Positions 1 through 64,000 of a DNA stretch of 64,000 nt are shown here, one piece after another. This DNA is from Rhizophagus irregularis (Eukaryota): assembly GCF_026210795.1 (NCBI RefSeq), contig NC_089432.1:1302001-1366000 (forward strand), given 5' to 3'. Each line of letters begins with the position of its first letter. Position 1 is the first letter of the stretch. A program made the position numbers and the translations under genes. The notes beneath the pieces were generated by a model. That model worked only from the letters and a program-made list of their open reading frames with translations. It did no database searches and was not told where the DNA came from.

Positions 1-676
1 CAAATATCGAAAGTTTAGCGGTACAGAAATTCTCCATGTAAAAAACGAAAAATTTTAGTAATAATTTTTGTTGTAAAATGACCAAATTCTCAAAAAATTT
101 TTATTTTACATATGTTCAACGCCTCAACCTTTAAAACTAAGATATCATATACGTACTATCACGACAATAATTAGTAATTCTTAATTCGAATGCAAATCCT
201 AATACTGCTATATTATAAGCCAAATAATAGGGAGAATCGGATGTTTATTTGTGCCTTTTGTGCCTATCTATTATATTGATTATACGCTATAATTAATAGA
301 ATTTAACTAAGTTTGCTCTGGAAGATTATTCGAAGATTATATATACAAATAAACAAACAAACAAATAAATAAGACAATGACGTTTTTAAACCCATGAATA
401 GTTTCACAAGTGTAAATCGCTAATAAATCACACGAATTGAGGCTGTACATATTTATAGAACAAAGATATTAAGATTTTAAGAAAGCAGAGCAAATCATCT
501 GCTTCTAATAATAAATTCAAATTTAACATGATAAACAGCTTGACAAGGTAAAAATTTTATCATTATACTCGAAGCATTGATCCGATACTGCGGTATAACT
601 TTTTATCGAGTTTCACCGCGCGTAGAAATAAAAAATGCCAAGAAAACTATTTTTAGAAGCGAGCGGGTTCGGAACT
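1..676 (+). repeat. Upstream region of HMG gene 1; copy A of a direct segmental duplication
   Basis: Colinear with 1921-3060 (e.g. gcggtacagaaatt, catatacgtactatcacga, atttattagtcc-free blocks such as gaggctgtacatatttatagaa, aaaaaatgccaagaaa). Confidence 0.9.
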
Positions 677-805
677 CCAGATGAGCGTCATACCATGTAT
701 TAAAAGAAATTAATATATCGATATTTTTGCTATAAAATGGCCAAATTTTCCACGTCTCTAAAGAAGTAAATGAGATTCAAATTTATTTAGTTAGTAATTT
801 TCAAT

Positions 806-1366
806 ATGCCCAAAATCTCTTCAAATCAACAATATTACAAAAACGGCGAAAACTCCATTATTCTCAAACCATCATTTCCTTCTACTTTAATGATGGATGA
901 TCTAATTAAAAAAAACAATACTAATAATAATCCAAAACCTCTTCCAAACGCTTTTATTGCATATCGAATGGCATTAATGAAAGAATATCGCATTAAAAAT
1001 TGTAAATTACCTCCTATGAGTAAAGTTTCTAAAATCGCAAAAAATTCTTGGAACATGGAACCTAAACACGTAAAGGATTATTATGAATCACTTGTTAAGG
1101 ATGTAAAATCAATTTATAAACAAAATAATATTCAAATCGTGTTGGATAAACACATGAGCGGCATGGTAAATAATCAAGAAAGTTATGACACAGTCGTGAA
1201 TGAAAATCACCAGACTCAGAATTCTGGTAATGCTGAGAATTCTATCCATGATAATAAATTTAGCTCTCCTAGTGTCAGTTCAACTGATAGTTTGACTACT
1301 TCGATCAACGATCGAGAGTACATTAAAGTGTTGGAACAAACAATTGATTATTTACTTAAAAATTAA
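806..1366 (+). CDS. MATA-HMG box transcription factor-like protein
   Basis: Intronless 186-aa ORF with HMG-box signature PKPLPNAFIAYRMAL...SKIAKNSWNMEPKHVKDYYESL; paralogous to 6505..7329. Confidence 0.85.
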   Translation: MPKISSNQQYYKNGENSIILKPSFPSTLMMDDLIKKNNTNNNPKPLPNAFIAYRMALMKEYRIKNCKLPPMSKVSKIAKNSWNMEPKHVKDYYESLVKDVKSIYKQNNIQIVLDKHMSGMVNNQESYDTVVNENHQTQNSGNAENSIHDNKFSSPSVSSTDSLTTSINDREYIKVLEQTIDYLLKN

Positions 1367-2286
1367 TTGATTTATGTTTACAAATCTTAAAAAAAAAGCA
1401 TTGACCGTGAAATTGAAAAATAGTATTTATTTGTTTTTTTACACATAAATTTAATAGGTATATGAAATCCATTTAATATTTTAAATGGAGCTTATGTCAC
1501 ACAGGAATCCACTAATATGCTTATGTTACACAGAAATTTAATATGCAATTTAATAGATTTTTCCAAATCGGGAAATACCTATGGAAAATATTTAAAGTCT
1601 TCCTAATTATGGTTACTATATGACGTTTTTTTTTTATTCATGACTTTTGCAATTAATAATCAAATATAATTATTTTTCGTTGGTTGGCTTTATGAATTTT
1701 ATGAATTAATTTTAACCCAAATTACTCGTATTTTATTATAATAAATTTATAAGGAGCAAGAATTTTTTTTATAAGTTAATTAAACCGTTTTTTTTTTCGT
1801 TCAATAAGGTTTTAAACATTCATGAAATTGATTAGTTAATTATAATTTCTCTTATCCAAAAAATATTCTATACAAAAAAAAATTCATAATGTTAATAAAA
1901 GTGTTAAAAAATAAATAAATTCCGAAAATTTGGCGGTACAGAAATTTTCCATGTAAAAAAACGAATATTTTTAGCATTAATTTGTGTTGTAAAATGATCA
2001 AATTCTCAAAAAAATTTTTATTTTACATATGCTCAACGCCTCAGCCTTTAAAACTAAAATATCATATACGTACTATCACGAAAATAATTAATTCTTAATT
2101 TCGAATGCAAATCCGAATACTGCTATATTGCAAGCCAAATAATGACGAGAATTACGAGATTTTAAATCGGAAAATCGGATGTTTATTTGTGCCTTTTATG
2201 CCTATTATATCTATTATTTAACTATACGCCATAATTAATAGAATTTAAGTTTTCTCTAGAAGATTATTCGAAGATTATATATACAA

Positions 2287-2533
2287 CTCTATAAAAAATG
2301 TTTGTCCGATAAATATTCGGAATGGGTTGATTTTTTTCCGGACACTCGCACGCTATTACACAACATTTGGTACAATTTAATACAAGATGCGGAGATTGAG
2401 AATTTTTAACTACATAAAAAAACGTACAATATGATCATGATGAATGTCCAATAAATGTCAAGTAAATGTTCGGAACGGGGTCGATTTCCGAACAAAAAAC
2501 TGAAGTGTTTGGACAATATCATTTTTTATAGGG
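2287..2533. mobile_element. MITE with CCCTATAAAAAA-type termini and 3-bp TSD (CAA)
   Basis: ctctataaaaaatg ... cattttttataggg flanked by caa/caa; empty site atacaaataaac at ~343 in copy A. Confidence 0.85.
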
Positions 2534-2679
2534 CAAATAAACAAACAAATAAGACAATAAAAAAAGAATAGTTTCACAAGTGTAAATCGCTCATAAATCA
2601 TATTAATTGAGGCTGTACATATTTATAGAACTAAAAGATATTAAGATTTTAGGAAAACGGAGCAAATCATCTGCTTCTA

Positions 2680-2865
2680 CCCTATAAAAAATTTTATCCG
2701 TTATTTCTGTAAAAACTCCGTAAAAATGAGCCTTTCACGATTCATTCACAGAAAATGTAAATAAATCGATAAATTCCGTGATATAAGGTTATTAATTCCG
2801 GAAATATGAGCCTTTTACGGGAAAAAAAATGGAATATAAAAAACGGATCGACTTTTTTTACAGGG
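2680..2865. mobile_element. MITE with CCCTATAAAAAA termini and 3-bp TSD (CTA)
   Basis: ccctataaaaaa ... ttttttacaggg flanked by cta/cta; empty site cttctaata at ~502; close copy at 34770-34955. Confidence 0.9.
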
Positions 2866-3173
2866 CTAATAAGATTTAAAATTAACATGATAAAAATTTA
2901 GGACAAGGTAAAATTATATCATTATACTCGAAGCATTGATCAGATACAGCGGTATAATTTTTATTTTATTTTGATCCTTATCGAGTTTCACCGAATCATT
3001 CACGCGTAGAAACAAAAAATGCCAAGAAATCTATTTTTTAGGCGCGAACGGGTTCAGAACTAGGGGTAGAGCGGGATTCCAAGCTGATATATCAGAGTAT
3101 TCACCCTTCTTGCTAGATATTATACTGAGACTTCAAAAGCCTGTTTCCCCGTTGTAATGAATATATAGAAAGT

Positions 3174-3771
3174 AAGTAACGGAAATTGGCAAAGTAAGTA
3201 ACGTAAGTCACATGATCTATTACGTTACTTCTCTTATATAAGGTACGGAACGTAAATTTTTTTGGTAAATACTTTACGTTACTCCTTATATTTGCCACAT
3301 GATCGCGTCATGTTTATTTGTTTATCGAATCTCATTTTCAGTATACTCAATATGGTGATTTTTTTCTTTAAAATCAAAATGTGTGACTTGAATTTAATAT
3401 TTGCAAATAAAATTTCATTAAATAAGATTATTTTTAATTAAATATATTTGCAAAAAATTTTTTTTAAAAATATCTTCTCAATAAAATTTTAAGTTTAACC
3501 GATCAAAAATTAGCTAAAACAATCAGCCATCAGCCGATTAATAAATAAATTACTGTGCATCATGTGACAATTGTGACATACTTGAAAAAAAACCCAGGCG
3601 ATGATCGCTCAGGTGACGTTTAGCAATCCCCCTTATGTACCTTATATATAAAGGGAGTAACGTAAAGTAAATATAATTGACTTTACGTTCCGTGCCTTAT
3701 ATAAGGGGAGTAACGTAAATTGACCTAAATTAGTAATTTTACGTTACTTACTTAGCCAATTTCCGTTACTC
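3174..3771. mobile_element. Non-autonomous foldback DNA element with ~120-bp imperfect TIRs
   Basis: agtaacggaaattggcaaagtaagtaacgtaa at left is the inverse of ttacgttacttacttagccaatttccgttact at right; no clear TSD. Confidence 0.75.
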
Positions 3772-3871
3772 ACTTACTACCTGCCGTTGTGTCAACATTA
3801 TAGTTAATGAATATAAAGCGTTCGCGATTATTATTTTTTTTTTGTTTCTTTGGTTTTAGGCATATATTATA

Positions 3872-4283
3872 ATTAATTCGTGATCCGTATAACAAGTAGT
3901 GAAAATCACTATTCAAATTCGGGGGAATAAAAAAATTGTTTTTTGCGATGATCTGTTGACCCAGCAATCCAATTTCGATGAACAATTTTTGTTGTGTCCA
4001 CAAAATAAAAAAAAGATCATCGAAATTGGACCAATAGTAGCGATAATTATAAAACCTATTTTTAGTTCGGAGAATATCGTGAGGAATCTAGACCCGGTTT
4101 TGTAATTATCTCACGATCTATTGGTCCAATTTCGTCGATTTTTTTTTTATTTTTAATATAAAGAACGTGGAGAGTTACATAACAAAAAATGGATCACTAG
4201 AATACGAGATAATCGCAAAAAATGATTCCCCCCGAATTTGAATAGTGATTTTCACTACTTGTTTTATACGGATCACGAATTAA
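3872..4283. mobile_element. MITE with ~55-bp TIRs
   Basis: ttaattcgtgatccgtataacaagtagtgaaaatcactattcaaattcggggg is inverted at 4225-4283. Confidence 0.8.
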
Positions 4284-4321
4284 AATAAAAAATTTAAAAC
4301 TTTCTTGCATATGTAAGAATA

Positions 4322-4760
4322 GTATCGGGACTTTTTGCCGAAAACCGAATGAACGTTTCACCGAATGGTCGGACGTTTCGCCGAATAAAACATTCCGAAA
4401 AATTATTTATTCTATTTGGTCATTTTATTTTTTTTATACTAAAGAATTAGATGAAATTTATCTCATCTTTATAGATTGGTTGTTTATAATATCAGATATA
4501 TTAATCTTTTTTTTACATACTTTTTCGTAAATAAATGTTTTCAGGAAAATTATTTATTGCGCAACAATTAATATCAGTTAAAAGAATTGGTTCAAACGCT
4601 TCATTTTCATTGCACGTTGAATATTTTTTATAAAAATGTTTAATTGCTACCATTTTCGGTGAAATGGAATTCGGTGAAATGGGAATTCAGTGAAATGGAA
4701 ATTCGGTGAAATGAATTTGATAAATTTCCCTTCGGCGAAATTTTAAGAATTGTATTACGA
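4322..4760. mobile_element. Non-autonomous element with subterminal TTCGGTGAAA arrays
   Basis: tttcaccgaa units at left, ttcggtgaaatgg units at right; internal AT-rich core shared with 23155-23740. Confidence 0.7.
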
Positions 4761-5422
4761 TCGATCAAGTGATTTGTTACACGGAAACGTTGTAACACGT
4801 TTGTAGTAATTAAATTTCCGAAACAGGTTTTCAAATTTAGCAATAGACATTACCTTTTTAATTCAATTTTGAACACAAGAGTTTTTTTATTTAAAAAGAT
4901 TTGTTTCAATATAATTTAAAAAGGACTTATCACAAAGTGTAAATTAATTTTTTTTAGTAATAGTTTTTACTATGATATTTGTAACATTCGTAATTTATTA
5001 TTCAAGAATTGATTTTCAAATTTTTATATTCTCATTAGTTGATTCCTGCAATTATTACATTAACATAAATATTCGTAGAATTTGACGATATCCCGAGTTA
5101 GTTTATTACCACGTGATTAAATGCTAAAAAATAGTAGTTTTAAAATTAAAAAACTTACAGCAATAGCTTTTTATGGTTTAAAACGTTCTGAATGAGTTAA
5201 CACATAACATAAATCGCAGTTAAAATTTATAAAGTCAACATACAAATAATTATTACTAGAAAACGGAAACCGTTAAAGTCGTCGCGCTTATTTACTCGGT
5301 ATCTTTTTTTATTAAAAAAAAAAAAGTAATTGTTTACGAAAATAGCATATAAAAATACGTAACACAAAATAAAATAAGCAGTGTTACAAAATCATCATTC
5401 ATAATCGAAAAAGCAAATTAAT

Positions 5423-5529
5423 GAGGTGACGTCAGCGGATGGACAGAAGGAAAATTTCATGGGTTAATCCAAAATTGTCAGTTATAAGTGCTCTACAATA
5501 GAAAGTCCTTCGCTACGCTCCGGACAATA
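5423..5529 (+). repeat. Short dispersed repeat ending in gtccttcgctacgctccggacaa
   Basis: Inverted similar copy at 24821-24900 (ttgtccggagcgaggcgaaggac...). Confidence 0.5.
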
Positions 5530-6504
5530 AAGGACTTGAAAATTTTCGATAAATATGTATACGTTAACAATTTTCAATGTCTTTTTCAGATTGCCAACAT
5601 GAAAGATTAATTTCTAAGTAATTTGAATGTAATTTTTCTTATTTGATTTTGCATCTTGATCAATTAATAATTCATGAATCTATTCATTCATTCACACAAT
5701 TCTACAAAAATAAAAAAAAGTGATTTTTCCTTTATTGTTAATGTTGGAAGGTACGATCATACTATATATCTAAATGATTTTTTATAATAGTAAGAGCCGC
5801 AGAATGCTTTTATATTATATTAACCCTTCAATTCGCATTCATCAACTAATCGTCTGGCCAATAATAGCAAGGATATAATCATTATTTAATAACGTAAGAT
5901 GTTGGATAGGCATTATTAATAAAACTATGGCAAGGATGGACGTGAAATGCCGCCGGTAAAATGGTACAGATGTTCTTTAAATTAGAAAACAAAAGAATAC
6001 TATTTACTTATAAGCAACAGACTTTTCAACTTAGAAAAATCTTAGTTTCTCCTCATAATTTGTTTATGATTCATACGAAAGAATGGACTAAAATTCTTTG
6101 CACAAGTTAAAATGTGCAATGAAACAAATTTATTGTCATAAAGAATTACAGTATTTTAATATAGGAAATATAAATGAAATTACGACTCACGCCTCCCACC
6201 GCACTCATACAAATTAAAAGATCGAAAGATTTAATTTAATCGACATAAAAAATTTTTAATTTAACCACTATATTCAGATTATTCAGATTAATCGTGTTGT
6301 ACGTAAGACCAGCTCGTCGCACGAATTCTATATATTTTTTAACATACTTTATAAATTTAATTTTCATAAGATCAATACTATATTTGCCGTATTATTTAAC
6401 TTATATTAAAGAATTGAAATGTCTTAATGTTAACGTTTCATAATCAATTGCAATTAATAGATTGTACGTATGTAAAACGAAATCATGCCAATTTTTAGTT
6501 TTTA

Positions 6505-7329
6505 TCAATAATGTTCGCAAATTTGCCAATGTGAACCGATTAAGTTCGCGATTATTTGTTCCAACACTTTAATGTACTCTCGATCATTAAGTGTTGAATT
6601 TAATTCATAGGGAATGTCGGGTAAAGAATTAACTAAGGAAATGTTAGCGGTAGGAATACCAGCATTATTATTATTTTCAGCACTAGCGACTGAATTGTGA
6701 ATAGGGTACTCTCGATTATTAAGTGTTGAATTTATTTCATAGGGAATGTCGGGTAAAGAATTAACTAAGGAAATGTTAACGGTAGGAATACCAGCATTAT
6801 TATTATTTTCAGCACTAGCGACTGAATTGTGGATAGGATTTACTTTCTCGAGTTGCTTTTCAGTTACGTCACTTCCTTGTTCCGTGTAATCCATATGTTT
6901 ATCCAATAAAATTTGAATGTTATTTTTCTTATAAGTTGATTTCGCTTCCTTAACAAGTGCTTCATAAAAATCTTTTACATTCTTGGGTTCCATATTCCAA
7001 AAATTTTTAGCGATTTTAGAAACTTCACCCATAGAAGGTAATTTACAATTTTTAATACGAAATTCTCTCACTAATGCCATTCTATACGCGATAAATGCGT
7101 TTGGAAACCATTTTGGTTTGTTATTTGTATTAGCGGTTTTGATTAGATCTTTAGTAGTTATAGTTGAAGGAAAAGCTGGTTTGAGGTTAATGAATAAATT
7201 ATTGTAGTTATTCCCATTAAAATTTGTTTCGTTATTTAAATTGGAATTATCTACATGATCACTAACATTAGAATTAATAAATGTAAAATGTTTAAGACTT
7301 TTTTGTCTTCTTAATGTATTTTTAGGCAT
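6505..7329 (-). CDS. MATA-HMG box transcription factor-like protein with internal 44-aa duplication
   Basis: PKWFPNAFIAYRMAL...SKIAKNFWNMEPKNVKDFYEAL; shares C-terminal DREYIKVLEQ with 806..1366. Confidence 0.85.
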   Translation of the reverse strand: MPKNTLRRQKSLKHFTFINSNVSDHVDNSNLNNETNFNGNNYNNLFINLKPAFPSTITTKDLIKTANTNNKPKWFPNAFIAYRMALVREFRIKNCKLPSMGEVSKIAKNFWNMEPKNVKDFYEALVKEAKSTYKKNNIQILLDKHMDYTEQGSDVTEKQLEKVNPIHNSVASAENNNNAGIPTVNISLVNSLPDIPYEINSTLNNREYPIHNSVASAENNNNAGIPTANISLVNSLPDIPYELNSTLNDREYIKVLEQIIANLIGSHWQICEHY

Positions 7330-9833
7330 ATTAAATCATACAGTAAAATATTTTCAAATAATTCAAAATATTCTAGAGAATTCTATCTTATAGCGAATTT
7401 AAAATTGACATACGCGAGCTTTTTATATAATTATTTTTCGACAGGTTTATTGTAGATCATTTTTATAAAAATCAAAATAAGTGATGCGTTTATAGAAAAT
7501 TTAATATCTTCTGAACCAAACGAATCTTTACAATTATCCAAAAAAAGGAATTAAGACTCCTGAATTTCATCCAAATGGAGATTTTCCATAACTTCCGTGT
7601 TTAGTATCAAATAATTTATGTATTATTTTATTAGTCCGAAGAATAATAAAGAACTATACACTTCTACGGATGTCCGTCCGGCAACGTGACTATGTACGAC
7701 AATAAGACAAATGGCTATATATAGTGTTTTATAAAAAAAACTCTTAAATGTGAATTGATAGAATATATTTGGTTGAATTTTTTTATAGGGTTAGCTAAAC
7801 TAAATTAAGTAAATAAGCTAAACTAATTGGAGTAACACGTGATTATTTGACATGATTATATTTTTAAAAAAAATTAAATGCACACATTTTATGCAACTGA
7901 TCTAATTACAAATATAATATTTTATTCTATTTTTATCTCTAATTTTATTTTTTGTATGAATATGTAATCTATATAGTGTTCATTAACCATTAAAATATTT
8001 TTTTAAATTATGTTACTATCAGTGACATAATTTAATGTAGATTTGAGCACCTGGAGCGAGTAAGAAAATTTTAGGTTTATTTACTCAATTATAATATTTC
8101 CAATATTGAAAATAATATTATTAATGAGAATAACTCCAGAGCATATCATTATTTCAAAATTTAATTATTACCGCCGATTTAATCAAAAAAATACATAAAT
8201 TAATAAACAAAAATGTTTTCAAATTGGTGCTGAACCTTAACATGTAAAGGATGGTCCTTTGGCCGAAAAACTTCGTAAACAAGTTTTATTCGTAACTTTA
8301 TAAATATTTTTAATGAAATTTCATTATTTTTGTACATTGATCAATTTTACGAATATTTTCTCAAAATTTGGCGAAAAATCGCCATTTTATTTTGTAACTT
8401 ATGTTACACCAATTATAAAAACTTAAGTTATTATCAATTAGTAAATAATATACGATAAATTATCTTTCGTTTTCAAAAGTACGTTATTTTTGTATTAAGC
8501 TTTATCTATTACTCATCTAATTTTAGCTTTTTGAAAATCTTTTTTGCTTATTAAATTTCATGATTTAACTAAAAAAAAAATGTTTTTTATAAAAAATGCA
8601 TTTGATTTCATCATATACTTTGGGCTAAGCTGATTTTGTAATTCAGCGTTTACCCGTAAATTTCCAGAATTTTCGATCAAAATGCAAGTTTCGCAATCTG
8701 ATTGGTGCATATGAAAAATCAGCACAGATTTGTTTATATCAATCATGTTTCAACATTTACGCTCAATTTCATTATTAAAAATTTTTAAATGCAGAATATA
8801 TAATAATATAATTATTTAAAAACAAATGAACGTACATATCATGAATTAATTGAATTAAAGGATAATTATGAAAATTTAAATTATAGACGATTTCTATTTG
8901 TACGTTCAAACACGGGTTTACAAAAAAGTAAATTTTTATGCCGATTATTTAATGTTGGGTAGAATTAAATTTAACGAAAAAAAACGAAAAAAAAAACAGA
9001 TTTCCTTTGAAAATTTATTAAGAATTTTTGCGCATAATTTTTTTTTTCTTTTTAATAAGTCACGTGATACGTGTATGAACACTTAGTGTAAATTAAGAAA
9101 TTTTCTTTAAATTATTAATAAAAATCACGCGGAGATAACCAAATAATCCTCTATTAAAGTAATGTTTGTTATTTCAATATTTAATTTCATCATTAAATTT
9201 ATTTTTGATTTTGCAAACAAAGATTTATATACAGTGTATAACAAATATAATTATTTAAAAACAAATGTAATTATTCGATTTTTTTTTATGAGCATGATTA
9301 TTATTAATAAAAAATACTACAAATTAAAATTCAAACCAATTTAAATATTACTTGTCATTCATAATTTTTCATTATGTCGCATAATAGCAATAATAACAGC
9401 ACATATTTTTTATTCCAGGAGTTATTAAAATTTAATTTCCACAAAAATTTATATACGTGACACATTATATTTATTAACGATGTTATTTATACAGTTTTTC
9501 ACCGAATTATCTTATGAATAATATGGAATAATCCGTTTGAATAATCCGAATTATTCTAGATAACGAACATATGGTTTAATGATTCAATATTAAATTTTAA
9601 CTTTCATGTACCAATTATTATTCTTTAACAAAATGTCAATCATACATGTATCAATATTAAGGGTCAATTAATTTTTGGTATATACCTATATTTTGATGAT
9701 CGTACCTTACTTTTTTTAGCAAAAATATTTTACCCTATAGGGTTATCCGTAGATCCGAATATCAATCCGGATAATAGGATAGTCCTATAGAATTTATTTG
9801 CGGTTTGATATATAGTGAATTCGTTATATAATA

Positions 9834-10460
9834 CAGTCAACTCTATAAATGCACCCATATAAATGCATACCCTTTTTAAGCTGAAATAAGGTTCTATACA
9901 GATCAGGTCAGATCAGATCAGATCAGATTTAGATAAGATTTGAAATTTAAATGACTATTTAATCCGCCCAAGTTGGGAATTAGTGCTAAATGCACCCGAT
10001 TTTTAAATTCCGTTAATATAAAGATTTCTATATAAATGCATTTACGTGACTTCGTGAAATTTTCACGTCATGTTTTGACTGAAATTATGAAATTATCAAA
10101 TTAATAAAGTGTTAATTTTTTAAAATTTCTTTTAAGATTAATCGTTGAGTATATTATCTAATGAAGGGATTAATTATTAAGTGAATTATCTTATAAATTT
10201 TTAATGCATCCCTTATTAAATTTTGTACATAATGTGATACATTGTGACTGCGGTATTGTTGCGGTTTTACGTTCATGTTCTTGAACTATGAAAAAGTTAT
10301 TATTCTAGCCGATGATTAAAAGTATGATAATTACACATATTTATACATAATTACAGATAATCTATAAATTCATATTCCGGTATTTTTTTTTTATAATATA
10401 AATTAATGATATGCACACTTATTTCCGGTCTCAAGGGAGTGCATTTATAGAGAGTTGAAC
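9834..10460. mobile_element. Tc1/mariner-pogo-like MITE (degenerate right end)
   Basis: ta|cagtcaactctataaatgcac at left; gtgcatttatagagagttga at right. Confidence 0.6.
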
Positions 10461-10685
10461 TTCTAGATAATTTAGGCCAAATTTGTGGTGCTGGTCAAAA
10501 TTAATAATTCGCTTGACATAACCGGCACTATAAATTTGGCCTGGATTAGTATATTGCCACAGTCACATGACTGTTCATTTTAGAAAATACAAGAATATTA
10601 TATGGCTAATATATGCATGGGGGTTAAGTTCGGATACGTTATATAGTATTTTATTATAAAAGTTTATAAAAAATCGGTTTTCGGA

Positions 10686-11205
10686 GATTTCGGTAGTGAG
10701 AGCCATATTGCGGAATTTCTTGCTCGACAAATACAGTCAGTTCTTGAAGATATTGGCATTCAAAAGTTTGTAGGTATCGTGACAGATGCTGGATCAAATG
10801 TTCATTCTGCACGAAATTTAATTACTGAAAGATTTCCACATCCTCAATATTAGATATGTAGCATATTCACTAAATTTGATTACAAAAGATTTAATAAAAT
10901 ATACATTTTCAAAAAATTATTCAATGGTATACAGTTATTGTAACATATTTTAAAAAGTCACATAGACTCAAAGAACTACTAGAATTGAAAATTAAATTAA
11001 GAAAAACAGATTGGAGGTGATGGATTAAAAAACATATTTGGATACGAGATGGATGACTGTTTATAAGATGTAGATTCCAATTTCTTAGCTAGAAATTTGT
11101 TTCAAAGAAGTATAACTTTATTATTTTAATTTTATTATTTATTTTGTAAGATAAAATTGTAAATTTGCAATCAATTTTATTTGTTAAATATTTCACTAGG
11201 TTATC
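10686..11205 (+). pseudogene. hAT-family transposase relic, 5' part
   Basis: Translates SHIAEFLARQIQSVLEDIGIQKFVGIVTDAGSNVHSAR, then (frameshift) NIRYVAYSLNLITKD (degenerate CxxH) and DTRW; intron ~11110-11199. Confidence 0.8.
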
Positions 11206-11714
11206 TTTTTTTTTTTAAAAACTGTAACGCATCTTATTACTGTTGGGCTAAAACCCTGTAGTGTACAAGATACCTGGAGCGTAACTTGCAAATCAAGACG
11301 CATCCCCATAACAGAGTTTATCCTAGTCTAATGCATAAAATCAAATAAATAAAATAAAACAAAAGAAGAACAAACCCATTCCTATGTCTAACCTAAAACT
11401 AGACTATGGTGGACCTAACTAAAATTAATCAAAACATTTTGTAGGAAAAAAAATTACGAGAGAAAATTTATAATAAGACTGAAACCAAAGCTGTAAAAAC
11501 AGATGAATCCCAATAGATCCACGCCCAGTAAACATTATTTCAACCTTTTCCCCCCATCATTATTGACCCTACAAAAAAGAAAAATTAGTATACTATTCTA
11601 TTAATTTACATTTGTGAGAAATTTTCTATCGGAAATAATTTTTTTAACGTGAATCACGTGACTTCGATTAACAAATGTAAATATCTACACTCTTTGCTTC
11701 GATCCTTTTCCTAT
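11206..11714 (-). mobile_element. 3' part with A11 tail of a minus-strand retroposed element (host of the LINE)
   Basis: T11 at 11206-11216 directly follows atttcactaggttatc (11190-11205), which recurs as atttcactag-ccag-gttatc at 20771-20790. Confidence 0.7.
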
Positions 11715-11861
11715 GGGCTTATTTAAAAAAACTCTTTCCGACGATCGTAAAATACCAAAAATTCACAGAAGAAATTTTCGTTAAAAAACACATTTCTTTA
11801 TAGACAAGTACCATTTTCTTCACCAGTTTTGGCCTCTACGTTCTCTTCGGAACATTATCAT

Positions 11862-14096
11862 ATGAGTTTTAATATTGGAAAAAAATTTTCAAAAAAATTC
11901 CTAAAAAACATAGAAAAATCTTATCGTTCGGTAACTAACGAAGAAGATATATACTATACGTACTCTTCACCAAACACAGTTAACAATATGTCTAACAGTA
12001 AACCTAATAACCTTCCTGAACCAAATATCGATAAAGTACCTACGGACTGTCCTATGGAAGAAGTTATAGCTACTTCTTCAACTCACGACCTCTCTCACAG
12101 TGAAATTGAACTCACATCACGTGACCTATCAAAAAATGATACTCACACGCAAACACCAATCAACGAAAACTTGACTAATATGGAGGAAGATCCTTCGGAA
12201 CCTAATCCAGATAAAGGAAAATCACCGGAATCACAAACAGCCACACAATCAAACTTACCAAATGCGATTCCAATGACCGTGCTAACTGATATTTTTACAC
12301 AAACATCACAAGCTCTTAACAAAGCACACAAAGGATTTATTCCCAGAGATAGTTTTAAATCTGATCTTTCAAACAACGAAATAATTAACTTACTAAAAAC
12401 GGCATTTATCCGTGACAGTAACGCCTTCAAATTTGAATCCAACGTAACTTCCACATACAAATATTTTACTATATATTTTAGAACATGGGACTCACTTAAG
12501 CAATATATAGAAAAGAGCCCTGATAACCTTAAACAGGTTAAAATATACGAATTAACCAATGAAGCTATCAACACCTTATTGGATCAAAAATTCGCTAACT
12601 TGGACGCAGCAGTCATAAAAATTATGGACATACCTTATAATTATGACACATCAATGCTTATTAAACACCTTGCTATCAAGACCAACAGCAATGTTATAGA
12701 CCATAAAGAGCTCAAAAAACCGCCAAGAAAATTACCTAACCGCAACAATCGTGGACGCCCGATTTTCATCAAACCGGCATACAAACAACTAATCGTACGC
12801 TTCGATAAACAATCCGCCTACGATTATTTCATGAAAGAAAACTATTGGAGCTTAGAAATAGAAAATTTCGTAGTAAGAATTCTACCAGGCAATCAGAATG
12901 ACCCTGAGTATCAAAAACGCACCAGTAAATACTTTAAAATTACTGGACTACCACTCAACACAACAGCTATGGATCTTAATCCACTTATCAAACATGTATA
13001 TGGACGTACTTGTACGTTCACACAAACGACTCGATATTCAACTATGAAAAACGCTTACGTATATGTTTCACCAGAAAATTACCCTGATAACGCTACGGGA
13101 GGCGCGTCTTCACTATTCGAGAACCACAACATCTATATCATTCCAGGGCACATATCAGCCAAAACTTGCAACACTTGTGGATCCCCTTTACATATTTCTC
13201 AAAACTGTGACGATATAAACTTCAAAACAACAAGTGATAACCGTAAAATATATAACAAAAGATTTATTGATAGAAAAGAAGAAAAAATCACTATCCACGA
13301 GAACCACAAAAACAGATACAATCACGTGATTTCTCTTAACGCTAATAAAAACTCAAACTCATCACAAACCAACAACAAACGTTCATCATCACAAACAGAT
13401 ACCCACAATATAAGATCACTACCTACTAAATCACAATACCCCCGTCAAACAAGACAACCATACAACAAAACACACAATATGAACGATATTAATAACTGGG
13501 ACGAACCCTCTACATCTACTCCTCAATACCAGCATCAGCACACATCAAATGATGAAATAGACAAAAGAATCATAGAGCTAGAGAAACAAATACAAAATCT
13601 CCTAAATAATATTAAAACTTTACAAGAAGATAAAGTTAAAACGGACAAAACAATCGCTGACATCCATCACAACGCTAGCCTAATGAACACATCACTTACG
13701 AATGTGAATACAAGACTAGATAAATATGATTCAATCCTCGAACGTCTTACCACTAACATTAGTTTACTTAGTAAGAAAGAAATTTTATCCACACAAGAAC
13801 GCCCTCGTAAAATATCCAAAAAAATTACACCATATGATCAAACTTCGTACAGATCCACCAAATCCAAATACAACCTTAGAAATAACAAAGACTACAACAA
13901 TTCAGCTGAAGATAGTGAATTTGTCCCGGTAACAGAAGATGACACTGATGCCCCTGACGACACCGCTATGTCGGACGGTGCCATCTTCGAAGGCATAATT
14001 GATAAAACACTAGATGAACCCGTGAAAAATGACACTTTTACCGTCAAATCTTATAACCCATTGAACCTCCTCCCGAGCTTCAACGCGACACGCTAA
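11862..14096 (+). CDS. LINE ORF1 (gag-like nucleic-acid-binding protein)
   Basis: CCHC knuckle CNTCGSPLHISQNC, C-terminal coiled-coil-like heptads, homology to 60278..62554. First ATG at 11862; true start may be 11988. Confidence 0.85.
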   Translation: MSFNIGKKFSKKFLKNIEKSYRSVTNEEDIYYTYSSPNTVNNMSNSKPNNLPEPNIDKVPTDCPMEEVIATSSTHDLSHSEIELTSRDLSKNDTHTQTPINENLTNMEEDPSEPNPDKGKSPESQTATQSNLPNAIPMTVLTDIFTQTSQALNKAHKGFIPRDSFKSDLSNNEIINLLKTAFIRDSNAFKFESNVTSTYKYFTIYFRTWDSLKQYIEKSPDNLKQVKIYELTNEAINTLLDQKFANLDAAVIKIMDIPYNYDTSMLIKHLAIKTNSNVIDHKELKKPPRKLPNRNNRGRPIFIKPAYKQLIVRFDKQSAYDYFMKENYWSLEIENFVVRILPGNQNDPEYQKRTSKYFKITGLPLNTTAMDLNPLIKHVYGRTCTFTQTTRYSTMKNAYVYVSPENYPDNATGGASSLFENHNIYIIPGHISAKTCNTCGSPLHISQNCDDINFKTTSDNRKIYNKRFIDRKEEKITIHENHKNRYNHVISLNANKNSNSSQTNNKRSSSQTDTHNIRSLPTKSQYPRQTRQPYNKTHNMNDINNWDEPSTSTPQYQHQHTSNDEIDKRIIELEKQIQNLLNNIKTLQEDKVKTDKTIADIHHNASLMNTSLTNVNTRLDKYDSILERLTTNISLLSKKEILSTQERPRKISKKITPYDQTSYRSTKSKYNLRNNKDYNNSAEDSEFVPVTEDDTDAPDDTAMSDGAIFEGIIDKTLDEPVKNDTFTVKSYNPLNLLPSFNATR

Positions 14097-14207
14097 TTGT
14101 TGATCCTAAATCCTCAACATATATCTGGACTTATTTACGATTCTCCCTTTTTGATTTCAACGTTTTAATTGTTTTTTACACATCATTTTAATTAAAATAT
14201 TTTTTTT

Positions 14208-17200
14208 ATGGAATACACCAATTTTATTAACACGGTTGGCGTCGAAAACCAACCTTCATTTCAAGTGCCTACTAATTTTTCATCTTCTTCTTCAAAAAAT
14301 ATAGAAAAAACACAAAAAAATACATATAATCAAAATACCAAAAACAACTATAACAATAACAACAACAATAGTCACCACAGCTTAGGCTCTACATTTCATA
14401 CTTCTGATACAAACGACTTACCTAACGAAGAACACATTACTAATTTACACGTTGTTAACACTGATAATGACTATTTTATAGATTACCTTAAAATTGGAAC
14501 TATCAACATCCAAGGAGGTTATAAAGCCAAATTAATTGATATTATCAATTACTTCGTCACACACAACTTTAACATTCTTGGCTTAACAGAAACACAATAT
14601 TGTCACAAACATGAAAATAATAAATTAGTCGAAAGACACCCTCACCCAACTAATAAAAATTTATCTATTTATATAATTCTAGACGCTAATGGAGATAATA
14701 AGGGCTCTGGCGTCGGGATAATGCTTACCAGTACTCTATACCAACACGTACATCAAATACGTTTTTACAAAGGTCGCGTGTTAAATATTGAATTGGGCTT
14801 CAAACGTGACCACAAATTGAACATCACATGTCTATATTTACCTGCTGGAAGAGACAAACAAACCAATATTATTAAAAAAGACTGCAATCAATTCTTCGAC
14901 CAACTATACAGTACACAAACCATTAATGATGATAATCACAAATACTACAATCTTATCATGGGGGACCTCAATTGTTACCCAAAAGAGAAAAATAATCTTA
15001 ATCACCATATTATTCAGATGGCTAAATTGAAAGGCTTTAAAGACATGGCAAAATTCCATGCTGAAAACCATACTCCAGAAATAACTAGGCTCACACATAG
15101 AATAGACTATATATTTGGAAATACCAATATCCTTAACGCATCAATTCATACCTTTGCACAACAAATCCCACCATCACATTTCACTAGCGACCATAAAGCA
15201 GTGATTACATTATTACAAAATGACCTTTTCAAACGTTCACGACATCGTCAAGGTAACAGACGATATGAACAAAAAGAGAAACCAAATTACTCATTAATGA
15301 ATGATGATTTATGGGAAAATTACAAATCTCATTCAAAAATATATTTTAAAAACCGTTTCAAACATATAGATTTAAACAATATTACGACACAAGATGATTT
15401 GGACCATATTTGGAACATATTTGAACACAGTCTACATAACATTAAAAAATCACATATTCCTCAAAAGAAAATAACACCTCAAGAACACCATCATTTATAC
15501 CCTCTACACATTCGACAACTGAACCACCACGTGATCACTTTATATAAAACAAAACAATTTCTTAATTTAAAACATATTTATATCAGGAATAAAATGAATA
15601 AACCAACAGATAAAACCTTACTTATCTCACTTATTCCCGATTCAATGTGGACCTTATATTTTAAAAATTGGAAAGTTCATCGTGATCACATACAAAAAAT
15701 AGCACGTTCAATGGACTACGACATTATATTAAATAATTTTATAACACAAGAAGATTTCTATGCACAAAAAACAGAAATTTATAAACTATATAATTATTTA
15801 AAACAAAAAAGAAATGATGAATTATCACAATGGAAAACTGAACGTATTGAACATTTTATCAATCAAAGAAATTTTGATTTATCAACTAATCAAACAAAAA
15901 TGATCAACTCTATACTTCAACGAAAACCTAGAAAAATTACTTTAGACCGATTAATTATCAAAGATAACAATAATGTTAATGTATTTACTAACAACCCCCA
16001 AATTATACAAAAAGAAGCTATTAAACATTATCAAAATATAGGTAAACATGATAATCAAACATCATACCATTCTATCGACGATTTACCCTTACCATGGCGC
16101 ATGATATATGATCCGGCCAACCACCATTCAAATAATGATTGTTGGGATATACTTCAACAACAGATTGATATTTCTGACGTATTAGCCGTCTTGAAAAATT
16201 CTCCTCTTAACAAAGCACCTGGTCCTTCACAAATTACTTATGAAGACTTGAAACACCTACATAAAGACGTATTAATATTACTTACTCAGATCTTTAATCT
16301 ATGTATCCATTTAGATACGATACCCACAAAATGGTGTGACGCTCTGCTATTCCCAATACCGAAGCCACATGACTGGGATAGTAAACTTACGAATACAAGA
16401 CCTATTACCCTTTTGGAAACGACAAGAAAATTGATGGTCTCAATTTTTTCTCAAAGATTAAATCATTCATTAGCGAAACACAACATTTTACAATTCAACA
16501 ACCGTGCGGGCGTTCTGGGACAATCATGTTTAGAACCACTGTTCCAAATACAACATTCAATTGAACATGCCCGCATTTATAAGAAACCACTATGGATTGC
16601 CATTCAAGATTTGTCAAAGGCTTATGATAGAGTCGATATTACATTATTACGATTAGCTCTGCAACGTATTAAAATCCCGGAAAAGATAATCACTTTTTTT
16701 ATTAATTTATTTTCTAACCGGTACAACTCCATCATTTTACCAAATGGAAATTTAGCATCATATAAGGTCTTACAGGGTATAGACCAAGGCGAAGTAGTTT
16801 CACCGCTTTTATGGAACATATATTACGACCCCCTGTTCTATCACATCAATCAACTATCACATCTTGCTTATAAGTGTGATACTACGAAAATCAAAAATAT
16901 TTATCACAAAGATTCCGACATCACTCACCATTTTGAATTATCTCTGGTCGGATATCTCGATGACACCACCTGGTTTAGTCCCTCTCTAGAAACACTTGAA
17001 ACTAAACTAGACATTGCACATTCATTTTATGATTTAGCAAAAATTAAAGTGAATATTGATAAATACAAAATCCTTACGAATCAGCGATTAGGTAACGATA
17101 GAAAAATCGTACAACTCACCATCAATGGACAAATTACAGATGTTGATATCGTCTCAAAATATAAAGGCACAAGAATCTTAGGATTATATATCAACCCTTT

Positions 17201-19091
17201 AGATAGACACCAACAAACGTTAACCAAAGCACGTTCGATCATTATGAATCACGTAATCACAATGCGCCACAAAAAAATTGCACATGCTCACGCAATATAT
17301 ATTATTAACAAAGTTATTTTTCCAAAGTTGGAGTATCTTTTTCAGCACACGATCTTAAATTATACCCAAGTACAGAAACTGGTTGTACCTCTCAAAAAAT
17401 TATTCAAAAAATTTTTTTCTTTACCACTTAATACGGCAGACAACATCATTTACAATAACATGTATCCACACATTGATAATTTGATGGACCTACTAGTCAA
17501 ATCACAATTAAATGCACTATCGGCTCTATTCAATACTGATATCCTAAGACCTATAGCGATCCAAAAACTGGATATTTTAACTCATGAACTTTGGTATCCA
17601 GGAATACCTCACGATACTAATAAATATATAGGTAAAATCTCCTCACCAAGCTATTTATCAAAGAGTTTATCTCTACTACAACAATATCAAATTCACTTGG
17701 ATCCCACCATTAGCTATGGCATCATAGGGGGACATACACCAATAGTGGAATACCTTCCGAACTTATCTTCTAATGATTACAAATCTTTACGAAATAAGAG
17801 GATCATGTATATAGACCAACTAGTATCCGCAGACGGTAACTACCTTCTGACTTGGAATGAAGTAAAACGTCTAAACAATAATAATTTTAGAGGACCTAAA
17901 CCAAACTGGTTTAAAGTATTAGAAAATGAATTTACCCTAAGTAATTATCGTACTTTGACTTATCCGCTTAACGACAATTACACAATTCCTGCACGTTTAC
18001 AACAAATCCCTGATCAATCCCTGGGTAATCATAGAAAACGTAATGAATGGACATATCATTGGGACGCTAGATTACAAACTTGTATTATGGGAAAAACATA
18101 TATACAAGATACCGATACGAATAGTTCCATTACTATCATGGAACATTATTTACCTTATAATAATTCTTTAATATCAAATAATATTACCCCTCAGATACCA
18201 CATTCTTTACCCTTAATTTTAACTCCTTGTCCAGGTTGTCATCTTAATGACCATAGTTTAATTTTACAAGACGCACGTATTAAATGTTCAATTTCTACAC
18301 GTACAAATCGTCTTTCAACCTTCAACACTTTTAATCACCTAAACCAAGAACACAAAAGATTTAAAAATCTTCCCCTGTCTAAATATTATGTTAGCACCAA
18401 ACCTTTACATCAAATTAGACATAGTGCATATAATATTTACTTATCTCAACATAACGTTAATATAGTAACTCCCATCACCACAACATTAGAAATTCTATCG
18501 TTACATGATGAAAATCATGTTTTACGACAATTATCGTCCGTTATAGATTCTGCCCTTTTATGTGACGATAATATTAAATTAATTTTAATAGATATAGCTT
18601 CAAAATTTTTTTCTTATACTAATTTTCAATTTTATTCAGATGGTTCTGTTTCAGATATAGGTACAATTAATAGTAAATCTGGGTTCGGCTGGATTCAGAC
18701 AGATCCCCTTTTACCACAACTTTCTTTTTCGGGATCTACAATTTTTTTCCCTTCTTCTTTTAAAAGCGAAAGCTTTGCTATTTTGACAATTTTATTAGTT
18801 TTACCTCCCAACGCCACATGTGAAATATTTACTGATTCACAAAATTGTATAGATACCTTTAATCAACGACTAGGTTCACCCTCAATAAGTCCCCGACGTA
18901 GGCTGAAACAAAATAATTTCTTATTATGGGATCTTATAATGTGGTTAATATCACACCATCACCTCACGATCCAACTGAGAAAAGTTAAAGGACATAGTAA
19001 CGACAAGGCTAATGATCAAGCAGACGCCCTAGCTAAACAAGGCAGATATTCGCTCGCTCCGATCATCATTAATCACAAATTCTTTCATTAA
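14208..19091 (+). CDS. LINE ORF2: APE endonuclease, reverse transcriptase, RNase H (ends at an in-frame TAA)
   Basis: APE motifs TINIQG, GLTET, MGDLN, RIDYIF, SDH; RT motifs KAPGP, RPITLLE, QDLSKAYD, QGEVVSPLLW, YLDD; RNase H motifs YSDGS, FTDSQ, KVKGHS, NDQADALAK. Confidence 0.95.
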   Translation: MEYTNFINTVGVENQPSFQVPTNFSSSSSKNIEKTQKNTYNQNTKNNYNNNNNNSHHSLGSTFHTSDTNDLPNEEHITNLHVVNTDNDYFIDYLKIGTINIQGGYKAKLIDIINYFVTHNFNILGLTETQYCHKHENNKLVERHPHPTNKNLSIYIILDANGDNKGSGVGIMLTSTLYQHVHQIRFYKGRVLNIELGFKRDHKLNITCLYLPAGRDKQTNIIKKDCNQFFDQLYSTQTINDDNHKYYNLIMGDLNCYPKEKNNLNHHIIQMAKLKGFKDMAKFHAENHTPEITRLTHRIDYIFGNTNILNASIHTFAQQIPPSHFTSDHKAVITLLQNDLFKRSRHRQGNRRYEQKEKPNYSLMNDDLWENYKSHSKIYFKNRFKHIDLNNITTQDDLDHIWNIFEHSLHNIKKSHIPQKKITPQEHHHLYPLHIRQLNHHVITLYKTKQFLNLKHIYIRNKMNKPTDKTLLISLIPDSMWTLYFKNWKVHRDHIQKIARSMDYDIILNNFITQEDFYAQKTEIYKLYNYLKQKRNDELSQWKTERIEHFINQRNFDLSTNQTKMINSILQRKPRKITLDRLIIKDNNNVNVFTNNPQIIQKEAIKHYQNIGKHDNQTSYHSIDDLPLPWRMIYDPANHHSNNDCWDILQQQIDISDVLAVLKNSPLNKAPGPSQITYEDLKHLHKDVLILLTQIFNLCIHLDTIPTKWCDALLFPIPKPHDWDSKLTNTRPITLLETTRKLMVSIFSQRLNHSLAKHNILQFNNRAGVLGQSCLEPLFQIQHSIEHARIYKKPLWIAIQDLSKAYDRVDITLLRLALQRIKIPEKIITFFINLFSNRYNSIILPNGNLASYKVLQGIDQGEVVSPLLWNIYYDPLFYHINQLSHLAYKCDTTKIKNIYHKDSDITHHFELSLVGYLDDTTWFSPSLETLETKLDIAHSFYDLAKIKVNIDKYKILTNQRLGNDRKIVQLTINGQITDVDIVSKYKGTRILGLYINPLDRHQQTLTKARSIIMNHVITMRHKKIAHAHAIYIINKVIFPKLEYLFQHTILNYTQVQKLVVPLKKLFKKFFSLPLNTADNIIYNNMYPHIDNLMDLLVKSQLNALSALFNTDILRPIAIQKLDILTHELWYPGIPHDTNKYIGKISSPSYLSKSLSLLQQYQIHLDPTISYGIIGGHTPIVEYLPNLSSNDYKSLRNKRIMYIDQLVSADGNYLLTWNEVKRLNNNNFRGPKPNWFKVLENEFTLSNYRTLTYPLNDNYTIPARLQQIPDQSLGNHRKRNEWTYHWDARLQTCIMGKTYIQDTDTNSSITIMEHYLPYNNSLISNNITPQIPHSLPLILTPCPGCHLNDHSLILQDARIKCSISTRTNRLSTFNTFNHLNQEHKRFKNLPLSKYYVSTKPLHQIRHSAYNIYLSQHNVNIVTPITTTLEILSLHDENHVLRQLSSVIDSALLCDDNIKLILIDIASKFFSYTNFQFYSDGSVSDIGTINSKSGFGWIQTDPLLPQLSFSGSTIFFPSSFKSESFAILTILLVLPPNATCEIFTDSQNCIDTFNQRLGSPSISPRRRLKQNNFLLWDLIMWLISHHHLTIQLRKVKGHSNDKANDQADALAKQGRYSLAPIIINHKFFH

Positions 19092-20183
19092 AGCTCCCTA
19101 GCGCTTTTCAACTACAATCATATTAGCGTAATTGATCGTAATTTACGCAAATGGAGTAACATACCCATTCAATCTAGAATTTTTAATATGGCTATGAACA
19201 ACAGCTCACTATTACCCATTAACCATCAAATAACATACGGCGACATCGATTGGATTTACACCAAACAATGGATCAATTCTAATCCTTTTGACATGCCCAC
19301 GTCATCTAAATTATCTAAAATTCAATCTAATAGACTCAAGAAATCCACTTTTACATATCCAACAGGCAACATTTTACAGCGCAATTACCCCAACCTTTAT
19401 CCTCTAGGCCGTATCCACTGTACAGAATGCTCGATCGATGAAGATACTAATGCACATATTGGTTTATGCCCATCTCATCGTCAATCTATAACGTCGCTCC
19501 TAACCAAATTCAAAAAGAATCTAATTGATCTTCTTAGGAACGAAGGCACTAGCAATTTATCCTTTGACATAGAATCAAGGGTCAATAATTCTAATATGTT
19601 CAAAGTCCTCCCAGACGTCTTAGACGTGGCTCGTCTACTGGATACTACAGATCACTTATGTATCCCACGAGAACAACCTTGGATTTTATTATTACACCAC
19701 CTCATCCCTCGGGATTTAGCTGTATTTTTTGATAATTATTTCAGCAAAGCGGCGGAAAGGTCGCGTTTCCTGATACAATATGTCACCGATTTTATTTCGG
19801 AACTGACAACTATCACTTGGTCATCACGTTCCCGCTCGTTTAAAAAATGGGAAAAAAGTCTAGACATTACTTTAAAGAAAAAGAAAAATTATCGAAAACA
19901 CACCGGCATTACTTCTGCCAGGGCGTCTTCATCGGCCACCACCTCACCTCCTAACGTTACCCATAAGCGACGAAATCGATATACTCGTTATTATCACAAC
20001 AAAGTTCTACCATATTACAAAGAAAAAGTCACTTTTGACGTGTCCGCGTGTATACGCTGGACGACCTGTAATTTTTTACATAGTGGTTCTTGGGAATCTT
20101 ATAGAGATAATCTCTTATTTAATTTAGATAATTTCTCCCCTGTACAATCCTTTTTAGATTCACTTAGACCACATATAACTTAG
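19092..20183 (+). CDS. In-frame C-terminal continuation of ORF2 with Cys/His zinc motif
   Basis: Open in the ORF2 frame straight after the TAA (SSLALFNYNH...); contains CTECSIDEDTNAHIGLC. Confidence 0.8.
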   Translation, partial: SSLALFNYNHISVIDRNLRKWSNIPIQSRIFNMAMNNSSLLPINHQITYGDIDWIYTKQWINSNPFDMPTSSKLSKIQSNRLKKSTFTYPTGNILQRNYPNLYPLGRIHCTECSIDEDTNAHIGLCPSHRQSITSLLTKFKKNLIDLLRNEGTSNLSFDIESRVNNSNMFKVLPDVLDVARLLDTTDHLCIPREQPWILLLHHLIPRDLAVFFDNYFSKAAERSRFLIQYVTDFISELTTITWSSRSRSFKKWEKSLDITLKKKKNYRKHTGITSARASSSATTSPPNVTHKRRNRYTRYYHNKVLPYYKEKVTFDVSACIRWTTCNFLHSGSWESYRDNLLFNLDNFSPVQSFLDSLRPHIT

Positions 20184-20410
20184 TGCTAAAGCCTTTTCTT
20201 TGGTTTGTTGGGATGTGATGTCGTGTTAGGGACTCCTCCGGGTTTGTTAAAGGTACCAGAGTGGCGCTGTCCTCGGGCGGTTTGATTATAGCTTAGTATT
20301 AGATAGCGTTCGACTTTAGTTTTATCTTTTGTTCTTGTCTATCTTTCTGTAATCTTGTTCACGTGGTTTTTAAAAATAAAAATAAAATAAAATCGATCCT
20401 TTTCCTATTC

Positions 20411-20547
20411 CAGGGTGGCGCTGTCAGATTTGGCGGTTTGGTACACGATTTAATTTAGAATTACTTTAAACTTACGAATAGTTTGTCCCTGTAATTTGTA
20501 TCGTGACTTTGTTCACATGGAAATTAAAAATAAAAATAAAAATAAAA
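20411..20547 (+). mobile_element. 5'-truncated related LINE 3' end with (TAAAA)n tail
   Basis: Shares gtggcgctgtc, ggcggtttg, ctgtaat and ttgttcac(g/a)tgg with the 3' end of the full element; flanked by 18-bp tcgatccttttcctattc at 20393-20410 and 20548-20565. Confidence 0.8.
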
Positions 20548-20563
20548 TCGATCCTTTTCCTAT

Positions 20564-20770
20564 TCTTGTTGTTTCTTCTTCTTCGTCGGAATCTTTTCAT
20601 TCTCCACTTTCTTCGGCTTTGAATTTTCAGCCCGTGGCGATTCCAGTATCGGTTTTTTCTCTCCGATCTCTCTTTCACCAGTCAAACGATTCTCATCCTT
20701 TAGTCTCGTTGTGAAATCATCATTGAGCGAGGTATATTCTTGCAAAATTTTGCTTTGTTCCGCTAGACTA
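20564..20770 (-). mobile_element. 5' part of the minus-strand host retro-insertion
   Basis: Lies between the last LINE TSD and the outer TSD; minus strand is purine-rich with open Lys/Arg/Glu-rich frames. Confidence 0.6.
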
Positions 20771-20784
20771 ATTTCACTAGCCAG

Positions 20785-22026
20785 GTTATCAATGAAACTC
20801 CAATATTATTACGAGTAAGGATACAAGCACCCCTTTTTTGCACTTAATGCCGGCCAAGATCCTCATAATTCTGGCCATAATAGTCATAATTCTGGCCAGA
20901 TGGATTTTTTAATGATGTTTATGATTTTGCAAATATTATGAAACCTATCAGAGACGCTATTCTCATAGCTGGTTGTTGTTTTTCTTTGGCATGTCTTGGT
21001 CAATCGATTAACAAGATTCCTGATGAAAATGAAAATGCAAGGTTTCGTCAGCATGCAATAATGCGATAAAATCCTTCATTGAACGTTTTAAAATGTACGA
21101 TTTTGATGAATATCTCTTTCATATTATTTATATTGTTCCTGGGTACAAAAGTAAAAAAAATGTTAATTATTTTTTAAAAATTGGCAACTAATAAACAGGT
21201 TTTGGTGTAAAATGTTCGAGTTCAAAGTACAGCTGCACGTATTTAGCAGCAAATGTCAAAGGATCCCAATATTGCTGCTTACCTTATAGAATATGTTTAT
21301 TCAAAAAAAAAAGTCAGCGGAAACACTTCTAGCATAAATTGGCGAATTTCATTTACAACAGAATCATATAATATGCCATTCTCTTCACAAGTAAATACGG
21401 CCATTTAGTTGGTGGAAAATGTGCGCACCTACTCTCAATTAAATTGTTTTCAACGCAGCAAGTTGTAAACGGATTTGGTCAATCTGTGGATGGATGGTTG
21501 GTAAAACTAAGGAGAACAAAGATCCATTCCTATTATATTGCCAATAGTAAATCTGAGTTACCTAATCTTAGTAAAGATCGAACTGCTGAGGAACTTCGTA
21601 CAATTTTGAATTATGCCCATCTTTGTGATGATGAAAGAATATGTTGATGATTATAACGAAGAGGAAATGATAAAGTTGGAGTCCACCTATTGATAATGAT
21701 TGTGAACAGGTTCCATCTCAAGATTTGGAAATTATAAATGTGCTTGATTTGGATTCAATGGATTCAATGTTTAAGGATAAATCAAATAATATAACGGATA
21801 AGCAATTAGAATTAATGAATTTAAAGGAAGATGATTTTGATCCAGATTTATTAGTTCAAAAATTTAATTATAATTAATATAATAAGGTTTCGGTTATAAA
21901 GTGCTCCAAATCTAACAGTATATATAGTTTACCTAATTCTGAACTTCACACGTATATTATGAAATCAGCTGTAACCGGTAGTAAATGTCTTAACCGGTTA
22001 ACCATCTTAACCGATTCCAAACTCTA
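20785..22026 (+). pseudogene. hAT transposase relic, 3' part and probable right terminus
   Basis: Resumes the exon gttatc|aatgaaact; fragments WWKMC, WSICGWMVG, KIHSYYIANSKSEL and an acidic tail; ends in ttaaccgg repeats and ccaaactcta (TAGAGTTTGG on minus). Confidence 0.7.
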
Positions 22027-23154
22027 ATTTATTTATTGATTTACAGCAAAATTCGGACACTTGAGAAATTTCATTGTCGGGTAGCCGAGTTACTCGGGTA
22101 GAGAAAAGTATAAATAGCACGTGGCATGAGTATAATAGTGTATATTAAATAGTATATCAGATTATATATACCGTATAAATAAGATACTGAAACTTATTTA
22201 CTTTGAGAAATAAAAATAAAAATAAAACCGTATAAATAAGATCCTATATAAATAATATACTGTATAAATATAAAGAATAGTGTAACATACGTTTATGTCC
22301 GTATATTTTGGATTTTGCTGTAATTAATATCTCACATTATTTTATTTTAGGTTATCACTAATTTAATATTCATTAAATTTTGTTGTAAAGTCACCATGGC
22401 ATGAGGCATTTTTATACTGTATATACAGTACTAAACCGATTTAAAAGTGCAAAAAAGAAAGAAAAACATTTGTACAGTATACACGCAATATATTATGTAG
22501 ATGTACTAGTTTCATTTAGACAGGCTCTGAGGCTTTACTTTTTATCTAGTTGTAGCAGTACAGTATTGAATACAAGTTTGCAATGTACAAATAGAAACAT
22601 AGCGCAAATAACAATTGAACGTACGAATAGTATCTATTTCGCGAAATTAGAATAAATTAACTGTCGATACAATTCTTCAATCCGATTGCGTGTATGTATA
22701 AGTTCTCTCCATTTTAATTTAATATTATTATTATTATATCTTCACCACAATCTTTATTTTCTAGTTATCAACCAATCAAGCCATTTTTCAGCAATCAAAT
22801 ATTTTTCCTTGAGGTGGAGAAATCTAGAAAACTTGGTTTGTACCTATGAAAGGCTTTTTGTTTGTTTTATTTAAAAATTTTTTTTACACCTGGTACGTCT
22901 AAAATAAATTATTTTGTACAATAGTTTACTAAAAAAAAAAAATAATTTTTTCAATTTTCTGACAAATGATTGATATATATATTTTAATATAATTCACTAT
23001 ATTAAAAATTACTATATACAATTTAATTAATCGATAATTTAATATCGTGTAACATTTTTTTAATGGAAAATTAAATATTTTTTGTTATACATAATCAATT
23101 TAAAAAAAACAAAAATTCATTTGTTCGAATTAAAATAAAATAATAAAAATTAGG

Positions 23155-23740
23155 TGGTATTTGAAGGGATATTTCACCGAAAGGAAGTTTTGCCGAAATA
23201 CCATTTCACCGAAACCCTATTTCTCTGAATCCTGACTTGTCATCGAAAAATTATTTATTCTATTTGGTTATTTTATTGTTTTTATACTAAATACATAAAG
23301 AAATCTTTCCTAGATAATTTTTGAATTAGATGATTTTTATTAAATTTACCTCGTTGTTTATAATACATTAATCTTTTTTTTTACTTACTTTTTCGTGAAT
23401 AAATGTTTTCAGGAAAATAAAATTATTTATTATTGCTTACATTGCAATTAATATTAGTTACTTGAATGTTGAAGTGATAATATCCTGAAAAAAAAAAATC
23501 TCTAAAAATAATTTAATTATTATTTTCATTGCGCGTTGAATATTTTTTATAAAAATGTTAATCGCTACCATTTTCTGCGAAATGTCCATTTGGCGAAATG
23601 GCGAAATAGACGATTCGGTGAAATGGATTCGATAAAATACACTTTCGGTGAAACGTCCTTTCGGCAAAACGTCCTTTCGGCGAAACGTCCCTCGGTGAAA
23701 TGGCTTCGGTGAATGGATTTCGGTGAAATGTACCGTAACT
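23155..23740. mobile_element. Second copy of the TTCGGTGAAA-array element
   Basis: Shares aaaattatttattctatttggt, aataaatgttttcaggaaaat and gctaccatttt with 4322-4760. Confidence 0.7.
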
Positions 23741-24394
23741 AAATTAGTAATATTTTGACTTTATTATTAGTTCAGAACTTATAATCTGAATTAAATATAA
23801 CTAATATTTTTTTTTTATTTGTAATTTTAATTTTTATTTTGCAATTATTTAAATTAAGCTAAACTTTCAAGTTGCGGTCCAAATTTCAAGTTGCGGTTCA
23901 GTCTGACATGAACTTTTTATCAGTCCGGTCCGACTTGAGATTTTATCGCTTGACTTTGGCCTCAAGTCGAACTGAACCGGACTTTTAACAACATTACTTG
24001 CAATATTCAATATAAAAGAAAATGCGTTCCTTAATAATTATCCCAGATTCCCAGTGTTATATTACAAACATTTGTAAACAATTTACAAGGTTGCAAAAAA
24101 ATTTTTCAATAAATTTTATAAATTAAGAAATAGAATAGAATAAACACCATAATAATATACATTTCAAGGTGAAGTTACTAGAAAAAACACGCAAAGAACT
24201 GTGAAAATATTATATTATTGCGATCTATTTTATCTGGCTTACATGGTTTGTATATACTTAGTGCCAAGTCGCACTAGCATAAATTATCAAATAGTAAACG
24301 CCTGATAAAAAATTTTTTTACATACATTAAATAAATTGGAAACTTTTATGTTACAATGAATCAAAAATTTCATTTGTCGGCCTTATATATACGA

Positions 24395-24491
24395 CCCTGT
24401 AAAAAATATTATCCGTAATTTCTGCAAAAATATGATACATTTACGGAAGTAACATGAAATAAAAAAAACACGGAATAAATTTTTTATAGGG
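24395..24491. mobile_element. Short CCCT(A/G)TAAAAAA MITE, TSD CGA
   Basis: cga|ccctgtaaaaaa ... ttttttataggg|cga. Confidence 0.85.
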
Positions 24492-25265
24492 CGAATTTTC
24501 AAAAATTATAAAATTTCATTGCACTTTTAATTAATATAAAAATCCTTTACATGGTCAAAGACATAAACATAGTTTTTAGTTTTTACAGGTTCTCAAAATT
24601 AACGTTATTCTTTACGCCTTGAAATATTAATTATTACTATTTAACCCTCTCCATAAATAATTTAGCATAAAGACCTAGTGCTTACAACTTCACAATAAAG
24701 CACATTATTATACTAGGATTAACTATAACTAAATTTTTAAAGCTATGACTACTAAAATTTATTTATACTTTGAATAAATTTAATTTGTACCATTTTAAAA
24801 TTATATCCTTGTTCTCATCATTGTCCGGAGCGAGGCGAAGGACTATATGTCTTACGCACTATGAAAAAGTGGATTTCTCTGTCCCTTCACGTGACATCAT
24901 CCAATGAAATCGCAGATTTTAGTTTTATCTATTTTCGCTCCAACTAGTTATACACTTATCAGTTACCATCGATCCATAATGTCTTGTACGTACCAATAGC
25001 CTAGTTTTTGTGAAGATATCATTAGAGCTTGAATTTTTAATACAAACAAATATAAATTCTTCGTAATCAAATGTCTGTACATACAATTACAGCAACATGT
25101 TACACAATATTAAATATTTGGATTTTGTAATTTATAATTGCATCGGCAAAATTTCGTCCCGAATCATTCAATGTTTGACAAAAAAAAAAATTGTTTAAAT
25201 ATCGGTAACTTAAATAAATACGTAATTAGAACTTTCTTTAACGAACTATTAATGAACCATTAAAG

Positions 25266-27537
25266 ATGAAAATTAATGACGAAAGTAAACTAATTAATTG
25301 GATTGAAGATGCTATTTCCAAGAGTCTTATTAGATATTATGATTATCAATATTTTAATGATATTCAAGAAGTTGGTTCTGGAGGGTTTGGTCAAGTGTCC
25401 CGTGCGAAGTGGAGAAAGAATGACCAATATTTCGCCTTGAAATCTTTTTTCAACCTAAACCACATTACTATTAATGAAGTAATTCATGAGGTAAATTTTC
25501 TTTTTTTCAGTATTATAATTAATTATGATAGATTTTTTTTAATATCATTCTCGTAATATTTTATTAGATCAAATTGCAACGTGAAGTAGATTTTCATGAT
25601 AATATCATTAGATTTCTTGGAGTTACAAAACTCGTTTCAGGTATAATAAAAGAATAATTAAAATAATTTTTCCTTTTTTTTTAAAAAAAAAAATTATTAT
25701 ATGCATAAAATTTTAATTATTTACAATTTTTTTTTCAAAATAGAAAATAAAAAAGTGAAAGATTATTTATTAGTATTGGAATATGCAAACCAAGGAACTC
25801 TTAAAAATTATTTAAAACACAATTTCGATAATCTTACTTGGAATGATAAGTATAAATTGGCTCGTCAGTTAGCTTGTGCTGTTTTATGCTTGCATGATGA
25901 AGGAATTTTACATAACGACCTGGTAATTTATTAAATTTTTTTTTATAATATAAATTAAAATTTTTTTTTTCTATTTTCTTATTAACTCAATGAATTCTTT
26001 TTGTTTAATGTATCTATATATATAGAATTCCGCTAATATACTCGTCCATCAACATGATATTAAACTATCCGATTTTGGATTATCAAAAAGAATCAATGAA
26101 TCATCTAAACTTTCTAAAGTATTTGGGGTAATTCCTTATATAGATCCAAAAAAATTTAGTGGTACACGTACACAAATATATAAATTAAATGAAAAAAGTG
26201 ACGTCTATAGCCTTGGAATATTATTATGGGAGATATCAAGTGGTCATCCACCCTTTTCTAACGAACCATATGATCTTTGTTTAGCTTTGGAAATTTCGAA
26301 AGGTTTAAGAGAAGAGATTGTTCCGAATACATCTCCCCACTATGTCAAGCTTTATACTGGTAAAATGATCGTTAAATTTATTTTATCTTATTTTTTTCTC
26401 ATTTAATGTTATCATTTATTAATTCATATATATTTGCTCTTAGAATGTTGGGATGGAGAACCATATAATCGACCAACTACAAGAGAAATAGTTACAAGGC
26501 TAAAAGATATTATTTCAGGAAATTCTCCATCGACGTTAAAAGAAATACCGATAATTAGTTTGAGTACTCCGGATAGTTCTCAGCATGGAGATTTATCAAA
26601 GTTAATCGAAGATTTGCATAAAATGAATACACGTGATTTGGACCGATTAGATACAAGTACGACCAGATCATTAAGTATTTATTATTCAATACCAGAAATG
26701 AAAATGAGTGAAACATTTAGTCATATAATAAGGCCAAATAATGAAGTAACCGAAAAGGATTTGGGTACGAATGTCGATGAAATAGTAAAATTTCATTTAA
26801 AATTATTAAATGAAGGGAAAGATTCAACTACAAGAAAGCGACATGTTCTCGAGTATCTTGAAAATAATGAAATTACTAAGGAAGAAATTTACAATTGGCT
26901 ATTAAATAATCAAAATAATTCAAACAATATTTTTTTATTAGGATATTTTAATTTTGTTGGAACCATAAAGCCAAAAAATTATGAATTAGCATTTTATTTA
27001 TTTATGCACGCTAATGCAGAAAAAGGGCACATATTGGCAATATATTATATAGGAGCATGTTATTTATATGGGTCCGGAATCATAAAAGATGAAAAATTGG
27101 CCTTTAAATTTTACAAAATCATTGCTAATGAAAATCATACAATTGGACAAACAAAAATTGGTTATTTTTATGAAAAAGGAATAGGTGTTGATAAAAATGA
27201 AAGAATGGCTTTAGAATGGTATATGAAAGGTCATAATAATGGAAATTATTTAGCAACTTATGATCTTGCCCAATGTTATAGATATGGAATAGGTGTTAAT
27301 ATAAATTATGAGAAAGCTTTTGATTTATATCAAAAGGCCGCGAACTTTATTCCTATGGCTCAATATGAACTTGGAGTAATGTATGAAAATGGTGATGGTA
27401 CTATAAAAAATATAGATCAAGCAATTGATTGCTACACAAAATCCTTTGATCAAGGATATCAAAAAGCTCAAGTTAGATTAAAAGTACTTACAAAAATTAA
27501 GAATAGAAAGAGGAGTGATACGTGTAAAATAAATTAA
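25266..27537 (+). CDS. Tyrosine-kinase-like protein kinase with C-terminal Sel1-like repeats (5 exons)
   Basis: Exons ~25266-25490, 25568-25640, 25744-25922, 26026-26359, 26444-27537 with GT-AG introns; GSGGFG, ALK, HNDL/NSANIL, DFG, DVYSLG; Sel1 repeats such as AQYELGVMYENGDG. Confidence 0.9.
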
Positions 27538-28217
27538 ATGTTTAATTGTCATAATTTATAAATTTTTTTTTTCGATATACTTACTACATGTAAATAATAT
27601 TTATATATATATCATATATTTTGTATTCTTTTATATTATGTATTTTTTTATCAATAAATAAAACTTGTATCCAACTTTTGATTTTTTTGTGCATTCATTT
27701 TATATTTAAACACTCCTATTACTTAGTTTTGTAATATAAATATTTATGGTTTACACCGGATAAATCACTTATTCAGTACTTCGTGCCGAAAAACTAATCA
27801 TAATTATTTTTTCTTTTTTTATTTTACTTCCTTATTTTCACCGAAGGATGTTGTCTTAGGGCGGCTTTTCGTTAGTTTTTTTATGCTCTACTTATAGGAA
27901 TTATTTTATATAGTTTCTTGTAGACTGTACTAATGATGTTTCTTTCTGTGAAATAAAAATAAAAAATAAAAATTATGCATTCAAACCTTGCTGTATAAAG
28001 TATGAGATTTTTTTTCAAATAAGGTTTATATACTGCCTGGTAAGTTATCTATTAAAATAAAAAATAGCTTGCGGAATTATTGATTATATTCATTACAAAA
28101 TATTTTATTTCGTTTTTTTTTCGCACAGAATAAATCTGTTATTCTTAAAAGTTTAGCATCAATCGTAATGACAGTGTTCGTCGTAACAGTTACAGCGGTT
28201 ATTATTGATACTGGGCG

Positions 28218-28439
28218 AGGACCCCGAGCTATATATATAGAGGTAAGGTGCAGCCAAAAAAAATTACTATTAGCTCTACGCATTTTTTCAGGGCCGGAAT
28301 TATGATAATGCCAGTCAGCGTCTAAAAAGGGAAATAAATTCCGGCCGGAATTATCTATAAAAGGAAAGATCTACATGATTATTTTGGTCAATTCTACGCA
28401 AACCTTTACCCTACCTTTTTATGTATAGCTCGGGGTCCT
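28218..28439. mobile_element. MITE with 8-bp TSD
   Basis: actgggcg|aggaccccgagctata ... tatagctcggggtcct|actgggcg. Confidence 0.85.
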
Positions 28440-29021
28440 ACTGGGCGCCGCAGTGTTGTACATGGGACATTGTCCGGCGATTTTTTGTGGACACGGAAAT
28501 CAATGTCTGCGTTCATAATCCTGGCGATAAATAGCTTCGAAAGTAATATTCGAATATTTCGATTTATTTTTGAATTATCACTTTGATTCTCTTTTTATTT
28601 TATATTTCATTTTTAAAATGATGTTTATTTTATCAATTGCAATGGACATTAAAATCAATTTGTATTTAAGCTAAATCATAAATTATAAATTATAAAGAAA
28701 TATTATAATTACATTAACAAATTCTTTATAAAAAATTTCAATTATTTTTTTGCGTTATCTTCTATTTATTATTTTATCACGTCATTTTCATACATACATA
28801 TAAATATATATTTTTTTTCAAACTTTTGTTCCAAATAATAATTGTTTATTAACTTTTACAAAGAATATAGTATACTGTTACTATTACTACGCGTTTCACA
28901 TGTAATAATTATTTATCACTTTTGTTGTCTATGTTTTATATTAATCCTAAGTGATATAATTTCGTTATGATTTAATTTATAGTTAAATCGAACTAAAATA
29001 TCTTAATTTACGTTACATGAA

Positions 29022-31206
29022 TTATTCTACTTGTTTGATCTCTTTTAATCTAATTTGTGCGTTTTTATGTCCTTGTTCAGCAGATTTTTCATACCAGTAA
29101 ACCGCTTGATTAATATTTTTCATCACTCCATCTCCAATTTCGTATATGTTAGCAAGTTCGTATTGAGCTTCCATTATTCCTAAATTTGCTGCTTTTTGAA
29201 ATAGTTCAAATGACTTTCGTTTATCAATACTAGTTCCAGTTCCATATCGATAACAATATGCTAAATTATCTATTCCAACTCCTAAATTTGCTGCTTTTTG
29301 ATATAATTTAAATGCCTTTTTCTTATTAATCATAGTTCCAATTCCACCGGAATAACAATTTCCCAAAGCATTTATTCCTTCTGGGTATTCTCCTTCAGCT
29401 GATTTTTTATAACATTCAAAAGCTTTATTATAATCTTTATCAGTACCATATCCACATCTGTAACAATTCCCAAGATCATAATGAGCTATATTATTTCCTA
29501 AATCCGCTGCCCTTTGAAATAATTCAAATGCTTTTTGTTTATTAATATTAGTACCAATTCCTGAATAATAAAAATTTCCTAGTAAATCAAAGTAATTTGA
29601 ATTATTTTGATTATCTAATAACCAGTTATAAATTTCTTGTGGCGTTGTATTTTGTTCTTCAAGGTAATTAAGAATTTCTTGAATTTCTTTCTTATTAATA
29701 TGTTTATTAAGAATATCTTTGATTATTTTATCAGCTATTACACTAAAATTATTCTCAAATAAAATAGTCTTATTACTTGATGACGTTGATGATACTACTT
29801 CACTCATATTCATTTTATTAAAATTTTGAATAATTTGAGACATTTCTCCATATAATGAATTATCTATAGTATTATTTGTAACTTCATTAGTATTTGTAAC
29901 TTCATTAGTATTTACATTAATTTGCTGATCACTCAATACTTGAATGTTCGTGCTAGAATCTTTCGAAATAATGACTTGCAATTCAGTAACAACCTGATTG
30001 ATCGTTGGACGATTATCCGGTTCACCATTCCAACAATCTAAAGTTAAATTTTCAGTTAAAATATTGTTATTACAATTTATAATTAATATATAGTTATATT
30101 TACCCTTATAAATCTTTACATAATCTTCCAGTGTATTAGGTACAGGGCTTTCTCTGAGACCTTGTAAAATTTCCATAGCCAAACTAACATCATATGGTTC
30201 ATTACAAAAAGGTGGTTGACCGCTAGATATTTCCCATAAGAGAACACCAATACTGTAAACATCGCTCTTTTCGTTTAATGAATATAATTTTATTTGATTG
30301 TTATTATTTCTTCGTCTAACAAATATTTTTGGATCGCTATACGGAATTATCCCGAATATTTTTGATTGAAGATTAGATGATTCTTCAATTCTTTTTGATA
30401 ATCCAAAATCTGCTAATTTAATGATGTTTTGATGAACCAATACGTTATTAGAGTGCTGTTGTTAAATATTATAATTAAAATAATTAAATTATATGTATGA
30501 TAATTTTATTGCACAATAACAATAAACGTAAAAAACTTATATACCAAATCACGATGTACAATTCCTTCATCGTGTAAGCATGACACAGCATGAGCTAATT
30601 GTAGCGCCAGATTTAATTTTCCATTCCAAGTGAGATTATTGAAATGTTCTTTTAAATAACTTCTTAGAGTGCCTCCGTTGGCATATTCCATTACTAATAA
30701 ATAATTTTTTGAATTGCCGTTTTGAAAGATTTCTTGTAAAAGAAAAAAAAATAATATTTATTTAAACTTCATATTTTCATTTAACAAATGACATGATATT
30801 AAAATGTAAATTATACCTTGATCAGAAGTTGTAATACCACAAAAACGAATAATATTCTCATGAAAATCAACCTCACGCTGAAGTTTTAACTAAAATCATG
30901 AATTTTAAATTAGAAATATAACGTACAAAAAAGAAAAAAAAAATTTAGAATAAAAATTACCTCGTTGACAATTTCTTTTGCTGTGGCATTGTTGAGATTA
31001 AAAAAAGATTTTAATGCAAAATATTTATGAGAATTTTTCCAATTTGCACGATAGACTTTTCCAAAACCTCCTGAACCAACTTCTTGAAAATTATTAAAAT
31101 ATTTAAACTCGTAATATTTAAAGTAATTTTTGGTAATAGCCTCTTCAATCCATTTAATCCATTCATTTGAATTTTCAGTATCATTAAATTCGATGTTATC
31201 GTTCAT
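29022..31206 (-). CDS. Tyrosine-kinase-like kinase with Sel1-like repeats (5 exons), paralog 2
   Basis: ORF pieces 30910-31206, 30506-30691, 29022-30440; GSGGFG, HRDL/HSNNVL, DFG, DVYSIG; Sel1 repeats; same intron positions as paralog 1. Confidence 0.9.
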
Positions 31207-34038
31207 TATTTGAATGTAGAGAAAGAGTAAAGAGTTACAATAATATGTATTACAGTGCGTTTAAATAAATCATGCATGAATAGTTGTCGATCATTTATCA
31301 TGTGATATTAATTGACCGAAAATTTGCCCAACATTATGTTGTACCAAATTCGAATAATGTAAAATCAGTAAATTTTTTTTAGGATCCTACAAAGCTTTTT
31401 CCTTTCAAATCTCAAATCTCTGGAATTATATTTGAATATATTTTTATGGGCATGTTACAGAGCAGTCATTTTAGCTTTTTTTACTAGGATTTTTTTAGCA
31501 GCCTGATGAATTCAACATCTTTATTAACACTTAAATTTCTTTAATATTATAATTTAAAGATCGTAAAGAATGAGGTTTATTAAACCCTTTACCGAATGAA
31601 AGTACAAGAATGTGATATCCTTTCTTCTAAAATTGTTAAATAATATCGGTCTATATATAATGCGGTACGTTAGCAATAATTTTTTAATTCTCAATATGAT
31701 ATCTATTATTATTGATATTTAAAAAGTATGTAAGATGTGTTTCTATTTTAGCTTTGAAGAAAAGAAATTTTGATGAATCATAGAAATATAGAATATTTCT
31801 TTTTGTTTACAAAAAGATTAGATTTAATAAATGATAAAGAACAATAAATAATATTATAGAATTGTATGTAATCAATAGAGTTTACAAAGTAATATATTAC
31901 AAGAACTACTAAATTTTTGTTTTGACGAATTTCGACAATAACGATACATAATTTTTTTTTAATTTGTTTTATTTATAAATCATCCGTTCAAATTGAGTTG
32001 TGAATTGTGACATTCTTTTACTAGTAAAAAAAAAATGAAATTTTTTAATTATCAATTTAATTGAAATATATAATTGTAGGAAAATTTTTAAGATAATGAA
32101 AACTATAAATCCTAATTATAATAAATTAAGCATCTTAAAAAAAAATAAACGAAAAATTATTACCATTCATTCTTTTCCTCCTTAAAATGTCGAAATAAAT
32201 TGAATAAATTGGGATTTGGGAATATGTTATTATTATCAAAATAAACAAAGTTACGCCAAATTACCCATTATTACCATTATGGTTATAACTTCTACTACTT
32301 TAAATAAAGATTATATAGTAAATAACTTTCTATTTAATTATTACTGCGTATATTAATCGTTTCAATAACAAAACAGTTTCTAAAATTAAAAAAAAAACAT
32401 TTGCTTTCATATCGAGTAAATCCAAAGAAACTTTGTATCGTTACATTAATACCTCATGTTTCTTTACGTCATCTAATAACAAAATATCAAAGTAATTTCA
32501 TATCTTATATATCTTATATACAATAAAAATTGATCTTTACCTATTTAAAAGTAATAAGGGTGTTTGGCAAGTTATATTACGCGTTTCTCCAAAAATTTGA
32601 TATATTATAGTAAGTTTATTTATTAGATAAAATATTGATAATACTTCACATGTTAAGTATGAGATTAGAGATTAGATACTGTAATATCGTTGACTTTATA
32701 TGAGTAATAATGCAAACTAACATATCTTATCGATACGCAGTAAGGCAGTATATTATAATCAGTATACTTACACCTGCAAATTTTCCATATAACTTTATAG
32801 ATAGATTTCAGTATACTTTTTTTATTGTCCGAAACATAAGCGTAGCACACACTTCAAATCCAAATTAGGGAATATTAAATCTAGGATCTTGTGTAACTAT
32901 CGAAATTTCATTTTTGTTATGTATATCACGCGTGTTTAATTTATTTAAGCTAAGTACACTAGTAAACTCAAGAGCTGAACTTATTTTTTCGGTAATGTAT
33001 ACATACGATAAAAATTTTATACTAAAACCATTGCTAAACTATATATTAAAAATAAATTTATCTTGAATAAAAATTTTAATAAATTTTATTTTAATTAACA
33101 ATAATAAAAGCTTTAATAATATGGGAATATTACACAATATCATATAATCTTTAATTATATGGTTTATAGGGAGTAAATCAAATCAACTATCATATTATTC
33201 ATCATTAAATCAATTAATATTACTAGTTTAGGTTAAATAACTTATAAATTAATTGTGACTCATAGATAATATAGATAATCTTGATTTTTTTTATCTATTT
33301 TATTATTAGTCACTATGTATCTATGGTTTTAAAAAATATATAAATACCCTTAATTTCCTCAAGAAAAAAATCAAAAACCAAATTTCAATATTATTATTTT
33401 TCAAATCTTACAAATCTTACAAAACTTTTATCAATCACCTAAATTTCAATTCAAATTTTTAACTTGCAATTACAAAATGTCTTATCATTTGTGTCCAAAT
33501 ATTGTTAATACTATTTTAAATGAATTTCCTATCAATAAATGTTACAATCACCCTCAACCTATCATTGAAACTTCTCAACATAATTTACCATTACTTACCG
33601 GATTTTTTTACATTCTTTTTATAATTCTCCTCATACATACCAACATTCTCAATAATGCAATTGTCCTAATTTTCCACTTATTGAAATTCATGTGCACTAT
33701 AATCTTATCTCTTTCTAATCTCCCTACTCTTCATTTCTCTAATATATTTCATTCTTTTGAACATTTATTATTATCTATATTATTATCAAATCTCCTTTAT
33801 CTATTATATATATTATTATCCATTCTTTTTCATTTTCTTTATTTACTTAACTGTATAATTCATATTCTCATCTTTTCTTATTCTTTACTTTATAGAGTAA
33901 TCTATTTAGTAAATATTATTATCCTTTTAATTTCTCAACAATTTAATTAAATAATCTTATATTACGTAGCTTGGCCCATTGCTTACCAAATATAGCATGG
34001 AGACGTAATCTTTCCCCTTTGGTCAACTTGGGATTTCT

Positions 34039-34289
34039 TGACCATTCTTAGATAGATAATTTTTACAAGGGGATCGTTTGCATCGCCCATGAAGCATTGC
34101 ACTGTGCTAATTGGTGTCAGAGAGATTCTTTGTCTTGTAAAAATTTACCCTTTCTTGATCATTTGACCATTCTTAGATAGATAAATTTTATAAGGGGATC
34201 GTTTGCATCGCCCATGAAGCATTGCACTGTGCTAATTGGTGTCAGAGAGATCCTTTGTCTTGTAAAATTTACCTTTCTTGATCATTTGA
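34039..34289. repeat. Tandem duplication, 2 x ~125 bp
   Basis: tgaccattcttagatagataa...ggggatcgtttgcatcgcccatgaagcattgcactgtgctaattggtgtcagagaga...tttcttgatcatttga occurs twice. Confidence 0.9.
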
Positions 34290-34769
34290 TCTATCTCATG
34301 TGATTTCCTTCTTCACATGTGATACCCTTTATTTCATTCCTTTGTCGAGTTCTTTCCTTAATAACTTATCAACTCAACAAAAATCCATCACCGTTGGTTC
34401 CACAATTTCTGTGTCCAAGTTCAATTCTTGGAGGTGATTTTCTTATTAATTAGTTTATCTTCTTTTTTTCTTCTTTTATAGGGAATTCCAGACGAAAATT
34501 ACAAATTAGATTTTGGGGAAATATTATTTAACAAGATGTAGGTGAGGTATTTTCATATTTTTATAGTTCTCGCCACTACTGATAAGTGTCTCCCAATGCT
34601 TTACCTCTCAAACAAGAAATTGTTTTTTTTTCCGCGTTAAAGTAGGTGTTCGCAAGTCATTACGCAAGGTACTGTATTTTTAAATAACTTTGAGTATCTT
34701 TGATTTGGAACGATGTCAAAAAACTTTCTAACAAAGCTTATTTCATTAAAATATTTGAAAGCATAGAGG

Positions 34770-34955
34770 CCCTATAAAAAATTTTATCCGTTATTTCTGT
34801 AAAAACTCCGTGAAAATGAGCCTTTCACGGATCCATTCACGGAAAATGCAAATAATTCGATAAATTCCGTGATATAAAGTTATTAATTCCGAAAATATGA
34901 GCCTTTTACGAAAAAAAGATGGAATAAAAAAAACAAATTGACTTTTTTTACAGGG
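34770..34955. mobile_element. CCCTATAAAAAA MITE, TSD AGG
   Basis: agg|ccctataaaaaa ... ttttttacaggg|agg; closely similar to 2680-2865. Confidence 0.9.
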
Positions 34956-35902
34956 AGGAAGTATTGAGAAAGGTGGAGTCTCGCTGAACAAAATTGAAAG
35001 ACAAACTGTTCAAAAAAATCGAACTGGAAAATACAGGGGAAAATAAATTATTTTTCAAGTGCCTTACTAAAAAAATTCATTCCAGTCTCTATTCTGATTC
35101 TCTTTTACCAATCAAAAGAGTTTATAAGTGGAAAGGATAAGAGAGAAATGGAGGAAAGGAAGTATGTGAACAAGAGTGGAAAGAAAAAGTAAGAGGCGAG
35201 AAGGAAGAGAGATCTCTTCAGACTATTCTTTTCTATGGCAATTTTTTTTTTGTGCTCAACAAACTAAAAATTCCAACCTGAATTTTTCTGACAGTACCCA
35301 ATGACCTAAACGTACAGTCCTTCTCCAGACCATACTGATGACTTCCTGGAAGCAGGACCGTCAAAGACTTAATCTTCGATTTTATTTCTTTTTATTTTTT
35401 TTATTGTTAATTTGTTATTAATCATAGTGAGTCAAATTACCCTTTAACTAGTAGTGTAGGTTTCACAGTACGAATAACTTGAGTTATGGACGTTTCGTCA
35501 ACAAGAGTTAGCTGTGATTAGATTTTAAATGTAAAATAAACACTCAAATTTAACATTTTTATTTATTACTAAGACAACTTCATTGTAAAAAATAACAAGC
35601 AAAAAATATACTTTAATCCCATTACAATCTTTTACAGAAATTTCTCATGCAACGACAAGTCAATTTTGTGAAATTCAATTTCATTTAAGTAATTTTTTTA
35701 GGACAAATTAAAGAACAATAAATCTCAGTCTAAGTATCAAACAATAAATAAAAAACCATTGCGGGCACGGTATTGTGTTTAACGACTCATAATAAATATT
35801 TTTATGATAAATTAACATTATATTTGATATATAATTAAGGGGATAAAACCTAAGCCTAACTTTTATATTAATAAACGAAAAACTAAAAATTAAAAAAAAT
35901 TC

Positions 35903-38089
35903 TTAATTTATTTTACATGAACTATGTTTCTTCCTAATCTTAAATCTTTTTAATTTATTTTGGGCATCTCTATTTCCTTGTTCAGCAGATTTTTTATACC
36001 AATGATATGCTTTGTCCATATCTTTATCTATTCCGTCTCCAATTTCAAACATGTAAGCAAGACGGCATTGAGCTATATCATATCCTAAATTTGCAGCCTT
36101 TTGATATAATTCAAATGCTTTATGTTCACTAATATCAGTACCAATTCCATATTGATAACAATATGCTAAATTACCTATTCCAGGTATACTTCCTAGATTT
36201 GCTGCTTTTCGATACAATTCAAATGCCTTTTCCCTATCAATACTAGTTCCAATTTCATTATCATAACAATTTCCCAATTGTGCTATTCCTTCTGGGTATT
36301 CTCCTTCAGCTGATTTTTTAAATAATTCAAATGCTTTGTTATAATCTATATTAACACCAATCCCATATAAATAACAATTTCCAAGATCATATTGAGCTAT
36401 ATTATTTCCTAAATTTGCTGCTTTTTGAAATAATTCTATTGCCTTCTGTTTATTAACGTTAGTTCCGATTCCAGAATAGTAAAAATTACCAAGTAAATCA
36501 ATATAATTTGAATTTTGTTGATTATTTAATAACCAACTAAAAATTTCTTGTGGTGTTGTATTTTGTTCTTCAAGATAACTAAGAATTTCTTGCTTTTCAT
36601 TACTACGCATATTAAGGATATCTTCAATTATTTTATCAACTATTACACTATAATTTTTATTCTCATCAATCTTATTTGTTTGATCATTTGATGGCATTAA
36701 TGATAACATTTCTTTTGTATTCATTGTACCAAATTCTTGTATAATCTGTGACAATTCTCCATGAAATGAATTGTACATATTACTTTTAGGTACTTCGGCA
36801 GTATTTGTATTTAGCAGATGTTTACTTGGTCGAACAGTTGTATTAGGATCTTTTGCAATTATGGCTTTCAATTCGGAAACAACTTGTTTAATAGGTGGAC
36901 GATTGTCGGGTTCACTATTCCAACAATCTAAAGGAAAAATAAATTTTAGTTAAAGTAATATTATCGCAATTTAATAAATAAATTTATATTTACATTTACC
37001 TGTATAAATATTCATATAATTTTCGGGTGTATCAGGAATAGGGTTTTCTCTGAGACCTTGTAAAATTTCTATGGCCAAACTTTGATCATATGGTTTATCA
37101 TGAAAAGGTGGATGACCGCTGGATATTTCCCATAAGAGAATACCAATACTGTAAACGTCACTCTTTTCATCTAATGAGTATGATTGTTGATTGTCATCAT
37201 TTCTTTGATTAACCAATACTTTTGGGTCAACATAAGGAATCACTCCAAACAATCTTTCTTGATAATTGGTCATTTCTTCAATCCTTCTTGATAATCCAAA
37301 ATCAGCCAGTTTGATAGTGTTTTGATGGACTAGTACATTATTGGAGTGCTATTATTCAATGTAAATAATTAATTAATTAACGTACTTATGGCAAATAAAA
37401 TATAAATAATTTACCAAATCTCTATGCACAATCCCTTCGTCGTGTAGACATGATACCGCATGAGTCAATTGGAACGCCAGTTTTAACTTTTCATTCCAAG
37501 TGAGATTATCAAAATTCTCTTTTAAATAATCTCGAAGAGTGCCACTATCGGCATATTCCATAACTAATAAATATTTTTTTGGATTATCGTTTTGAATTTC
37601 TTAAAAAAAAAAGAAAAGAAAAGAAAAATTATTTTAAAAATTTCGTTAGCTAATTATAATAATATGATATTAAAATGTTATCATACCTTGATCAGGAGTT
37701 GTAATACCACAAAAACGAATAACATTCTCATGGAAATCAACTTCGCGTTGAAGTCTAAGCTAAAATTATAAAGAATATTAAATAAGAATGTAACATCGTA
37801 TATTAGTATATGTTTTATGTGTGTATAGATAAATTATAATTACCTCGTTGACAATTTCTTTTACTGTAGCATTGTTGAGATTAAAAAAAGATTTTAATGC
37901 AAAAAATTTATCAGAATTTTTCCAATTTGCGCGATAGACTTTCCCGAACCCTCCGGAACCAATTTCTTGAATATCGTTAAAATGTTTATATTCGTAATGC
38001 TTAAAATAATGTTTTGTAATAGCCTCATCAATCCAATTAATCCATTCATTTGAATTTTCGGTAGTATTTAATTCGATATTATTAGACAT
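35903..38089 (-). CDS. Tyrosine-kinase-like kinase with Sel1-like repeats (5 exons), paralog 3
   Basis: ORF pieces 37778-38089, 37373-37561, 36971-37273, 35903-36871; strongly similar to paralog 2; ends SSCKIN. Confidence 0.9.
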
Positions 38090-38348
38090 TATTGAGTTTT
38101 GTAAAAAATTTAATATTTTTCAAAAAAAAAAAGAGGGAAGAGAAGAAAAAAAATTTCCAACCGTATTACATACGTTTAATGTCTATTTATGTAACTGACG
38201 ATCAATTAACAGTACACAAGTGTAATATGAAACTAACACAGAATTTTGGACCGCACACATATATATTTTTTGTTTTAAGCCCGCGTTTCGTTGATCCCTG
38301 CTGCAAAAAGGTGACTATCATATTCTTAATATGGTTAATATGGTATAG

Positions 38349-38699
38349 TAAAGTTAGCCGGTCTATTGACCGGTTAAGACGGTTAAGGCTAAGGGTAATT
38401 TAACCGTTTAACCGGCTAAGTTGTCGTTAAAATTGTTTTAAAATCATCGATAACTTAATTTTTATTAATTTTTTTTTTTTATATTCAGTTATTTTATATA
38501 ATAAAACTACCCCTCAAATCTTCAAGTGTTAAAAACTTAAAGTTATAAATTAGGTAAATATTATAAGATTTGGATTTTCGTGGTACATAGTAAATTCCGG
38601 TCAATTGTCAATGCCAGCTAGAATTAAGGTTTAACCGGCCAATTAACCGGTTAACCGGTTAAAGGATCGGGCAATCTTTTGGACCGGATCCAAACTTTA
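38349..38699. mobile_element. hAT-like MITE with TTAACCGG subterminal repeats
   Basis: taaagtt...ccggtc at left, gaccggatccaaacttta at right; resembles the hAT end at 21973-22026; no clean TSD. Confidence 0.6.
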
Positions 38700-38792
38700 A
38701 TCCATATTTATCATTATTTTTGCAAAAATCTTTTCTGATATTGGAAAGTAAAATAATGATGGATTAATTGCATATTAAACTATAGTTAATAA

Positions 38793-39122
38793 TATACATG
38801 TTGCTGAAACTCAGTAATTTCGGCATAATTTCAGGTTTCGGTTTCGGCCAGTCATTCTCGAAACTGAAAACGCCGAAAGTTGAGATTCAGGATCGAAATT
38901 TTCTGGCCATTATGAATTTTGTGTAACATTTGTGTAATACAAAATTCCATTGCAGGCGTGAATAGCATTCTCACCTGGTGGCTAAACTTTTATCCCGTGT
39001 CACGTGATATATGGTTCTGGCCGGCACCACAAATTTGACCAGAATTACCAAATTTACCAAATAATTTCGGCCATGTGCTTAAATTTCGGCCATATTTTCG
39101 GAAAATTTCGGCTACATGTATA
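38793..39122. mobile_element. MITE-like element with TTTCGGC repeats
   Basis: tatacatgttgctgaaa ... tttcggctacatgtata inverted ends. Confidence 0.6.
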
Positions 39123-40928
39123 GTTCATAACATGTAAGGAACGTATTTAACAAAATTTACTGTAAATTTAAAAGAATTTCAATAAAAATAAAGATATTAT
39201 TTTAAACGGAAAATTATATAGTATTTAAATGTTAAAATAATGCACAATATTTCAAGATGAAAATTTTCTTTTAAGATATTACTAAGTGAATTCTATTTCA
39301 GATTTCAATTTACGTCAGCCCCAATAGTCTCAGTATTTCTGGTAGTTTCGCATTTTTACCTTTATCGTACTTGAAAAAAATTAGGATTAGAAGAACCAAG
39401 AGAATCAAGTAAAAGTTTACGAGACCCCATGACAGGTTAATTTAAATTTTTTTTTCATTCAAGTTCTGATTTCTGAATAATACGAATAATTTACAACACA
39501 AAATCCGAAATTGGTATATTTTAATTATTAGTGACTATCGGGTACCAGCATATTCTATTCGAATATTTTTTTATTTCATTTTTAAAAAAAATTCATAAAT
39601 TAGATATTAATTATCATATTAAGTGTAATATATAATGTATATAATGAAAATATATTATAAATAGTTATTGTTATATGAATAATTTCTTAAATTGTAGTGA
39701 TATTCAATTAGAAAGATCTTAATTATAAGAGTCTGAAATAAGCGTGTCCAGCTAAACACGACGGATGGCAAGTCTAAATTATAATAAATTTTGAAGCAAT
39801 AATTTAATTTATCCCGTCAATAATATCAATTTATTAGTGATTTTTTTTCAGCTAGCAAATTTGACTACGTGTATTACTTAATAATGATTTTTTTTATAGT
39901 CGCCAAAACTCAGAAATTATTAATAAAGGGAATGACGCTATTACTACTTATATTATTACCCGCAAATAACATTATAGCTGATAAACAAATTTTACTATGT
40001 TTATTCTTATAGGTGGTTTTCTGCTTAGTTCGGATAATTAACAAATCTAAAATGTAATTTGATAATTCCACACACGTATCATTTGTGTATTAGTAAAACT
40101 CAATATGAAAACATTAACATATTTAATTAAATTTTGTTTAAAAACAAAACAAAACAAATATACAAAAACCTACAGATGTTGCACCAATCCCAATGGCATA
40201 TGTTATCTACTCCATGTGACCGTTGTTGAATATTTCAATAATATTAAACTTCACTCACAAATCCAAACGTACGCTAGAGATACCAGCTTATTTAAAAAAA
40301 TTACGTTGAAATTTGTTAATATTATTGTCATTTCTATTTATTCCTCATGTGAAAGAAAATAATTTGCTTGTAGAAAGAAAAAGGCCGAGATTAAAAAAAA
40401 AAACAATGGAATTTTCTACGTAATATTATTAAGTTTTATTTTTTAATTATTTGGGTATATTTAACATTCATCATAGAAGCTTATAGGAGTTAAAATAAGC
40501 GTCATTCTCTTTTTAATCACGGTTTATAGGTTAAAAAATAAAATTTTTTATGACTATTTAGATGGAAACTACAATTTTGATAAAATTTGTTGTAATATTT
40601 TATTATACCATATTATTTATGAGCATTGTAATTTTTCAAGATAAACATTTGAAATTAATATAATGTTAAATTTAATCACTTGTTCTCAGAAATTTATAAA
40701 GTTGGATACTAGCAGAAAATGTATGAAATTATAGAACAAGCGGATATTGATATATATTTATTTTTAAAAAGATCATAAAATGAATAAATAATATTCTTTG
40801 ATTTAGTTATCAAGGTCAAGAATAATTTCTTTAGGACAAGAAATAATATTAATTTTTAAAGTCGAAAAGTAGTAATTATGATTGTCCTTGCACTAACTCA
40901 CTAACTGCAAATTTTTTTTTTAGCAACC

Positions 40929-41650
40929 ATGTCTAAAAGTGTACCATTTGTCCGCAAATGGTCTGATGCTCATTCTGAACCACAGTACTTTAATACCCAG
41001 GAGGATCTTGAAAAGCACGTCTTTCGTGATCACGTAAAGTCAACTGAATTATCGTAAGCTTTGAGAAGAGTCCTTTGGTTCCTTTAACTTTCTCTAAGTT
41101 TTCTTCTTATGACAGATCTTTTATTCGAGTTTATCGATGTATCTGGGAAGGTTGTAAAGAGCAACTGAGTAATATTACTAAGCTAGAAGGTATGAAAAAA
41201 AATATTCTAAGTATTACAACAATTATAATAAACTAGTAATCACATTCTCGCAGTGCATTTATGGGATCACACTAAATAGAAGCCAAAGCCACTTAAGGTG
41301 GGTTTAAACCTGTTTTTGCCCGAATTGATCACGTTGAATTTATTTCTTTCGTGTTTAGTGCCCAATCTGTGATCATTCGCGTCAATTTTGAACTACATCA
41401 TCACTTAATTTATCGCCATAATGATAGCGTTATGGATTACGCAGGCGCAAATTATATGACGAAACATGAAAATGGTACTTTCTATTCATTTTATATATTA
41501 AAATTAAAATCCTATGATATGTTTTATCACTTTTATGTAATTTCTTTGAAGATTATAAACGTGATGATAATCGTTATTATGGTAAAAGCAATGATGAAAT
41601 TATATGGGAAACACTTTGGTGCTATTATAATGATCCGAAGAAAGTTGTAG
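40929..41650 (+). pseudogene. C2H2 zinc-finger gene, disrupted
   Basis: Spliced reading MSKSVPFVRKW...LEKHVFRDHV / YRCIWEGCKEQLSNITKLE / VHLWDHTK* / CPICDH; in-frame stop at ~41277. Confidence 0.7.
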
Positions 41651-41849
41651 TGTAATTTAATGCTATTAAATATCATGATGAAGGTAATGATTTTTCATTT
41701 TTATTACATCCTTGGATTAAATATAACATTTTTTTTTTGTTTCAATTCTTTCCGCAACGCTGTAATGCAACTCTTAATACTAGAATTGAGTGACTGATTT
41801 TTAAATGATGATTTTGCCTCAAAACTATGAAAAACTATGACTTAGAGCA

Positions 41850-43370
41850 AGATAATTTTTTTCGATATAATTAATATATTTGGTCTATACATTTTTCGAC
41901 TGCAATTTTGCACTTAAATGACATCATTTTACTTTGCTATATCCAAACGTTTGAGTGCTATATCTTTAGTATATGGAGTAATTTTTTTCCACTTGTCTTT
42001 ATGAACTATAGCATTTCGGCGTTTTTTATAAAGACCAATACTTAATAATTCCATTCCTCTGCTTTTTTATGCATTCTATTAGTTTTATATTCAATTTTAT
42101 CCTTGAATAATTTCTTGATATTATTGAATTGATCTACTTCGTCCAAACCTTCATTAAATCTCATTAATAAACAATCGTAAAAGAAAATTACTTTCAACCC
42201 AAAGGACAAAAAGCGGTTGAGAATGTTAAGAAATGGCCTGAAAAAATCATGCTATTAATTTCTCATAAATAGAAATGCTTTAGTAAAAGCCTACCCAATT
42301 TTACGGCTACTGATAGAGTTATAGATGAATCTAAATTAGTTGCAACTTTTGCTATTATGAGATGAGATTTTCCACATAATCCAAAAGATTACGAAATCAA
42401 TATTAATTGGGTCGAAGGGAAACAAACAAAGAATAACACTCATCGTAGTCCAGAAGATTTGGTATTCCATTTCCAACAATTAAATATCTTATCTTGACTC
42501 AAAAAGTGGTAAATCTTCAAAACCAGATATACCAATCATAGGGATGATTACGGTTCACTAACCGATGACTCGAACCTGAGCCGGTTCATAGGTGGTTCGG
42601 TTCGGTTTGGTTCGCGAGTAAACCAGGTGAACCATCGACTCAATTGATTTTTTTATAGCATTTAGATCATCTAATTAATGATAGTCAAAATTTAATATTA
42701 CTTACCAAAGCTAATTTTGGATTTCCAAAACTAAAACACTCTGGTCGAAATTTCCGAAACTGGCCGAAATTACCAAAACTTAGCCGAAACTTCCGAAACT
42801 TGGCCAAAGCTACCGAAACTGGCCGAAATTATCTGGAAATCACGTGGTATTCCATTTGTAACACATTTTCGGGTTTTGTAAGATACAAAATTTCCTTTTT
42901 TGGAAATTAGTGTAACATCACGTGACATTAGTTAACTCCGGCCAGAATTACAGAATTTAGCCGTGAGTCGATGGTTCACCCGGTTCACTCACTCACTCAC
43001 GAACCGAGTCGAACCGCCAATGAACCGAACCGGTTCGGTTCGAACCATGAGCATCCCTAACCAATCATAAATAATAATGATATTAAATTGCTTTGTACTA
43101 ATTGTTTTACGAAAGATGAAGCTACTCTTGCAAATTTTTCCTCCTAAAGAAGCTTCAATTACTCTTAATGGAAATTTTCTCATGAACCTTGATTTACTCT
43201 TGAAGCTTCAGCAGAGGAAATAAGTGTAAAAATTCTTCAGCTAAAAATTCTCTTATTGTAAGTACTAGTATGGGTCCTTTTAAAACAACAGGTATATTAG
43301 GTCCTGAAATTGATCTTGTTGCTGCAGCTGATGCTAGTGCGGAAATAACGCCATATCTGCTGATTTGTGG
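41850..43370 (+). pseudogene. Degraded coding-like sequence of unknown family, split by a hAT MITE
   Basis: Protein-like fragments (LVATFAIMR, DFPHNPKDYEININWVEG, GPFKTTGILGPEIDLVAAADASAEIT) separated by stops and frameshifts. Confidence 0.35.
42539..43059. mobile_element. hAT-type MITE with 8-bp TSD
   Basis: accaatca|tagggatgattacggttc ... gaaccatgagcatcccta|accaatca; GGTTC/GAACC subterminal repeats. Confidence 0.92.
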
Positions 43371-44589
43371 AATTTACAATAATCGTCTTTTAGTTAATAA
43401 TAAAAATTTTAAAAATGGATAGACAATACTATCACGTGCATAAATATTTGCAATAAATGTACGTGAAATTTTCGTATGTTTTTGGCATCCTATTATTTAA
43501 ACCAGATAAAATTATGCTTAATTGAAGGCTCTATTTAAACAGAATCTAATAATAATATTTCATAGAAATAAATTTTAATTTTAGTTGAGATTAATTTTTG
43601 TAATATATTGTTTATTATTTCAAAAAAAATTATTTTTTCTGTAACTTATGATTCAAATAAAGTGAAATTATACCAAAATAAAGCTTTAAATAAGTTGATT
43701 CTAATAATATTAAAATAAACATCATTATTGATAAGGAGTTACAAAAGATCACATAAGTTTCCCACCGCCAGATTTTCGAATAAATAAAATTTGTCTAAGT
43801 TTAAAATAAACTTTATTATTACTTAAAAATTCTTTAAATTATGATATAAAATAAATAGTAGATAAATAAACAAATAAAATCATACCAAGTTTTGCTTTAG
43901 ATTCTAAGCTTTTACACTTTTTTTTACAATTTTACTACTCGTTAAAAACTTTTAAAAACAAATAAAATATTCAGTTATTATATTTAATATACAAGTAACA
44001 CGAATGGTGATATGCCACATTCTGTATCAGTTATTGTTATTAACGCGTGAATTTTATTTGATGATAATGATGATGTATCCGTTGTTGTTGTGTCTTGTAC
44101 TCCTGCATGTTTCTTATATTGATTAGATAATGATGAATACGATAATGATGCTAATGAAATTAAGATCTTCGTAAATTTCATGGAATTCCTATTTAAAAAA
44201 AATATATATATTAATAAACTCGAATAACGTTTAATTAAGACCATTCCAATTTAACTATTTGCTTAGCGTCTTATTTTTTTAAAAAAAAAAAAAATTGAGG
44301 GGAAGGAGATGTTACGCTCTCACAAAAAAGTGAAGTGGGATAGACATTAAACAAACAATCAAGTTGGAACGGGGTTGAGTCAATCCGTTATATCTGTTAT
44401 TGTTACACTTACGCTCTAATTTTCGTATAATTTGGGTAAAATCCAGAATTATACCTCACAAGCTTATCTCATATAAGATCAATAACTGATAAACTACGAC
44501 TCAAATAAAAAATAATAAATTTACCTGATAATCTAAATAATTAGTTTAAACAGATTTTTTTTTTCTTTTGGAAAGTAATGTTTTATTTT

Positions 44590-46930
44590 CATAACTTACA
44601 TTCATTTTAATGCACCATCTTCAGCCATAACCCACCAACGAGCATCTCTTGGTTCAACGTCAATCATAAGTAAAACATCATCAGCTTATTGGTGTGGAGA
44701 TTAATAAATCATATACGCAGTATTATTATTTCCCATTAATAAATTTTCCTCATCATTGTTATTTGTTATTTTATTATTATCATTATATATAGCGGAAACC
44801 ATCTGTTGACCCACAAAACAAACTTCAGATACTTCTAATAATTTAACTAAATCAATTCGTTCCTCCCTTTTTCTTTTTATTATTATTTCTATTTACTATT
44901 TTATTATCATTGTCTTTTTCATTTAATTTCTTTGGTTAATTGGATCTTCAACGTAATCTTGTTTTTCACTTTCTAATTTCGCAAAATCTAATACACTATT
45001 AATAATACTTATTAAAGAAGTTCCACAACCTTGTATTGTTTTAACCAATTCAGCTTAAGCTTCATTTAATTTGCTTTCTTCCATTAATTCACAACTTGCT
45101 AAAATACCATGAAGAGAAGTTCTTAATTCTGAAATACAGAAGAAATGAATGCACCTTTTGCTCTATCGGCAACGATAACCCTTCTTTTTGATACTTTACT
45201 AACAACATTTACGCCAAAAATTGCTCAAATCAACACGTTCTTCATCTTCAAATCGTTTTTGTGAATCATTGTCATAGCGATTAAAAAACCAAAGCATTTT
45301 ATATACCATCATAAATCGGTACAACAATACCGGAATGTACATAATCAGGAAAGAGGGTTGAAAGAATTTTGATAAATACAACCTTGTGAATGAGCCTAAA
45401 TAAGCGAAATAAAAAGTGATTAAAGAAGCTTTTACAGCTTCAAAAGATAATTAACTTCACCAGCACAAGCGAGAGATCTTAAATGATTTGGTGATATATC
45501 AGGAAGCGGAGTATCTACTTGAAGTACATCTAAATAATTTAACTGCCATGTTAAAGAATAGGATCACCAAAGTAGATTTACCTTATTTTCATCGTTATTA
45601 AAATTATTAGCTAATTGAATTTCCAAACAGAATTTGCTAAATTCAGCCATACTCTCTTCAGTCTCTTGCATCTTATTTCTTACACGTAAACGTAAAATAC
45701 TATTAGATCATAATTCTAATTCTCTCATGACAACTTTAGCAAATTCTTTTAAACTTTCACGATCCTTTTTTGAAGAACTATCCCTAGGTTCACGATCGAT
45801 CACACATATCGTATTACCATCATCAGTTCGTAAAGGGGCACCAGCATAAAATCTTATAAAAAGGAGAATCAGTAACTAAAGGATTATTACAAAATCTCCA
45901 ATTTTTACTAGTGGTATCACAAATGGTTCGTCATTTTCTTATAATATAGCACGATCACAAATACTTATTTCCCTAGTAGTTTCACTACATCCCACACGAC
46001 GGGTCGGAATAAGAAAAAAAAGTTGTCCATCTTCAGCTTTAAACCATTGATGAGTCGTATTGAGAAGTGATATCACATCGATATTGAAGTCTTAAAATGT
46101 TCTTTTGATAATGTTACTATACGAATAAAATTAACACCATTTGATGTATTAAGTATTTAAAATCTCTATAACGCTCTTCTACGTTCAACTTCATTAGGAG
46201 GATGAAAAGAGGAAGGCAATGATTATTATCTAAATTATCATCATCATCATCGTAATTACTTTCATAATTACCATCTACTTCTTCAGATAAACATTTGTTT
46301 TGTTCACAATCATCTTCAAGACCTTTAATAAAAGAAGTTATGGCATCAGCTTCAGCAGTACTAGAATTAAATAGGATTAAATTTTCCTTGAGCATAATTA
46401 TAAAGGAATTCTTTCCATTCATCAGTATTATATTGATCAAATAGTATATCGGAATCAGGGAAGGTAGCTAATAATGAATATCAACTTCACTACTACTAGA
46501 TGATAATACATTATCAATAGAAGAAATTGTTTTGGAAAAGGTTTAAAACGAAATATCGCACATTGTTGTTTTATTGTTGTTATTGTTCGTGATAGAAAAT
46601 TTTTCCTTTATTAAAGTTTTCCATTCCACATCTTTTATAATATTTACTTTGATTCGATATTAAAATCGGTAACGCTATAGATTTTCTATGAACAACGTTG
46701 TTATCGTTATTATTATTAATTCCTTGTATAGAATTTGAAATTTCTTTATCAAATTTGTAAGATTTAAATATAGAAGTATCCAAGAATTTTTTTCGTACAA
46801 AAGATTTTATCAGATTTAGTTTTGAAGAAGATAATGGCATGTGAAGTTGTGCGATGGTACGATTGGTACGTGCTGTTTCGACTGCGGGAAGTATGATAAT
46901 AGGATTTGCTGTGTAACAAAAAAAATACAT
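44590..46930 (-). pseudogene. GAF-domain sensor histidine kinase pseudogene
   Basis: Minus strand: WRFCNNPLVTDSPFIRFYAGAPLRTDDG (GAF) and DRAKGAFISS../ELRTSLHGILASCELMEE...LISIINSVLDFAKLES (HisKA, H-box damaged); many stops and frameshifts. Confidence 0.8.
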
Positions 46931-48511
46931 CTTTTTTTTTAATCTAAAATTCTCGTATGAAAAATGTGAATTTGAAAATATATATATATATATATATTTT
47001 TAGTTTGAAAAAAAGGGAAGAATATTACATATATATAATGTTTATATACAAGTAAAGAAATGATGTAAAAGTGTATATATTAAAGTGATTATTTAAATTT
47101 TCCTCCTATTTAAGTATCAAAAACATCATTTACGTAACATCACTATTTTTTCTGTAGAATTATAGTAAAATTGTTTTAAGTTCCATAGCATGAAGAAATA
47201 GTAACGTAATATTAAATTTTGTATAGAATGAAAGAAAAATGGTAAAAATAAAAAATTAGAAAATGGCAAAAAAAAAAAGTTTTCGTACAATTTAAAGAAT
47301 ATGATTAACTAAAAAAAAACTATCATTAAAATAGACTAGTTACAATGTCATTGTCGTATAACATTTTGAATGTATTTAGAAACAAAAAAAAATTAAACTC
47401 AAAACTGAAATCAAATTTTTAAATTTTTATTCTGTTTATTTCTAACAATTTGAGTTTCACAAACCAAATTTTCCAAGTAACTTCATTTTTTAATTATTTA
47501 ACTTTATTCTGTTTTTTATTTTATATGTGTTGCATCATCGGTTTGTACTTCTCCTTTCAATCAAATATTATTATATTCGATTATTTACAGTTAATAATGT
47601 AAATTTTTTACGTATTAAAGAAGATTCGCTATAATTTTTTTTAAAAAAAGTAACTCTGTAAATTAATGGGCGGAATAAAGTATTGTATCAAGACTTTAAA
47701 TACATAGATGGAAACAAATTGCGATAAAATCTTTGGAACAATTAGATAAACTCAGTGAACCTTTACAGTACGCGCCCAAAAATATTTTTGATTTGTATTA
47801 TGACATAATTTTTTGTTATCAATAATATAAAAATACAATTAAATGTTTTAAACTTTTTATTGAATTTGTATTATACGTTGATATATGATAGCTTTTAAAA
47901 CTAACAAAAATTCTAACATAATTTTTGGTCACAAAAAATTTTGTGACTTGAGTCAGAAATCAGTATTAATATTTTGATTCACAAGTTTTTTTTCTATATT
48001 GTGTTATGTTGTTTACACGGCTTGACTCTAATGAACTAAAGATTTTTCAGGAAGTGACTGAAGTTGTATAAAGAATTGGATTGAAAACTTGTTCGATGAA
48101 TAAGATCAAAATGCTGTCGGATTTATTTTCAATTAAATAATTTTGTATATAATCAACAAGTTCCTGGCAGCCAACATAACCTGAATTATCTCACCCATTC
48201 AATGGGAGAATACCACCATGAATATATCTAAATTAAAATGTAAATTTTGGATTTGAATATGAATAAAATTTACATACATATATAATACCAGTTAACCAGG
48301 GTTAATTAACTAAAATACGTTTATTCCATAAATACCCGACATTGAAAAACAAATATAAAAACCACTGATAAAAAACGTCTCTGACCCACCCCATAAAAAA
48401 AAAAATTACATTAAAAACAAAATTACATGTCTTTTTACATTTCTTAAACTCGTAAAATTTGTACTTTTTTTTTAAACGAAAAAAAAAAATTTATAATAAT
48501 TTATAATAATC

Positions 48512-49174
48512 ATGACACATATTTTTCAAGATTCTCAAAATTTCCAAGGTTATAATGAAAATTTGACCAAACTTATTTCAAGTCCTTTTGAAAATAATAA
48601 TAATAACGACAATATTGTTACAACTAATCCAAACTTTTTTAATGATTCTTTTCACGAAAACGAACCTACTGTTTCTGTTCCTTTAACACATTCTGTTACG
48701 CCAAAATTTCAATCAACATCTCGTACGATTTCTCAACAAAAAAATGTTCCATTTATGTATCAAAAATTTCAAAGAATTTCTAATTCTATTTTGATATTTG
48801 AAGAAAATGCTAAAAGACAACTTGAACAATTATATGAATTAAAGAATCATTTAAATCAATTGAAACAATTTCTTAACACACAACAACAACATTCTATGCC
48901 TCGTCGTATAAACCGTATAAACCGAAACCGTGATTATCGAACTCATCCTTATTTGAATGAACGTCAATTAGTCACTTCTCACATATCAACTGCTACAGAA
49001 ATTGACTGTCATTATGATAATAATGAATTAAATTTTATGAATGAACAAAATATTTTATCAAATAGTTTTTGTCCTCAACAAGTGAATGTTCCTGCTGCAG
49101 TTAGCTTTTCTGAAAATAGTGAAATTTTATCTAGTCCTCAAAATTTTGAATTTTATGACAATAATTATATATAA
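48512..49174 (+). CDS. Hypothetical N/Q/S-rich protein with a short coiled-coil-like segment
   Basis: Uninterrupted 220-aa ATG ORF in very AT-rich DNA; no family recognised. Confidence 0.55.
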   Translation: MTHIFQDSQNFQGYNENLTKLISSPFENNNNNDNIVTTNPNFFNDSFHENEPTVSVPLTHSVTPKFQSTSRTISQQKNVPFMYQKFQRISNSILIFEENAKRQLEQLYELKNHLNQLKQFLNTQQQHSMPRRINRINRNRDYRTHPYLNERQLVTSHISTATEIDCHYDNNELNFMNEQNILSNSFCPQQVNVPAAVSFSENSEILSSPQNFEFYDNNYI

Positions 49175-49772
49175 TGTTCATGAAATCTAGAAAATTTGTA
49201 AATTTCAATATACTGTATGTTATTAACATTTATATTTTTTTTGTTCACTATATTGCTTATTATTTTATACCTTTATTTTTTATTGTATTTTATTTTGCTC
49301 TTTATTATTTTCATTATTGATAAAATAATGGCATGTAGTTACGCTTATATTTAAGTGAATAAAGACAAGTCAGGTGCTGCGCTTGCAGTAAATTTCGATA
49401 ACGCCAAATATCATTCTAAATTGAGTATTTACAAGTGCTAAAATTAAAAACATTTCATTATATGAACCAAATGAACCTATTATATTCTATTTTAAGTATA
49501 AATCCAATTTAAGTATCAAAAGCGGGACAGCAAAAAAAAGAAACGCCCAATTATTACTTTCTATAAAAAATTTCAAGTTTTTAAATATTCCTTCGATTTG
49601 TTATAAGATTTTAATCTTGCTCGAAATTTTTCAAGGACATACGGACCAATAAAATTTATTGAAATATTACATCTGTTCAACTTTTCTGAATCGAAAAATA
49701 AGTGCGTGACCAAAGTCACGCGGACACGTGATTTGTAACGATATGTACGGCGACGCAAATGAATACAATTTG

Positions 49773-49960
49773 CTTCCCGCTGTTCCGTACTGGTCGGGTT
49801 CTGGGACAGATGGATTTCTCTAGTGAAGGTCCGCTCCATTATGGTTTGGATGAAGTTTTATGTTGCCCGCTTCTTTTATTCTTTGGAATTGTGTAGTGAC
49901 TTTTCATTGTAATTCTCCTGCTTTACATAAAATAAAATAAAATAAATAAATATAAAATAA
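49773..49960 (+). mobile_element. 5'-truncated non-LTR insertion with (TAAAA)n tail
   Basis: Tail 49927-49960; TSD atgaatacaa(t/a)ttg at 49759-49772 and 49961-49974. Confidence 0.75.
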
Positions 49961-50329
49961 ATGAATACAAATTGAGATAACGTTTTCTATAATACAGATA
50001 AATCAGTGATTTCAGAATCTGTGTCTAGAATAAAGAAAAATTTACATAATGTTTCTTTAAATATCAACGAGAAGGTGGGATTTTAATGATTTCACAGTTT
50101 ATAAAATATAGATTCTCCCTCATATGCCTTAGTCATTTGGAAGTAGCGTCAAATGGATTGTCACGCTTTTCTTAAAAATTTAGTAATTACACCAAATAAG
50201 ACTAAATGATAACAATCATTTTCATAGAGTAAAAAAAAAAATAATTTATTGATAATATAATATGTTTCTGATCCATTATTTATGATAAATAAAAAATTAA
50301 ACTTTCTATAAACATTTAAAAAATTAAAA

Positions 50330-52114
50330 TTAGATATCAAAATCATATTCCTGGGTAATATATTCTGCAAATATAAATTAAGAACGTTAGGTTAAAATTC
50401 AATATTAAAAAATTACTATAGTCAGTATATATTTACATACCATCAGTACTTAATTTCATATCAATATCTAATTCGATGAATTTTGTAAAATAATCTAAAG
50501 AAAAATTATACGTTAATTTTTAATTTTAATTAAATCAAGTTATGAAATTTGTTATATTATCAAAAAAATTATTACCATTATTTTCATTTTCATACAATTT
50601 TTTTCTTTTAATACTTTGACCTAAATAAATTTTAATTAATAAATATTGACACCCTAAAATCTTATTAAATAAAATCATACCTCATCATTATTATCTTCAA
50701 ACTTTCTTTTGACTTTTTCTAAGTTAATAGATTGACTTCTTGAACTCCTTAAAGACATTGCAGAATTAATCATACTACTTAAATGTCTACTCTCATAAAT
50801 AGCACCTGGATTATTTGTTGCTACAGGTCCATTATCTGATGATTCTATAATTTTAGTTGGATTCTGATTTTTACTATTTTGTTCTTCATTTCTAACCAAT
50901 ATACAAATTCTTTTATATATATCATTGGCTGTCGGTCTTTCACATGGATCAGAATCCCAACATTCTTTCATTAATTCAATATATCCTTCAGGTGCATTTG
51001 TTACGATTGGTGGTCGCAATCCATCACGTATTTTAGTTATAAGGTTTGTATCATGATGTTCATCCCAAAAAGGTCTTCTACCTGTCATAAACTCCCACAT
51101 GATCATTCTATATCAGAAGCTTTAGTATATTTTTGTCCTTGAAAAATCTCTGGTGCCATATAAGTAATAATACCATATTTCACATTATTATCATCTGTAG
51201 ATTCAGTAGCAGATTTACTTAACCCCAAATCACCTATTACATTATACGACGGGTCACTTGTAAAAAAAATATTTCCACTATGTAAATCTCTGTGAATAAT
51301 ATTTACACTATGGATATTAATAAGTCCATTCACGATACATGTTAAATCATGCAATTTATTAGACCATTTAATGTTTTAAAAATTATTACTTAGGTAATGT
51401 ATTAAATTATCTAATTCATAATATTGCATAATAATCATAAAATCTTGTGTATTTACGTCTTGAGTAATACCAAAATAATTACAAATGTAACTATTAAGCG
51501 GAGTTTCTTGGTAAGATATCTTATTACTTCTACGCTTAACCTAATAATTATTATGCTGTGAATTCCAATTTGTGTAAAAATCATAATATATCTTAAGCTA
51601 GAATAAAAAAGGTTATGTTATTAATTATCTACGATTTATTTAAACATATTATTTTACGTTACCTCATTCAGTTCCTTAAACGTAATGTTTTTAGAATCAT
51701 TAATTTTTTTGAGAACTACTGTATAATTAGGTTTACAAGAAATATTATCACTCTTGCGTTCAATATTATCCCAATTAATCGGACCATCAACCCAAGTTGC
51801 TTTATAAATTTTGCTAAATCCTCCCTCAGCAATAAATTCTATATTTTTGAATTGTTCATAGGGAACAAACTCCAATTTTCCTTCCTTCCCGACAAAGTTG
51901 ACTTGTGTAAATCTAATGAAATCATCGATAATTTTGTTTCCACTCGGTTTAAATAATGTCTTCATTTTGTAACAAACGTGACAAATCTGGTGAGTTTCAT
52001 CTAATCGTGACCTTCTTTTATTAAATTCATTACATTTCTCGTTGGTTGAAATGAAGATGTATCATTTGATGTTAAAAAGTCAATTTTATGATTATGATTT
52101 GTTAATTGGTTCAT
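50330..52114 (-). pseudogene. Protein kinase gene with frameshifts
   Basis: AEGGFS, VVLKK, HRDLHSGNI, GDLGLS, YMAPE; frameshift at ~51105 (KASDI then GMIMWEF in another frame) and near 52045; small 3' exons ending EYITQEYDFDI. Confidence 0.85.
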
Positions 52115-54398
52115 AATTATTTATCTATTAAATTATTTGTTTATTTTGAATATATTTAAAAGAAACAGCTTCTATATATATACGTTTTTATAATTAAAAA
52201 TTGAACAATGAATTCTTTTACAAAATTAAAAAAAAAAATCTGCGTATAATACCCGATAGAAGTTTCTAATGTTTTGATACAAAATGGATCCTACATTGTT
52301 TATAAAATTGATTTTTTTAATGCCTAATATGGTTAAAGTATGTTTCCAAATGACATTTCGATTTTTATTGTACATTCTGTACAGAATTCTTAGAACTTAT
52401 CAAAATGGGACTTGCATTGTGTTACGTTGAAGTTTCACAAACCTACAACAATATTAACCGATCTGATAATAAACAATAAAATATTAAATTCTTTCATAAT
52501 AATTCTTGGAGATATATTTTATATTTTAAGAAAATCTCCATTAAAAGAAAATATATATATTAAATGTCTAGAAATGATTTAATTTTTTTTTTGAAGTCTA
52601 AAAAAGGAATAGTTAATTTATAAATACGTGATATATAACGTAATTATTAATTGTCAATTACGCCAAACGTATTTTATACAAACGGTCAGTCAAAAAGTAC
52701 AAAGAGCTTCTTATAACCTTAAATTATTAAATTATTTCAAGTAAAGAATAATTTTTATAAATTTATAATTAATGGGTTTATGCTATAAAAATATTACGCT
52801 GTGCAAAAAAAAAAAAATATTCAAATTTTATTATACTTTATGTATGGTGAACAAATATATTTTTAATTACGATATACTATTTTTAAACTATCATTATTAT
52901 CTCTCAACATGGTTCTAATGATATCGAATTTTCATACTTTTTTTTTAAGCGCTGACTCTTCTTTAAGACCATTTGACTGAGAACACTCCCATTTGGATGT
53001 ACTGTAGAAATAAATTGTACATATATTTATGCGATCAGATGCTATGTGTTTGAAATTAATGAGAGTGCTTAATTTGAGTATAATAGTTGTTATGACAGCA
53101 AATATAAAATTCTTAAAATTTTTTAGGAACAAACGAAAAAAGTTATTGATCAACTATATCATGATTTACCATGCAGTTCATGCAGCTATTAAAATCACTT
53201 ATTCTAAAAAAGTAATACAAGAAATTGCGAATTAACGAAACAAATATTATCAAAAAATTATTAGTAAAAACCAAGGAGTGCAAGACCTAAGATAATCTAA
53301 ACAAGATAAAAAAAACATTAGTATGATTTGCACCATACTCCATAAAAAAAAGCTTCCAGAAAAGTGTTAATATCATGCTACCAGTGGTTCACCCTAGAAC
53401 TAGTACAATACACTGTATAATCCTATAGCAAACCACTGATATCATAACACCAACCATAAGAGCCAGGTACATAGGCTAACCCTCTTAAGGGAAAGCCAGT
53501 TTCTCTTATATCTTACTCCTCAGCTTTTTTTATCCGTAAACCAGTATCATTAAAACTATGCAAGCAGGGAGCGCAAGCTTACCTTAATAAATAAATATGA
53601 TTTTATTTATTTTCAACTTTGGTAACACTAAACTTCCAAAGTTTCAGACTGTACTGTCAGGAAGTCTCACTTAAAAATAATTTCTTAAGTATAATGTGTA
53701 TTTTTAAAGAAGGAAAGAAGTGTGTAATTTTTAAAGAAAGGGAAGTGTATATTTTTAAAAAAAAGAAAGGGCGTATTTTTTATATTTTTTAAAGAAAGGA
53801 AGAAAGGTGTATTTTTTTAAAAAAAAGAAGTGAGGGTATATATATACTTTTAAAAAACCCTTTCGGATACATAATGACTAATAATCTTGTTATACTTATT
53901 TAGGGAGTTCGGTTACAGTAATATTACATCATTTTTTCCCATAAGCTTATGTGGCGTTGGCGTTATAATTACATAATTATTTACAAAACGCGTCAATGAT
54001 TAATCAATAGTTATTGTAGTTATTGAAAATATCACGCGTTTTTAGATAATCTAGATAATCTGTTAAAAGTCAGACTAGTATTATCTGATAGCTTAAGATC
54101 AACCGGCATCAGTAGCATCAGCAATTTTTTTTTATGGAAAGATCACGTCATTTTGACTTTTTTTTTTAGACCTAATAAAAAACAATAGATACCATAATAC
54201 TTTATTATATAACAATATACGTATGTTTAATAATGAGTCATATTTATAAAAAAACAAGTGCTGTGTATTGAGATCAAAAGAAATAGTTAAATCATTCTAT
54301 ATTATTAAAAAATGCAGTTTATAATATGTTCTCACATAATTTTATCCATAATAAAAAAAATTTTTGTATGTCATATGAATAAAACTAACAAACTTACT

Positions 54399-54617
54399 TT
54401 AAAATAATTATAAAGACTTCAGGTGATATATCATTATCTTTATTCCTTTTATTAGAAGTCAAAGTTCTTCGTAAATACGGAGAAAGGCAACATAGAATAC
54501 TCATGTGAGCACGGAAGATTTTTACATTAGGATCTTCACCAACTTCAATCGTAATATCATAATATTCATCGTCTCAATGTAATTTTGACTTAATTTCGAA
54601 AAAAGTTGATTAGACAT
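54399..54617 (-). pseudogene. BTB/POZ-domain gene fragment
   Basis: MSNQLFSKLSQNYIE/DDEYYDITIEVGEDPNVKIFRAHMSILCCLSPYLRRTL...ISPEVFIIILK followed by a gtaag donor; frameshifted. Confidence 0.75.
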
Positions 54618-55299
54618 ATTTTTCGTCATTATAATTAAATGTTGTGCAATAGGACTTCAAAATATATATGAAAGTCTTTTTCCTTTTTGATCATTACATG
54701 ATGTCGCCGATCTTCTCTGACCTATAAGTTTATTTTTGATTGACGTCCATTTCTTTTGACAAGACATGTACTTAGCTCAGATTCTACAGTTATCATGAAT
54801 TATTCTCTAATACCTTTAAACTTTCTGATATTAATTGAACTCCTTAAAACTTAAATTTACAATTCTTTCATAAATAAACAAAATCAGTTGATTAATGACA
54901 TTCAAAAATTTCTTAGCGAAATTTATTTTTTTAAAAAAAACATTCTTATTTTATATATTTATAAATATGATTGTTTTGTTTGTATTGATTAATTTATTAT
55001 ATTTTTTATAGTCCCTGTTTAATGTTGTGAACAAAACCCGAGAATTTTGTCAGAGAATGAATCTGAAACTTGGCAAAGTTAATTTCATTTAACTATAGAA
55101 AAAAATAAATTTAATACCGTTCGATCTTGTTCGAACTTCGGTCAAATTTATTATTACGTGACTTTAGTATTACAAACTCATTACATTAAAATTTATATGA
55201 AACGATAATGATAATAATTATTATTGTTTACTTTTGTATACACAATTTAAAGTTACTTAATGCTTCCTATAAGATTATTTCATTATACTTCTATCAAAA

Positions 55300-55880
55300 A
55301 TCTTCGATGTTTTGTTAAAATGATTACCCACATGGTTGCTTGACGTATGGACTGGATACGATTACCGAATCTTTTCTATAGATTATTAAATCAGTTTCTA
55401 ATTTTAATAAAAATAGACACGTTGAAAATTGCCTTGGAATAGATCGGATTTTATGTAAAAAAATTTGAAAACAAGAAATAACATCAACTTCAACAAAGAA
55501 CATATAAATTATTTAAATAAATCTGTTCCTTCTCCATGAAGAATGGTGCTAAAATTTTAGATGTACTATATGGAACTGGAACATTTCTCTTAGAATTATC
55601 AATTGAATATTCACTTTTGGGATTTACCGTCATTGATAAGAAAAAATTATTTCTCTTATTTCTCGCGTTATTTAAACCTAATAATTTAAATTTTAACTAT
55701 GCTGATATATTGTAAGGAAGAAAATCATTTTGATTTGACTTATTTAAATATCGAACCACGTTATACTTTAGATCAATAGACTTTTGTTATTGGTGAATTA
55801 ATAAAAGTAACAAAACCAGATAGATACGTAGAAATGCAGCAGATTGCGTTTGAAGTACCTCTACTGCAGATTTGCTGTTA
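55300..55880 (+). pseudogene. Class I SAM-dependent methyltransferase relic
   Basis: NGAKILDVLYGTGTFLLELSIEY (degenerate motif I) and ELIKVTKPDRYVE; stops and frameshifts. Confidence 0.65.
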
Positions 55881-56928
55881 CGTAAATCCTACGAAATATT
55901 ACTCTTATTAAAATTATTAATTTTTTACTTTATTATAAAGAACAGCTGGTTCAAAATTTTTGAATTCGTGAAAGATGTAAGCTATAATTAATTACAAATT
56001 TGTAAAATTAAAATTTATGCACTGTATATAAATAATTTAATCTTTTCTCCATTCATAAAAAGTCGCCATGTTAAGTGTAGAAATGAGTTCGCACCATTAC
56101 TTTTATCTACGAATCTTTGTTATTTCAATTTGATCATAATATGAATGTAATTGGATGAGATGATAAATGATTTAAATAATATTAGTATGGATGAATTGAA
56201 ACAAGATTGAAAGGAAGTTATAAAAAGAATTTATTTGAAACAAGAACTAGTTTAGAAATTAATAGAATGTGATTCATGAAATTGTAAAACCGGTAACGAG
56301 TTAATTCAAATACAAATTAGTTCGGAAAAATGTTTAATAATTGTTTAATTACTTTGTATTATTTATTATAAGAAGTAATAATAAATTGGTAAATATAATT
56401 ACAGTTTTCATAAAATAATCAATTAAATAATAATAAGATTCATGAAGGTCATTATTTACAATCAAAGAAATTTTCTTTGATAATGTTTGTTACAATTTAC
56501 CACAGAAATTTCGTGTAATTCCTTGGTAAAATTTTGTGGTAAAATAATTTTCCGAAAAATTAAAATTTTCGTATTAAATAATGATGTCATTTATTTCTAG
56601 AAAATAATTAATTAAGTTATACGTTACATTTGACTTGGCATATGACATATTTAGCAATTTTCGTGAAACAGAAATAACGAAATATCGGATAAATATCGAC
56701 AATGGTAAAAATTTACGCATTTTAAGATTACTTAAACGTTAATACAATCACCTAAAAAGAATTACGCAAAGATAAAGGTACGTTAACGTTTGTTTCGTTT
56801 GTTTCTTGGCAAAGACCTTATTTCTTATAAATAAATCTGCTAGAAAAATGTTTCTCGATTTTTTCAATTTAAACATCATAACAACTTATCTTTTTTGAAT
56901 TTTTATACAAATCATAATTTCATTAAAA

Positions 56929-58594
56929 ATGCAACAAGAAAAAATTCCAACGATTATTTCCGGTGCAGGTCTAGGAGGACTTTCTCTCTATCATGCCTTG
57001 ATAAAGAACAAGGACAAAAAAGAATTCAACGTAAAAATCTTTGAACGTGAAACTAGTCCTACAGCAGGTATAAAAATTTCTAATTTTCTAGTTAAATATT
57101 ATGTTAAAATTTTAAAAATTAACTCACTCATACTGTCACGTATTAGATCGATGGCAAGGATATCATATAGGCTTGTCCTATTATGGAGCTCGATCTCTTT
57201 TAAACTGTGTTTCATCCTCAATCGCTTCAAACCTTCCAAAAGCAATACCAAATCCAATTCCTGATGTAGAAACTCATGGAATAACTATCACTGATCAAAT
57301 AGGAAATGTTTTACTTACCCTCCAACTAAATCATTTAAAGATGTTTATAAAATCGCAAAAATATCTCGTGGTCTATCATCAATTATCATTTATCGTAATA
57401 GACTTAGATATGTTTTATTAGAAGGTGTACCAGTTCAATGGAATAAAAAATGTATTAAATATGTAGAGACCCAAGAAGGAGTTTGGGTATTTTTTGAAGA
57501 TTGTTTACAAGAATTGTAATATTTTAGTTGGCGCAGATGGAATTAATTCTCCAAGTAAGTAGTTATAAATAATATCTATTATTTAAATTATTCTTAAATA
57601 ACAAACATTTTTTTTTCTATTACCCTATGAAAAAAAATTTCTTTAAAATATACTTAAAATGTACTTATATATTTTAAAATATTAAGTATATTTTAGGTAT
57701 ATTTTAAAATATATAAATATATTTTAAGTATATTTTAAAGAAATTTTTTTTTATAGGGTTAGTACGAAAAATTACCCGAATTACAAATTGTTGATTATGG
57801 AATAACACATATTAGTGCGAATGTTTCTGTACCCCAACATCTTATGGACAAGGCAAATAAAATCCATGAAAACTTTTTGGTCCGTAAAACTCTTGGAACA
57901 AAAGAAGATTCAACGCTTATGATGACACGCTTAATACCAATCAAACAAGAACAAAATGATGAGAAAAGTGAACCTCATTATAGAGTAACATTAGTTTATT
58001 CTTATCCCTTCGAATTGGATAACGTTGATGTTGAATCCGATAAAGTTAAAGTTGATGATAATGATCCTGCATCAGTTATCGAACATGTTAAACGGTTAAT
58101 TCGAACATTAAGACCAGATTGTGAATTGACTGATTTATTAATAGAATTTTGGGACTTGATACCTAAAACAATTCCAAATGATCCAATAAAGTTTCCATTT
58201 AAAACTTATAATCCTGTACAATGAAGAATGATGCGAGATATTGATCATGTCTATCAAATCATGGACAAGTAGTCAAGTTGTATTATTAGGTGATGCTGCT
58301 CATGCTATGAGTCCTATATTAGGATTAGGAGCAAATAATGCTATTCAAGATGTTGATAAACTTTCTCAAGCATTACTTAAATGTACGGACTGTAATATTT
58401 CTTTTATTGAAGAATATGAAAAAGAAATGTTAAAGCGAACATCTGCTGACATATTAAAATCTAGAACTGCCACATTTAAGACTTCTATTCCACTTGGACC
58501 TTTTGGCATTATAATTAGAGACAGCATTTTGAAGGTTATAAACGCTATGATAAACTTTTATAGTTTTGCGGATAACATAATTTTTAAGGACTAA
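56929..58594 (+). pseudogene. FAD-dependent monooxygenase gene, disrupted
   Basis: IISGAGLGGLSL, IFERE, LVGADGINS, VVLLGDAAHAMSPILGLGANNAIQD; frameshifts near 57320, 57515 and 58245 and in-frame TGA at 58222. Confidence 0.85.
57623..57758. mobile_element. Nearly fully palindromic CCCTAT MITE in an intron, TSD TTA
   Basis: tta|ccctatgaaaaaaaatttctttaaaatatactt ... aagtatattttaaagaaattttttttttataggg|tta. Confidence 0.88.
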
Positions 58595-59625
58595 AAAACT
58601 ATTAATATTTAATTTATCATTTTTAAAATCTTAGAATCATACTATGCATATACGTATGTAAATACACATACATATAATAATCAATATATAGAATATATAT
58701 TATAAACCGAGGTGGAAATTATTTTTCTATTTGAACTACTTTTTTTTTTATTTATTTATATTTCACGTGCCTCCTGTATATTGATTCTTACAAATATAAC
58801 TTTTTTTTTAAATATAAAGTAACAATCGCTTATTAAAATATTTTTGAAATTTTTTCTTTTTTATCTAAATAAAAAACTTTGAATTTACTTCCAAATTTGG
58901 ATATCGTAATATATTCGGAATTATTGGATATATTTAGGAGATCGAGGTATTTTCATTGTATTAATGAAAAAAAAAATAATAAGATTTATTTTATAATTAG
59001 TTTAATACAGTTTAAATACTATTTTATTATAAATATTAATTATTTTTAATTTTGTTTAATTATAGGCGAATGAATATTTACATTTATATAAAATCAACGT
59101 TTATTACCCGTGATAGAATATTATAATGAAGTATACTTTAACAGAGATTAATGATAATAAGTTTAAAGGAATGAATTAATCAAAACAAATTGTACTTCAA
59201 TTTATATTATCATATAAATAGTAAATAAATAGTTCACTTTTCGAAGTAGCACTCAATCGGTATTTAAAAATTTGTGTTCTTGATTATATTAAACTATTTT
59301 TAATTTTCTTGATTAATACTTATCAGTTACCGTTAGTCAAAAATAAATGCGGACTATTTCTTAATATATAAGAATTAAAGACTTTTTTATTAAGTAAAAA
59401 AATATATTTATTTTAACTAAATTTATTCAAATAAAAAATATATGCATATTTATTTTGATTATATTACAGCACTAACTTTGATCCAAACATAAAAGGTTAA
59501 AGAACAAAAAAAAAAAAAATAGGAAGAAAAATTAGTAAAAAAAATAATTAGAAAAAAAAATATTATTAAAAAAAAATTAGTAAAAGACACTTAATATAGC
59601 ATCGCATCATCAATCCGCCAGATTC

Positions 59626-60069
59626 GCACATCTGAAATGTGTGTCAGGTTGACGGCGCAGTGTGGCGCAGCGATTTTTCCAAAAAAAATTAAATTGCAAT
59701 TTTTTTTATTTAAAATAAAACCTTTAAATTCCTGTACTAGATGTATTTTTGTCCGCTCTGCAAATTTACTTAGAGTATATACGGGTGGTTTAGAAGGCCA
59801 TTTTCGCGTTATTTAACAAAAACCGTTTTTTCAACAAATCCAATTTTGGAAATGATCGGCAAAGACGATAAAATCAGTTGTTATATACCAAAGTCAAAAT
59901 CTACTTCCAAAACCTCCTTCCATTTATAAGTGATTTTTGTAAAACAGATGAAAATACATCTAATGTGTAAATTTGAAAGCATTGCATTAAAAAGAAAATC
60001 TTTAACTTAGATTTTTTGAAATTACTGCGCCACACTGCGCCGTCAACCTGACACACATTTCAGACGTGC
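59626..60069. mobile_element. MITE with ~45-bp GC-rich TIRs and 8-9 bp TSD
   Basis: gcacatctgaaatgtgtgtcaggttgacggcgcagtgtggcgcag is inverted at 60025-60069; ccagattc at 59618-59625 and 60071-60078. Confidence 0.9.
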
Positions 60070-60277
60070 TCCAGATTCAAGTCTAAATAAAAATCAATAT
60101 ATTAATATATTATAAAAGGAAAAAAATAGACAATTGACATAAGAAAAGCTTTTCCACGTCGATCTTCTGTCCAAAATTCAGCTAAAGAACTCTACATAGA
60201 AAAATTTTTTTTCCTACTTATTAACATACAAAAATTATTAGATTTTTAGACTTCCCGACGTGAAAAGCATATAATAG

Positions 60278-62554
60278 ATGGCGCAAAACACTCGCTCAAA
60301 AAATTCAAGAAAATTTGCTCATACGGCTCAACTAGAAGCTCATACTAGTCTTACTGATGAAGCAATAGTCGCTGAGACCTATAGTGACAACTCAAAATCA
60401 CCCCCTGATCAAGGGTTAACAAAACGAACAAAAATAGATACAGTATTAGACGAAACCTCTTCTGAACCCAAAGTCAATAATGATATGGATATTGACAAAA
60501 ACTTAGAAAAAAAAAATGTTGTTCCATCGAATTCTGACGCCGAATCACGTGATCCCATTAGTGCAGATCAACAAACACCAATCAACACAGAATCGGATGA
60601 CATGATCACAGATCTTCCAAACAAAGATACTAATGGAGCTATTGCTTCCGGATCATCCAATACACAAAATACACAACAACAAAACAATGATGAAATTACA
60701 CGGAGCATTCTTATTTTTAAAGAAAACACCTCCACCACAAATTGCCAATACTTTATTTTTTTCACGAAGGATCAATTTGACGCCAACAAATCCAATAATG
60801 AAATTATAAATTCAATCAAAAATGCATTTCTTACAATACATCACGCTATTGGTTACAAATACCAAAAGAAAGCTACCCTAGAATTTTTCACGGTGCAAAT
60901 CAATAACGAAGAATGTTATAACAATATAGTTGATAAACCGATAGCACTCCTTAACAATATTACACCTCGTCCATATTCAAAAGATTTAATTGATCAATTG
61001 ATCGCGGCCAAGCTTAATAAAATCGAAGAATGTACCGTTAAATTGGCAAACGTCCCATTCAACTATGACGTAAACCTTCTCATCAAACACTTTGCTAATT
61101 TTACAAAGCAGTCTATCGCCAGTTTTAAAGAAATCAAACCTAATCTTAAAAGAAGAAGACCACTAGACAACAGAAATACCCAACGAAGCCAATCACCTAC
61201 CTATAAACAAGTGATTATCACTTTTGACAAGAAATCAGCTGTTGAATATTTATTCGCCCAACAGAAATGGGGAATACTCATAGAAAACTTTCTAGTTCGC
61301 ATTTTACCAATGGACGTAAATTCTCAAATTTACAAACAGCGAAACACTCCCACATATGTAGTCACAGGTATACCACTTAACGCCAATATTTTGGACTTAG
61401 AACCCTTAATTAACCACATCAAAGGTCGATCATTGGCATTCGTTCCAACCAACCCGAATTCATTACACAAAGTAGCATATATTTATACGGATTGTAATAT
61501 AGACGATCAATCTAGTATTATTGAAAAATTTGACACACCATTTAACGGAGCCAAACTCTTCATCTTTCTGGCATCACAGAAAAAGTATACAGAAACTTGT
61601 GGATATTGTGGTGATGATAATCACATGATTAATGATTGTAAAGAAACAGATTATGTAATATTACCAAACAATCGTGGACGACGTTTTAGGAAAAAATTCC
61701 TGGCCAGATCCAACAAATTTACGATGGATGATTCAAATAAATCCGTATATAATCGTATTAGAATAATCACCAGATCTACACCCAATGAACATAATCTCAA
61801 CCATAATGGTCCTAATCAATCATTACATTCAAAACCAAAACACCCTAACAGTACCAAGTATAATTATAATCAAACACAGTATCAACAACCAAGACATGGT
61901 AAAAGTATTAACAACACACAATCAATCCCACATGGATCATGGGCACGTCCTACTGAAGAATCTGGGTATAATTCCTCAAATAAAGGTAAAGGACGAGAAC
62001 AGAATGACGATATCGTAGAACTTAAAAAACAAATCACACATCTAAACACTATTATAAAAGACCTTAGTTCACAAATTAAAGGCCTAGATATTGTCCAAAA
62101 AACCCATAATAAAGATATTAAATTATTACAAGAACAAGAACGTCGTCATGCTGAAGACATTGAAAAAATCAGAGTGGAATGTGAGAAAACTAACACAACC
62201 ATTACTAAACAGTCAGAGATCATTAGTGACATCCCAGAAATGGCATCAATCCTGAGAAACATTAGCAACTCAGGTATATTAACACGTTACCAACCACAAC
62301 AAGAGGCATACGGTACACACAATTACGCTCATCCACCTCACAATTTATACGTCGAGGAACACGTACACCAACAGGAAGAGATCTATAGTGAATACGAGGA
62401 TTCCAATAATGGCTACGAATCTTCTGATACAATTAATACCCGCATATTTCCTGATGATGATAACTATACACCATCACACCCCACATCATCTTCATTCCCT
62501 TCTATAACATCAAGAGTAGGTGGTTTCCTCGGTCTCCATCAGAGACAACAATAA
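60278..62554 (+). CDS. LINE ORF1 (gag-like) of a second related element
   Basis: CCHC knuckle CGYCGDDNHMINDC; shares SNNEIIN, YKQ, IENFxVRILP, TGxPLN with 11862..14096. Confidence 0.88.
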   Translation: MAQNTRSKNSRKFAHTAQLEAHTSLTDEAIVAETYSDNSKSPPDQGLTKRTKIDTVLDETSSEPKVNNDMDIDKNLEKKNVVPSNSDAESRDPISADQQTPINTESDDMITDLPNKDTNGAIASGSSNTQNTQQQNNDEITRSILIFKENTSTTNCQYFIFFTKDQFDANKSNNEIINSIKNAFLTIHHAIGYKYQKKATLEFFTVQINNEECYNNIVDKPIALLNNITPRPYSKDLIDQLIAAKLNKIEECTVKLANVPFNYDVNLLIKHFANFTKQSIASFKEIKPNLKRRRPLDNRNTQRSQSPTYKQVIITFDKKSAVEYLFAQQKWGILIENFLVRILPMDVNSQIYKQRNTPTYVVTGIPLNANILDLEPLINHIKGRSLAFVPTNPNSLHKVAYIYTDCNIDDQSSIIEKFDTPFNGAKLFIFLASQKKYTETCGYCGDDNHMINDCKETDYVILPNNRGRRFRKKFLARSNKFTMDDSNKSVYNRIRIITRSTPNEHNLNHNGPNQSLHSKPKHPNSTKYNYNQTQYQQPRHGKSINNTQSIPHGSWARPTEESGYNSSNKGKGREQNDDIVELKKQITHLNTIIKDLSSQIKGLDIVQKTHNKDIKLLQEQERRHAEDIEKIRVECEKTNTTITKQSEIISDIPEMASILRNISNSGILTRYQPQQEAYGTHNYAHPPHNLYVEEHVHQQEEIYSEYEDSNNGYESSDTINTRIFPDDDNYTPSHPTSSSFPSITSRVGGFLGLHQRQQ

Positions 62555-62609
62555 TCATTGATTATTGTCTTATACACAAGTATTATCTCTCAACTATCAG
62601 GGTGGACTA

Positions 62610-64000
62610 ATGATGAACAACAGTAATAATAAACACACTTCTGGCGTCGAAAACCAGAAATTTTCTCCCTTTTCTAAAATTAAACATCTTATTTCTTCAA
62701 AAAATCCTTTTAAAAATACTAAAAAAACTTCAAAATCACAAAATCAAAAAAATAACATTAATAATATAGACAATATTGATACCCCACAAATTGCACAACA
62801 TTCTTATCCCACTTTAATTTTCGCTACCCATAACATTCAAGGTTCTCTTAATCAAAAAAGAGACAGTTTATTATTATATATGATGGAACACGACATCGAC
62901 TGTCTCTTCGTTTGCGAAACCAATATTGTAGACCCAAACTTTTCACCTACACTTAAAACTGCGTGGCAAAAAATTATAGCACCAATATATAATAATTCTA
63001 ATAATATATTTTATTTTATTAACAATCCAGATCTGGAACACAGAGGTTCAGGTAGTACTTTCATACTGACAGAGAAATTACATAGACATTTACAAACAAC
63101 AAAGATATTGGACCATGGTCGTTGTATAAAGATCACGCTTAATTTTAAAAATCACAAAATATTCAACATTTATGGAATTTATTTACCAAGTGGTAAAGAT
63201 AAGTCAAATGAACACATCAAAAAAACGAGACTTAATAATATCTGCAAAATTCTTTTCGATGATATAACTAAAACAAAATCACGTGACCACACTTATACCG
63301 CGATAATGGGGGATTTTAATATTAATTATTCCAAAGAGATCCTTAAAAAAGGAAAATCAATTTCATATATTGACGCCATGGACAAAATCAAACACAACAA
63401 ACTAGAACAATGGATGTGTTATAAAATATTAAAACTATTAAATTTTACCAATATAGCGACAACCTTCAAAAAAGAATCGGAGAAAACATGGTTCTCTTCT
63501 TGTAATAGTTCCGCTTCCTCGACTACTGTTGATTATATCTGGGCATCTAATAATCTTAATGACATTATCATTGACTTTAATTTAACAAGAACAACTTACT
63601 CTTCAGACCACGCCATGTTGATGTTCACTTTTGAACATCCAAACAATTCTTTTGTTAACTTAAAGAATTTCAATAAGTCACGTGATACAGGAAAATCCTT
63701 CAACAACAGATATAACCTTAATAGCATTCAAAAAGAGGACTGGGTCACATTTAATAATATTGTTAATGAAAAACTCATAAGGTTGCAGGATATACCAAAT
63801 TATTCAACCAAAACTCAAGTATCAGCAGCTATGAATACTTTCAATTCCATCATCATAGACTCTTTGAACGAAATGAAGGTCGCAAAAATTAAAGTAACCC
63901 CAAGGCGCAATAATTTACCACTGGCTTTACGTAAAAAATATAATCATATTCACCAACTCAACTCTATACAAGCTACAGTAAAAGAAGCATTATATATAGA
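62610..64000 (+). CDS. LINE ORF2, APE endonuclease part (runs off the window)
   Basis: ATG at 62610; ATHNIQG, FVCETN, GIYLPSG, MGDFN, VDYIW, SDH; absent from the ORF track, consistent with no stop before the window end. Confidence 0.88.
   Translation, partial: MMNNSNNKHTSGVENQKFSPFSKIKHLISSKNPFKNTKKTSKSQNQKNNINNIDNIDTPQIAQHSYPTLIFATHNIQGSLNQKRDSLLLYMMEHDIDCLFVCETNIVDPNFSPTLKTAWQKIIAPIYNNSNNIFYFINNPDLEHRGSGSTFILTEKLHRHLQTTKILDHGRCIKITLNFKNHKIFNIYGIYLPSGKDKSNEHIKKTRLNNICKILFDDITKTKSRDHTYTAIMGDFNINYSKEILKKGKSISYIDAMDKIKHNKLEQWMCYKILKLLNFTNIATTFKKESEKTWFSSCNSSASSTTVDYIWASNNLNDIIIDFNLTRTTYSSDHAMLMFTFEHPNNSFVNLKNFNKSRDTGKSFNNRYNLNSIQKEDWVTFNNIVNEKLIRLQDIPNYSTKTQVSAAMNTFNSIIIDSLNEMKVAKIKVTPRRNNLPLALRKKYNHIHQLNSIQATVKEALYI

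What the first reader, a model, noticed from the sequence alone, without database searches (positions are those of the whole stretch)
11699..20565. Two LINE insertions stacked at the same nucleotide: candidate sequence-specific retrotransposon targeting another retroelement
Seen: tcgatccttttcctat occurs three times (11699, 20393, 20548). The second and third copies each directly follow a (TAAAA)n tail. The layout is TSD16-[8.7-kb LINE]-tail-TSD18-[137-bp diverged relative]-tail-TSD18, so two non-identical elements share the same 3' junction. The target lies inside a minus-strand poly(A) insertion. Known: APE-encoding LINEs can be site-specific (R1, Tx1 clades) and then accumulate in tandem at their target. 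Inference: a target-specific APE-RT-RNaseH LINE family using another retroelement as a safe haven, inserted antisense to it. I do not know of this being described in these fungi, but I cannot search.
Basis: partly seen in the sequence, partly recalled or inferred. Interest (0 to 1): 0.88.

Follow-up and report, generated by a model that had tools for sequence, protein, structure and literature searches.

The report
Short retroelement landed in LINE's tail
A full-length jumping gene in a root-symbiotic fungus has a short relative stacked right behind it; the short one likely inserted into the long one's A-rich tail, an ordinary nesting event rather than proof of a site-specific element.

Summary
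The layout is real: one 16-mer three times (11699, 20393, 20548; 0.06 expected) around an 8.7-kb L1-like APE-RT-RNase H LINE (A) and a 137-bp 3' end of a sister family (B), nested antisense in a 5'-truncated poly(A) insert inside a hAT-like relic, in a Glomeromycota fungus. Site specificity is not supported. The one true B copy found elsewhere (L001; 1 of 6 pattern hits) has unrelated flanks and its own ~20-bp duplication beginning AAAAT at a TTT|AAAA site. The same reading fits the window: B's duplication is AAAA plus 17-18 bp, cut at the last T|AAAA of A's tail, which re-copies A's 3' duplication and makes the third 16-mer with no recognition of it. Contigs of four runs confirm the 5' junction and hint that related 3' ends far outnumber host copies (weak). 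Flanks of other A copies could not be read, so specificity of A itself is untested (about 12%). New member of a known kind; low interest.

The parts
10647..11205 (+). hAT-like DNA transposon relic, left part (outermost layer of the nest)
   Evidence: DUF659 E=2.9e-6, below the curated cut-off; link of DUF659 to hAT elements is recalled; a contig in 4 of 4 runs joins 11205 to 20795, lacking the whole nest
11190..11205 (.). left target-site duplication of the host insert (16 bp)
   Evidence: matches 20771-20790 with a 4-base insertion in the right copy
11206..11714 (-). host insert, 3' part: about 500 bp after the stop codon, then poly(A)
   Evidence: T11 at 11206-11216 next to the duplication; no protein match among 127 fetched proteins plus two window ORFs; no Rfam match
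11699..11714 (+). 16-mer copy 1: 5' target-site duplication of LINE A
11715..20392 (+). LINE A, 8678 bp, L1-like, apparently full length
11751..14096 (+). ORF1 (stop to stop 781 aa; first ATG 11862), CCHC-like knuckle, likely RRM-type; no Pfam hit
   Evidence: Atlas neighbours with zf-CCHC/RRM at 0.84-0.87, a lead only
14196..20183 (+). ORF2: APE endonuclease (about 14490-15239), RT (16356-17159), RNase H (18627-19043), C-terminal Cys/His knuckle; one in-frame stop at 19089-19091
   Evidence: PF03372 E=1.4e-5, PF00075 E=7.6e-11, PF00078 E=1.4e-19; P0001 and P0071 read through the stop position
20371..20392 (+). tail of A (TAAAAA TAAAAA TAAAA TAAAA); holds 4 T|AAAA sites
20389..20410 (+). inferred 5' target-site duplication of B: last AAAA of A's tail plus 16-mer copy 2 plus TC (21-22 bp)
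   Evidence: identity with 20544-20565; start point inferred from L001
20410..20547 (+). element B: 137-138 bp, 3' end of a sister LINE family or its SINE-like short partner, with tail 20525-20547
   Evidence: 105 of 115 bases identical to L001 965-1079, 76 of 106 to A's 3' end
20544..20565 (+). inferred 3' target-site duplication of B, holding 16-mer copy 3 (20548-20563), the original 3' duplication of A
20548..20770 (-). host insert, 5' part: C-terminal end of a multi-copy Rhizophagus protein; its stop codon (20560-20562) lies inside the 16-mer
   Evidence: 7 homologues at 61-83% identity; ORF 20560-20805
20771..20790 (.). right target-site duplication of the host insert

Best explanation
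A full-length L1-like LINE (A) sits inside an older retroposed fragment with a 16-bp duplication, and a short element of a sister family (B) likely inserted later into the last T|AAAA of A's tail, copying the tail end plus the next 17-18 bases and so creating the third 16-mer. Shown: the three copies, the nesting, the domain content, B's membership of a separate family, and an unrelated insertion site for another B copy. Inferred: the order (A, then B), the nick position, and priming by pairing of B's UAAAAA tail with the nicked T-rich strand in target-primed reverse transcription. The 16-mer needs to be recognised by neither element.
For: (1) L001, the 1 homologous locus of 6 hits of a flank-blind pattern, is a B copy (105 of 115 identical) whose flank matches the 16-mer at 3 of 16 positions. 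(2) L001 has its own duplication, 17 of 20 ungapped at 937-956 and 1094-1113, beginning AAAAT after TTT, the 5'-TTTT/AA-3' type of site given for L1 (PMC1950540, passages); its non-tail 13 bases have 0 matches at 1 mismatch in the 64-kb window. Read the same way, B's duplication in the window also begins AAAAT: 2 of 2 sites. (3) Both tails end in TAAAA although the repeat unit is mostly TAAAAA, and the identity of copies 2 and 3 runs 9 bases into the tails, as expected if B's tail end is a copy of A's. (4) The profile of A and 43 homologues scores best on human L1 ORF2p (153 bits) and L1-EN (90 bits, APE1-type enzymes up to 67); no entry named for TRAS1 or R1 among the 60 shown of 128; the fold agrees. 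(5) Weak: relative to the junction contig, summed depth is 1.4-3.6 over the host next to the target but 7-65 over the A/B 3' ends in 4 runs; the tool warns that depth is no copy number. (6) Weak: the junction contig ends 40-44 bases inside A in 4 of 4 runs, which by de Bruijn logic (k=31 assumed) means no other copy shares the 16-mer plus A's first 15 bases.
Against: Only one other B copy was read, from another sample, and none of A. A duplication of 21-22 bp is longer than the 16 bp of A and of the host and above the usual limit of about 20 (PMC13295347, passage); L001's duplication can also be read as 13 bp (3 mismatches in the 20-bp reading, 2 of them at the tail boundary). No allele with A but without B was seen, so the order is not shown. 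A's own site (GCT|TCGA) is not of the T|AAAA type. The target lies at a conserved spot (the stop codon region) of a multi-copy host family (P0122 reads a similar peptide across it), which a targeting element would need.
Confidence: 0.68

Rival explanations
1. One integration event, two RNAs: after copying B RNA the reverse transcriptase jumped to the upstream target overhang, copied it back to the first nick, and the unsealed 3' end primed a second round on A RNA. The same nucleotide is reused automatically, without sequence specificity.
For: Explains the identical junction with duplications of 16 and 17-18 bp, close to the 16 bp of the host; A and B share 3' motifs (76 of 106), so A's ORF2p could bind B RNA. 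Template jumping to the target is described for Zorro3 (PMC3956500, passage).
Against: Does not explain why both tails end in the same out-of-phase TAAAA or why L001's site begins AAAAT; needs a rare double event; I found no paper showing it (not searched for specifically; mechanism is my inference).
Confidence: 0.15
2. One reading: family A encodes a sequence-specific endonuclease that cuts this site at the stop codon of a multi-copy retroposed host, inserts antisense, and once mobilised a B RNA in trans to the same site.
For: Two junctions at one non-A-rich nucleotide if duplications are read as 16 and 18 bp; host family is multi-copy in Rhizophagus (7 homologues); precedent Tx1L in Tx1D (PMC1950540, passage); A's endonuclease has an unusual, nearly missing hairpin loop; flanks of other A copies were not read.
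Against: B's other copy is off target; related 3' ends appear to outnumber host copies (weak); no second 16-mer-plus-A junction in the contigs of 4 runs (weak); a sister 3' end in 4 of 4 runs continues 117-137 letters past 20366 with no listed piece or joint into the host (tables cut, weak); the distant relative at about 60115 has no 16-mer upstream; tail-plus-target pattern found 0 hits in viral contigs (uninformative since the family is absent there).
Confidence: 0.12
3. The 155-bp repeat is a local tandem duplication, gene conversion, fixed terminal repeat of the element, or an assembly artefact.
For: No listed contig spans the two 3' junctions; tails are slippery.
Against: B is 91% identical to an independent copy elsewhere but 72% to A's end while the 18-mers are identical; L001 lacks the 16-mer; the 16-mer is host coding sequence; the 5' junction is at about single-copy depth in X3 and X6.
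Confidence: 0.05

Closest known systems
L1-clade LINEs and SINEs inserting at TT|AAAA sites, including tandem Alu insertions at A-tails
   Same: APE-RT LINE with 16-20 bp duplications; short partner at a T|AAAA site next to an older element. [quoted passage not shown]
   Different: Tail is a TAAAAA repeat, not poly(A); ORF2 has RNase H; conserved 3' end shared by A and B; endonuclease hairpin loop much shorter than in human L1.
Grem-LINE1 of Mucor circinelloides (10.1101/706580, passages)
   Same: L1-like non-LTR element of Mucoromycota with zinc-finger ORF1 and APE-RT ORF2.
   Different: Grem-LINE1 is confined to pericentromeres and no RNase H is named in the text (0 occurrences); relationship not tested by a tree.
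Zorro3 of Candida albicans (PMC3956500, passages)
   Same: Fungal L1-clade element reported to integrate at poly-A sequences.
   Different: Other phylum; no evidence of close kinship tested.
Tx1L of Xenopus (Tx1 clade) and R1Bm (PMC1950540, PMC13295347, passages)
   Different: There copies share the target; here the only other copy read (B family) does not. Tx1L has an 11-residue hairpin loop, A has almost none.
Unclassified Rhizophagus APE-RT-RNase H proteins (RirG_196760, RirG_241980 and others)
   Same: 76% identity to A's ORF2; the family is already in public annotations as hypothetical or RNase H-like proteins; LINEs are listed among common TEs of these fungi (PMC11952901, passages).
   Different: No paper in my 8 answered searches described their ends, tails or target sites.

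Membership tests
APE-type non-LTR retrotransposon (LINE) | ORF1 plus ORF2 with APE endonuclease and RT | tested here: met
   PF03372 and PF00078 above cut-off; model pLDDT 85 matches L1 ORF2p
APE-type non-LTR retrotransposon (LINE) | 3' A-rich tail and variable-length target-site duplication | tested here: met
   tail 20371-20392, 16-bp duplication
L1 clade | RT and endonuclease group with L1 in a phylogeny | tested here: inconclusive
   best PDB profile and fold hits are human L1, but the PDB holds few clades; no tree with named clade references was built
L1 clade | nick at 5'-TTTT/AA-3'-like sites | tested here: inconclusive
   fits B in L001 and, by inference, in the window; does not fit A's own site or the host's
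Target-specific APE LINEs (Tx1, R1 clades) | independent copies share one target sequence | tested here: not met
   for B: 1 of 1 other copy has unrelated flanks
Target-specific APE LINEs (Tx1, R1 clades) | independent copies of A share the target | tested here: inconclusive
   no other A copy with readable flanks; only weak contig hints against
Target-specific APE LINEs (Tx1, R1 clades) | target lies in a multi-copy sequence | tested here: met
   7 homologous host proteins in R. irregularis assemblies; depth suggests few close copies per genome
Target-specific APE LINEs (Tx1, R1 clades) | endonuclease nicks the target specifically in vitro | not testable with these tools
   hairpin loop has 4 residues between the conserved T and R-I-D against 10 in L1-EN; no verdict, since R1Bm also has a short loop (PMC1950540)
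SINE (for B) | fixed 5' end with an RNA-derived Pol III head, 3' end shared with a LINE | tested here: inconclusive
   3' end shared; two copies start within 8 bases of each other; no Rfam match; 6 contigs in X6 continue upstream, so 5' truncation of a longer element is as likely

The most novel reading that the evidence does not exclude
Family A is a sequence-specific APE-RT-RNase H LINE of arbuscular mycorrhizal fungi, with an endonuclease that has almost lost the minor-groove hairpin yet cuts one site at the stop codon of another retroposed family and inserts antisense there: a target-specific APE LINE lineage outside the Tx1 and R1 clades, and in fungi.
Probability: 0.12. Interest if true: 0.7.

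Novelty: new member of a known kind. Interest (0 to 1): 0.22.

Why it matters
As most likely read, it is a clean four-layer nest that shows how a tail insertion mimics site specificity, and it gives the first hints on ends and target sites of a LINE group that is abundant in mycorrhizal fungi but whose ends I found in no paper of the library searched. If A were target-specific, it would add an independent origin of site specificity among APE LINEs (only Tx1 and R1 are listed as such in PMC13295347) and a possible new targeting endonuclease for gene insertion.

Tried and rejected
No whole genome is held for this window, so copies could not be collected directly. Viral contigs: 0 hits for the 3'-end pattern and the tail-plus-target pattern; 0 confirmed relatives for the ORF2 C-terminus, RT and alignment A1 (46, 9 and 104 pattern hits). 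Genome contigs: 0 pattern hits and 0 of 80 confirmed. Metagenome contigs: 6 loci, of which 5 were dropped as chance matches (no blastn or tblastx match to the window, GC 40-55%; three are the same sequence). A close view of contig ends at the 5' junction was not obtained (one search gave no result), which leaves open the flanks of other A copies. Cluster members of host and ORF2 proteins could not be listed. Four look-ups in earlier findings returned nothing. Target as a structural RNA gene: no Rfam match in 11000-21000. Host as a proven LINE ORF1: not shown; P0126 has no Pfam hit of weight, Atlas scores 0.78-0.82 are leads only, no fused longer form among 2305 candidates, no match to A's ORF1. 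A single-sequence PDB search with the endonuclease gave only chance hits. The TCGATC motif at about 60160 is not the target: it aligns with A's internal 5' UTR. No phylogeny with named clades was built, as no labelled reference set was available. The joined empty-site sequence was not searched. No supplements were read.
Full report
Observation. The 16-mer occurs exactly three times in the window, at 11699, 20393 and 20548, with no further match at up to 2 mismatches; 0.06 matches are expected and 0 of 100 shuffles reach 3. Copy 1 shares 16 bases with the others, copies 2 and 3 share 18, and their identity also runs 9 bases upstream into the tails. The tails are built mostly of TAAAAA units and both end in TAAAA.

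Setting. The window carries HMG-box genes and Sel1-kinase genes, and ORF2's best homologues are Rhizophagus irregularis proteins at 76% identity (133 hits, 120 listed), so this is a Glomeromycota fungus. No whole genome is held. Twenty of 24 listed runs hold half or more of the words of 11000-20990; four from four studies were laid.

The nest, outside in. (1) A hAT-like relic (DUF659, E=2.9e-6, under the cut-off); a contig in 4 of 4 runs joins 11205 to 20795 and so lacks the whole nest. (2) A minus-strand, 5'-truncated insert of about 730 bp with poly(A) and a 16-bp duplication (11190-11205; 20771-20790 with a 4-base insertion). It encodes the C-terminal end of a multi-copy Rhizophagus protein (7 hits among 59 candidates, 61-83% identity) whose stop codon lies inside the 16-mer. 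That this protein is a LINE ORF1 is a lead only. (3) LINE A, 11715-20392, with ORF1 and an ORF2 holding APE, RT and RNase H. This copy has one in-frame stop at 19089-19091, where P0001 and P0071 read through. A profile of A and 43 homologues scores best on human L1 ORF2p and L1-EN, and the model (mean pLDDT 85) matches L1 ORF2p first; no tree with named clades was built. (4) Element B, 20410-20547, 76 of 106 aligned bases identical to A's 3' end.

The test of specificity. I scanned the metagenome collection with a pattern made of the shared 3' motif plus tail, blind to the flank. Of 6 loci, 5 have no similarity to the window and were dropped; L001 is a true B copy (blastn 92.6% over 136 bases; 105 of 115 in the body). 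Its flank matches the 16-mer at 3 of 16 positions, and the best match anywhere in L001 has 5 mismatches. It has its own duplication, 17 of 20 ungapped (937-956 and 1094-1113), that begins AAAAT after TTT; the 13 non-tail bases have 0 matches at 1 mismatch in the 64-kb window. This is the 5'-TTTT/AA-3' kind of site given for human L1 (PMC1950540, passages). So B is a separate family, not a local duplicate of A's end, the 16-mer is not a fixed part of it, and it is not tied to the target. This is one copy, from another sample.

Mechanism. Read as in L001, B's duplication in the window is the last AAAA of A's tail plus the 16-mer plus 1-2 bases, 21-22 bp, also beginning AAAAT. A nick at the last T|AAAA of A's tail would expose a T-rich 3' end that can pair with B's RNA tail, and the duplication re-copies A's 3' target copy. 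The result is 16-mer, A, tail, 18-mer, B, tail, 18-mer, with both 3' junctions at the same base by construction. It also accounts for both tails ending in the same out-of-phase TAAAA. A's tail offers 4 such sites, and the window has about 7.5 per kb, so tails are ordinary targets; longer tail-to-tail pairing may favour them (inference). Tandem Alu inserts are the known parallel (PMC3415434, passage citing El-Sawy and Deininger 2005; details of that paper are recalled, not read). The order and the nick position are inferred, not shown.

Weaker evidence from contigs. The 5' junction is a single contig with 0 other letters in X1, X2, X3 (11108-11754/11758) and X6 (11375-11758), so it is real and shared. 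In X3 and X6 its depth equals that of an exact flank contig (15.5 and 14.5; 6.58 and 6.06), whereas exact contigs inside A reach 24-31 and 17.6-17.9; in X2 the flank contig is far lower (9.56 against 70.4), so that run does not give the same check. The contig ends 40-44 bases inside A in 4 of 4 runs, which suggests (k=31 assumed) that no other copy shares the 16-mer plus A's first 15 bases. Summed depth over the junction depth is 1.4-3.6 for the host beside the target, 2.7-17 for one RT bin, 0.7-8.6 for a late ORF2 bin and 7-65 for the 3' ends. The tool warns that depth is no copy number, that it skipped the tail repeats, and that its tables are cut (15 of 46 joints, 24 of 927 loose ends shown). 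A sister 3' end present in 4 of 4 runs runs on 117-137 letters past 20366 with no listed piece or joint into the host, and no joints were dropped at the repeats in X6. These are hints against a family confined to this target, no more.

Against my reading. No other A copy with readable flanks was obtained, so specificity of A is untested. The 21-22 bp duplication is long beside 16 bp for A and the host and the usual limit of about 20 (PMC13295347, passage). A's own site is not A-rich. The target lies at a conserved spot of a multi-copy host (P0122). A's endonuclease has only 4 residues between the conserved T and R-I-D, as have P0001 and P0002, while most of the 44 rows have longer loops; L1-EN has 10 by the numbering in PMC1950540, where deleting this loop lowers activity and changes specificity, Tx1L and TRAS1 have longer loops, and the site-specific R1Bm has a shorter one than L1. 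The model puts a short low-confidence helix there. This may explain A's non-T-rich site but does not decide for or against specificity.

Rivals. One event with re-priming at the unsealed nick (0.15) fits the duplication lengths better but not the tail ends. A site-specific A that once carried B in trans (0.12) remains possible. Local duplication, fixed repeat or artefact (0.05) is disfavoured by the 91% versus 72% identities and by L001.

Literature. Eight searches were answered; none listed a paper on ends or target sites of Glomeromycota LINEs, but most subscription journals and Repbase are outside the library. Read as passages only: PMC11952901 (LINEs common in these fungi), 10.1101/706580 (Grem-LINE1), PMC3415434, PMC12840619, PMC1950540, PMC3747384, PMC3956500, PMC13295347, PMC9977147. 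No supplements were read; the TE library of PMC11952901 may hold these families. Four look-ups in earlier findings gave nothing.

Verdict. A real, cleanly readable nest of retroelements; most likely a short element inserted into the tail of an L1-like LINE. New member of a known kind, interest 0.22; the target-specific reading has about 12% and would deserve 0.7.

Noticed in passing
window about 60115-64000 (+): A second LINE of the same group: ORF1 60278-62554 (28% identity to A's ORF1 over 639 columns), APE domain from about 62800, 5' UTR alignable with A's. Its upstream flank is AT-rich, lacks the 16-mer and abuts a palindromic element; the 3' end is outside the window.
   Followed up: partly
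window 15050-15115 (endonuclease of A): The hairpin loop before the R-I-D motif is almost absent in A, P0001, P0002 and short in several R. clarus relatives, but long and varied in others: rapid evolution of a target-reading loop within one fungal LINE group.
   Followed up: partly
window 20410; L001 957-965: Both B copies start within 8 bases of each other at a short hairpin-forming stretch, the same point where similarity to A's 3' end begins; 6 contigs in X6 continue upstream. Either a SINE-like short family or a preferred truncation point.
   Followed up: partly
window 59626-60069, 57607-57772, 3873-4283: Long imperfect palindromes, likely MITE-type or fold-back elements.
   Followed up: no
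window 791-1366 (+) and 6505-7335 (-): Two diverged HMG-box paralogues in inverted orientation; the second has an internal 132-bp tandem duplication.
   Followed up: no
window 25293-38093: Cluster of three kinase/Sel1-repeat paralogues, one on + and two on -.
   Followed up: no
window 11701-13168: The 5' end of A draws more depth than much of ORF2 in the laid runs, hinting at internally deleted or ORF1-only derivatives.
   Followed up: no
window 22211-22227 and 49928-49942: Other TAAAA(A) runs that could be tails of decayed elements; no match to the A/B 3' ends.
   Followed up: no
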